A stretch of DNA of 17,454 nucleotides, from positions 1 through 17,454 of the IMG/VR virus record IMGVR_UViG_2579778773_000004; one strand, written 5' to 3'. The first letter of the stretch is position 1. Each line of letters begins with the position of its first letter. The DNA is from a virus (taxonomy: Duplodnaviria; Heunggongvirae; Uroviricota; Caudoviricetes). Of the stretch, positions 1 to 17,454 are shown piece after piece. Under the pieces are notes generated by a model, which searched no databases, was not told where the DNA came from, and saw only the letters and a list, made by a program, of their open reading frames with translations. The position numbers and the translations under genes were made by a program.

Positions 1-147
1 GTTATTACCCGATCTCGATGGAAGTTATTGAGTGATCTCCTTTCATGAAAATACGCATTAATAAACAGTTTCTCAATTATTAGTCAGCATCATCAGAAGA
101 AACCCCTCTCCAAAGATAATTTTATAAAATAATATAAATGTCCACGC

Positions 148-200
148 CTGGCACGGAGTAGACTGGCTATCTAAGCTAAAGGTCTGCTGTGAGCGAAAAC
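148..200. repeat. Island repeat copy C: imperfect hairpin element (arms tggcacggagtagac 149-163 / gtctgctgtgagcga 182-196, ending gcgaaaac)
   Basis: By hand alignment it is about 70% identical to copy B (2793-2845). It shares the 5' ctggcacggag and 3' gcgaaaac ends. The arms can pair, including G:U pairs if read as plus-strand RNA. Confidence 0.6.
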
Positions 201-516
201 CGGACATGTACATATCTGTCAAAAAAGCAATTTTTAGCTGCCACTTCCAGTGGATGGCGGTCGGTCAGGAGATAATAGAAACAAAACATAATCATTAAAT
301 GACTGAAAAATGAAAATTGTATAAACATTCATCTTAGATGACAATTTCAAATGCATCTCTATAATTTCCCCTAGTTCAAACCAGACAGAATCTAACCACT
401 GCAAGTAGTTTTAAAATCATAGGAAAATAACGTGCATCAGCAGAAGCATATGGAAAATACACAACACATTTCAAAAATACATACTTTTAAAATTTTCATT
501 GACTGATATTTTTAAT

Positions 517-1152
517 TTATTTTCGTAAAAAAATCGACGCCCTATCCGGGTTTACTTTACATAGATGAGAAAGATATAGCGCCCTTCGATTAAATTTGCC
601 TTCAGTAAGGTCATCAATGTTTTTCCTGAATGGGTACTTAATCCGTGCAGCTATGTCAAAGTCACTAATGCTTGCATGAGCTTTGGTAAGTTTAGCTATC
701 CCATAAGTGCCATAGCCAAAGTAGCAACAGGATATATATGCTATGCAGATATCATCTGCTGTTGTTGCTTTCCTGATAAGAATGGCTAATATTTGCTCTC
801 TTATTTTTCTTCGAACTGTTTTCTCATATCTCTTAGTTATTGTTCTAACAAACTGTTGGTCTATAGTACTTGCGCCTTGATGAATGTTTTTAAATAATCT
901 CAGATATATAGTTCTTAAAATAGCAACTGGATCAACTCCCCTGTGTAATAGTTGCCGATGATCCTCAGCCACTCTTAATATATCAATTAAAGATAAAGAT
1001 ATAGATCTTTCACTTATCGAACTAAGCCTTATATAATCAATACATTTATAATAATCTTCCATAATACTTTTAACCCTGAATTTAAAAACCATTTCTGCCA
1101 ATAGCAAGTATGGCAATGACAGTAAGGTAATCAAAAAGCGCTTCGCTGCCAT
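517..1152 (-). CDS. GT51-family (MtgA-like) peptidoglycan glycosyltransferase homologue with an N-terminal membrane anchor, 211 aa from the ATG at 1152
   Basis: The ORF carries the ordered GT51 motifs AEDHRQLLHRGVD (EDxxxxxHxGxD), GASTIDQQ (GxSTITQQ), RRKIRE (RKxxE), YISCCYFGYGTYGIA and KYPFR. Motif spacing resembles E. coli MtgA as I recall it. The N-terminus has a hydrophobic segment, FLITLLSLPYLLLAEMVF. I moved the start to the ATG at 1150-1152, which has an AGGAG Shine-Dalgarno 8 nt upstream. That start overlaps the end of the upstream ORF by 22 nt. Confidence 0.7.
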   Translation of the reverse strand: MAAKRFLITLLSLPYLLLAEMVFKFRVKSIMEDYYKCIDYIRLSSISERSISLSLIDILRVAEDHRQLLHRGVDPVAILRTIYLRLFKNIHQGASTIDQQFVRTITKRYEKTVRRKIREQILAILIRKATTADDICIAYISCCYFGYGTYGIAKLTKAHASISDFDIAARIKYPFRKNIDDLTEGKFNRRALYLSHLCKVNPDRASIFLRK

Positions 1153-1679
1153 TTCACGTCTCCTGATGTATCTGCAGCGGTGGACCAAAATTTGCCATGC
1201 ATAGCATCTGCATTCACCTTTTGGAAATACAGCAAAATGGTATAACTCCTTAACTCACCTTCCATTTTTATATTCAATGAGGCATGATTTTTCCTTAAGT
1301 AATTTCTCTTAATCACCCCTCGAACCTCTCCAATACTTCTATGCTTACCAGTGTATGGTCTTATATTATTATTGTTTTCAACGTCTTTTGTTTTCTCAAT
1401 AAACCCTTCAATATTATTGTTGTCACATATTAAAGTCAGTGTATAAAACGTTTTTAAATTCAAGTAAGGATTATACGCAGATTTTAGTGTTTTACATTCA
1501 ACTTCAAAGACGCCCGAAAAATTTGGTGGCGGTTTAATATATTCTTTGAATATAAAAATCAATACAGCCGCAATAAGAGTAGCAACAGCACCACTTAAGA
1601 TTTGATTTGTGGAAATAAAGGTTAGAGATGGCTCAAGCCATTCCCAAAATATGTTGAAAAAATCAGTAAATTTATTCAT
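1131..1679 (-). CDS. Hypothetical single-pass membrane protein (182 aa), the upstream partner of the GT51-like gene
   Basis: ATG start at 1677-1679. One clear hydrophobic helix (ILSGAVATLIAAVLIFIF) is followed by a roughly 135-aa Asn/Lys-rich soluble domain. I recognise no motif. The 3' end overlaps the start of the next gene, which suggests translational coupling. The Shine-Dalgarno is weak. Confidence 0.55.
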   Translation of the reverse strand: MNKFTDFFNIFWEWLEPSLTFISTNQILSGAVATLIAAVLIFIFKEYIKPPPNFSGVFEVECKTLKSAYNPYLNLKTFYTLTLICDNNNIEGFIEKTKDVENNNNIRPYTGKHRSIGEVRGVIKRNYLRKNHASLNIKMEGELRSYTILLYFQKVNADAMHGKFWSTAADTSGDVKWQRSAF

Positions 1680-2180
1680 AAATTTCTTTTGATAGTATGT
1701 TTTTTATATGATGTTACATTTTTGAGAAAAAAGCAACTTCGCCGATTAAAAACTATCTCGCTGGAATTTATGGGCATCATGTTATGAATACATTCTTATC
1801 CCATAGGGAATAAAACCCTATCTATAGAATAAAAATCCAAATTTTATCTTAATAAATCAGATAAAAGATACTTATACTACAAAGGTACTTGTGTAAGATC
1901 AAACTTTTAATCCTATAAGTTATAGATTGAAGCAACTGTGACTTATAGTGCGCACACTTAAGAATCTCCGATGACGATGGTAGCAGGAGACAACTTTTGA
2001 CAACTCACTCCTATTACCAACTTACTGACTTGCTCCGCGTTGAGAGATTTATAGTTATGCCAGCACTGTCCGCTTCTGGCACATTGCGGAAGGGCTAACG
2101 GCCCGGAGTAAGTGAGTAACGGATGTTTGCAAGCACTCTTACTGCTGACAATGATCGCATCCAAGATAAAATAGGTGGTG

Positions 2181-2696
2181 TCAAGGTACAGGTTCACCAA
2201 TATAAGTGTGTGTGCAGCAACGACATGTCACCTTAACGTCATCTCTTGTGATTGAAAGGTTTACCTGTTGCAGAATTCCATTCTCATCAACAAACAGACC
2301 TGGGTAAAAACTGCTTTCACCAATGCAGACTAAATCCCTTCGCTGATGCTCATGTAGCGCGACCAACCAGAATACCGGCTCGGTGGTATCAAGACGTCCA
2401 CATACTTCGCTGAATATTTCATTCCACGGCTTGCCAATCTCTTTGATCAGAAAATAAAACAACGGTGTGTAGTCTCGGCCACGCTTCTGTCTGCTATGCA
2501 TTGTCTCGCGCTTTACCAGTAGCTCATCTCCGACTTTTTTGCGATTTCGTTCCCACCGATACTCAGCACCCGGATTATTAGAATGGTGCCGCGTCGTCGT
2601 GTTGACGCTGCGATATAGTTTACGGGACTTATTCTGCTGATGAATACGCATAGCTCGATCTCGTACATCCTTTCTTTTGTGGGCCAGTAGCCCCAT
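2181..2696 (-). CDS. Hypothetical basic protein (171 aa) with an Arg/Lys-rich N-terminal half and a C-terminal CxCC cluster
   Basis: ATG at 2694-2696 with AAGG about 7 nt upstream. The N-terminal roughly 75 aa are rich in R/K/H, and the C-terminus contains VTCRCCTH. I recognise no family. The local GC (about 40-57% on sampled lines) is higher than in the flanking island genes. Confidence 0.5.
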   Translation of the reverse strand: MGLLAHKRKDVRDRAMRIHQQNKSRKLYRSVNTTTRHHSNNPGAEYRWERNRKKVGDELLVKRETMHSRQKRGRDYTPLFYFLIKEIGKPWNEIFSEVCGRLDTTEPVFWLVALHEHQRRDLVCIGESSFYPGLFVDENGILQQVNLSITRDDVKVTCRCCTHTYIGEPVP

Positions 2697-2792
2697 TCAG
2701 ACCTTGTGTTACTGTATAAAAAATGAACACCCTTAAAGGCTGTATCATTCTGCTCAAATACCATCCTACTGACAACTACCAAAGGTCGGATT

Positions 2793-2845
2793 CTGGCACG
2801 GAGCGGACAATCAAGTAGAACTGAAGGCCCGCTATGTGCGAAAAC
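2793..2845. repeat. Island repeat copy B: imperfect hairpin element (arms tggcacggagcgg 2794-2806 / ccgctatgtgcga 2829-2841, ending gcgaaaac)
   Basis: It lies between the metallopeptidase stop (2883) and the 171-aa ORF start (2696). It is homologous to copies A and C. Pairing is 11 of 13 positions if read as plus-strand RNA. Confidence 0.6.
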
Positions 2846-2882
2846 AGACAGACACAGATTGATCACAAACATACCTGAACCA

Positions 2883-3812
2883 TCAGGATTTTATATCCTT
2901 GTGTGGCTCTAATCCTTCAGAAAGGACTTTATCAAATGCAGCATATTGCCTTTGTAATTTACTTTCACATTCATACAGACTCTTTAAACTAACATCATCC
3001 ATAGATTGAAAGAGTCTTTTGTTATCAACTAAATAGGAGTATGCATTAAAAATAGAAACATCCATTATATCTTTCAGTTCTTCATCAGATAGTTTAGTCT
3101 TTTTACTTAAATGCTTAATCACATGTGACTGCAATGCATTTGCGCGAACCATGGCGGGAGGATATTTGCTATTCTTCCCTTCCAATTTACATAGAAAATT
3201 AAAGAAAAAAAATATTGATGTTAAAGATAAACTAACAAGTGTTTTCTCTTCTATTTTTTTCTCCGGGGCCTTTTTTATTGTATTTAAGACGACATCTGCA
3301 ACAAAGTATGCTGAGAATACATCTGCATCATACTCCATTAATGTTTTAATCTGATCTTCACTAAAATCTTCATCGACTACATTGTACCCCATTGAATAAA
3401 CTTGGTAATCACCAATCAGGTTTATTTCTTTACTTTTGGCTAATGATAAGTGTCCACGAGCGACATGTCCAAGTTCATGACCGAAAATATGGTGCCAAAT
3501 AAAGACACACCCTAACGCAACTGGAGCTTCCTTTTCTTTCAAGTCAGGGTATTCTCTCATGAAGAATTCTATATTTTCAGAAAGAATGTCAAACGTTATT
3601 GGTATCAACCCACTCAATAAAATAATATGGAAATTATTGTCTTTTTTTTGTGCGTGAGCATTAAGGTTAAAATCGTCCTTAATGTGCAGAGCTATTTTTT
3701 TACCATCCTCTTCAATAGCGGAGTTTATCTCTATCAATCCTTTTTTGAAGGTATCGTAAACAGGCAAGAAAAAACCACTTTCTATTTTCGAAATTTCATC
3801 ACGGGTCATCAT
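2883..3812 (-). CDS. ImmA/IrrE-type (M78, COG2856-like) zinc metallopeptidase, 309 aa, with an uncharacterised C-terminal domain
   Basis: HELGH is encoded at 3465-3479 within IWHHIFGHELGHVARGH. It is followed about 40 aa later by EYDADVFSAYF, which fits the ExxAxxF(A/S) third-ligand helix of ImmA/IrrE peptidases. The start is ATGATG, with AGGTGG 6 nt upstream. The gene is very AT-rich. Confidence 0.7.
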   Translation of the reverse strand: MMTRDEISKIESGFFLPVYDTFKKGLIEINSAIEEDGKKIALHIKDDFNLNAHAQKKDNNFHIILLSGLIPITFDILSENIEFFMREYPDLKEKEAPVALGCVFIWHHIFGHELGHVARGHLSLAKSKEINLIGDYQVYSMGYNVVDEDFSEDQIKTLMEYDADVFSAYFVADVVLNTIKKAPEKKIEEKTLVSLSLTSIFFFFNFLCKLEGKNSKYPPAMVRANALQSHVIKHLSKKTKLSDEELKDIMDVSIFNAYSYLVDNKRLFQSMDDVSLKSLYECESKLQRQYAAFDKVLSEGLEPHKDIKS

Positions 3813-3869
3813 ATTTCCACCTTTAACATGAAATCTAATTCTAATTGATAGGTCTACTTAGTTTCGCTC

Positions 3870-3898
3870 ATTGTACTATTTTATTAAAGTGGGTTGAA
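3870..3898 (-). promoter_or_regulatory. Candidate sigma70 promoter for the metallopeptidase gene (-35 TTCAAC, 17-nt spacer, -10 TACAAT on the minus strand)
   Basis: The minus strand reads ttcaac-ccactttaataaaatag-tacaat, with the -10 hexamer ending 57 nt upstream of the ATG at 3812. The -10 matches 5 of 6 and the -35 matches 3 of 6. AT-rich DNA yields such matches easily. Confidence 0.3.
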
Positions 3899-3935
3899 GG
3901 TTACATTTTTATATAGCATGTCTACTGTCCCTTTG

Positions 3936-3977
3936 TGGCACAGAGCGGACTGTCAGATTAGTTTTTACTCTGTGCCA
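3936..3977. repeat. Island repeat copy A: perfect 10-bp inverted repeat tggcacagag (3936-3945) / ctctgtgcca (3968-3977) with a 22-nt loop
   Basis: It lies between the G stop (4012) and the metallopeptidase start (3812). Its left half, tggcacagagcggac, matches copy B tggcacggagcggac at 14 of 15 positions. No U-tract follows on either strand. Confidence 0.65.
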
Positions 3978-4011
3978 TAGATGAGTAATCTCACACCAGA
4001 TCTAATACGAT

Positions 4012-4590
4012 TTATTGTGGCATTTCAGGCCATTCTATATCCGGAGCATCTTCCGGCTGAACGCGATTCAGTAGCACACGGTATTTTTTCCAGTGTGTCA
4101 GACTTAACTTTTCTTCCTCGGTAGCCATATCTAAATCGACAGCATCCTGCAGCGTGGCAATAATTTCACCTGCATATGCAATCAGCTCTTTCTTCTGAGA
4201 GTCAGCCGCTCTGACAAGCGCATCACGCTCTGCATTCTCATCATTCACCCACGCATTTCCGTTCCATTTCTGATAATCCCCATCCGGGGAAATGGCTGTC
4301 ACGTCTGGAGGTAATGCGCCAAGTTCAGAAATATAAATGGCTGCTCCTGTTTTTGTTTCATAGACAGTCTTTCCACGATGGTCTTCCACCAGATCCCATT
4401 TCATTTCATCTGCATTGAAAACGGCGGCAAAACCCACCGGAATATCTGGAGGTGCAATGTCTGTACTGTTTGCAGGAAGACCTGTATGCGGCGGAATATA
4501 TGCGTCACTTTCGCCAATAAATTCATTGGTTCCATCAAGTAAATTGAAAACGCGGATAGTTTGTGTCTCTGCACTCATTCTGAAAGTCAT
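4012..4590 (-). CDS. G: Tail fibre assembly chaperone (P2 gpG / Tfa family)
   Basis: It sits directly after H with a TAATG stop/start overlap. The sequence has Tfa-like features (N-terminal [22 protein letters not shown]; C-terminal [12 protein letters not shown]-type motif). At 192 aa it is longer than P2 gpG as I recall it, which is consistent with a swapped fibre/chaperone module. An alternative start at M5 is possible. Confidence 0.85.
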
Positions 4591-6365
4591 TATGCCAGCC
4601 TCACAATATAGTTATACGCAACGTTTTTTACGGTGTTCTCTGAATTACCTGTGGCACTTACAGTGACGGTATGACTATGCGCGCCAATCGCAATGGAATG
4701 GCTGTGAGCACCAATGCCAACCGTGTGATTATGCTGACCAATGTCGACTGTATGGGCGTGTGCTCCCGCAGAGCTTGACACCTGGTTGGTTCCTGATACC
4801 TGTACGCGTTGTTTACCCCCGATGGAGTCACCACCGTAACGACCACCGACAGTGTGTGTATGCGCTCCCGTATTGTTTGTCGTTTTTGTGCCGTGGTTAA
4901 ACGTGCTGACCGTTTTTGTCCCGTAATCAAACGAACTGGTTGTTTTCGTCCCTAAATCCGTACTGGATGCACTGGCACTGTGGGTATGTGATTTAATTCC
5001 GTCCTGTTCCTGTGATAATACGGCGCGACCACTGGCGGGTTTGCCCTTGATTGTCCAGCCGCGCATATCTGGAATCACCCCTGACGGATAAGCTACTGCA
5101 AGCAGGGGATAGGCTGCTTTATCAAAAGTCTGCCCCTGCATCAGGGCATAGCCTGTAGGTACTGAATCAGAAGGCCACGGGATTGGAGCACCTACCGGAA
5201 AGTTGTTGTACCCGTCATGATGAATCAACTTCCAGCCTTTAAAAACACCTGCGCAAACTGCCGCAAAACCGATTACATCTCCATTAAAATCAATGCCAAT
5301 AACAGTATTGTATCCCTGAGTATTGCTGTGTGCAGAGTTGATGTAGTGCTTCCAGGTGTGTCCTCCAGGCATTCCATTCTTTGCTGAGGAAGCATTAAAA
5401 AAGCCACCACGCGTACGTAAATCAGTAGCAATATCACTTATATTTTCGGCGTACTCATTTAATCCCGCTCCTTTAGGTACTCGCTTGTTTGCATTGTCAT
5501 TAGCAGCTTTCACTGCTTTCGGAGTCGCGGCAAGCGTTTCAGAATCGCTGTTGGTGGCACTACTTAGCTGGACAAGCCCTTTTCGTGCCGTGGTGGCGTC
5601 CTGTGCGGTGTATTTGCCATTAGCAAGGTCATATGCTGTCTTAACCGCCTTTGGCGTTGCTGCGAGCGTCTCAGATTCGCTGTTGGTGGCACTACTTAGC
5701 TGAACAAGACCTTTTCGCCCCGTGCTGGCGTCCTGAGCGGTATATTTTCCGTTAGCAAGGTCATACGCTGCCTTAACCGCCTTCGGCGTTGCGGCCAGCG
5801 TTTCAGATTCACTATTGGTCGCGCTGCTTAACTGAGTAAAACCTTTTGCAGTCAGTGAGGCGTCCGGATGGCGTCGTGACTGTTCGTGCTCTGCAATTTT
5901 GTCATCAACGTAATCCTGCGTCGCCATCACCGTTGTGGTGTCGATGGTCAGATCCACTGAGGCCACACTGCTGACGATAATGACCATGCGGCAGGTCTGC
6001 GAACGTCCTGAGCCTTCGGCAAGGGCAGGCTTATAACTTTCGGCCATGTTCGCCACGGCAATTAACGCACCGGTATCATCGTACAGACCAAGTTCACGCA
6101 TCCAGAAACCGCCCACCTCCGGCGGGATGACCAGCTCTGCGATAATATAATTACTGTGTCGATTGTCCTGACTGATTTTATTCAGGGCATGTCGCCAGAC
6201 CTCATTAACAAGTTTTGTCTGTCCGGCATCCGGCACCGGCAATTGACCGCCACCGTCCCCGACGGCCATCGTGGTAATGTTGACCTTCCTGCCTCCCGGT
6301 GCAGTCGCCGCTGCCAGCTTTGCTGCACCGGCGGTAGTGATAACGGTTTGGAACTTTACGCTCAT
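4590..6365 (-). CDS. H: Tail fibre protein (P2 gpH-like N-terminus, divergent receptor-binding C-terminus), 591 aa
   Basis: The N-terminal roughly 170 aa ([24 protein letters not shown]...[29 protein letters not shown]) closely match P2 gpH as I recall it. Fibre repeats, a collar-like segment ([28 protein letters not shown]...IPDMRGW) and HxH repeats follow. Confidence 0.95.
5487..5855 (-). repeat. Three tandem 129-nt (43-aa) phage tail-fibre repeats inside H ([39 protein letters not shown]-type)
   Basis: Residues about 171-293 of H contain three consecutive near-identical units. The nucleotide periodicity also shows up as the repeated [15 protein letters not shown] in the antisense ORF 5356..5703. 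Confidence 0.9.
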
Positions 6366-6375
6366 TATTCCTCAC

Positions 6376-6906
6376 TTATCCTGGGTAAACCGTAATAACA
6401 TCGCCGTCATAAGCCACACCACCGGCAAACAGATAACCGGGGATGTCCTGGGTAATATTCAGACCAATAAGGTGACGACTTGCAGGTTTGGCATCGGCAA
6501 TCAGCCGTTCCATTTCCAGATACATCTCCTCCGTGATGCCGCTTTCCAGTACGCCGATATCAAGCCGGAAGGTGCCGGGCGGGTCGCTGTTTTCCCACCA
6601 CTCCGTCACGTTGATGAGATAGCCGAGCGGCTCCACCACACGGCGAATCGCACCAATAGTGCCCTTATGGCAGTGAATGAAATACGCATCGCGGATAACG
6701 GCGCGTTTTGTCGCTTCCGGCCACTTTTCATCCCAGCGGTCAACCGAAAATGACCACGCCAGCCACGGCAGCAGATTTGCCGGACAGGTGTCCGGGTTCC
6801 ACAGCTCACGAATACTGACCGGCGTTTTTTCAATTTCCGCACAGGCTTTTGCGGCGGCAACTTCAAGCGGTGATGAGCCTGTCGGCAGCAGTCGCGAATC
6901 ATTCAT
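6376..6906 (-). CDS. I: Baseplate/tail protein gpI
   Basis: 176 aa, the same length and position as P2 gpI between J and H. Its start overlaps the J stop. The sequence (MNDSRLLPTGSSPLEVAAAKA...) matches my recollection of P2 gpI. Confidence 0.9.
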   Translation of the reverse strand: MNDSRLLPTGSSPLEVAAAKACAEIEKTPVSIRELWNPDTCPANLLPWLAWSFSVDRWDEKWPEATKRAVIRDAYFIHCHKGTIGAIRRVVEPLGYLINVTEWWENSDPPGTFRLDIGVLESGITEEMYLEMERLIADAKPASRHLIGLNITQDIPGYLFAGGVAYDGDVITVYPG

Positions 6907-7807
6907 CCGAGCCTCCGGTCACGACGCTGTATTCGGTACAGAAAGACGCCTGCGTACTGTTGAGCACGATGTCGGCCAGTGGTGCAGCCAGTTCGACACG
7001 CTGCACGCCTTCCACATGCAAAGCGGCATAAATGGCAGACAGACGGATGTCGCGCCCCAGCCGGTGCTGTGCCGTGATATACGCTTCCAGTTCTTTCACG
7101 GCGGCCGCGCGAATGGGTTCTCTTTCAGGACCAGGGTAAAGGTAAAGCGTGGCGTTTATCTGGTATTCAACGATGGCAGCAGACTGCACGTTCACACGAT
7201 CGGCCACCGGTCTGACGTCCTCGCCATTAAGGGCGTTACGCACCACAGCCAGCAGGTCTTCGGATGCGACACCGTTATTTTCACGTGACAGCACAGAGAT
7301 GGTGACACAGGCCGGAGACGGACTGGTGACAGAGATATCCGCGACACGCCCGTCGGCACTGCGACCATGATACTGATAGGCGCCCACCGACCCGGCGACG
7401 CTTAAACCTTCAAACGCCTGCTGAATACGCAGACGATAATCCGTGTCAGATTCCATCACTGCCGGTGTCGGCGGGATGGTCGAATCATCTGCCGGGGTGA
7501 TAATCAGGCGCGCGGTGTTGTAATTGGCACCAATCACATCAAGGTCATTACCAGCGGCACAGGCCAGCATCACCGCCCGTGCGGCCTCATTCACACGCTG
7601 ACGCCAGATAAGCTCACGATAAGCATTTTCCTCCAGCAGTTTGACGAGAGGCTCGGATTCCAGCGTCAGGGTACGGGCAACCGCCTCCTGCTGGTCTTCC
7701 GGGTAAAGGGAAATCAGTGTCGCCTTGCGTTCGGCAAGAATGGTTTCAAAGTCCAGCTCCTCGACCACATCCGGTGCGGGTAGCTGGTTCAGGTCGATAA
7801 TCGGCAT
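6899..7807 (-). CDS. J: Baseplate wedge protein gpJ (T4 gp6-like)
   Basis: 302 aa with P2 synteny W-J-I. The N-terminus MPIIDLNQLPAPDVVEELDFETILAERKA is typical of gpJ. Confidence 0.93.
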   Translation of the reverse strand: MPIIDLNQLPAPDVVEELDFETILAERKATLISLYPEDQQEAVARTLTLESEPLVKLLEENAYRELIWRQRVNEAARAVMLACAAGNDLDVIGANYNTARLIITPADDSTIPPTPAVMESDTDYRLRIQQAFEGLSVAGSVGAYQYHGRSADGRVADISVTSPSPACVTISVLSRENNGVASEDLLAVVRNALNGEDVRPVADRVNVQSAAIVEYQINATLYLYPGPEREPIRAAAVKELEAYITAQHRLGRDIRLSAIYAALHVEGVQRVELAAPLADIVLNSTQASFCTEYSVVTGGSDE

Positions 7808-7811
7808 GGTT

Positions 7812-8159
7812 TCAACTCACAGGGATGGTTAACGAAAGTTGCTGGCCGGTGTCGTTGTGCTGGCCGTTTAACGTAACTGTCATTCGCCCGTCAAAACTGC
7901 GCTCAGTGGTGACGGATGACAGGGTGACGCGGGGTTCCCATTTCAGCACCGCCATGTAACAGGCGACCTTAATCTGCAACTCAAGCGCCGGGGTCTGCGG
8001 CTGGTCAATCATTGACGCCAGCAACGAGCCGTAATCACGACGCATCACCCGTGAGCCGACCGGTGTGCGCAGGATATCGCCGATACTCTGGCTGATATGC
8101 TCAAGGTCAGTGACAGTCAGGCCATCACTGCAATTCATTCCGAGATAACGCGCTGTCAT
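7812..8159 (-). CDS. W: Baseplate wedge protein gpW (T4 gp25-like)
   Basis: 115 aa with an ATGA overlap with the V stop. The SIGDILRTPVGSRVMRRDYGS motif is typical of the GPW/gp25 family. Confidence 0.93.
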   Translation of the reverse strand: MTARYLGMNCSDGLTVTDLEHISQSIGDILRTPVGSRVMRRDYGSLLASMIDQPQTPALELQIKVACYMAVLKWEPRVTLSSVTTERSFDGRMTVTLNGQHNDTGQQLSLTIPVS

Positions 8160-8791
8160 AGAGGACTCCCGGTTGTGCCGCCGCTGTCGCCGGGGTGTTT
8201 ATGGGTATGCAGCACCTTACCGTTTGATGAGAGTTCACCACCGGTGTGTTCAATGTTGCCGCGCATCGTCCCACCCTTCTGCACTTCCAGCGTGCCGGTA
8301 GTCAGTTTGTTAGTGCAGACCACCTCCGGTGTGTCCAGGGTGACGCGGGTTGATGCTTTCACCATGACCACCGGCACCGTGGCAGTAACAGAATCAGAAG
8401 CCGTCACGCTGGCCGTTTTAATTCCGCTTACCGTGAGTGCACTGGTTTCGGGTTCATACTCAATCACCGCCCCGTCAGGGAAACGGATATGCAGGGCATC
8501 CGCCGACGCAGACGGCGCGGGGTTATCGCCGGAATAAATCCCCGGCAGAACGAACGCCGTGTCGAGTTCACCGCCCACAGCCAGAATCAGCACCTGTTCC
8601 CCCACGGAAGGTGCCCACCATGTGCGCGAACGTCCGGCACGATGGGTCAGCCACTGAAGCCAGTCGGTGCACATGCCGCCGGTCTGCACACGGCAGCGAC
8701 CGGCGTTAAGGTCGGTTTCGACGATAATGCCGGTGCGGATCATGTTGCGCAGTGCGCGCGCGAGTTCCTGAATATTTGCGAGAGTGTTCAT
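8156..8791 (-). CDS. V: Baseplate central spike protein gpV
   Basis: 211 aa, first gene after the S-V intergenic gap, as in the P2 V operon. The C-terminal HTHKHPGDSGGTTGSPL tip motif is typical of P2 gpV. Confidence 0.93.
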   Translation of the reverse strand: MNTLANIQELARALRNMIRTGIIVETDLNAGRCRVQTGGMCTDWLQWLTHRAGRSRTWWAPSVGEQVLILAVGGELDTAFVLPGIYSGDNPAPSASADALHIRFPDGAVIEYEPETSALTVSGIKTASVTASDSVTATVPVVMVKASTRVTLDTPEVVCTNKLTTGTLEVQKGGTMRGNIEHTGGELSSNGKVLHTHKHPGDSGGTTGSPL

Positions 8792-8803
8792 AACGGGAAG
8801 GAT

Positions 8804-8825
8804 GCCGCCGGGTCATACCGGCGGC
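8804..8825 (-). other. GC-rich perfect hairpin (gccgccgg / ccggcggc, 6-nt loop) in the S-V intergenic region
   Basis: An 8-bp perfect inverted repeat lies 33 nt downstream of the S stop and about 12 nt upstream of the V ATG. On the minus strand it is followed by ATCCTTCCCGTT, which is only weakly U-rich. In P2 the O-operon/V-operon boundary lies here. Its role as a terminator, attenuator or leader structure is not resolved. Confidence 0.3.
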
Positions 8826-8857
8826 AATGTGACGATGAGGTGTCAGGAATGGCACAA

Positions 8858-9310
8858 CTAACGGTCGAGGTGAGCCAGAATAATCTCTTCAATCATCTGC
8901 ACATCCTCACCGGTAAAGCCGAGCAGAGGACGCGCCGGATAATCAATTTTCTTACCGTCTTTCCGGGTTTCTTCCGACAGACCGAACTGATGCACGCTGG
9001 CGATTTTCGGTGACTTCCCGCCGTAAAACTCCATTGATGCCTGTTCCGGGCTGGCGTGGATATGCAAAAAACGACTGGTGATAAGTTTCGCAAACATTTT
9101 TCGCTTAACACGACCAGTCTTTTTTCTGGCGCTCTGCTGCTGGCGTGGCGCGTAGGGTGTGCCGTCCGGGGCTTTCTGAGCCATCACCCGACGCTGCTGA
9201 CTCTGCCGCAGACGCTTCGCCAGCTCTGCACTCAGCCGCCGACGCCCTGACGGTGACAGCGACTCAATAAGTCCGGTCAGCCGGTCTTCAAAACGCTTAA
9301 ACTCATTCAT
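8858..9310 (-). CDS. S: Tail completion protein gpS
   Basis: 150 aa with P2 synteny R-S. Its start overlaps the R stop by 8 nt. The sequence MNEFKRFEDRLTGLIESLSPSGRRRLSAELAKRLRQSQQ matches my recollection of P2 gpS. Confidence 0.9.
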   Translation of the reverse strand: MNEFKRFEDRLTGLIESLSPSGRRRLSAELAKRLRQSQQRRVMAQKAPDGTPYAPRQQQSARKKTGRVKRKMFAKLITSRFLHIHASPEQASMEFYGGKSPKIASVHQFGLSEETRKDGKKIDYPARPLLGFTGEDVQMIEEIILAHLDR

Positions 9311-9770
9311 CCCACTTGCTCACCAGTTCGCCATTGATATAAAGCTCCATCGGGCGGGTGACCGGCTCCGGCGGCGTGGGTTCCGGGATATTCTTCACAT
9401 GCAGCGCGCCGTCCACCTCACTGACCAGCGTGCGCTCGGTCAGCATCAGGCTGATGCTGATATCAAAGCTGCTGTCATTGTTGATGTCTGCATAAAACGT
9501 GAAGCCCTTTTTCTGGCCTTCGTCGGTGGTCATGATGTCGGGCTGATTTTCCCGCAGCCACGCCAGCACCGGCACGATGAGCAGGTCAAAATCACCGGTA
9601 AAGTCGGTCACAATGACATTGAGCGTGTAACGCTTTTCGAATGACAACGACGCCGCCAGTGTGGAGGCAATACTCCCGTTATCCACGAATATCCGCAGCA
9701 TATCGGGGTTAGTTTTCAGCACCGTGACGGCATCAGTCAGCGCCCTGCGCAGGCTGTCGGGTTTGAGCAT
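9303..9770 (-). CDS. R: Tail completion protein gpR
   Basis: 155 aa with P2 synteny after the lysis cassette. The sequence MLKPDSLRRALTDAVTVLKTNPDMLRIFVDNGSI matches my recollection of P2 gpR. Confidence 0.9.
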   Translation of the reverse strand: MLKPDSLRRALTDAVTVLKTNPDMLRIFVDNGSIASTLAASLSFEKRYTLNVIVTDFTGDFDLLIVPVLAWLRENQPDIMTTDEGQKKGFTFYADINNDSSFDISISLMLTERTLVSEVDGALHVKNIPEPTPPEPVTRPMELYINGELVSKWDE

Positions 9771-10023
9771 CGTTTTCGTCCTGACAGTGTTTAATCATTT
9801 TTACCTGGCTGGCACAACGTGCCAGCGCGTTCTCGAGCTGCCGGATATCGGCACTTAAATCGCCGTTCGTCTCCGGGTCACTGCCCGGCATCGGGCAAAG
9901 GCTCACTTTCGGGCAGGCGTTGGCGACAATCACTGGCGTCGGTGCAGGCGGGGCGCTGGTGCAACCGGCGCACAGCATCAGGCAGGTCAGCACCGTACCA
10001 GCGGCGAAAATCTTCGTTTTCAT
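9733..10023 (-). CDS. lysC: LysC, an Rz1-like outer-membrane lipoprotein spanin subunit embedded out of frame in lysB and running into R
   Basis: The ATG at 10021-10023 lies inside ORF 9733..10140 and gives 96 aa: MKTKIFAAGTVLTCLMLCAGC..., a signal peptide ending in a lipobox-like LCAGC, then a Pro-rich segment. The architecture is the same as P2 lysB/lysC. Confidence 0.8.
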   Translation of the reverse strand: MKTKIFAAGTVLTCLMLCAGCTSAPPAPTPVIVANACPKVSLCPMPGSDPETNGDLSADIRQLENALARCASQVKMIKHCQDENDAQTRQPAQGAD

Positions 10024-10303
10024 TAAGTAACCTCGTGATGGTTTTCTCGCGCTGTGCTTCACGCTTCGCGGCGTTCTCCAGTTCCTGACGCAGTGCCACC
10101 TGCGCCAACTCGTTTTTGTCTGCCCTGGTGAGGGCAGCATGAAGCTGATTTTTCAGCATGATGATGGTCGTCTGCTGTTCACTGGCGACGTTGTTCACCC
10201 TGTCCAGCGAGGCGCGCAGGCTGGCGTTTTCATGCTTCGCCAGAAACAGTCCCGCCACCGCCAGCGATAACAACACAACCAGCACAATCATCAGCTTTGA
10301 CAT
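9878..10303 (-). CDS. lysB: LysB, an Rz-like inner-membrane spanin subunit
   Basis: 141 aa with an N-terminal TM segment (LMIVLVVLLSLAVAGLFL) followed by a coiled-coil-like charged region. Its position after lysA matches P2. Confidence 0.85.
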   Translation of the reverse strand: MSKLMIVLVVLLSLAVAGLFLAKHENASLRASLDRVNNVASEQQTTIIMLKNQLHAALTRADKNELAQVALRQELENAAKREAQREKTITRLLNENEDFRRWYGADLPDAVRRLHQRPACTDASDCRQRLPESEPLPDAGQ

Positions 10304-10716
10304 GGTTCCCGCCCCTCAAGACGCTGACGGCAGGCCGTGCGTATCAGCCGGAAAAACAGCGACGCCACGAGATAAATCAGCGCAGTAAAAATCCACCCGG
10401 TGGCAACCAGCGAGATAAACGTCGCCACCATCACTACCAGAGCCGCCGCCCGTCTGCACCACGGCACCGGCTGCAAAAACAGCGACGTGACAATCTTCAC
10501 GGCCAGCGATTCCGGTGGCAACTCCCGCCCGTAGCGTTCCAGCACATACTCCGTGGCATACACGCCAACACCACCGGCAACCACACAGATAACCGTCACC
10601 AGAATCGCCCAGGCAGCGACAAAATTGACGGCCACGCTCTGCGGGTAAATCAGGGACAGTGCCAGCATCAGCGCCAGCGACACATTCAGCATCAGTGAAA
10701 GGGATAATTTCTTCAT
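10291..10716 (-). CDS. lysA: LysA, a multi-pass membrane lysis-timing protein (antiholin-like)
   Basis: 141 aa with about 4 hydrophobic segments. It lies between K and lysB, as in P2. Confidence 0.85.
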   Translation of the reverse strand: MKKLSLSLMLNVSLALMLALSLIYPQSVAVNFVAAWAILVTVICVVAGGVGVYATEYVLERYGRELPPESLAVKIVTSLFLQPVPWCRRAAALVVMVATFISLVATGWIFTALIYLVASLFFRLIRTACRQRLEGREPCQS

Positions 10717-10730
10717 GGTGTTTACTCCGT

Positions 10731-11228
10731 TTAAGCCAGTACGCCGCCAGCGGTACGCCAGACGGTGACCAGTTTTTCCAGTGAATGCTCACGCTGACCG
10801 TAACCGGCACCCGGCAGGGACGCCCAGATATTTCGACAGCGTGAAATGGCGCGCTCAATACGTCCCGCCCGGATGTCATCCAGCGCACCGCGTTCGCGGA
10901 TCAACTGAATGGCGAGTCTGTCCTGTGACAGCGGACTGAAATCCGGCAGGGCAAGCTGTTTGCGGTAATGCGGCCAGAACAGGTAAAGCTGCTGATAGCG
11001 ACCGGAGGCCGTGGATTTTTCACCGCGACGGTTAAACACCTTCGCCGGTCGGCCATGTGCGAACGGGTGGTCACTGTAGTCGGTGAAGATTTCCGGCTTC
11101 CCGTCCAGTCCGGTGACTATCACGTCATAGCCACGGTTTTTCGTCAGCGGATGATTCGCCGTCCCTTCGGACACCGCCAGCATGTCGAGAAAGGCGGCGA
11201 TATTCTGGTGCGTGTTAATTACCGGCAT
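10731..11228 (-). CDS. K: Endolysin gpK (lambda R-like lysozyme/transglycosylase fold)
   Basis: 165 aa. The sequence MPVINTHQNIAAFLDMLAVSEGT...GRYQ carries the conserved catalytic-Glu context (SEGT). It has a TAATG overlap with holin Y. Confidence 0.93.
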   Translation of the reverse strand: MPVINTHQNIAAFLDMLAVSEGTANHPLTKNRGYDVIVTGLDGKPEIFTDYSDHPFAHGRPAKVFNRRGEKSTASGRYQQLYLFWPHYRKQLALPDFSPLSQDRLAIQLIRERGALDDIRAGRIERAISRCRNIWASLPGAGYGQREHSLEKLVTVWRTAGGVLA

Positions 11229-11509
11229 TACGGTTTCCCCCTGCCCTTAAAGCGGCGCTGAATGGCAATCTCAATCACCTGATAACCGGCGATACCCAGC
11301 ATGGAGCCGATGCCGCACACCGCAGGCAGTGACAGGTCAGGAAACTGCACCAGAACAACACCGGCAACCATCGAGACAAAACCACCGAGCAACATGCGCC
11401 CGATAAACAGACGCGGGGTGATGGGTTCACCACCGGCAAGCACCTTGCCGACAACAATCAGCACCCCAATCATGAAAAGCGACAGGACGCTTTTTTCTTC
11501 TGCTGTCAT
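11228..11509 (-). CDS. Y: Holin gpY
   Basis: 93 aa with three hydrophobic segments and a basic C-terminus (RRFKGRGKP). Position and length match P2 Y. Confidence 0.9.
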   Translation of the reverse strand: MTAEEKSVLSLFMIGVLIVVGKVLAGGEPITPRLFIGRMLLGGFVSMVAGVVLVQFPDLSLPAVCGIGSMLGIAGYQVIEIAIQRRFKGRGKP

Positions 11510-11512
11510 GCG

Positions 11513-11716
11513 TTACTCCCACAGATTGACAGTTTCAGCCACGGGCGCGGTCTGAACGTCGGGCAGTTCGACGGCGGTGCCGTGTGGCAGCACCGCACCC
11601 AGTTCAGCCAGTCCCGGATTTGCGGCGAGCACGGTCTCAACCACGCCCTCAGTGCGCCCGTAATACCGGACACAAATGGCGTCGAGCGTGTCGCCCTGTA
11701 GCGCAAAGGTCTTCAT
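11513..11716 (-). CDS. X: Tail protein X (LysM-like)
   Basis: I trimmed the ORF-track 90-aa ORF to the ATG at 11714-11716, which gives the 67-aa sequence MKTFALQGDTLDAICVRYYGRTEGVVETVLAANPGLAELG... matching my recollection of P2 gpX. It has a TGATG overlap with the L stop. Confidence 0.9.
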   Translation of the reverse strand: MKTFALQGDTLDAICVRYYGRTEGVVETVLAANPGLAELGAVLPHGTAVELPDVQTAPVAETVNLWE

Positions 11717-12225
11717 CAGATTTGACTCACGATGCAGCGCGGCTTGTCCTGGATGCGCGCCACTGCCCAGCGCATATCCCGCCACAACTCATCAATGGTG
11801 CTGTCAATGCTGTCGGCCTTCTTGTCGCCTTTCGCACTGGCATCCACGCCGCGGTAACGCTCATAAAGCGACGCGGTCGCCATCGCACACACGGCGCGCT
11901 CGTAGTAAAATACTTTGATGCTTTCACCGTCGATGTCGTCCGCCGGGACGTCCGCCAGACGCGTAAAACCGGCGGCAATTTTCTGTTCGCGGTACTCGTA
12001 CAGCTCCGCATTCGTCTCCGCCATACCTGACTTGATGGCCTCACGCAGACGGGCGGGGGCGACGGTCTGCTCAAGGCGCATACGTTCCCGGACGCGCTTC
12101 GGGTCGATATCGGGAAAAAAGAACGTGTTTTTAATCACCGGCTCGTCGCCTGCCGGTTGCGGGATGACCACCGTACCCTCACCGGATACAGGAGCCTCCT
12201 TTCGCGGAATAATCAGCGTCATCAT
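11716..12225 (-). CDS. L: Head completion/stabilisation protein gpL
   Basis: I trimmed to ATGATG at 12220-12225 (GAGGT Shine-Dalgarno upstream), giving 169 aa, MMTLIIPRKEAPVSGEGTVV..., the length and sequence I recall for P2 gpL. Confidence 0.9.
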   Translation of the reverse strand: MMTLIIPRKEAPVSGEGTVVIPQPAGDEPVIKNTFFFPDIDPKRVRERMRLEQTVAPARLREAIKSGMAETNAELYEYREQKIAAGFTRLADVPADDIDGESIKVFYYERAVCAMATASLYERYRGVDASAKGDKKADSIDSTIDELWRDMRWAVARIQDKPRCIVSQI

Positions 12226-12324
12226 GACTACCTCTGAAAAGTCGGGCGGTGGACGCCGGTGCAGTGTCAGATGATTCACCCTCACTGACCGGCGTGCCGC
12301 CCTGGCGCGGGGCGCATTCGGTTG

Positions 12325-13068
12325 TTAACTGGCTTTCTTTTTCGGGCGTCCACGTTTTGCCGGGGTCACGCTCCGGGTCTTACGCGGGGTGCGGGTGACC
12401 GCTTTGGGCTGCGGCTCCGGCTTCGGTTTCAGCTCCCGCTCCAGTCGTTCAATCTCTTTTTTAACGCCTGCCTGACAGTCGAGCTGTGTCGCACGTTGCA
12501 GGTGCGCCAGCGCACCGGCGGCATCACCAGCGTCACGCAGAAACAGACCGGTGATTTTGTGCAGATTTGCGCGCACTTCATCAGGCATGTCAGCCGTGGC
12601 GGTCAGTTCAAGGGTGTCCGTCAGCAGGCGGGTATCCACGGATTCACCGGCAGCGTGGGCGCGCATGGCCGCGAGCGCGACCTCCTCGGTGAACATGTAC
12701 GGCGGGGTGCGGCGGTGTTTACCCGGCATGGTCAGACCGTACTTCAGGGCATAACGGGCAATCTCCAGCGCACCGGCAATATCGCCGGTATCCAGACGCC
12801 ACAGCATGACCGTCATCAGAATGTCATCCTGTGCACCTTTGCCCTGCTCCAGCACGCCGTTCACCCACGGCAACCAGAACGGCAGCAGTTCGCGTTTTTT
12901 CGCGGCCTTCAGCTCTTTTGAATAAATCGCTTTCAGTGTGCGCTGGTCTGCGGCGAGCTTAACCAGCATCTGCTCATAGACAGTTGCATGTCGCAGCGGG
13001 GCGGCTTCCCGCTGCGCGGTCATCGCTGCCGAGACCCGCATCATGTGGCGCTGTGCGGGACTCGTCAT
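12325..13068 (-). CDS. M: Terminase small (endonuclease) subunit gpM
   Basis: 247 aa with P2 synteny N-M-L and a basic C-terminal tail (PRKTRSVTPAKRGRPKKKAS). Confidence 0.9.
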   Translation of the reverse strand: MTSPAQRHMMRVSAAMTAQREAAPLRHATVYEQMLVKLAADQRTLKAIYSKELKAAKKRELLPFWLPWVNGVLEQGKGAQDDILMTVMLWRLDTGDIAGALEIARYALKYGLTMPGKHRRTPPYMFTEEVALAAMRAHAAGESVDTRLLTDTLELTATADMPDEVRANLHKITGLFLRDAGDAAGALAHLQRATQLDCQAGVKKEIERLERELKPKPEPQPKAVTRTPRKTRSVTPAKRGRPKKKAS

Positions 13069-13071
13069 CGG

Positions 13072-14145
13072 TTACGCTCCCGGCTCTGCGGTCGCTTTAG
13101 CCGGTGTGGAGAAGTCACCGACCTTGATTTTTTCCACCAGACAACCGGCGGCGTAGTCTTCCACCACGTAATCAATGTTCATTGACTCGTAGTTCTCCAC
13201 GCGGTCGAGTTTCGGGTTTTCCTCAATCACGCGGCGATGGCTGTCATCCATGTAGTAGATGGACAGGTTTTCCAGCTTCGTGATGAGCATCGCATCCGCC
13301 GGGAAGTACGGGACGCGTACCGCTGGCAGGTTGCCGATGCGTTTCTGGCTGATGATGACGTCAGCGGCCAGCATTTCGCTGTTGTCCTGCTCCTTGTTGA
13401 CGATGGGAAAATACTTGTCCGCCAGTAGCTGACGTCCCACAATCACCACAAGGTCAGGTTCTTCCTGATACCACGGCTCAATCAGGTTGTTGGTCGCATC
13501 CATCACCAGTGCATCAAGGCTGGCATAATCACCGCCCTTACCCACGCGGATGACCTCAGAGGTGGTGCGGCCTTCCTCGTCAGTGACCTTGCTCATCACG
13601 CGCGCCGGGGCTTCATTGCGGTATTTCTGCAGCCAGCCGACCGCCACATCCTGCAGCATCGGATTACTGTTGCGGTCAGAGGTTTCGGCACGCTTCACGC
13701 CGTTAAAACCGGCCATGATGAAATCAAGGGACTGGCGTTTGATAATGGCGTTACGGATACGGAGCTGGAAATCCTGATAACGCGCCCACAGGTCCAGCGT
13801 TTTGTAGCGGATATAAAAATCGAAGTTAACCTGGTCGCATTCGTACTTGTTTGACGCCAGCTTCGAGAAGTCCTTCGGCTGACGCTCGGTGCCACCGGCG
13901 GTGTCGGTGGTGCTGGCAATGGGGCCGGTGACACCGATACCAATTTTTTCCCCTTTCATTTCGCTGACCGGCACAATGTTGATGCGGGTCAGAAAGTCAG
14001 AGGACTCCTGCATGGTGTTCATCAGGGTCTGGGTGACCGACGGTTCAACGGTGAATTTTTTCGACACATCACCGGCGTCGATGCCGTTCAGTTCGGCAAC
14101 ACGGGACAGGTAGGCATTAAATTTAAAACGGGTTTCCTGGCGCAT
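13072..14145 (-). CDS. N: Major capsid protein gpN
   Basis: 357 aa, the same length as P2 gpN. AGGA Shine-Dalgarno. The sequence MRQETRFKFNAYLSRVAELNGIDAGDVSKKFTVEPSVTQ matches my recollection. Confidence 0.95.
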   Translation of the reverse strand: MRQETRFKFNAYLSRVAELNGIDAGDVSKKFTVEPSVTQTLMNTMQESSDFLTRINIVPVSEMKGEKIGIGVTGPIASTTDTAGGTERQPKDFSKLASNKYECDQVNFDFYIRYKTLDLWARYQDFQLRIRNAIIKRQSLDFIMAGFNGVKRAETSDRNSNPMLQDVAVGWLQKYRNEAPARVMSKVTDEEGRTTSEVIRVGKGGDYASLDALVMDATNNLIEPWYQEEPDLVVIVGRQLLADKYFPIVNKEQDNSEMLAADVIISQKRIGNLPAVRVPYFPADAMLITKLENLSIYYMDDSHRRVIEENPKLDRVENYESMNIDYVVEDYAAGCLVEKIKVGDFSTPAKATAEPGA

Positions 14146-14203
14146 ATTTGTTCCTGAAATTAAGGGTTAATCGTGAAGGTTTTCCCGGACTGACTGACGC
14201 CGG

Positions 14204-15058
14204 TCAGCAGTTCGTCATCAGGGCGTCTCCGCCACCGCCGGTGGCCTTGCTGCGGCGCTGCTGGGTCAGACTTTCGGTGTTGTCGAGACTGTTTTTCAGG
14301 CGGGTGAATGCCTGGCTGGTTTCATCCGCCCTGTCAGTCACCTCCTGCTTAAGTGCGGAAAAGGCGTTTTCCATCTCAGCGAGGCGCTGCTCAGTGGCGC
14401 TCAGTTTTTCCTGCACATGTTCAGCAACAGCGGTCACCGCTTCATGCACGTCATTCAGACGGGCGTCATCGCTGGCCTGTTTGCGGCCAAAAATGGATTT
14501 CACCTTTTCGGTCAGGGCGGTGAACACGGTTTCAGGCAGGTCTTCAAATTCCAGCTCAACGGGCGTTGCCACTGAAATCAGGTTTTCAGGGCTTAATTTG
14601 AAGCGGTTCAGGGGGTTGTGTTTTGCCGTGCGGCAGAATTCCAGGTATTCCGTGCCGAGGCTTGCCGGGTCATCGGTGACGGCCAGACCCACCAGATAAC
14701 ATTTGCCGGTATTGGCAAAGTTCGGCTGAATTTCCATTGAGGTGTAGACCTTCTGCGCGGCCTTGTTCATCGCGATAAGGTCATCGGTCGGGGTGATTTT
14801 CGCAAACAGCGCCCATTTGCCTTTCAGCGCCGAATCATCGTCAATCTTTTCGGCCTTCAGTTCGACCACATCGCCATAACGCTTAAAAATACCGTCAGGC
14901 AGGATGCCGCGCAGATGTTCCAGGTTAATGCGGCAACCATAGACTCGCGGGTCAAAGGTTTCGGCCATTTCCTGAATATCCTGCGCACTGATGACACGCC
15001 CGTCACAGGTGTCACCCTCAACGCCGATACGAAAGAATTTTGAGACTTTTTTTGCCAT
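14204..15058 (-). CDS. O: Capsid scaffolding protein/protease gpO
   Basis: I trimmed to the ATG at 15056-15058, giving 284 aa, MAKKVSKFFRIGVEGDTCDGRVISAQDIQEMAETFDP..., the length and N-terminus I recall for P2 gpO. Confidence 0.93.
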   Translation of the reverse strand: MAKKVSKFFRIGVEGDTCDGRVISAQDIQEMAETFDPRVYGCRINLEHLRGILPDGIFKRYGDVVELKAEKIDDDSALKGKWALFAKITPTDDLIAMNKAAQKVYTSMEIQPNFANTGKCYLVGLAVTDDPASLGTEYLEFCRTAKHNPLNRFKLSPENLISVATPVELEFEDLPETVFTALTEKVKSIFGRKQASDDARLNDVHEAVTAVAEHVQEKLSATEQRLAEMENAFSALKQEVTDRADETSQAFTRLKNSLDNTESLTQQRRSKATGGGGDALMTNC

Positions 15059-15231
15059 TGTCAGGAGTCCTGAATAGTGATTAGAGGAGTCACATGTCGG
15101 CATCAGTTTCCCGACGATGCGCATCCTCTGCCATCAGTCCCGGATGGCTTATCACTGACACAACAGCACCTTAGCGAATCGCGGGGCGCGACTCAGTAGC
15201 CTTGCCGTGTATTCATCACGGCGAGGTATTC
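15059..15231. promoter_or_regulatory. Divergent intergenic region expected to hold the Ogr-dependent late promoters P_O (minus strand) and P_P (plus strand)
   Basis: A 173-bp gap lies between the divergently transcribed O and P genes, which is where P2 places P_O and P_P. I could not find an exact TGT-N12-ACA activator box by eye; the closest is TGG-N12-ACA at 15145-15162. The call therefore rests on synteny. Confidence 0.4.
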
Positions 15232-17004
15232 ATGACCATCACCACAGACACCACTCTTTTACACGACCCGCGTCGTCAGGCGGCGCTGCTGTACTGGCAG
15301 GGGTTTTCCGTGCCGCAGATTGCCGCCATGTTGCAGATGAAACGCCCGACGGTGCAGAGCTGGAAACAGCGCGACGGCTGGGACAGCGTTGCCCCCATCA
15401 GCCGTGTCGAAATGAGTCTGGAAGCGCGGCTGACCCAGCTCATCATCAAACCGCAGAAAACCGGCGGTGACTTCAAGGAAATTGACCTGCTGGGACGCCA
15501 GATTGAACGACTGGCACGGGTCAACCGCTACAGTCAGACCGGCAACGAGGCAGACCTTAATCCGAACGTCGCTAACCGCAACAAAGGCGGGCGCCGCAAA
15601 CCGAAAAAGAATTTTTTCAGTGACGAGGCCATCGAAAAGCTGGAGCAGATTTTCTTTGAGCAGTCTTTCGACTATCAGTTGCACTGGTATCGCGCCGGGC
15701 TTGAGCACCGCATCCGCGATATCCTGAAATCCCGCCAGATTGGCGCGACGTTTTATTTTTCCCGCGAGGCGCTGCTGCGCGCCCTGAAAACCGGTCATAA
15801 CCAGATTTTTCTGTCGGCCAGTAAAACGCAGGCGTATGTGTTCCGCGAATACATCATCGCCTTTGCCCGGCTGGTTGACGTTGACCTGACCGGTGACCCG
15901 ATTGTCCTGGGCAATAACGGCGCAAAACTGATTTTTCTCGGCACCAACTCCAACACCGCACAGAGCCATAACGGCGACCTGTACGTCGATGAGATTTTCT
16001 GGATCCCGAATTTTCAGGTACTGCGTAAGGTGGCATCAGGTATGGCCTCACAGAGTCACCTGCGCTCGACCTATTTCTCCACCCCGTCCACGCTGGCGCA
16101 CGACGCCTACCCGTTCTGGTCGGGTGAACTGTTCAACCGGGGACGCGCCAGCGCCGCCGAACGCGTGGAAATCGACGTCAGTCATAACGCCCTTGCCGGT
16201 GGGCTTCTCTGTGCGGACGGCCAGTGGCGGCAGATTGTCACCATTGAGGACGCGCTGAAAGGCGGCTGCACGCTGTTCGACATTGAGCAGCTCAAACGTG
16301 AAAACAGCGCCGACGATTTTAAAAACCTGTTCATGTGTGAATTTGTTGACGACAAAGCGTCGGTGTTCCCGTTCGAGGAGCTGCAACGCTGCATGGTCGA
16401 TACGCTGGAAGAATGGGAAGACTATGCACCGTTTGCCGCAAATCCGTTCGGCTCCCGCCCGGTATGGATTGGTTACGACCCGTCACACCGTGGCGACAGC
16501 GCCGGATGCGTGGTGCTGGCACCGCCGGTGGTGGCCGGTGGCAAATTCAGGATCCTTGAGCGTCACCAGTGGAAAGGCATGGACTTTGCCACCCAGGCAG
16601 AATCCATCCGCAAACTCACCGAAAAATATAACGTTGAATACATCGGGATTGATGCCACCGGCCTCGGTGTCGGTGTGTTCCAGCTCGTGCGCTCGTTCTA
16701 TCCCGCCGCGCGCGATATCCGCTACACGCCGGAAATGAAAACCGCAATGGTGCTCAAGGCAAAAGACGTTATCCGCCGTGGCTGTCTGGAATATGACGTC
16801 AGCGCCACCGACATCACCAGCTCGTTTATGGCTATCCGCAAGACCATGACCAGCAGCGGACGCAGCGCCACCTATGAGGCCAGCCGCAGCGAGGAAGCCA
16901 GCCACGCCGACCTCGCCTGGGCGACCATGCACGCCCTGTTAAATGAGCCACTCACCGCCGGTATCAGCACTCCGCTGACATCCACCATTCTGGAGTTTTA
17001 CTGA
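15232..17004 (+). CDS. P: Terminase large (ATPase) subunit gpP
   Basis: The ORF-track start at 15202 is a TTG. The ATG at 15232, preceded by GAGG, gives 590 aa, MTITTDTTLLHDPRRQAALLYWQGFSVPQIAAML..., the length and N-terminus I recall for P2 gpP. Confidence 0.95.
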   Translation: MTITTDTTLLHDPRRQAALLYWQGFSVPQIAAMLQMKRPTVQSWKQRDGWDSVAPISRVEMSLEARLTQLIIKPQKTGGDFKEIDLLGRQIERLARVNRYSQTGNEADLNPNVANRNKGGRRKPKKNFFSDEAIEKLEQIFFEQSFDYQLHWYRAGLEHRIRDILKSRQIGATFYFSREALLRALKTGHNQIFLSASKTQAYVFREYIIAFARLVDVDLTGDPIVLGNNGAKLIFLGTNSNTAQSHNGDLYVDEIFWIPNFQVLRKVASGMASQSHLRSTYFSTPSTLAHDAYPFWSGELFNRGRASAAERVEIDVSHNALAGGLLCADGQWRQIVTIEDALKGGCTLFDIEQLKRENSADDFKNLFMCEFVDDKASVFPFEELQRCMVDTLEEWEDYAPFAANPFGSRPVWIGYDPSHRGDSAGCVVLAPPVVAGGKFRILERHQWKGMDFATQAESIRKLTEKYNVEYIGIDATGLGVGVFQLVRSFYPAARDIRYTPEMKTAMVLKAKDVIRRGCLEYDVSATDITSSFMAIRKTMTSSGRSATYEASRSEEASHADLAWATMHALLNEPLTAGISTPLTSTILEFY

Positions 17005-17454
17005 TGAGCAAGAAAAAAGGGAAAACACCGCAACCTGCGGCAAAAACAATGACCGCCAGCGCCCCGAAAATGGAGGCATTCACCTTTGGCGAGCCGGTGC
17101 CGGTACTCGACCGCCGTGATATTCTGGATTACGTCGAGTGCATCAGTAACGGCAGATGGTATGAGCCGCCGGTCAGCTTTACCGGTCTGGCGAAAAGCCT
17201 GCGTGCTGCCGTGCATCACAGCTCGCCGATTTACGTTAAACGCAATATTCTGGCTTCAACGTTTATTCCGCATCCGTGGCTTTCTCAGCAGGATTTCAGC
17301 CGCTTTGTGCTGGATTTTCTGGTGTTCGGCAATGCGTTTCTGGAAAAGCGTTACAGCACCACCGGCAAGGTCATCAGACTGGAAACCTCACCGGCAAAAT
17401 ATACCCGCCGTGGCGTGGAGGAGGATGTTTACTGGTGGGTGCCTTCCTTCAACG
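17004..17454 (+). CDS. Q: Portal (capsid vertex) protein gpQ, 5' part, running off the right edge of the window
   Basis: It is absent from the ORF track because the frame stays open to the window end. The ATG at 17004 overlaps the P stop (TGATG). My hand translation, MSKKKGKTPQPAAKTMTASAPKMEAFTFGEPVPVLDRRDILDYVECISNGRWYEPPVSF..., matches my recollection of P2 gpQ. Confidence 0.9.
   Translation, partial: MSKKKGKTPQPAAKTMTASAPKMEAFTFGEPVPVLDRRDILDYVECISNGRWYEPPVSFTGLAKSLRAAVHHSSPIYVKRNILASTFIPHPWLSQQDFSRFVLDFLVFGNAFLEKRYSTTGKVIRLETSPAKYTRRGVEEDVYWWVPSFN

Follow-up and report, generated by a model that had tools for sequence, protein, structure and literature searches.

An array of AT-rich cassettes with shared end motifs in the Z/fun slot of a P2-like prophage

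The P2-like prophage sequence examined here (IMG/VR record IMGVR_UViG_2579778773_000004, positions 1 to 17,454, referred to as the window) leaves its phage core just beyond tail gene G and enters AT-rich DNA, raising the questions of whether this island is a single system or several, how it was assembled, and what its genes do. Its flank is organized as follows:

4012-4590, minus strand: gene G, tail fibre assembly chaperone and core flank (PF02413, Caudo_TAP; E = 3.4e-40)
4590-6365: tail fibre gene H, which precedes G

The G+C content is 0.362 in the island (57-3950) and 0.570 in the core (6366-17454), consistent with the sharp drop downstream of G reported in a preliminary description. Along the window it is 0.30-0.35 at 1-2000 and 2750-4000, 0.43-0.46 at 2000-3000, and 0.53-0.64 from about 5500 on. 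By segment it is 0.333 for gene A, 0.467 for the B segment, 0.339 for C, and 0.346 for D, so that an earlier hand count of about 25% for the peptidase gene (A) was too low (33%), and one of 40-57% for 2181-2700 was roughly right (46%).

The slot is the one expected. Phage P2 (NC_001895) has fun(Z) between G and FI, and a near-identical prophage of E. coli CE0011b carries the same block between a gene annotated as tail fiber assembly protein (G) and the sheath gene FI. The window does not extend as far as FI, as had been noted, and ends instead in terminal sequence of ISEc12. The right end of the cargo is at 3927-3950, with P2 backbone homology from 3938 on, and its left end lies outside the window. 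The slot is variable as proposed: Peduovirus P24A7b has three different small genes there, and P2-like viral contigs have other cargo of 1.2-2.4 kb. The attribution of a tail-slot defence hotspot to Rousset 2022 does not stand, as that study (PMC9122126) analysed and tested the gpA-gpQ (old/tin) locus and cites Nilsson 2004 for the 'two variable loci'. The tail slot accounts for 16% of known P2 defence systems (2026 NAR paper, PMC13586616), and Egorov 2024 is a further source for defence systems in it; partition systems and cytolethal distending toxin are examples of the non-defence cargo that P2 hotspots also carry (PMC9122126).

All four minus-strand open reading frames described previously (2883-3812, 2181-2696, 1131-1679, and 517-1188) are present and intact, and none of the four matches any P2 core gene. 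The start of the second is probably 2651, which agrees with RefSeq and the family alignment, and that of the fourth is 1152. The island features, listed from the FI side, are:

1-56 (up to 68), no strand assigned: terminal sequence of ISEc12 (IS21 family), interrupting the island; the rest of the IS is outside the window
57-206, minus strand: upstream (promoter-side) end of cassette E, whose gene (259 aa) is on the far side of the IS and outside the window
178-1788, minus strand: C-D cassette, comprising a promoter region, gene C, gene D, and a 3' region
517-1152, minus strand: gene D, a predicted minimal GT51 peptidoglycan glycosyltransferase, 211 aa, membrane-anchored
1131-1679, minus strand: gene C, 182 aa, modelled (AF2) as an N-terminal helical hairpin and an eight-stranded beta-barrel
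2181-2651, minus strand: gene B, 156 aa, from a broad family without annotation
2883-3812, minus strand: gene A, a predicted stand-alone gluzincin metallopeptidase, 309 aa, probably cytoplasmic

On sequence comparison, 57-3950 reads as an array of independently mobile AT-rich cassettes in a Z/fun-type G-FI hotspot and not as one system, with the order from G to FI being A, B, C-D, and then the start of E, cut by ISEc12. The DNA-homology limits fall at 57-206, 178-1788, 2062-2809, 2847-3972, and 3938 onward, and every one of A, B, C-D, and E is also found by itself in unrelated surroundings, with limits of its own, in line with the earlier proposal of at least three independent modules. The modules are independently mobile, but the whole stack has also moved as one unit: in strain NB4833 all 4.87 kb are present at 99.9% identity inside a non-P2, integrase-bearing island, in a block that ends at 3950. 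Homology to both CE0011b and the NB4833 island begins at 57. Window positions 1-68 have 94-97% matches in 2147 E. coli records (about 1700 genomes) at many unrelated sites, and in strain SFE8 the match adjoins ISEc12 istA/istB. Gene E itself lies between D and FI in CE0011b, and the 57-206 segment is found at 96.7% identity upstream of the same gene in strain J31, at a lambdoid prophage end beside ybhB/bio.

The cassette boundaries coincide with a 24-nt imperfect palindrome, GTCCGCT-N10-AGCGGAC, which has two types: type 1, on the G side, is centred on TGGCAC, and type 2, on the FI side, on GAGCGA. The two often form a conserved 66-nt type 2/type 1 junction. The copies in the island are:

140-205, plus strand: composite 66-nt junction with type 1 at 140-163, an 18-nt spacer, and type 2 at 182-205 (position weight matrix [PWM] scores 19.1 and 33.5)
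2068-2091, plus strand: type 1 palindrome, downstream limit of cassette B (PWM 28.2)
2785-2851, plus strand: B/A composite junction with type 1 at 2785-2808 (PWM 25.6) and a degenerate type 2 at 2828-2851
3927-3950, plus strand: type 1 palindrome at the G-side edge of the slot, 62 nt past the G stop (PWM 25.5)

In the PWM search, five window sites beat all 200 shuffles used as the control (best shuffle score 15.0), all of them in the island and in one orientation, and no site in the 13.4 kb of core scored above the shuffles. Approximately 9 of 13 block end-points are within 10 nt of a motif: the E block (to 206) and the C-D block (from 178) meet at the 140-205 composite, B blocks begin at 2062 and 2069, and the limits at the B/A junction are 2809/2808 for B and 2847/2802 for A. 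The type 2 remnant at 2828-2851 aligns with the type 2 motif downstream of the Klebsiella oxytoca A homologue. No motif was found at the C-D upstream end (1788), and cassette B has type 1 on both sides rather than one of each type.

These motifs are not peculiar to the window. They bracket fun(Z) in phage P2, and in approximately 26 P2-like contigs they are found some 65 nt past G and some 216 nt ahead of FI; type 1 holds the same G-side position in these contigs, in P24A7b, and in P2 (61 nt after G). The architecture at 140-205 matches 54 distinct composites from other loci, the spacing of 14 motif pairs is exactly 42 nt, and conservation extends to the 18-nt spacer. In Leclercia, a type 1 motif precedes the C-D cassette and a type 2 motif follows it, and composites in other enterobacterial prophage contigs adjoin Schlafen/AlbA_2, radical-SAM, HsdR, and DUF4365 genes. 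The motif is absent at the distant A and C-D homologues of Vibrio, Dickeya, and Serratia, and no recombinase was found linked to it. From its position we infer that the motif may be a recombination site, through which cassettes would be gained, lost, and stacked, both here and in further mobile elements of enterobacteria; a shared end motif of this sort may explain how such hotspots swap cargo.

The coincidence of palindromes and break-points could instead mark the ends of transcription units, with terminators or insulators inherited along with each gene and no recombination involved, a reading that we consider somewhat doubtful. Intact copies do fold into a strong hairpin (-20.8 kcal/mol and z = -2.9 for the P24A7b copy), in e14 a U-tract follows the copy immediately behind lit, stop codons precede type 2 copies by 32-312 nt, and hotspot islands are known to be subdivided by terminators (Egorov 2024). 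However, across loci most copies lack a U-tract, and those in the window are degenerate, with folding no stronger than that of shuffled sequence (z about 0). Unrelated genes share the arms, one of two fixed centres, and the 42-nt spacing with its spacer, which independent terminators would not do. Type 1 copies also lie upstream of genes, homology blocks stop within a few nucleotides of motif edges, and the V-operon terminator is at another location in the P2 GenBank record.

What the cassettes encode bears on why they are carried. The A, C, and D families are tiny and patchy, with 15-31 clusters each among 5.8 billion proteins, and the invariance of catalytic residues across the A and D families suggests that both are enzymes under selection. 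In A, HExxH (residues 112-116) and ExxxD (160-164) are invariant among 13 homologues; the AF2 model (pLDDT 82, pTM 0.84) is nearest in fold to M13/M48 gluzincins, and the Pfam M48 match is weak (E = 0.08). A is carried by three kinds of mobile element, alone in each: a K. oxytoca P2-like prophage (between int and att), a Dickeya ICE/T6SS island (beside DUF4238), and a Vibrio lambdoid prophage. By analogy with Lit, it may be a peptidase that stays latent until infection and then cleaves a host or phage target. The B family is much broader (247 clusters at E <= 0.001, and 469 loci from several phyla among 185,579 species genomes), with conserved motifs including PLYRKVNT, DYTPLFxFLL, and CxCCTHTFNG. 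None of 35 members has a Pfam or PHROG match, and no conserved neighbour gene was found at the family loci; B is present in many genera, and in an integrase island in 85 E. coli genomes.

The C-D cassette matches, over exactly 178-1788 and at 80.7% DNA identity, a lone two-gene insertion in a Leclercia chromosome. C overlaps D by 22 nt, and a D homologue with the same overlap lies beside C in every context examined, a coupling kept over 33-95% identity. The pair is found alone in Leclercia, Citrobacter, Serratia, and other chromosomes, and in five of six other contexts it is among housekeeping genes rather than in a defence island. According to its AF2 model (pLDDT 84.8), C is a membrane protein whose Cap15/OptE-like beta-barrel has the fold seen in CBASS/Panoptes effectors, and its best natural structural match is an immune effector; only one of the two helices at its N terminus is clearly hydrophobic, giving a transmembrane segment (residues 24-49). 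D matches PF00912 (E = 1.8e-22; 80 bits versus a cut-off of 27) and PBP1a/MGT structures in the PDB (to E = 9e-15), and has a hydrophobic segment at residues 5-25. E63-D64, G93/S95/T96/Q100, R115-K116-E119, Y139, and R190 do not vary among 21 homologues with identities as low as 30%, and D is catalytically intact as judged by its motifs, with all GT51 catalytic motifs conserved. S-2TMbeta effectors are proven membrane-disrupting immune effectors, and activity of the partner enzyme is needed to keep the related OptE from being toxic (PMC12657218). By analogy, C may act as a ligand-gated effector that disrupts membranes and has its state set by D, and control could run via the lipid II/undecaprenyl-pyrophosphate pathway rather than a nucleotide messenger.

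Taken jointly, the island is most likely a motif-bounded mobile cassette array in the Z/fun slot carrying prophage-borne anti-phage or exclusion genes, to which we assign a probability of roughly 50%. A defence role is plausible, the case being circumstantial and drawn from context. Comparison of the four proteins with PADLOC-DB gave no match at E <= 1, so the earlier statement that no named system is present holds for membership. The same result suits a different account, in which these are ordinary lysogenic-conversion genes (morons) without an anti-phage role in a slot that merely tolerates insertions: for example, D would supplement or alter the synthesis of peptidoglycan, C would serve D as membrane partner or regulator, A would be a housekeeping-type or regulatory protease, and B a small regulator. 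The preserved GT51 motifs are those of a working biosynthetic enzyme, C-D mostly forms an islet surrounded by genes for metabolism and transport (as in Leclercia and Citrobacter), and the known non-defence cargo of P2 hotspots gives precedent. We nonetheless regard this as unlikely, because so few and patchy clusters are unusual for a useful housekeeping function, A rides on three different element types, C most resembles an immune effector, and recognised defence-type genes elsewhere are flanked by the same junction motifs. More improbable still is that C-D is a selfish addiction pair stabilising its carrier, with C a membrane toxin checked by D. The tight, translationally coupled, and conserved layout, the toxicity of OptE without its active partner, and the occurrence of the pair as a lone islet are compatible with this, but the toxicity of C is purely hypothetical and a full-size enzyme with conserved chemistry would be an unusual antitoxin; many toxin-antitoxin-like pairs are moreover abortive-infection systems, such that this account overlaps the main one.

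Among known systems, the Z/fun hotspot of P2-like phages (Nilsson 2004; Egorov 2024; Moura de Sousa 2026) shares the G-FI position and the AT-rich foreign cargo that varies among relatives; relative to this literature, apart from Nilsson 2004, the island differs in being a stack of four to five cassettes with genes not described there, and motif-bounded cassettes are not mentioned in it. C has no detectable sequence similarity to the S-2TMbeta proteins Cap15 (CBASS) and OptE (Panoptes), and differs from them in its single clear transmembrane segment, in having a GT51 peptidoglycan glycosyltransferase rather than a nucleotide cyclase as its partner, and in that the effector gene comes first. 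D resembles MtgA, Staphylococcus aureus MGT, and class A PBP glycosyltransferase domains in its N-terminal anchor and GT51 domain, and shares all five GT51 motifs, including both catalytic glutamates, with monofunctional enzymes; it is shorter (211 aa), scores 37 bits against an NCBIfam equivalog cut-off of 183 (mono_pep_trsgly), and, besides being AT-rich and rare, is horizontally mobile and in every case coupled to C. A is similar to Lit (peptidase U49, an abortive-infection zinc protease of prophage e14) in being an HExxH protein of about 300 aa encoded by a single prophage gene, and a junction palindrome also follows e14 lit, although no homology is detectable (hhalign probability 1.5%) and the A fold is closest to that of the M13/M48 gluzincins. 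The array motif differs in sequence from integron attC sites and Acinetobacter plasmid pdif modules and, at 24 nt (66 nt as a pair), is shorter. The array has no dedicated integrase beside it, and its cassettes bring their own promoters; like those systems, however, the array consists of promoter-plus-gene units arranged head to tail, each ending in an imperfect palindrome, with the same units found in different replicons.

The preliminary description of this DNA as a P2-like prophage with AT-rich cargo in its G-FI (fun/Z) slot is largely right, and the island is cargo of the P2 tail hotspot. The composition break that it reported after G is real and large (GC 0.36 for the island against 0.57 for the core): sliding GC content is 0.30 to 0.35 across most of 1-4000, with a hump of 0.43 to 0.46 at 2000-3000, and is 0.53 to 0.64 past ~5500. 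ORF calling recovers the same four minus-strand ORFs, here genes A to D, but the earlier hand count of ~25% GC for the peptidase gene is too low, as gene A measures 0.333. The P2 gene FI is absent from the window, as had been observed, and the end of an insertion sequence, ISEc12, occupies 1-56 (to 68) instead.

Features of the island and the adjoining P2 genes
57-3950, AT-rich island, GC 0.362
517-1152, minus strand, gene D, GC 0.346
1131-1679, minus strand, gene C, GC 0.339
2181-2651, minus strand, gene B; the B segment has GC 0.467
2883-3812, minus strand, gene A, GC 0.333
4012-4590, minus strand, G (Caudo_TAP, E = 3e-40)
4590-6365, tail fibre gene H, which precedes G
6366-17454, P2 core, GC 0.570

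Placement in the G-FI slot is borne out by Escherichia coli CE0011b, whose P2-like prophage beside pflB carries an identical block between G (tail fibre assembly) and FI (tail sheath); in phage P2 itself the slot between G and FI is filled by fun(Z). Comparison with Peduovirus P24A7b shows the P2 backbone stopping at both edges of the island block; P24A7b has three small genes there, unrelated to those of the island, and other P2-like contigs likewise carry different cargo. Both attributes of the P2 Z/fun hotspot are present, the position between G and FI and a variable content with a composition unlike the core, and the location in an accessory-gene hotspot is established. Egorov (2024) described this tail hotspot, where 16% of the defence systems of P2 are located (Moura de Sousa 2026, PMC13586616). 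The complete island is rare, occurring in only 2 of 5,426 complete E. coli genomes; in strain NB4833 the same 4,867 bp, 99.9% identical, lies inside a non-P2 island with integrases.

The neighboring tail genes have features of their own. G (GC 0.454) and H (GC 0.512), at 4012-6365, are below the remaining core (0.57), consistent with exchange of the tail-fibre module. The 3′ part of G (4049-4247, minus strand) matches the Rfam family of IS009, an E. coli sRNA candidate, below threshold (52.9 bits where the gathering score is 117, E = 2e-10), as does a second P2-like contig (L153); the IS009 family itself probably arose from the remnant of a tail-fibre-assembly gene in a prophage. CE0011b has an IS2 within the 3′ end of G (L001 13010-14339, corresponding to window positions 4060-4065, which are duplicated), cutting it from 192 to 181 codons; the window copy is uninterrupted. 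The H ORF is intact (591 aa) and contains three Phage_fiber_2 repeats as well as ~130-nt internal DNA repeats, and its CE0011b counterpart (L001 14870-16645) is 100% identical in DNA, yet is annotated in RefSeq as three pseudogene fragments.

The proposal that the island is built of independently acquired modules is supported, in that every part recurs alone with its own limits of DNA homology, with the qualification that the stack, once assembled, has also travelled whole. That it is an array of cassettes is near certain.

Island segments and the sites at which each occurs alone
57-206, region upstream of a fifth gene, E: lambdoid prophage end beside ybhB/bio, strain J31
178-1788, C-D: two-gene insertion in Leclercia, 80.7% identity
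2062-2809, B: integrase island near ychF in 85 E. coli genomes, 95.9%
2847-3972, A: Klebsiella oxytoca P2-like prophage, between int and att, 87%

Islets similar to that of Leclercia are present in Citrobacter, Serratia, and others, all with the same 22-nt overlap of C and D, and the B segment is also found in Citrobacter (90%) and many further genera. Gene A occurs in a Vibrio lambdoid prophage and in a Dickeya ICE/T6SS island, where it adjoins a gene for DUF4238, a domain for which Rousset showed protection against T7. Between C-D and B there is a 273-bp AT-rich gap (1789-2061) with no junction motif and no convincing ORF, for which homologues are found in only the two E. coli genomes holding the whole island.

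ISEc12 belongs to the IS21 family and is present at many unrelated sites in ~1,700 E. coli genomes. Its insertion point here lies between the E/C-D junction motif and gene E, which is displaced or lost in this genome. Gene E (259 aa; L001 8108-8887 and L005 8105-8884) completes the island in relatives, adjoining FI in CE0011b, and has no match in Pfam, PHROG, or NCBIfam; where it sits at the end of the lambdoid prophage beside ybhB/bio, it has a type 2 junction motif on both flanks.

The junction motif, a 24-nt imperfect palindrome of the form GTCCGCT-N10-AGCGGAC, was noticed at every junction when the block limits were compared and has two types that differ in the centre (TGGCAC in type 1, GAGCGA in type 2). 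A scan of viral contigs in which the ten central bases were nearly free, apart from a fixed GC pair, gave at least 120 stretches, nearly always with one of these two centres. With position weight matrices built from viral contigs alone, five window sites score above the best of 200 shuffles, all in the island and in a single orientation, with none in the 13.4 kb of core; a sixth copy is degenerate.

Junction motif copies in the window
140-163, junction motif
182-205, junction motif
2068-2091, junction motif
2785-2808, junction motif
2828-2851, degenerate type 2 copy
3927-3950, junction motif

About 9 of 13 independent homology end-points fall within 10 nt of a motif edge, and composition shifts at the motif sites, with a median GC step of 0.064 against 0.034 at random positions. 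Exceptions occur: the B cassette has a type 1 motif on both sides; no motif is present at 1788, the upstream end of C-D, or with the distant homologues of A and C-D. Both types are also combined in a 66-nt composite, in which a conserved 18-nt spacer separates type 1 from type 2 and of which 54 distinct copies were found; among adjacent pairs less than 100 nt apart in viral contigs, 14 of 19 have a spacing of exactly 42 nt. BLAST with a 78-nt composite recovers the orthologous site only, so the element is too degenerate to be counted by BLAST.

Phage P2 has a type 1 motif 61 nt after G and a type 2 motif ~190 nt ahead of FI, one on either side of fun(Z) and both unannotated in its GenBank record. 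The arrangement recurs in ~26 P2-like contigs (motifs ~65 nt past G and ~216 nt ahead of FI, enclosing 1.2 to 2.4 kb of cargo), and in two P2-like contigs four copies (end, pair, end) delimit a stack of two cassettes. The cassette as read from G to FI is thus type 1 motif, genes, and type 2 motif, which is exactly the structure of the Leclercia C-D islet. The motif appears confined to Enterobacterales, with 48 hits in 178 kb of enterobacterial loci and none in 491 kb of other bacterial loci. The slot sequence is also seen in K. oxytoca, where 'CAGATTAGGTTT..CTCTG' and a decayed type 1 motif lie upstream of A (L014 7845-7920); in P2 phages 'CAGATTAGGTTT..CTCTG' and the type 1 motif sit just downstream of G, suggesting that the cassette moved between these two hotspots together with flanking slot DNA.

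Composites are not restricted to P2-like elements, and five IMG/VR prophage contigs (L107, L120, L203, L208, and L221) have them without a P2 G or FI homologue by tblastn. The adjacent genes code for Schlafen/AlbA_2, radical SAM, HsdR-like helicase, DUF4365, and thymidylate-synthase-like proteins, and several others without a Pfam match. In e14 of E. coli K-12 (L021 3597-3620), a motif copy, GTCCGCCGCTCGCTTAAAGTGGAC, followed by a U-tract, is located 8 nt past the stop codon of lit, an abortive-infection gene. Intact copies fold into a good RNA hairpin but those in the window do not, giving no support for a conserved stable hairpin in the latter; the U-tract is absent from most copies, and no Rfam family matches the motif. 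The positions of the motifs suggest that cassettes are exchanged at these sequences, by either site-specific or short-homology recombination; no recombinase linked to the motif was found, nor any integrase adjoining the array in the P2 context. The title of Nilsson's 2004 paper speaks of site-specific recombination, and the P2 motif copies may therefore already have been described.

Gene A codes for a 309-aa protein in which HExxH (112-116) and ExxxD (160-164) motifs are invariant in 13 aligned homologues and are evidently under selection. The structure model (pLDDT 82, pTM 0.84) has a zincin fold, and together with HExxH and a downstream Glu (ExxxD) zinc ligand it identifies A as a gluzincin of the thermolysin/neprilysin/M48 type. 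It falls below every curated-family threshold (Pfam M48, 13.2 bits against a cut-off of 20.3; no NCBIfam match), matches a PHROG of unknown function weakly (E = 0.02), and has only 15 clusters among 5.8 billion proteins. A relationship to e14 Lit (peptidase U49) was considered and rejected, with an hhalign probability of 1.5% and a BLASTP alignment (E = 0.059) confined to the HExxH stretch; A may nonetheless function as a latent protease, much as Lit does. In an ST648-type island, the gene lying upstream of B was also compared as a candidate diverged A, and is not one.

The 156-aa product of gene B belongs to a broad, unannotated family of 247 clusters at 50% identity. A search of 185,579 species genomes gave 469 loci, ranging from Enterobacterales as far as Bacteroidota and Planctomycetota. 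Its motifs are strongly conserved, but it matches nothing in Pfam or PHROG, and no conserved neighbor emerges among 80 loci examined. The commonest neighbor cluster is an S-type pyocin with a colicin-E3-like 'Cytotoxic' domain, within 3.5 kb at 15 of the 80 loci, mostly in Pseudomonas (L059, L062, and L095 among them); offset and strand vary, and the association is probably one of shared ancestry. A PAAR-pyocin gene also lies near one C-D pair (L009). Among phage records, only six Prevotella Lak megaphages (H41 to H46) match B by tblastn (27% identity over 77% of B, E = 3e-7).

Gene D codes for a 211-aa peptidoglycan glycosyltransferase of the GT51 family (PF00912 in Pfam, 80 bits where the cut-off is 27, E = 1.8e-22) that aligns residue by residue with PBP1a, with conservation of the catalytic motifs (EDxxFxxHxG, GxSTIxQQ, RKxxE, and the rest). 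Residues E63, D64, H70, G72, G93, S95, T96, and Q100, as well as R115, K116, E119, Y139, and R190, are invariant in 21 sequences, down to 30% identity; the motifs are under selection and D is very probably an active enzyme. An N-terminal hydrophobic segment (5-25) forms its anchor and suggests that it would act, as a lipid II polymerase, at the outer face of the inner membrane. The model of the 182-aa C protein (pLDDT 84.8) has two N-terminal helices (2-24 and 26-48) and a beta-barrel domain with nine modelled strands, a predicted soluble minimal barrel of the Cap15 type. Only residues 24-49 are strongly hydrophobic, the first helix carrying D6, E12, and E15. None of 18 family members has a Pfam match at E ≤ 10, S_2TMBeta included, and a profile search of the PDB with the C family does not recover Cap15; one homologue is named 'SMODS-associating 2TM beta-strand rich effector' in UniRef. 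A holin-endolysin role for C-D was considered and rejected, as D is a GT51 synthase rather than a lytic transglycosylase, and a separate lysis cassette is present in the prophage. No paper in our literature search pairs a Cap15-like barrel with a cell-wall enzyme, and none links a GT51 or transglycosylase domain to phage defence or to Cap15.

New anti-phage systems come in large part from the P2 and P4 hotspots. The odds that the island genes act against phages are about even. The earlier statement that none of the four proteins matches a named system holds for PADLOC-DB v2.0.0, in which A, B, C, and D have no match at E ≤ 1, and this result, together with the usual occurrence of C-D as a lone islet among housekeeping genes, counts against a defence role. 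The earlier citation for the hotspot was mis-attributed: Rousset (2022) studied the gpA-gpQ locus, and for 'two variable loci' merely refers to Nilsson (2004). The accessions of the island proteins are absent from the Rousset supplements. For the reading as a whole we estimate a probability of about 0.5; confidence in the specific C-D mechanism is low.

In that mechanism C would be a gated membrane effector, its state dependent on the chemistry of D. C-D would comprise a Cap15/OptE-like effector controlled by a lipid II-polymerising GT51 enzyme and not a nucleotide cyclase, with which the cell would guard its cell-wall precursor pathway and kill itself upon perturbation by phage, for example by lysis proteins that block MraY, MurA, or MurJ. 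The 24-nt palindromes and 66-nt pairs would be recombination sites that turn the P2 tail hotspot into an integron-like exchange platform for defence genes, along with comparable sites in enterobacterial lambdoid prophages, islands, plasmids, and chromosomal islets. It is unlikely that both parts are correct together, with C-D a GT51-controlled two-gene immune module and the motifs hotspot recombination sites.

Two leads follow, the junction motif and the Cap15-like/GT51 pair. A 2026 survey of thousands of elements noted that the recombination process swapping P2 and P4 cargo is still to be elucidated (PMC13586616), and a conserved motif at cassette boundaries, which P2 itself shares with dozens of P2-like contigs and with the same cassettes outside P2, could make the mechanism of cargo exchange testable and help to locate unannotated cargo cassettes in Enterobacterales by sequence. 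Among the cargo are three candidates, the most unusual being the peptidoglycan polymerase coupled to a Cap15-like barrel protein.

The array resembles that of an integron but differs in its sites, as integron cassettes have attC sites and an adjacent IntI/attI, whereas the element here is the GTCCGCT-N10-AGCGGAC palindrome. The Panoptes paper (PMC12657218) describes S-2TMbeta proteins as effectors that disrupt membranes and are switched by a ligand made by the operon partner. The partner of Cap15 and OptE is a nucleotide second-messenger synthase, whereas that of C is always a GT51 protein, and if C-D is an immune module, its effector gating would be tied to envelope-precursor chemistry instead of nucleotide signalling.

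Follow-up and report, generated by a model that had tools for sequence, protein, structure and literature searches.

Short repeats centred on TGGCAC separate the cargo genes in the 17,454-nt stretch of viral DNA analysed here (IMG/VR record IMGVR_UViG_2579778773_000004; hereafter the window), and the question raised by this locus is whether they are folded structures or sites at which the cargo is exchanged. An earlier note on the window had described three copies in a single orientation and a possible fourth trace at 2074-2110, and all four were recovered by nhmmer with a profile HMM trained on 55 unrelated copies: copy C (135-210, 60 bits) and copy B (2783-2844, 37 bits) as full elements, copy A (3924-3959, 18 bits) as a left half only (hmm positions 5-40), and copy D (2064-2123, 16 bits), the former trace, as a full element with a degenerate right half. 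The repeat described is thus real, but its length is ~75 nt and not ~50 bp, a box upstream of TGGCAC having been missed. Each junction of ~75 nt contains two 24-bp sites, in which inverted 7-bp boxes (GTCCGCT/AGCGGAC) flank a 10-bp spacer; the spacer of site 1 is centred on the asymmetric TGGCAC, and that of site 2, positioned 41 nt downstream, on TGAGCGA. Among the 224 non-redundant copies on which the consensus is based, both centres show no less than 95% invariance, while the adjoining spacer bases are variable. These are core-type sites, as used by simple tyrosine recombinases. A cassette begins at one TGAGCGA and extends to the TGGCAC that follows, while the slot from TGGCAC to TGAGCGA is a short linker, and may also contain an entire phage backbone or a recombinase gene.

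Junction C comprises site 1 (140..163, +; arm1, spacer and arm2 being GTCCACG-CC-TGGCAC-GG-AGTAGAC, with TGGCAC at 149-154), a variable linker core of 18 nt (164-181) and site 2 (182..205, +; arm3, centre and arm4 being GTCTGCT-G-TGAGCGA-AA-ACCGGAC, with TGAGCGA at 190-196). The right end of a further cassette (58..154; cassettes are given without strand) ends in arm1 and TGGCAC of this junction, and its body is truncated by ISEc12 (window 1-57); window 57-134 is identical to 5001-5078 of another locus, L003, in which a 780-bp gene cassette precedes. Cassette 1 (190..2082) spans the interval between TGAGCGA in junction C and TGGCAC in junction D and holds two minus-strand ORFs, of 223 aa with a transglycosylase domain (517-1188; Pfam PF00912) and of 182 aa (1131-1679). 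It is also present in locus L046, between other neighbours, and homology to L046 switches within TGAGCGA of junction C, as does that to L024, and stops directly after TGGCAC of junction D. Site 1 of D (2068..2091, +; GTCCGCT-TC-TGGCAC-AT-TGCGGAA) marks where the 2062-2809 module shared by many E. coli genomes ends on the left, and the degenerate site 2 (2113..2125, +; TGAGTAA-CGGATG) has lost arm3, with a 9-nt gap in the nhmmer alignment. Cassette 2 (2113..2799), with one minus-strand ORF (2181-2696, 171 aa) without family match, has a counterpart of 95.9% identity in an integrase island adjoining ychF (L001) and also occurs in many further genomes, bounded by the same two junctions. The copies do bracket cargo modules: the D-to-B segment (2062-2809) recurs alone in numerous E. 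coli genomes, with 96% identity. At junction B, homology to L001 switches directly after TGGCACG of site 1 (2785..2808, +; GTCGGAT-TC-TGGCAC-GG-AGCGGAC), and site 2 (2827..2849, +; GCCCGCT-A-TGTGCGA-A-AACAGAC) has one substitution in its centre and a degenerate arm4. Cassette 3 (2835..3941) carries one minus-strand ORF (2883-3812, 309 aa), previously called a metallopeptidase, for which no match was found in Pfam or PADLOC. Every cassette gene of the window lies on one strand. Copy A, a terminal site 1 (3927..3950, +; GTCCCTT-TG-TGGCAC-AG-AGCGGAC), is the joint between the last cassette and the P2 backbone, here the sequence downstream of gene G (3951..3980, +) that is conserved beside G in P2 and other P2-like loci; homology to a non-P2 island in NB4833 stops after TGGCACA, at ~3942.

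With 440 copies in 192 loci across Enterobacterales, the repeats form a family far beyond chance. Copies reside in P2-like and lambdoid prophages, islands and plasmids, and the proposed exchange system is widespread in these enterobacterial elements and not restricted to the P2-like phages considered in the earlier note; the element marks cassette boundaries in arrays of many different mobile elements. The cassettes have a median length of 1.25 kb, and the same ones are common to P2-like prophages, non-P2 islands and plasmids. The elements are intergenic in 93% of cases, and 384 of the 388 in multi-copy loci are co-oriented. The two site types alternate in 484 of 518 successive sites, with 41 nt from site 1 to site 2 and a median of 1230 bp from site 2 to the next site 1; the 7% of successive sites that are of the same type count against the proposed system of recombination sites. 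An array opens with a single site 2 and closes with a single site 1, as does the fun(Z) insert of phage P2 itself. Lone half-elements are common at array ends (97 site-1-only and 65 site-2-only). No unoccupied site was found among the loci, and most arrays, that of the window included, have no recombinase gene nearby.

Homology between related loci switches inside the invariant centres. In a strict set of related loci sharing one flank only, at no less than 99% identity, left-shared pairs diverge at the base directly after TGGCAC (4/4) and right-shared pairs at the base directly before TGAGCGA (5/5), and 8 of 11 pairs with identical linkers diverge 1-2 bases past TGAGCGA. The exchange point is not resolvable within the centres, since these are invariant. 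The linker from one centre to the other is a piece that can be exchanged on its own.

This same slot harbors a candidate enzyme, a 200-aa protein that matches Pfam Phage_integrase (1.4e-18) and carries the motifs LRGCD, HSMRR, LLGH and VRY. Its gene lies in fixed register between the two centres in ~20 distinct contexts. In all 8 complete loci, which come from five genera, and in an IncY plasmid, the gene is framed by GTCCGCTYC-TGGCAC and TGAGCGA-RR-AGCGGAC. Likewise, in a protein-first sample of 17 homologues of at least 85% identity, GTGCCA-NN-box was found 28-30 nt past the stop codon in 16, and box-NN-TCGCTCA 47-50 nt ahead of the ATG in all 15 with upstream DNA; the outer boxes vary among loci, and the motif is mostly absent from homologues of 66% identity or less. 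Beside the gene, site 1 has no recognisable arm2 and a GC hairpin in its place. Judging by position only, array exchange is probably run by this small, uncharacterised tyrosine recombinase, even though the N-terminal core-binding domain is almost absent in so small a protein. Most arrays are devoid of the gene, which is carried by only 864 of 5426 complete E. coli genomes (16%), so the recombinase would have to act in trans and rarely. The protein is not XerC or XerD, for which it scores 48 and 29 bits (cut-offs 335 and 330), and it is likewise under the cut-offs of the tyrosine-invertase models (17-26 bits; ~220) and of the integron-integrase model (16 bits; 435). FimB and FimE are also of ~200 aa and almost entirely catalytic domain, and the core of the Rci shufflon site sfx contains GTGCCA(A), the complement of TGGCAC, which may be coincidence; those enzymes invert DNA between inverted sites, whereas the sites described here are direct and would lead to exchange or excision. 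The pdif modules known from Acinetobacter plasmids, and other Xer-dependent elements (IMEX), are similar in that discrete modules of accessory genes lie between short core sites of tyrosine recombinases, each with a 6-bp centre, and occur in many plasmid contexts. However, pdif sites serve the host's XerC/XerD enzymes of chromosome-dimer resolution and flank modules in inverted orientation, while the sites of the present arrays are all co-oriented and their boxes unrelated to dif.

We consider it rather likely that the repeats are double-stranded DNA recombination sites at the joints of gene-cassette arrays, in which two heterospecific core sites per junction permit recombinase-mediated cassette exchange. 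One of the two roles put forward in the earlier note, that of module-boundary sequences promoting site-specific exchange, fits the boundary arrays, the breakpoints inside the centres and the embedded recombinase gene. A dedicated tyrosine recombinase of ~200 aa would bind the boxes, cut and exchange strands within the invariant centres; because the two centres differ, they are expected to be incompatible, site 1 recombining with site 1 only and site 2 with site 2 only. Since each type would recombine only with its own, a cassette with site 2 at one end and site 1 at the other could be swapped by two crossovers between any two replicons carrying such joints. Alternatively, recombination of two successive sites of the same type may excise cassette and linker as a circle, which could re-insert at any site of matching type. 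The arrangement would be a natural counterpart of the exchange engineered with heterospecific lox sites: in Cre/lox and Flp/FRT systems the flanking sites are also simple inverted-box cores without arm-type sites, share their boxes and differ in an asymmetric central region, and a double reciprocal exchange swaps the cassette without the backbone, as proposed here. In contrast to those systems, the boxes are of 7-9 bp instead of 13 bp, the candidate enzyme, of unrelated sequence, is far smaller, and the incompatibility of the centres is deduced. If true, this mechanism could explain the rapid swapping of cargo at phage "defence hotspots", the mechanism of which is still called unresolved in a 2026 paper on P2/P4 hotspots (PMC13586616).

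Exchange by homologous recombination (RecA or phage Red/RecET-type), the repeats being mere patches of shared sequence and no dedicated enzyme being needed, is unlikely but is the most serious alternative. Phage Red/RecET-type systems need only tens of bases, and the junctions offer ~75 nt at roughly 80% identity; many arrays lie in lambdoid prophages encoding their own recombinases, the small recombinase is absent from most arrays, and looser identity thresholds scatter the breakpoint estimates, some falling outside the centres. Homologous recombination is also named among the possibilities in the 2026 review (PMC13586616). Nevertheless, it leaves unexplained the conservation, across Enterobacterales families, of four inverted 7-bp boxes at fixed spacing and of two unlike invariant centres, the clean events that switch within 6-7 bp, the co-oriented, alternating arrays, and the fixed-register framing of the recombinase gene by both centres.

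It is improbable that the element acts as a folded single strand, with arm1:arm4 and arm2:arm3 paired and a recombinase on the hairpin. attC sites have such a four-box layout, two simple sites with a variable middle; TGGCAC would lie opposite TGAGCGA in the fold, and the long imperfect hairpins formed by copies C and B are somewhat more stable than those of shuffled sequences (z = -1.9 and -2.4). The repeats are nonetheless not covarying hairpins, sequence and not structure being conserved. Contrary to the stem covariation first reported, no pairing scheme tested showed covariation in the 224 non-redundant copies, in which mutual information and pairing were at the level of column shuffles: the paired fraction of cells was 0.775 for arm1:arm4 (shuffles, 0.778) and 0.922 for arm2:arm3 (shuffles, 0.917). 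The apparent pairing of the stems arises from the arms, all four being versions of a single box. Lone half-elements, two exchange points per junction in place of one, and cassette genes without orientation bias also argue against a folded substrate, as does the score of the recombinase, far under the IntI model cut-off. Integrons do resemble these arrays in their mostly one- or two-gene cassettes, imperfectly palindromic four-box sites with a variable middle, tyrosine recombinase, recombinase-less arrays (cf. CALINs) and cassettes common to several replicons. Unlike in integrons, however, the sites lack the R'/R'' consensus (GTTRRRY), half-sites terminate the arrays, cassette genes occur on both strands, many cassettes have promoters of their own according to GenBank annotations, and the recombinase, of 200 aa and without IntI-specific features, is encoded inside a junction and not beside attI.

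Even less probable is a reading of the cassettes as non-autonomous transposons, either mobile insertion cassettes or MITE-like units, with a transposase encoded elsewhere. TGAGCGA-RR-AGCGGAC-RTT and the mirror GTGCCA-RR-AGCGGAC-RTT do form imperfect inverted repeats of ~19 bp at the cassette ends, and the P2 copies were termed inverted repeats in GenBank records of 2004. But target-site duplications are absent, the sequences outside both ends being inverted and not direct, 35 nt always separates neighbouring cassettes, the two cassette ends do not covary, and no transposase is associated with the arrays, in which the only conserved in-register enzyme gene encodes the tyrosine recombinase. 

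The GenBank records of 2004 (AJ512676-AJ512685) concern the Z-region (fun(Z)) of P2-like coliphages and hold the same sequence at the same location, with G on one side and the pF promoter of FI on the other: the left inverted repeat, to which copy A corresponds, ends in GTCCGCTATGTGCCAAGAGCGGAC, i.e. site 1 on the other strand, and the right one begins CTTCGCTCCTCGCTCAAAGCAGAC, i.e. site 2. Only the terminal repeats of single-insert phages are annotated, as inverted repeats of 91-113 bp, and site-specific recombination is already proposed in the title of the accompanying paper (Nilsson, Karlsson & Haggard-Ljungquist 2004, Mol Biol Evol 21:1). Relative to the record annotations and that title, the present analysis adds the internal two-site junctions, the multi-cassette arrays, the box-spacer-box anatomy with two centres, the spread to lambdoid prophages, islands and plasmids across Enterobacterales, and the embedded recombinase; array architecture, two-centre logic and candidate enzyme were not found in the literature open to search.

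A transcript-level signal after each cassette (terminator, RNA stabiliser or processing site) is scarcely credible: the element is intergenic, can form stem-loops and in the window is always 3' of a gene, the latter because the cassette genes there share one strand, but across 225 cassettes the ORF strand is random relative to the element (203 same, 233 opposite), no U-tract (as already noted), Rfam match or covariation was found for the element, and its best-conserved bases would lie in an internal loop. The same strand distribution, lack of covariation and conservation of would-be unpaired positions speak against the other role suggested earlier, a reused cis-acting RNA or DNA hairpin. As for the perfect 10-bp stem ascribed to copy A, the pairing exists, but TGGCACAGAG (3936-3945), at the centre of the site, pairs with CTCTGTGCCA (3968-3977), which belongs to the P2 backbone and not to a second repeat half; the DNA fold z here is -3.4.

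The three repeat copies that an earlier note had reported in this prophage lie where it placed them and share one orientation, and the fourth trace that it suspected is a genuine copy, D, of the same family (repeat family D1). A search pattern derived from copies B and C matched 63 contigs of IMG/VR and, among genomes, at least 120 contigs, and a profile HMM built from 55 non-redundant copies retrieved 440 copies from 192 loci. With this nhmmer-type profile, copy C (135-210) scores 60 bits and copy B (2783-2844) 37 bits, followed by copy A (3924-3959), which consists of the left half only, with 18 bits, and copy D (2064-2123), the right half of which is degenerate, with 16 bits. The consensus of 224 non-redundant full copies, AAC GTCCGCT YC TGGCAC RR AGCGGAC, 18 variable nucleotides and GTCCGCT R TGAGCGA RR AGCGGAC RTT, describes a junction of four 7-nt boxes (arm1 to arm4) of alternating orientation, which form two 24-bp sites with spacers of 10 nt. 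The spacer centres, TGGCAC in site 1 and TGAGCGA in site 2, are at least 95% invariant, and in the 224 copies the sites have inverted elements arranged 7-10-7 (or 9-6-9) around an asymmetric centre, as do core sites of the lox, FRT and dif type. Of this element, TGGCAC, the inner boxes and the GCGAAAAC tail had been seen before, but the first box had been missed. Likewise, the perfect stem drawn for copy A exists, as TGGCACAGAG paired with CTCTGTGCCA, but the partner belongs to the P2 backbone and copy A comprises site 1 only. This hairpin (3936-3977) directly follows the tail-fibre assembly gene G, reuses the site-1 centre as one arm, folds with a z-score of -3.4 and is kept in P2-like phages, including phage P2 itself (L068, about 803-866); it may mark where the late operon transcript ends, or be left over from an inverted site.

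Because a single consensus serves all four boxes, any copy can be drawn as a long hairpin (arm1 with arm4, arm2 with arm3) or as two small palindromes. The stem covariation that had been read from such drawings did not withstand a larger sample: in the 224 copies box polymorphisms are independent of one another (for instance the choice of G or T at base 1 of arm1 and that of C or A at the final base of arm4, or C/T and G/A at position 4), mutual information does not exceed 0.09 bit for any pair of box positions, and pairing equals that of column shuffles, with 0.775 observed against 0.778 for arm1:arm4 and 0.922 against 0.917 for arm2:arm3. A few apparent compensations, such as TTCCGCT/AGCGGAA, were attributed to chance by contingency tables and shuffles of the same copies, and no covariation was found between both ends of a cassette. 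Conserved sequence without conserved structure points to recognition of duplex DNA by a protein. A cis-acting RNA or DNA structure, which had been offered as the alternative to a module boundary, is contradicted by the absence of covariation and by the random strand of the genes relative to the element; cassette ORFs on either strand (203 in the same orientation, 233 in the opposite one) are evidence against a transcript-level role. An intrinsic terminator had rightly been discounted, as no T-run follows the copies on either strand and their orientation is independent of gene strand, and a sigma-54 promoter is excluded from the sequence and the orientation statistics.

The places at which homology is lost between related loci coincide with the spacer centres. 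The window cargo at 57-3950 matches a non-P2 island of strain NB4833 at 99.9% identity, and the match breaks off after the TGGCACA of copy A. The segment from D to B (2062-2809, with the 171-aa ORF) occurs at 96% identity in many genomes, for example in the island adjoining ychF, its right-hand divergence starting after TGGCACG, and cassette 1, also present in locus L046, switches inside TGAGCG on the left and after TGGCAC on the right. When only pairs with one shared flank at least 99% identical and the other flank unrelated were used, the first difference at site 1 was the base after TGGCAC in all 4 left-shared pairs, and the last difference at site 2 was the base before TGAGCGA in all 5 right-shared pairs; where site-2 pairs had identical 35-nt linkers, the first difference lay one or two bases past TGAGCGA in 8 of 11. 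In these pairs homology switches at the edges of the invariant centres, as at core sites with exchange within the central region. At looser identity thresholds the estimates scatter, since one substitution can pass for a breakpoint; with flanks of 95% identity, the first and last mismatches gave noisy positions and were set aside, and maximum-likelihood change-point mapping was misleading, because conserved positions are uninformative. Since switches occur both at TGGCAC and at TGAGCGA, the arm2-loop-arm3 piece is a separately exchangeable linker, and a cassette is the segment from one TGAGCGA centre to the next TGGCAC centre.

The element also marks cassette joints elsewhere, in co-oriented arrays inside mobile elements. 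In multi-copy loci 384 of 388 elements share the majority orientation, 93% of elements are intergenic, and successive sites alternate in 484 of 518 cases, site 2 following site 1 at 41 nt and site 1 following site 2 at a median of 1230 bp. As a rule the first site of an array is an unaccompanied site 2 and the last an unaccompanied site 1, exactly as in phage P2 around fun(Z). Among 225 non-redundant cassettes the median size is 1256 bp, and just over half of them hold one ORF. They are found in the G-FI (Z) region of P2-like phages, in lambdoid prophages (between the genes for replication and dinI, a lexA-like gene, a 347-aa protein and an antiterminator-like gene, identities assigned by eye from sequence), in integrase islands, in a tRNA-adjacent island and on large plasmids, in hosts belonging to the Enterobacteriaceae, Erwiniaceae, Yersiniaceae and Pectobacteriaceae. 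In chromosomal arrays of species other than E. coli the cargo resembles, judging from the ORF sequences, ordinary accessory genes, with LysR-type regulators, transporters and oxidoreductases. A synthetic 'empty' query returned no unoccupied P2 site, and every P2-like phage examined carries at least one cassette. At one locus (L053, 6046-6140) the final site 1 abuts the 3' end of a tRNA gene (...GGTTCAAATCCTCTCGTGCCGACCA), so that the array fills a tRNA-integrated island.

Clustering of the ORFs over all loci revealed a protein of about 200 aa, present in six loci, that matches Pfam Phage_integrase (1.4e-18) and in which Arg (LRGCD), His-x-x-Arg (HSMRR), His (LLGH) and Tyr (VRY) motifs are recognizable by inspection, with the spacing known from XerD; a comparison with solved structures at E up to 0.001 gave no sequence match. 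The immediate surroundings of its gene agree between E. coli Nissle 1917, two further E. coli chromosomes, Phytobacter, Buttiauxella, Enterobacter, Leclercia and an IncY plasmid: ...AAC GTCCGCT YC TGGCAC upstream, a GC hairpin, the gene antisense to the element, a GTCCCTT box, and TGAGCGA RR AGCGGAC RTT. Being framed by TGGCAC and TGAGCGA, the gene occupies the linker slot between both exchange points. A protein-first search of IMG/VR, made with no reference to the repeats, yielded 17 full-length homologues of at least 85% identity, 16 of which have GTGCCA-NN-box 28-30 nt after the stop codon, and box-NN-TCGCTCA ends 47-50 nt before the start in all 15 that have upstream DNA. The outer boxes vary between recombinase loci, as expected if the neighbours are different cassettes. 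The gene is present in 864 of 5426 complete E. coli genomes, and Providencia, Proteus, Pantoea, Idiomarina and marine Gammaproteobacteria have close homologues that are 77-97% identical; hairpin-GTGCCA-RR-AGCGGAC after the stop is kept in the Providencia, Idiomarina and marine homologues examined, and the motif is mostly missing from distant ones (42-66% identity, Alphaproteobacteria included). The positional association and the fixed register between both centres make this recombinase a candidate for the cognate enzyme of the sites.

Expression of the recombinase may itself be regulated. A 12-bp inverted repeat, ACTCAAATCTCC / GGAGATTTGAGT, encloses its Shine-Dalgarno sequence and ATG (L194, about 11962-12010) and is also found upstream of the gene in L142, L198 and the IncY plasmid (L208), and in the Providencia version, AATTAAATCTC / GGAGATTTAATT, the changes are compensated and pairing is kept. 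Translational fold-back control is known for transposases, and by analogy this repeat suggests a similar control of recombinase translation. In Idiomarina sp. X4 (L197, 6001-11351) an 81%-identical recombinase stands beside a two-component system, an EptA-type phosphoethanolamine transferase, PAP2 and a diacylglycerol kinase; an adjacent 'XerC-type' recombinase has been reported for mcr-10 (PMC7067168). A BetT transporter and DUF2254 pair (WP_005032116.1, WP_000625667.1) is framed by two site-1 copies, that is by same-type ends, both in the chromosomal island of NB4833 (L002, 8880-12553) and on the IncY plasmid (198-3903), where it lies two segments from the recombinase gene.

Simple tyrosine recombinases use box-spacer-box sites with short asymmetric centres, and exchange takes place inside the centre. 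With two different centres per junction, we may hypothesize that the sites are heterospecific, site 1 recombining with site 1 and site 2 with site 2, the two types being presumably incompatible. A segment framed by one site of each type would then be swapped between replicons by two crossovers, or alternatively leave as a circle via two successive sites of the same type; binding by the enzyme and the positions of its cuts are predictions. Such a mechanism would account for the alternation of site types, the co-oriented arrays and the independent shuffling of linkers, for the half-sites at array ends, where the phage backbone would act as a very long linker, and for the occurrence of the same cassettes in unrelated mobile elements. 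We consider it highly probable that the repeats are recombination joints, and rather likely, with a good deal less assurance, that the full mechanism operates with the candidate enzyme. The proposal of the earlier note that the repeats bound modules and serve cassette exchange is supported as regards the recombination joint by the breakpoints, the arrays and the framed recombinase gene, but loses its link to structural covariation.

Several known systems share features with these joints. Integrons carry co-oriented cassettes with one crossover per site, whereas here each junction has two switch points and ORFs face both ways (203 same against 233 opposite); attC sites conserve a fold with little sequence conservation, whereas here sequence is strongly conserved and neither pairing nor mutual information differs from shuffles, and the recombinase scores 16.4 and 15.8 bits with the IntI models against cut-offs of 435 and 265. 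Regarding Xer recombination (pdif modules, IMEX), the scores are 48.3 bits for XerC (cut-off 335) and 29.2 for XerD (329.6), and the boxes GTCCGCT/AGCGGAC appear, in a comparison by eye with the 11-6-11 dif consensus, unlike dif arms. Invertases of the Fim type (FimB/FimE) use inverted sites, whereas these are direct in 384 of 388 elements, and the recombinase reaches 25.6 and 17.2 bits with the respective models, which require 222 and 221. P4-type integrases located beside arrays were considered as the cassette enzyme, but they lie at opposite array ends in the island next to ychF (L001) and in L024 and are absent elsewhere, and were consequently treated as island integrases. As GC forms the exact middle of both spacers, a serine recombinase acting there was considered, but it was discarded because no such enzyme is associated with the sites. 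Finally, REP/BIME, ERIC and MITE repeats lie dispersed as single copies between core genes or insert like transposons with target duplication, and the co-oriented arrays in mobile elements do not fit them; GTGAGCG is presumably shared with the ERIC2 primer, no direct duplications were found at cassette ends, and an Rfam scan of window 1-4300 at E up to 10 gave nothing at the repeats.

Part of this system was already on record. GenBank entries AJ512676-AJ512685 cover the 'proviral Z-region' of P2-EC phages and carry two annotated features, a 'left inverted repeat' of 113 bp and a 'right inverted repeat' of 91 bp; in AJ512680 the former ends with site 1 and the latter starts with site 2, read on the complementary strand. 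With nhmmer these half-elements are also detected around fun(Z) in phage P2, and copy A takes the corresponding position after G and before the FI pF promoter. These entries stem from Nilsson et al. 2004, the title of which proposes site-specific recombination, and consequently neither the terminal repeats nor the idea of their role in insertion is new. In the limited collection of literature searched, no description was found of the junction anatomy, of arrays outside P2, of the two-centre logic or of the recombinase, nor of cassette systems of an integron-like or tyrosine-recombinase type in enterobacteria or at P2 hotspots, and full-text searches for the motif strings returned noise only.

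Phage and satellite hotspots are a main source of new anti-phage defence systems, and the route by which their cargo is exchanged is openly unresolved. Rousset et al. 2022 mention cos ends and homologous recombination as speculation, and a 2024 hotspot survey leaves repeats unmentioned. A September 2026 study of thousands of P2 and P4 elements describes very fast swapping, near-identical systems in unrelated mobile elements and cryptic loci, and hotspots nearly free of transposable elements, and states that the recombination processes "still need to be elucidated" (PMC13586616). The sites described here offer a testable mechanism for at least the P2-like tail-gene (Z) hotspot and one lambdoid-prophage hotspot, and a candidate enzyme is now available for experiments. 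The two-site junction in the window ties the prophage cargo to an Enterobacterales-wide cassette system, for which a dedicated enzyme is plausible. We tentatively suggest, as a possibility falling somewhat short of an even chance, that this is an integron-independent platform for cassette exchange, unrecognised as a system, widespread in Enterobacterales and with enzyme relatives across Proteobacteria. Segments framed by TGAGCGA and TGGCAC would be exchanged among phages, the helpers of satellites, islands and plasmids by a minimal tyrosine recombinase of about 200 aa, its own gene being swappable in the complementary slot, and this would supply the missing mechanism by which defence and other accessory genes are replaced so quickly at prophage hotspots. 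The HMM and pattern signature delimits cassettes to the base pair, which would make guilt-by-association searches for defence genes sharper, and a natural two-site cassette exchange with a 200-aa recombinase, if true, would be of interest as a genome-engineering tool.

The window holds the late region of the P2-like prophage, read on the minus strand, with G (4012-4590, minus strand, Pfam Caudo_TAP) and then H, I, J and further genes; the array occupies the 4 kb of AT-rich cargo on the left side of G, and 62 nt separate copy A from the G stop codon. Cargo ORFs at 517-1188, 1131-1679, 2181-2696 and 2883-3812 are all on the minus strand, and only the 223-aa protein, whose ORF overlaps the upstream 182-aa ORF by 58 nt, has a family match (Pfam Transgly, 1.8e-22); PADLOC defence models gave no match to the cargo ORFs, and an 80-aa ORF overlapping junction D (1958-2200) is probably spurious. 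Positions 1-57 are the outer end of ISEc12, an IS21-family element that is multi-copy in 1705 of 5426 E. coli genomes and breaks the cassette left of junction C, so that the window starts within an insertion sequence. In E. coli CE0011b (L003) the same prophage, otherwise identical, has intact flanks, and its cargo runs on to the tail-sheath gene FI, which a lone site 2 adjoins (the FI side lies outside the window). In that strain an IS2 (9021-10249) separates the terminal site 1 (copy A) from G, so that the edges of one cargo array have received two different insertion sequences in two strains. Inside G, at 4049-4247 on the minus strand, Rfam gives a sub-threshold hit to IS009 (RF02111) that covers the full length of the model and scores 52.9 bits, where the gathering score is 117 (E = 2e-10).

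What the first reader, a model, noticed from the sequence alone, without database searches (positions are those of the whole stretch)
517..1679. Translationally coupled membrane protein + GT51 peptidoglycan-glycosyltransferase-like pair in a phage accessory locus
**Seen in the sequence**
- ORF 517..1152 carries the ordered GT51 (Transgly) motif set in one 211-aa protein: AEDHRQLLHRGVD, GASTIDQQ, RRKIRE, YFGYGTYGIA and KYPFR.
- Both candidate catalytic glutamates are retained, at codons 964-966 and 796-798.
- It has an N-terminal hydrophobic anchor.
- Its AGGAG-preceded ATG lies 22 nt inside the 3' end of a 182-aa single-pass membrane ORF, so the two are almost certainly co-translated.
- Both genes are about 30% GC.

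**Established knowledge**
- GT51 domains polymerise lipid II in class A PBPs and in MtgA.
- Phages typically carry muralytic enzymes (GH23, GH24, amidases), not PG synthases. This phage already has its own endolysin, K.

**Inference**
- A minimal, divergent PG glycosyltransferase paired with an unknown membrane partner in a defence hotspot suggests an envelope-targeted function. Options include superinfection exclusion by local PG remodelling, a lipid II-binding sensor/effector that aborts infection, or protection against another phage's lysis or injection machinery.
- I know of no described defence system with this composition.
Basis: partly seen in the sequence, partly recalled or inferred. 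Interest (0 to 1): 0.85.

Follow-up and report, generated by a model that had tools for sequence, protein, structure and literature searches.

The report
Phage-borne GT51 enzyme with barrel partner
A P2-like prophage carries a small two-gene cassette, found in many bacterial phyla and not described in the searched literature, that couples a cell-wall-polymerase-like enzyme with an intact active site to a membrane-anchored beta-barrel protein shaped like a known phage-defence effector.

Summary
Both genes lie on the minus strand. ORF 517-1152 is a 211-aa GT51 protein (Pfam Transgly E=1.6e-22), with all five motifs and both glutamates present. Its AGGAG-preceded ATG lies 22 nt inside ORF 1131-1679.

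New findings:
- At least 507 species genomes encode a relative of the enzyme. In 66 of 85 loci checked the partner lies directly upstream. The overlap is exactly 22 nt in 32 of 66.
- The two proteins are fused in at least seven cases.
- The GT51 active site is conserved in 87 of 88 members.
- A sister architecture replaces the barrel with a nucleotidyltransferase-like protein and has a leaderless GT51.
- The pair moves as a 1.9-kb, 34% GC cassette between accessory slots of different temperate phages and bare chromosomal sites.

PADLOC and the searched literature hold nothing on it. Function is unproven. My preferred reading is a regulated conflict module in which the GT51 enzyme acts on lipid II, possibly from the cytoplasmic face. 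Neighbours outside Enterobacterales are not enriched for defence genes.

The parts
1131..1679 (-). Partner gene, 182 aa. It has an amphipathic N-terminal helix (aa 2-24), one strongly hydrophobic TM helix (aa 26-44), and a barrel domain of nine predicted beta strands (aa 56-179) that matches minimal eight-stranded beta-barrels. Family-invariant residues are G92, E95, K96, R114, G121, R144, G162, F164 and the STAAD-SG motif.
517..1152 (-). Minimal GT51 (Transgly) gene, 211 aa. It has an N-terminal hydrophobic helix (aa 7-25, with near-invariant Pro14) and a complete compact GT51 domain (aa ~46-200) with motifs 1-5. Putative catalytic residues are E63 (codon 964-966) and E119 (codon 796-798).
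   Evidence: Pfam Transgly E=1.6e-22. NCBIfam. Profile against PDB 2oqo/3nb6 E~1e-28 and MGT 3vmq. AF2 pLDDT 89.8, pTM 0.87. Foldseek finds only GT51 structures. Motif coordinates. Active-site conservation 87 of 88.
1131..1164 (-). Gene junction: AGGAG (1160-1164), seven-nt spacer, ATG (1150-1152) of the GT51 gene, lying 22 nt inside the 3' end of the partner gene (stop TGA 1131-1133). This is translational coupling.
   Evidence: Sequence read directly. The same 22-nt overlap occurs in 32 of 66 loci from many phyla, and a 4-nt overlap in 10.
180..2100 (.). The mobile unit: a ~1.9-kb, 34% GC cassette made of the two genes plus ~330 bp downstream and ~420 bp upstream. It is shared at 99.2% identity with an unrelated lambdoid-type viral contig.
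   Evidence: blastn of window against L016. GC 0.339 against 0.558 for the phage core. L016 context (tail fibre J/stf and integrase).
139..205 (.). Copy of a ~65-nt repeated boundary element (core CTGGCACGGAGYRGAC at 148-163) at the distal end of the cassette. It contains a terminator-like hairpin on the minus strand (157..141).
   Evidence: Four matches against 0.48 expected by chance.
2046..2110 (.). Half-copy of the same boundary element at the promoter-proximal end of the cassette. It is identical to L016 up to ...GTCCGCTTCTGGCAC, then diverges, so it is a likely recombination joint.

Best explanation
The two genes form one self-contained, horizontally mobile module. It encodes a 1:1 inner-membrane complex of a catalytically competent minimal GT51 enzyme and a membrane-tethered, ligand-binding beta-barrel protein of Cap15-like architecture. 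I propose it is a conflict module, either abortive infection/exclusion or addiction.

Proposed mechanism:
- The GT51 enzyme is the business end. It acts on the undecaprenyl-pyrophosphate-linked cell-wall precursor lipid II, most likely from the cytoplasmic face of the membrane.
- Uncontrolled polymerisation or cleavage there would trap the undecaprenyl carrier and stop wall synthesis.
- The barrel protein anchors the enzyme and gates it in response to a small cytoplasmic ligand or a phage cue.
- The prophage carries the module as a moron, so the lysogen can sacrifice itself or block growth when a competing phage infects.

Shown:
- GT51 identity and an intact active site.
- The fold of the partner.
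- Obligate pairing, conserved translational coupling and gene fusions.
- Alternative partners.
- Cassette mobility and residence in accessory slots of several temperate phages.

Inferred:
- Complex formation.
- Cytoplasm-facing topology.
- Lipid II as substrate.
- Toxicity.
- Ligand gating.
- An anti-phage role.
For: Enzyme:
- Pfam, PDB-profile and fold assignments all give GT51.
- E63, D64, H70, G93, S95, T96, Q99, Q100, R115, K116, E119, K172, P174 and R190 are conserved in 87 of 88 relatives from many phyla and both architectures. Catalysis or substrate binding therefore matters. This fits an effector or enzyme better than a fast-evolving protein sensor.

Coupling:
- The partner lies directly upstream in 66 of 85 loci.
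- The 22-nt overlap is conserved in 32 of 66.
- Fusions have the order TM-barrel-GT51 (P0123, P0158, P0184, P0187, L059, L075, L100).

Topology:
- Six of seven fusions have no hydrophobic linker (max KD19 0.79-1.30). The enzyme's own N-terminal helix becomes dispensable once the partner's TM is attached, and barrel and enzyme sit on the same side.
- The flanks of the partner TM are acidic on the N side and basic on the C side, which predicts a cytoplasmic C-terminus.
- A sister clade has leaderless ~195-aa GT51 proteins.

Regulator-type partners:
- The barrel's best natural structural match is the cyclic-dinucleotide receptor domain of Cap15.
- The alternative partner carries a GS...SDLDF minimal-nucleotidyltransferase signature.
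- L093 has all three genes.

Mobility and conflict context:
- 34% GC in a 56% GC phage.
- Only 2 of 5426 complete E. coli genomes carry it, one in a P2-like prophage and one in an integrase island.
- Other copies lie between Q and holin/endolysin, between tail fibres and integrase, next to TA pairs, and near a P4-like primase.
- No third gene recurs.
Against: - No experiment exists. Toxicity, substrate and any phage phenotype are untested.
- In the paired form present in this window, the GT51 N-terminus (MAAKR followed by a hydrophobic helix) looks like a classical N-in signal anchor. That would put the enzyme in the periplasm like MtgA. The cytoplasmic-face model requires this helix to be re-entrant, which is an inference from the invariant mid-helix Pro and basic residues on both flanks.
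- The Cap15 likeness is fold-level only. Pfam and PDB-sequence profiles do not link the partner to S-2TMbeta. Foldseek ranks only de novo barrels. The eight-stranded barrel is a generic fold.
- Immediate neighbours in 66 loci are overwhelmingly housekeeping genes: 108 different Pfam families, with only a few RM, NERD-UvrD, PDC-S11 or IS110 genes. Guilt by association with defence islands is weak outside the phage copies.
- In known Cap15 and OptE systems the TM-barrel protein itself is the killer, which favours the rival assignment of roles.
Confidence: 0.4

Rival explanations
1. The roles are reversed, following CBASS/Panoptes logic. The TM-beta-barrel protein is the membrane-disrupting effector, as Cap15 and OptE are. 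The GT51 enzyme is the sensor or signal-generating partner. Either its lipid II-derived product (or the lipid II state) holds the barrel protein inactive, or it switches it on when a phage perturbs the wall-precursor pool.
For: - One family member is named by UniProt as an S-2TMbeta effector-domain protein.
- In CBASS and Panoptes an enzyme gene is paired with exactly this kind of TM-barrel effector. OptE is held off by its partner's product (PMC12657218).
- A constant enzyme with swappable partners (TM-barrel or nucleotidyltransferase, both known toxin types) resembles a constant sensor with variable effectors.
Against: - There is no nucleotide synthase in the cassette.
- A GT51 product is lipid-linked, not a diffusible messenger.
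- Most family members have one TM helix rather than two.
- Fusing a signal generator to its own receptor (seven fusions) is unusual. In fusions the partner TM looks like a mere anchor replacing the enzyme's own helix.
Confidence: 0.25
2. A genuine periplasmic peptidoglycan glycosyltransferase, MtgA-like, with a membrane partner remodels or reinforces the wall locally. It thereby blocks DNA injection or lysis by other phages, which is superinfection exclusion without cell death.
For: - The GT51 domain is complete with an intact active site.
- The basic N-terminus plus hydrophobic helix aligns with the TM helix of S. aureus MGT and predicts N-in, C-out.
- It sits in accessory slots of prophages, where exclusion genes are typically found.
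Against: - Fusions lack a TM between the cytoplasm-predicted barrel and the GT51 domain.
- The sister clade is leaderless.
- There is no transpeptidase or PG-binding module.
- Many copies sit as isolated chromosomal islets in non-phage contexts.
- A glycan polymerase alone gives uncross-linked strands.
Confidence: 0.1
3. It is a selfish toxin-antitoxin-like addiction cassette, with one protein toxic and the other neutralising. It stabilises whatever element carries it and has no dedicated anti-phage role.
For: - Two small overlapping genes form an autonomous 1.9-kb low-GC cassette.
- Insertion is sporadic, as an isolated islet between housekeeping genes and beside RES-Xre and VapBC pairs.
- Decayed copies exist: a frameshifted GT gene in L023 and truncated partners in L015, L047 and L062.
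- The alternative partner carries a minimal-nucleotidyltransferase-type motif, as MNT antitoxins do. That comparison is from my own knowledge; the motif itself is.
Against: - No known TA family matches in Pfam or PADLOC.
- Both products are membrane proteins and are stably fused in some lineages. That is atypical for a labile-antitoxin design.
- TA and abortive infection are not mutually exclusive, so this rival overlaps with the best explanation.
Confidence: 0.15
4. It is a non-conflict accessory envelope function, for example a stress- or niche-specific glycan polymerase with a regulatory subunit. It merely hitch-hikes on phages in Enterobacterales.
For: - It is widely distributed in free-living Proteobacteria, Acidobacteriota, Desulfobacterota and Bacteroidota, with housekeeping neighbours and little defence enrichment.
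Against: - It is extremely sporadic within a species (2 of 5426 E. coli).
- Its GC is foreign.
- It recurs in moron slots of unrelated temperate phages and integrase islands.
- No synteny is conserved with cell-wall genes.
Confidence: 0.1

Closest known systems
Monofunctional peptidoglycan glycosyltransferases (E. coli MtgA, S. aureus MGT; GT51, Pfam PF00912)
   Same: - Same size class, ~210-270 aa.
- An N-terminal hydrophobic helix followed by a single GT51 domain.
- All five motifs and both catalytic glutamates.
- Same fold.
   Different: - Only 17-28% identical to solved GT51 domains.
- A distinct clade whose hallmark is STI[DE]QQ[FL]VR rather than STITQQL.
- Obligately paired or fused with a TM-beta-barrel protein, or paired with a nucleotidyltransferase-like protein.
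- Leaderless and fusion forms imply a cytoplasm-facing domain.
- Mobile, low-GC and phage-borne rather than a core gene.
Cap15 (CBASS) and OptE (Panoptes): the S-2TMbeta effector family
   Same: - Encoded in a two-gene operon with an enzyme.
- Predicted cytoplasmic barrel.
   Different: - No detectable sequence relationship in Pfam or PDB profiles.
- Usually one strong TM helix rather than two.
- The operon partner is a GT51 enzyme, not a CD-NTase or mCpol.
- The ligand is unknown.
- The fold is generic: de novo barrels and avidins score similarly.
Prophage morons that exclude other phages from P2-type accessory slots (P2 old and tin from the cited paper; fun(Z) from my own knowledge)
   Same: - Low-GC foreign cassette in a variable slot of a P2-like prophage.
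- The same cassette also occurs in lambdoid moron slots and integrase islands.
- The gpA/gpQ hotspot and old/tin are described in PMC9122126.
   Different: - It sits in the G/FI slot, not the gpA/gpQ hotspot studied there.
- The composition has no counterpart among described systems.
- Anti-phage activity is untested.
Phage single-gene lysis proteins that poison the lipid II pathway (phiX174 E on MraY, Qbeta A2 on MurA, phage M Lys on MurJ; from my own knowledge)
   Same: - The proposed outcome is the same: blocking wall synthesis through the lipid II/undecaprenyl cycle, leading to lysis of growing cells.
   Different: - Those are small inhibitors made by lytic phages for their own release.
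- This would be an enzyme of the pathway's own fold, carried by a lysogen and paired with a regulator.
- The resemblance is one of mechanism only. Nothing was tested here.

Membership tests
GT51 / Transgly (PF00912) | Profile score above the curated threshold | tested here: met
   80.2 bits against a cut-off of 27, E=1.6e-22. A family profile hits the Aquifex PBP1a GT domain at E~1e-28 over the whole domain.
GT51 / Transgly (PF00912) | Five conserved motifs, including the two catalytic glutamates (motif 1 ED, motif 3 RKxxE) | tested here: met
   Motifs lie at aa 62-74, 93-100, 114-119, 144-153 and 172-176, plus R190. They are conserved in 87 of 88 relatives.
GT51 / Transgly (PF00912) | Lysozyme-like all-helical GT51 fold | tested here: met
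   The AF2 model (pLDDT 89.8) matches only GT51 structures: 3nb6, 2oqo and 3vmt, probability 1.00.
GT51 / Transgly (PF00912) | Type II membrane topology with the catalytic domain in the periplasm | tested here: inconclusive
   Flank charges of the window protein favour N-in, C-out. Against that, 6 of 7 fusions lack a TM linker and a sister clade is leaderless.
GT51 / Transgly (PF00912) | Polymerises lipid II and is inhibited by moenomycin | not testable with these tools
   This needs a biochemical assay.
S-2TMbeta effectors (Cap15 / OptE) | Two N-terminal TM helices fused to a C-terminal minimal beta-barrel | tested here: inconclusive
   [not shown]
S-2TMbeta effectors (Cap15 / OptE) | Sequence-profile membership | tested here: not met
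   No Pfam family matched any of 18 or 70 members at the thresholds used. Profiles against PDB do not reach 7n34. Only one UniProt name supports membership.
CBASS / Panoptes systems | Operon encodes a nucleotide second-messenger synthase (CD-NTase/SMODS or mCpol) | tested here: not met
   The cassette holds only the two genes and neither matches such a family. A nucleotidyltransferase-like gene appears only in a sister architecture.
S-2TMbeta effectors (Cap15 / OptE) | Barrel binds a cyclic nucleotide, and oligomerisation disrupts the membrane | not testable with these tools
   This needs binding and permeability assays.
Defence-island / hotspot-encoded anti-phage system | Family members are enriched next to known defence genes or sit in defence hotspots of mobile elements | tested here: inconclusive
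   For: the P2 G/FI slot, the lambdoid Q-lysis and tail-fibre/integrase slots, an integrase island with an ABC-three-component gene about 10 kb away, and TA neighbours. Against: the 124 nearest neighbours in 66 loci are mostly housekeeping genes.
Defence-island / hotspot-encoded anti-phage system | Confers phage resistance when expressed | not testable with these tools
   This needs plaque assays.
Toxin-antitoxin module | Two small co-transcribed genes forming an autonomous, sporadically distributed cassette | tested here: met
   A 1.9-kb cassette, a conserved overlap, isolated islets, and 2 of 5426 E. coli genomes.
Toxin-antitoxin module | One product is toxic and the other neutralises it | not testable with these tools
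   This needs expression experiments.

The most novel reading that the evidence does not exclude
A GT51-fold enzyme works on the cytoplasmic face of the inner membrane as a regulated suicide effector. It is gated by a Cap15-like ligand-binding barrel, or in a sister lineage by a nucleotidyltransferase. When triggered it polymerises or cleaves unflipped lipid II, traps the undecaprenyl carrier and kills the infected cell. This would be a new class of immune effector that targets the cell-wall precursor cycle, and the first GT51 enzyme with inverted topology.
Probability: 0.25. Interest if true: 0.9.

Novelty: categorically new. Interest (0 to 1): 0.8.

Why it matters
GT51 enzymes are known only as periplasmic builders of the cell wall, and they are antibiotic targets through moenomycin. 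This is a distinct, ancient GT51 clade with several unusual properties:
- It is mobile.
- It is always tied to a receptor-like membrane barrel or to a nucleotidyltransferase-like protein.
- It is sometimes leaderless.
- It is carried as a moron by unrelated temperate phages.

If it is a conflict system, it adds the lipid II/undecaprenyl cycle to the list of targets or signals of bacterial immunity. It would also link the Cap15/OptE type of membrane receptor to a non-nucleotide enzyme. If the domain really faces the cytoplasm, that changes what this fold is thought able to do.

The module is small (1.2 kb of coding sequence), has clear catalytic residues to mutate, and comes from E. coli phage. 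The question is therefore directly testable.

Tried and rejected
- **Family scans of the partner.** Pfam, NCBIfam, PADLOC and PHROGs gave no meaningful hit. PADLOC also has nothing for the GT51 gene or the other hotspot genes.
- **Sequence profiles of the partner against PDB.** They gave only noise and do not reach Cap15.
- **Foldseek of the partner against PDB.** Only de novo designed barrels were significant, and Cap15 is not in the top 50. I do not claim family membership for that reason.
- **afdb50 fold library.** Unavailable.
- **The search for related loci with broad partner alignments.** I scanned genomes with the GT51 profile instead.
- **Promoter scan.** No better than shuffled sequence, and no sigma-70-like site upstream of the partner gene.
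- **Search for a recurrent third gene.** None was found in the paired loci. DUF4145 lies upstream only in L009-L011.
- **Defence enrichment of nearest neighbours.** Not seen.
- **The ~229-aa alternative partner.** The nucleotidyltransferase assignment rests on the GS...SDLDF motif only. Pfam Polbeta gives E=0.12 for one member, and NCBIfam and PDB profiles give nothing.
- **Rfam.** No family matches the boundary repeat.
- **Literature.** Nine searches on accessions, GT51/PF00912/transglycosylase with defence, Cap15 and DefensePredictor found no description of this module.
- **A chance ORF or a degraded PBP fragment.** Rejected. The domain is complete and strictly conserved, and the family is large.
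Full report
**1. What is in the window**

The window is a P2-like prophage read on its reverse strand. It runs from tail-fibre assembly G (4012-4590) and H (4590-6365) through baseplate, lysis and head genes to the large terminase. Its core is 56% GC.

Left of gene G lies a 4-kb stretch of 36% GC foreign DNA. This is the slot between G and the sheath gene FI, as shown by the annotated E. coli copy.

The finding concerns two minus-strand ORFs in that stretch, 1131-1679 (182 aa) and 517-1152 (211 aa).

**2.

- The 211-aa protein scores 80 bits on Pfam Transgly against a threshold of 27, E=1.6e-22. It also hits PBP1A, PBP1C, MtgA and MGT models in NCBIfam.
- A profile of 23 family members aligns to the whole glycosyltransferase domain of Aquifex PBP1a (E~1e-28). 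It also aligns, including the N-terminal helix, to S. aureus MGT.
- The AF2 model (pLDDT 89.8, pTM 0.87) matches only GT51 structures.
- AGGAG (1160-1164), a seven-nt spacer and the ATG (1150-1152) lie 22 nt inside the upstream ORF.

**3. The partner is not featureless**

No sequence library recognises it. Its AF2 model (pLDDT 84) shows an amphipathic helix, a hydrophobic TM helix (26-44) and a barrel domain of nine predicted strands.

Cap15 and the Panoptes effector OptE form the S-2TMbeta family. These proteins have two TM helices fused to a nucleotide-binding barrel that controls membrane disruption (PMC12657218). UniProt gives that name to one member of the partner family.

The link is architectural and structural only. 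Sequence profiles do not reach Cap15, and Foldseek ranks only designed barrels. I therefore describe the partner as Cap15-like and do not file it in that family.

**4. The pair is an old, widespread, obligate unit**

- Word-indexed searches found only 31 and 21 close clusters, mostly Enterobacterales.
- An exhaustive profile search found 389 representatives of the partner family.
- A scan of one genome per species found at least 507 relatives of the small GT51 protein. They occur in Gamma-, Beta- and Alphaproteobacteria, Desulfobacterota, Acidobacteriota, Binatia, Fibrobacterota, Hydrogenedentota, Campylobacterota and Bacteroidota.
- I called ORFs in the fetched loci and searched them with both profiles. 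In the 85 loci taken further (the 80 best genome loci plus five read earlier), 66 have the partner immediately upstream on the same strand, or fused.
- The overlap is exactly 22 nt in 32 of the 66 and 4 nt in 10.
- Four representatives (P0123, P0158, P0184, P0187) and three loci (L059, L075, L100) encode single TM-barrel-GT51 polypeptides. This is classical evidence for a physical and functional link.
- No third gene recurs.

**5. The enzyme's active site is under strict selection**

In 88 relatives, the following residues are present in 87: E63, D64, H70, G93, S95, T96, Q99, Q100, R115, K116, E119, K172, P174 and R190. The exception is a truncated sequence.

Motif 2 and part of motif 1 were used to find the loci. 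The two glutamates, the RK pair, K172, P174 and R190 were not, so their conservation is independent evidence.

**6. A sister architecture and the topology question**

In about 15 loci, mostly Bacteroidota, the GT51 protein is ~195 aa and has no hydrophobic helix and no signal peptide. It is followed, with a ~15-nt overlap, by a conserved ~229-aa protein. That protein's invariant LIGSAKTGFS...SDLDFxII...D pattern is the signature of minimal Pol-beta-type nucleotidyltransferases. HMM support for this is negligible. L093 has the GT51 gene, this protein and a TM-barrel gene together.

In six of seven fusions the segment between barrel and GT51 domain is not hydrophobic enough to span a membrane (maximum KD19 0.79-1.30). 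In those proteins the two domains are therefore on the same side.

The partner's TM helix has an acidic N-flank and a basic [KR]E C-flank throughout the family. That predicts a cytoplasmic barrel, as in Cap15.

Together these observations point to a cytoplasm-facing GT51 domain.

The paired form in this window does not fit so neatly. Its N-terminus, MAAKR plus an 18-residue hydrophobic helix, looks like an N-in signal anchor that would export the domain. The helix has basic residues on both flanks and a Pro conserved in 62 of 64 sequences. A re-entrant anchor on the cytoplasmic leaflet is therefore possible. That is an inference, prompted by what I recall of monotopic phosphoglycosyl transferases, and it was not tested. 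Topology is unresolved.

**7. Mobility and context**

- Only 2 of 5426 complete E. coli genomes carry the pair. One copy is in the same P2 slot. The other is in a two-integrase island next to hipBA, with an ABC-three-component-system gene about 10 kb from the pair.
- An unrelated lambdoid-type viral contig shares just window 180-2100 at 99.2% identity. That defines a 1.9-kb cassette.
- Its ends coincide with copies of a ~65-nt repeat. The core CTGGCACGGAGYRGAC has four matches against 0.48 expected by chance. The repeat also separates the other cassettes of the slot and contains a terminator-like hairpin.
- In other phages the pair sits between antiterminator Q and holin/endolysin/Rz (L019), between tail fibres and integrase (L016, L017), or next to an integrase (L020).
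- Elsewhere it lies beside RES-Xre and VapBC pairs (L013), near a P4-type primase (L007), or as an isolated islet between ordinary genes (L103-L111).
- Across 66 loci the 124 nearest neighbours fall into 108 Pfam families. Most are housekeeping genes, with only a few restriction-modification, NERD-UvrD, PDC-S11 or IS110 genes.
- The phage-moron pattern is therefore clear for the enterobacterial copies. General defence-island enrichment is not seen.
- Some copies are decaying: a frameshifted GT51 gene in L023 and truncated partners in L015, L047 and L062.

**8. How it most likely works**

Shown:
- A catalytically intact GT51 enzyme.
- A TM-anchored barrel partner.
- Strict stoichiometric coupling and fusions.
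- Alternative partners.
- Autonomous mobility.

My preferred reading (0.4) is a conflict module in which the enzyme is the effector and the barrel, or the nucleotidyltransferase, is its anchor and regulator. The reasons are:
- The active site is invariant, while the partner class can be exchanged.
- Both partner classes resemble regulators: a ligand receptor, and an MNT-like modifier (the latter from my own knowledge).
- In fusions the enzyme's own anchor degenerates, as though the partner's TM merely tethers it.
- A membrane-tethered sensor followed by an enzyme is a natural effector design.

Acting on unflipped lipid II would trap the undecaprenyl carrier and stop wall synthesis. Phage lysis proteins E, A2 and LysM cause this kind of damage (my own knowledge).

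The main rival (0.25) keeps the Cap15/OptE precedent. In it the barrel protein kills, and the GT51 enzyme senses or produces the controlling ligand.

The remaining rivals rank lower:
- A pure addiction module (0.15, overlapping with the above).
- A non-conflict envelope function (0.1).

**9. Comparison with what is known, and novelty**

- The enzyme is a member of GT51 by every sequence and fold criterion tested.
- The system is not CBASS or Panoptes, because it has no cyclase.
- It is not in PADLOC 2.0.
- It was not found in nine full-text literature searches or in the three papers I read for it: two on P2/P4 hotspots and a 2026 review. Supplementary tables were not searched, so an unnamed listing somewhere cannot be excluded.
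- A peptidoglycan-polymerase-fold enzyme as the constant core of a mobile, partner-swapping, phage-borne module has no counterpart that I could find.

**10. Verdict**

Function is unproven. Interest is 0.8.

Noticed in passing
L080:7896-9147, L081, L083, L085, L087, L089, L091, L092, L095-L098, L101, L102 (alignment A7): A sister architecture. A leaderless ~195-aa GT51-like protein is followed, with a ~15-nt overlap, by a conserved ~229-aa protein carrying a minimal nucleotidyltransferase-type signature (LIGSAKTGFS...SDLDFxII, with a later invariant D). HMM libraries and PDB profiles do not recognise it.
   Followed up: partly
L093:8010-9862 (Herminiimonas MAG): A three-gene variant. It has a GT51-like gene (8010-8609, +), the nucleotidyltransferase-like gene (8610-9338, +) and a TM-beta-barrel partner gene on the opposite strand (9335-9862, -). 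This links the two architectures.
   Followed up: no
window 139-205, 2046-2110, 2785-2849, 3935-3950: A ~65-nt repeated element (core CTGGCACGGAGYRGAC, with a terminator-like hairpin) sits at every cassette boundary of the G/FI slot. Similarity to other elements (L016, L002) starts and stops at it. It is probably the recombination joint or terminator that lets cassettes be swapped. No Rfam family matches it.
   Followed up: partly
window 2883-3812 (-), 2181-2651 (-); L001:10765-11544: The slot holds three further cassette genes of unknown function. They are a 309-aa protein with an HELGH metalloprotease-like motif (weak Peptidase_M48 hit, E=0.08), a 157-aa protein at 46% GC, and, just outside the window, a 260-aa protein. 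The same five-gene block is present in both E. coli genomes that carry the pair, one in a prophage and one in an integrase island. None hits PADLOC.
   Followed up: partly
L001:15678-18801 versus window 4012-6365: In E. coli CE0011b the same prophage has an IS2 insertion next to G and a fragmented tail-fibre gene H. In the window both G and H are intact. The window therefore comes from a third, apparently functional copy of the phage.
   Followed up: no
L023:8001-8632; L015:7508-7939; L047, L051, L062: Decaying copies of the module. The GT51 gene is frameshifted in a Pseudescherichia MAG, and the partner gene is truncated in several other genomes. This fits a dispensable or costly accessory module.
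   Followed up: no
L009:6565-7362, L010, L011: In one lineage a DUF4145 gene lies directly upstream of the pair on the same strand. It does not recur in other lineages.
   Followed up: no
window 4049-4200 (-): A partial Rfam IS009 match (40 bits against a gathering score of 117, E=5e-7) lies inside the 3' part of tail-fibre assembly gene G. It is below threshold and was not pursued.
   Followed up: no
L107-L111:7001-8226: In one enterobacterial lineage the pair is an isolated islet between a hybrid sensor kinase/ABC transporter cluster and a response regulator plus molybdopterin oxidoreductase genes. No mobile-element genes lie within 7 kb.
   Followed up: no

Follow-up and report, generated by a model that had tools for sequence, protein, structure and literature searches.

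The locus

The window, by which I mean the whole stretch of DNA analyzed here (17,454 nucleotides), is from a P2-like (Peduovirus) prophage of Escherichia coli. The gene of interest encodes a protein of 309 amino acids, with gpG and gpH to its right and a copy of a 23-nt repeat, called here the junction motif, on either side. A third copy of the motif lies farther to the left. The features in this part of the window are these:

2068 to 2090: junction motif, copy 1, 91 nt after the stop codon of the 156-aa gene
2181 to 2651, minus strand: gene for a 156-aa hypothetical protein (WP_029397133.1), the next, independent cassette, between motif copies 2 and 1
2785 to 2807, minus strand: junction motif, copy 2, GTCCGCTCCGTGCCAGAATCCGAC, the 3' junction, 76 nt downstream of the stop codon of the putative protease gene
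2883 to 3812, minus strand: gene for the putative protease (309 aa; predicted M48 superfamily, Lit-like), in RefSeq a 'hypothetical protein' (WP_047668714.1)
3817 to 3823, minus strand: Shine-Dalgarno sequence AAGGTGG, read from the sequence, 4 nt upstream of the ATG of the protease gene
3870 to 3898, minus strand: possible weak sigma70-like promoter, TTCAAC-17 nt-TACAAT
3927 to 3949, minus strand: junction motif, copy 3, GTCCGCTCTGTGCCACAAAGGGAC, the 5' junction, 63 nt downstream of the stop codon of gpG
4012 to 4590, minus strand: P2 tail-fibre assembly gene gpG (phrog_105, E = 7e-90), where the Z/fun variable locus ends on the right
4590 to 6365: gpH, adjoining gpG

The setting of the gene within P2 can be judged from strain CE0011b, which is 100% identical to the window over positions 57 to 4100 apart from an extra IS2 insertion. 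There the gene for the FI tail sheath lies immediately to the left of the cargo, and therefore the gene is in the variable region between G and FI, that is, the Z/fun locus. The GC content of the cargo region is 30 to 35%, as against 55 to 60% in the phage core. Vassallo et al. found this position in P2 to be a second locus enriched in defense, the home of fun and of three validated systems (PMC9519451), and the Z/fun locus is cited in PMC13586616 as well. The first 57 nucleotides of the window are the end of an ISEc12 element, the source of many of the matches to genomes.

An initial annotation of this DNA described an open reading frame of 309 codons with an HExxH-type motif followed by EYDADVFSAYF, and both are real. 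In translation, the HExxH region reads FGHELGHVARGH (residues 110-121, with HELGH at 112-116), and EYDADVFSAYF occupies residues 160-170 (EYDADVF at 160-166). The strong Shine-Dalgarno sequence that it described is also there. What it called a plausible sigma70 promoter fares less well. A candidate exists, but it matches the consensus at only 8 of 12 positions, falling under the threshold of the promoter scan, and promoter-like sites around the gene are no commoner than in shuffled sequence, according to a consensus scan of the region. By the nucleotide homology of the cassette, the candidate lies inside the stretch that travels with the gene in Klebsiella. Inspection of the 309 residues reveals nothing that clearly looks like a signal peptide, a lipobox, or a transmembrane segment. 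Going by its sequence, the gene product looks like a soluble cytoplasmic protein resembling zinc metallopeptidases.

Conserved residues and predicted fold

Nine residues are invariant in 40 diverse members of the protein's family (H112, E113, H116, G120, H121, E160, A163, D164, and R223), and three more are nearly so (P218 and, within a beta strand, N51 and A52). By homology, the zinc would be held by H112, H116, and E160 of the ExxAD helix, and E113 would serve as the catalytic base. Among six orthologues dN/dS lies between 0.12 and 0.27, and it is below 0.35 in every region of the gene. Conservation and the structural model together establish a predicted gluzincin active site that is intact and under purifying selection, and the conserved active-site motifs uphold the initial impression of an HExxH zinc metallopeptidase.

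AF2 models the protein as one fold (pLDDT 82, pTM 0.84), consisting in order of an N-terminal helix, a three-stranded sheet, helices, the active-site helix, the helix with the putative zinc-binding glutamate, and four C-terminal helices. An insert modeled with low confidence (residues 126-147) separates the HExxH and ExxAD helices. The roughly 110 residues before the metallopeptidase motifs and the 140 or so after them had been taken to be devoid of recognizable motifs. They are not: N51-A52, P218, and R223 lie there. Since the flanks hold motifs that are invariant in the family and since the order of elements in the AF2 model matches that of Lit, the flanks are part of a Lit-/M48-type fold. 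In the model, then, the N- and C-terminal parts are portions of that single fold, not separate domains.

Foldseek gives no significant match in the PDB, with nothing below an E-value of 0.27 (the best rows, helices of nuclear receptors, were treated as noise), and phmmer against the PDB finds nothing relevant. Against BFVD, Foldseek gives one full-length match, an uncharacterized protein of a metagenomic myovirus (E = 4.5e-8).

The M48 superfamily and Lit

Four motifs characterize peptidase family M48 (HtpX, LoiP/YcaL, BepA, Ste24; PF01435): in order, NAxA in a strand, HExxH, ExxAD, and a C-terminal P-x4-R. The 309-aa protein has all four, the second as HExxHxxxGH and the last as YPxxxxR, at N51-A52, H112/E113/H116, E160/A163/D164, and P218/R223, and these align to the corresponding positions in HtpX, BepA, and LoiP. 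The HExxHxxxGH motif of E. coli LoiP is identical. M48 enzymes end in HP...R.

Pfam, PHROGs, and NCBIfam yield no significant match when searched with the protein itself, which scores 13.2 bits against the Pfam M48 model, at the HExxH helix, where the gathering cut-off is 20.3. The family does better than this one member. The M48 model matches 9 of its 40 members, and four distant ones score above the gathering threshold: P0085 (32.3), P0053 (32.0), P0087 (21.9), and P0120 (21.2). A profile search of the PDB with the family returns solely HtpX and BepA, by way of the NAxA strand and HExxH. The defense profiles of PADLOC-DB v2.0.0 have no match to the protein at E <= 1, and searches of the literature turned up no paper on this protease family. 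A 295-aa protein with an HEMEH motif, found beside the 156-aa cassette in another island, was considered as a relative and set aside (hhalign probability 0.5%).

The protein differs from the known M48 enzymes in more than sequence. Unlike the M48 enzymes of the envelope or membrane, it appears on inspection to have neither a signal peptide nor a lipobox nor transmembrane segments; it possesses N- and C-terminal helices that it has in common with Lit; and they are encoded by housekeeping genes, whereas its gene is found on mobile elements in loci of the defense type.

For long, Lit was an isolated textbook example: one gene, whose product, a protease, aborts infection by phage. Aligned by hhalign to a profile of 24 sequences of the Lit family, the profile of the new family matches with a probability of 96% (E = 4.4e-9, 166 columns), pairing the beta strand, HExxHxxxxH, ExxAD, and YPxxxxR with their counterparts in Lit, the last of these being THPxxxxR. 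Lit itself gives a weak match to Pfam M48 (its score against its own model, PF10463, is E = 1.7e-112). In the AF2 model of Lit (pLDDT 88.7), the elements of secondary structure come in the same order as in the 309-aa protein, the C-terminal helices included. When single sequences are aligned to the family, however, Lit is not set apart: the hhalign probabilities for Lit (61%), HtpX (66%), and LoiP (73.5%) are alike, and therefore the alignments place the family in the M48 superfamily and do not predict the substrate or trigger of Lit in particular.

The two proteins have much in common. Both are soluble, both are encoded by solo genes borne by prophages (e14 in the case of Lit, MEROPS U49), they are of similar length (297 aa for Lit), and they share HExxHxxxxH, ExxAD, and P-x4-R with the same logic of spacing. 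There are also clear differences. The two sequences are about 16% identical, and PF10463, the Pfam model for U49, has no match to the 309-aa protein at E <= 10. Where the new family keeps the NAxA strand motif of M48, Lit has FxIRV, and Lit does not have the insert of 25 to 30 residues that the family carries between the HExxH and ExxAD helices. A passage in PMC13581612 has Lit cleaving EF-Tu, and so stopping translation, after it senses a motif in a capsid protein. The trigger known for Lit is the Gol peptide.

The protein is probably best regarded, then, as a remote member of the M48 superfamily, outside of U49, with Lit as the characterized relative of most similar architecture. Judged by sequence, the protease family to which it belongs is an unannotated one, distinct from ImmA/IrrE and distantly related to Lit. 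That the gene is a solo cassette for an M48/Lit-like protease is very probable.

Homologues and their surroundings

The family is rare. A search of 5.8 billion proteins found homologues in 15 clusters, and a search of 1.84 billion gave 109 representatives with E < 1e-3. Only 2 of 5,426 complete E. coli genomes have the gene, even at the sensitivity of blastn. A search for loci by closer alignment found only one locus among species-representative genomes and one among IMG/VR contigs, a word-indexed profile search gave almost no further homologues, and tblastn against 50,697 deposited phage genome records gave no match. All copies found are in prophages, genomic islands, or plasmids, as follows:

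Klebsiella oxytoca: P2-like prophage, between the integrase gene and host dadX
Vibrio parahaemolyticus: in a prophage
Dickeya: edge of an ICE, adjoining a DUF4238 gene
Klebsiella variicola: island, adjoining DUF5677 and umuDC
P2-like viral contig: the tin/old hotspot, with gpA on one side and the portal gene on the other
Colwellia: near a PIN_8 gene, with one unannotated ORF between
Vibrio gigantis: plasmid, 27.6% identical, directly beside AbiEi/AbiEii and type I restriction-modification
Further homologues: other islands and prophage fragments

The gene recurs, in other words, in defense hotspots and islands: Z/fun, the site between gpA and the portal gene, next to AbiE and type I restriction-modification, and beside DUF4238. 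A single DUF4238 protein gives protection against T7 (PMC9122126). Position within such hotspots is circumstantial evidence for a role in defense.

What the gene does not have is a constant companion. All-against-all BLAST of the neighbors found no family present in three or more of the 10 distinct loci. The suggestion that this is a self-contained single-gene module thus finds support: neither here nor at the 9 other distinct loci is there an HTH partner or a common neighbor. It had also been asked whether homologues are always solitary and always in prophage hotspots. In the 10 distinct loci they are solitary, and their settings include prophages, islands, the edge of an ICE, and a plasmid.

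A possible role in phage exclusion

I propose that the gene is a solo mobile cassette for an M48/Lit-like protease that would provide a P2 lysogen with Lit-like abortive infection. This is the best explanation I can offer, and I give it an even chance of being right. Its parts differ in strength. By analogy and genomic position, a role in single-gene defense against phage is somewhat favored. That the defense would operate by the specific mechanism of Lit, abortive and triggered by phage, is a tentative proposal that again draws on analogy, and one to which I give rather less than an even chance.

The scheme would run as follows. The lysogen would make the protease constitutively from the prophage, and the protease would be latent, as suggested by the analogy with Lit and by the position of the gene. 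Upon superinfection, some product of the other phage would render a specific protein of the host (or of the phage) open to cleavage; in the Lit paradigm the target would be a translation factor. Cleavage would abort the infection, which would save both the rest of the clone and the prophage that it carries. The initial annotation had contemplated either a target encoded in trans or a self-contained switch, in defense or in regulation. The solo candidate for defense stands, and the switch of the M78 type is not supported.

If the proposal is true, then there is in the defense loci of P2 a second, distinct, and mobile family like Lit, and the strategy is more general than one example would indicate. 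It could also reveal a new pair of trigger and target. For a small protein that works by itself, cloning is simple, and the idea is easy to test.

The alternative that comes closest is that the protease is functional but is a moron with some task other than defense: counter-defense or competition between phages (by cleavage of an immune protein of the host or of the repressor of a rival prophage), lysogenic conversion, or protein quality control to the advantage of the lysogen. Many M48 proteases are in fact quality-control enzymes, HtpX and BepA for example, and purifying selection and mobility fit a moron of any kind, with nothing pointing to a substrate. The one full-length structural match is, again, to an uncharacterized protein from a metagenomic myovirus, and the variable loci of P2 also bear partition systems, toxins, and other cargo unrelated to defense (PMC9122126). 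I consider this alternative unlikely all the same. The contexts of the gene are repeatedly of the defense type (Z/fun, tin/old, AbiE with restriction-modification, DUF4238, PIN_8). By tblastn it has no match among the deposited phage genomes, and the copies found are all in prophages, islands, and plasmids. And Lit, the closest characterized relative with the same architecture, is a phage-exclusion protein.

The limits of the cassette

The cassette extends over about 1.16 kb, from about 2791 to 3950 in the window, and its cargo is a single gene. Nucleotide homology to the copy in K. variicola runs from 3950 to 2791, so that its ends fall at copies 3 and 2 of the repeat, and at the nucleotide level homology to the copies in Klebsiella and Dickeya is limited to the gene and short flanks. 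The gene had been described as a module of its own between two repeats, and so it is, sitting between copies 2 and 3 of a repeat that has three.

One might suppose instead that the protease works as part of a multi-gene system, together with the 156-aa protein and three others, of 182 aa, of 259 aa, and with a GT51-like transglycosylase domain. The five genes do form a block that is found, at 99.7 to 100% identity, not just in P2 prophages but in two further contexts, the chromosome of NB4833 (outside of P2) and an IncF NDM-4 plasmid. At this level of identity, the sharing of the block is a matter of recent co-transfer, not functional linkage. Among more divergent copies the protease cassette travels without the others, with homology stopping at the junction motifs, and in Klebsiella, Dickeya, Vibrio, Colwellia, and the viral contigs the homologues of the protease have no gene of the block beside them. 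Nor do the cassettes keep company in E. coli, where 85 of the 5,426 genomes have the 156-aa cassette, compared to the 2 with the protease cassette. The 156-aa gene is absent beside homologues of the protease, and the two are not partners. A multi-gene system is accordingly an improbable reading.

The ImmA/IrrE interpretation

The protein was first labeled an ImmA/IrrE-type (M78) metallopeptidase, an orphan lacking its normal HTH substrate. The label does not survive. Its basis was the sequence of HExxH with a downstream helix containing ExxA(N/D)xF, a pattern found in M78 that the protein does indeed have, but M48 and Lit have it too, and so it is not diagnostic. The Pfam model for M78 (PF06114) has no match to the protein at E <= 10, nor to any of the 40 members of the family at E <= 0.01. 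Aligned to the family profile, an IrrE sequence (validated as PF06114 at E = 1.2e-22) gives a probability of 1.9%, and the motifs do not overlap. Compare this with the 96% for the Lit family and the 9 of 40 members that match M48.

ImmA/IrrE proteins, a group that includes CapP and the Xre-peptidase fusions of PD-lambda-2, share with this protein the minimal core of gluzincins, HExxH and a glutamate in the next helix, and an association with mobile elements. They differ from it in that it has no M78 profile match and no HTH either adjacent or fused, and in that its NAxA and YPxxxxR are motifs of M48 and Lit, not of M78.

Then there is the matter of the partner. The observation that no HTH gene is adjacent was correct. 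The window has none beside the protease, where the neighboring ORFs on both strands are without a Pfam match, and there is none at the other 9 distinct loci; the longer members of the family have no HTH fusion. The notion that homologues are always paired with an HTH gene, one that was simply lost here, is contradicted by the same 10 loci. M48- and Lit-type proteases are not known to work with an adjacent HTH, so a missing partner is to be expected and is no anomaly, and the picture of an orphan falls with the M78 label. Dropping the label spares one the search for an HTH partner that there is no reason to expect.

Could the protein nonetheless be an M78 anti-repressor protease, part of a switch for induction or regulation, whose Xre/ImmR-like HTH substrate is encoded elsewhere or lost? 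Besides the shared order of HExxH and ExxAxxF, one could cite a distant member of the family that reaches 14.1 bits against M78, below the cut-off of 22, and weak matches in BFVD to phage proteins labeled IrrE (E from 0.03 to 0.25). Against these stand the profile and alignment results just given, the M48-specific NAxA strand and YPxxxxR, whose residues are invariant or nearly so, and the 10 loci with no HTH gene next to the protease or fused to it, so that an M78 switch is highly improbable. That the gene is a decaying or catalytically dead remnant is scarcely credible: it is very rare and unannotated in all databases searched, but a dN/dS of 0.12-0.27 argues against decay, every catalytic residue is invariant in 40 diverse members, and each copy has an intact ORF and a strong Shine-Dalgarno sequence.

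The junction motif

The motif that borders the cassette is hairpin-like and 23 to 24 nt long; it reads, on the strand of the gene, GTCCGC-TnT-GTGCCA-(G/A)AAGCGGAC. Matches to the degenerate core pattern number 3, where 0.46 would be expected by chance. The motif coincides with ends of homology: within the core of copy 3 the window and NB4833 cease to be homologous, and the K. variicola homologue retains a copy of the motif 83 nt past its own stop codon. Other P2-like contigs have the motif at the same offset of 63 nt after gpG.

The pattern, with its 17 specified bases, occurs in at least 119 IMG/VR contigs, compared to a rough estimate of about 10 or fewer by chance. Among the matches listed, the unspecified positions of the motif are conserved as well, and the flanks are unrelated. 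Again among those matches, what precedes the motif on the same strand is in every case a conserved gene (gpG, umuC, genes of the replication module), and the DNA downstream is variable.

Perhaps the motif is a site of recombination by which cargo is exchanged. One may go further and imagine both a new Lit-like family for abortive infection, with a phage trigger and a cellular target of its own, and an array of single-gene cassettes, each ending in a recombination motif of the GTCCGCTTTGTGCCAGAAGCGGAC type. The combination is speculative and quite unlikely. If it is true, then cargo is swapped at hotspots downstream of P2 gpG, umuC, and genes of the replication module, and the defense loci of prophages are integron-like. 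According to a study from 2026 on the hotspots of P2 and P4, the recombination behind the swapping of cargo has yet to be elucidated (PMC13586616). The motif, which coincides with the borders of the cassette and is found in at least 119 viral contigs, would provide a lead and a concrete handle on the problem.

Two more familiar identities for the motif were considered and rejected. It contains TGGCAC, as a sigma54 promoter would, but GC is not at the right distance from it, and the orientation is away from the genes, so it is not such a promoter. Nor is it a canonical intrinsic terminator, because no run of T follows it. A search of the literature found the motif in no paper, and Rfam, applied to positions 1 to 4700 of the window, gave nothing at the repeats. 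The copies have no consistent RNA fold, copy 1 folding no better than shuffled sequences; in copies 2 and 3, GTGCCA pairs with an upstream TGGCAC, and the copy in K. variicola can form a short hairpin, TCCGCTT/AAGCGGA.

A conserved motif at the cargo borders

In the hotspot between G and FI, and at other loci, there is a conserved, hairpin-like junction motif of about 24 nt, of the type GTCCGCTTTGTGCCAGAAGCGGAC. Its copies are as follows:

Window 2068-2090, 2785-2807 and 3927-3949: junction motif, copies 1, 2 and 3
L001 (NB4833 chromosome locus) 13553-13566: further copy
L009 (K. variicola island) 9007-9020 and 6992: further copies
L021 3016-3029: further copy
IMG/VR loci numbered L024 and higher: viral copies

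In every cassette the motif comes 60-90 nt downstream of the gene's stop codon, and homology breakpoints between genomes coincide with it. In IMG/VR it is present in at least 119 viral contigs. Among the matches listed, a conserved gene on the same strand always lies upstream (gpG, which encodes the tail-fibre assembly protein, umuC, or genes of a replication module), and among the viral contigs listed, the DNA on the far side is variable. The motif has no Rfam entry, and a literature search found no description of it. Phage hotspots may use it as a site for exchanging cargo.

Within gpG, Rfam gives a sub-threshold match (E 2.3e-10) that scores 52.9 bits where the gathering score is 117:

4049-4247 (-): IS009 (RF02111) match inside the gpG coding sequence

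The cargo and its other settings

Besides the protease gene, the hotspot holds these features:

1-57: terminus of ISEc12 (IS21 family)
517-1152 (-) and 1131-1679 (-): two-gene module, reading frames overlapping
2181-2651 (-): gene for a 156-aa hypothetical protein, in a cassette (2091-2784) bordered by motif copies 1 and 2

One gene of the module encodes a 211-aa protein consisting of only a GT51 peptidoglycan transglycosylase domain (Pfam Transgly, E 1.6e-22), which NCBIfam calls PBP1A-like; the other encodes a 182-aa protein with no recognisable domain. To find such a module as cargo in a prophage defence locus is unusual.

Of 5,426 complete E. coli genomes, 85 contain the 156-aa cassette, with an identity of about 96%. 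In strain FDAARGOS_497 it sits within an integrase-borne island at ychF, adjoined by a 295-aa protein with an HEMEH motif; this protein was considered as a relative of the protease family and rejected as not homologous.

A block of five cargo genes (those for the protease, the 156-aa, 182-aa and GT51 proteins, and a 259-aa hypothetical protein) is also found, 99.7-100% identical, in places that are not part of a P2 prophage, flanked by DUF2254, betT, IS1 and HTH/antitoxin genes:

NZ_CP050167.1 108465-123391 (L022): copy on a conjugative IncF plasmid with the NDM-4 carbapenemase
NB4833 chromosome (L001): chromosomal copy

In NB4833, as in E. coli CE0011b, the sequence runs on into the 259-aa gene. 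The window begins there instead with the ISEc12 end, which matches 1,695 E. coli genomes in multiple copies, and thus the IS interrupts hotspot cargo in the source genome.

The only neighbourhood similarity common to any two loci with protease homologues is the presence of umuD/umuC and a SRAP (YedK-like) gene close by, in L009 and in L016, a metagenomic prophage fragment. This likeness probably reflects related islands, not functional linkage.
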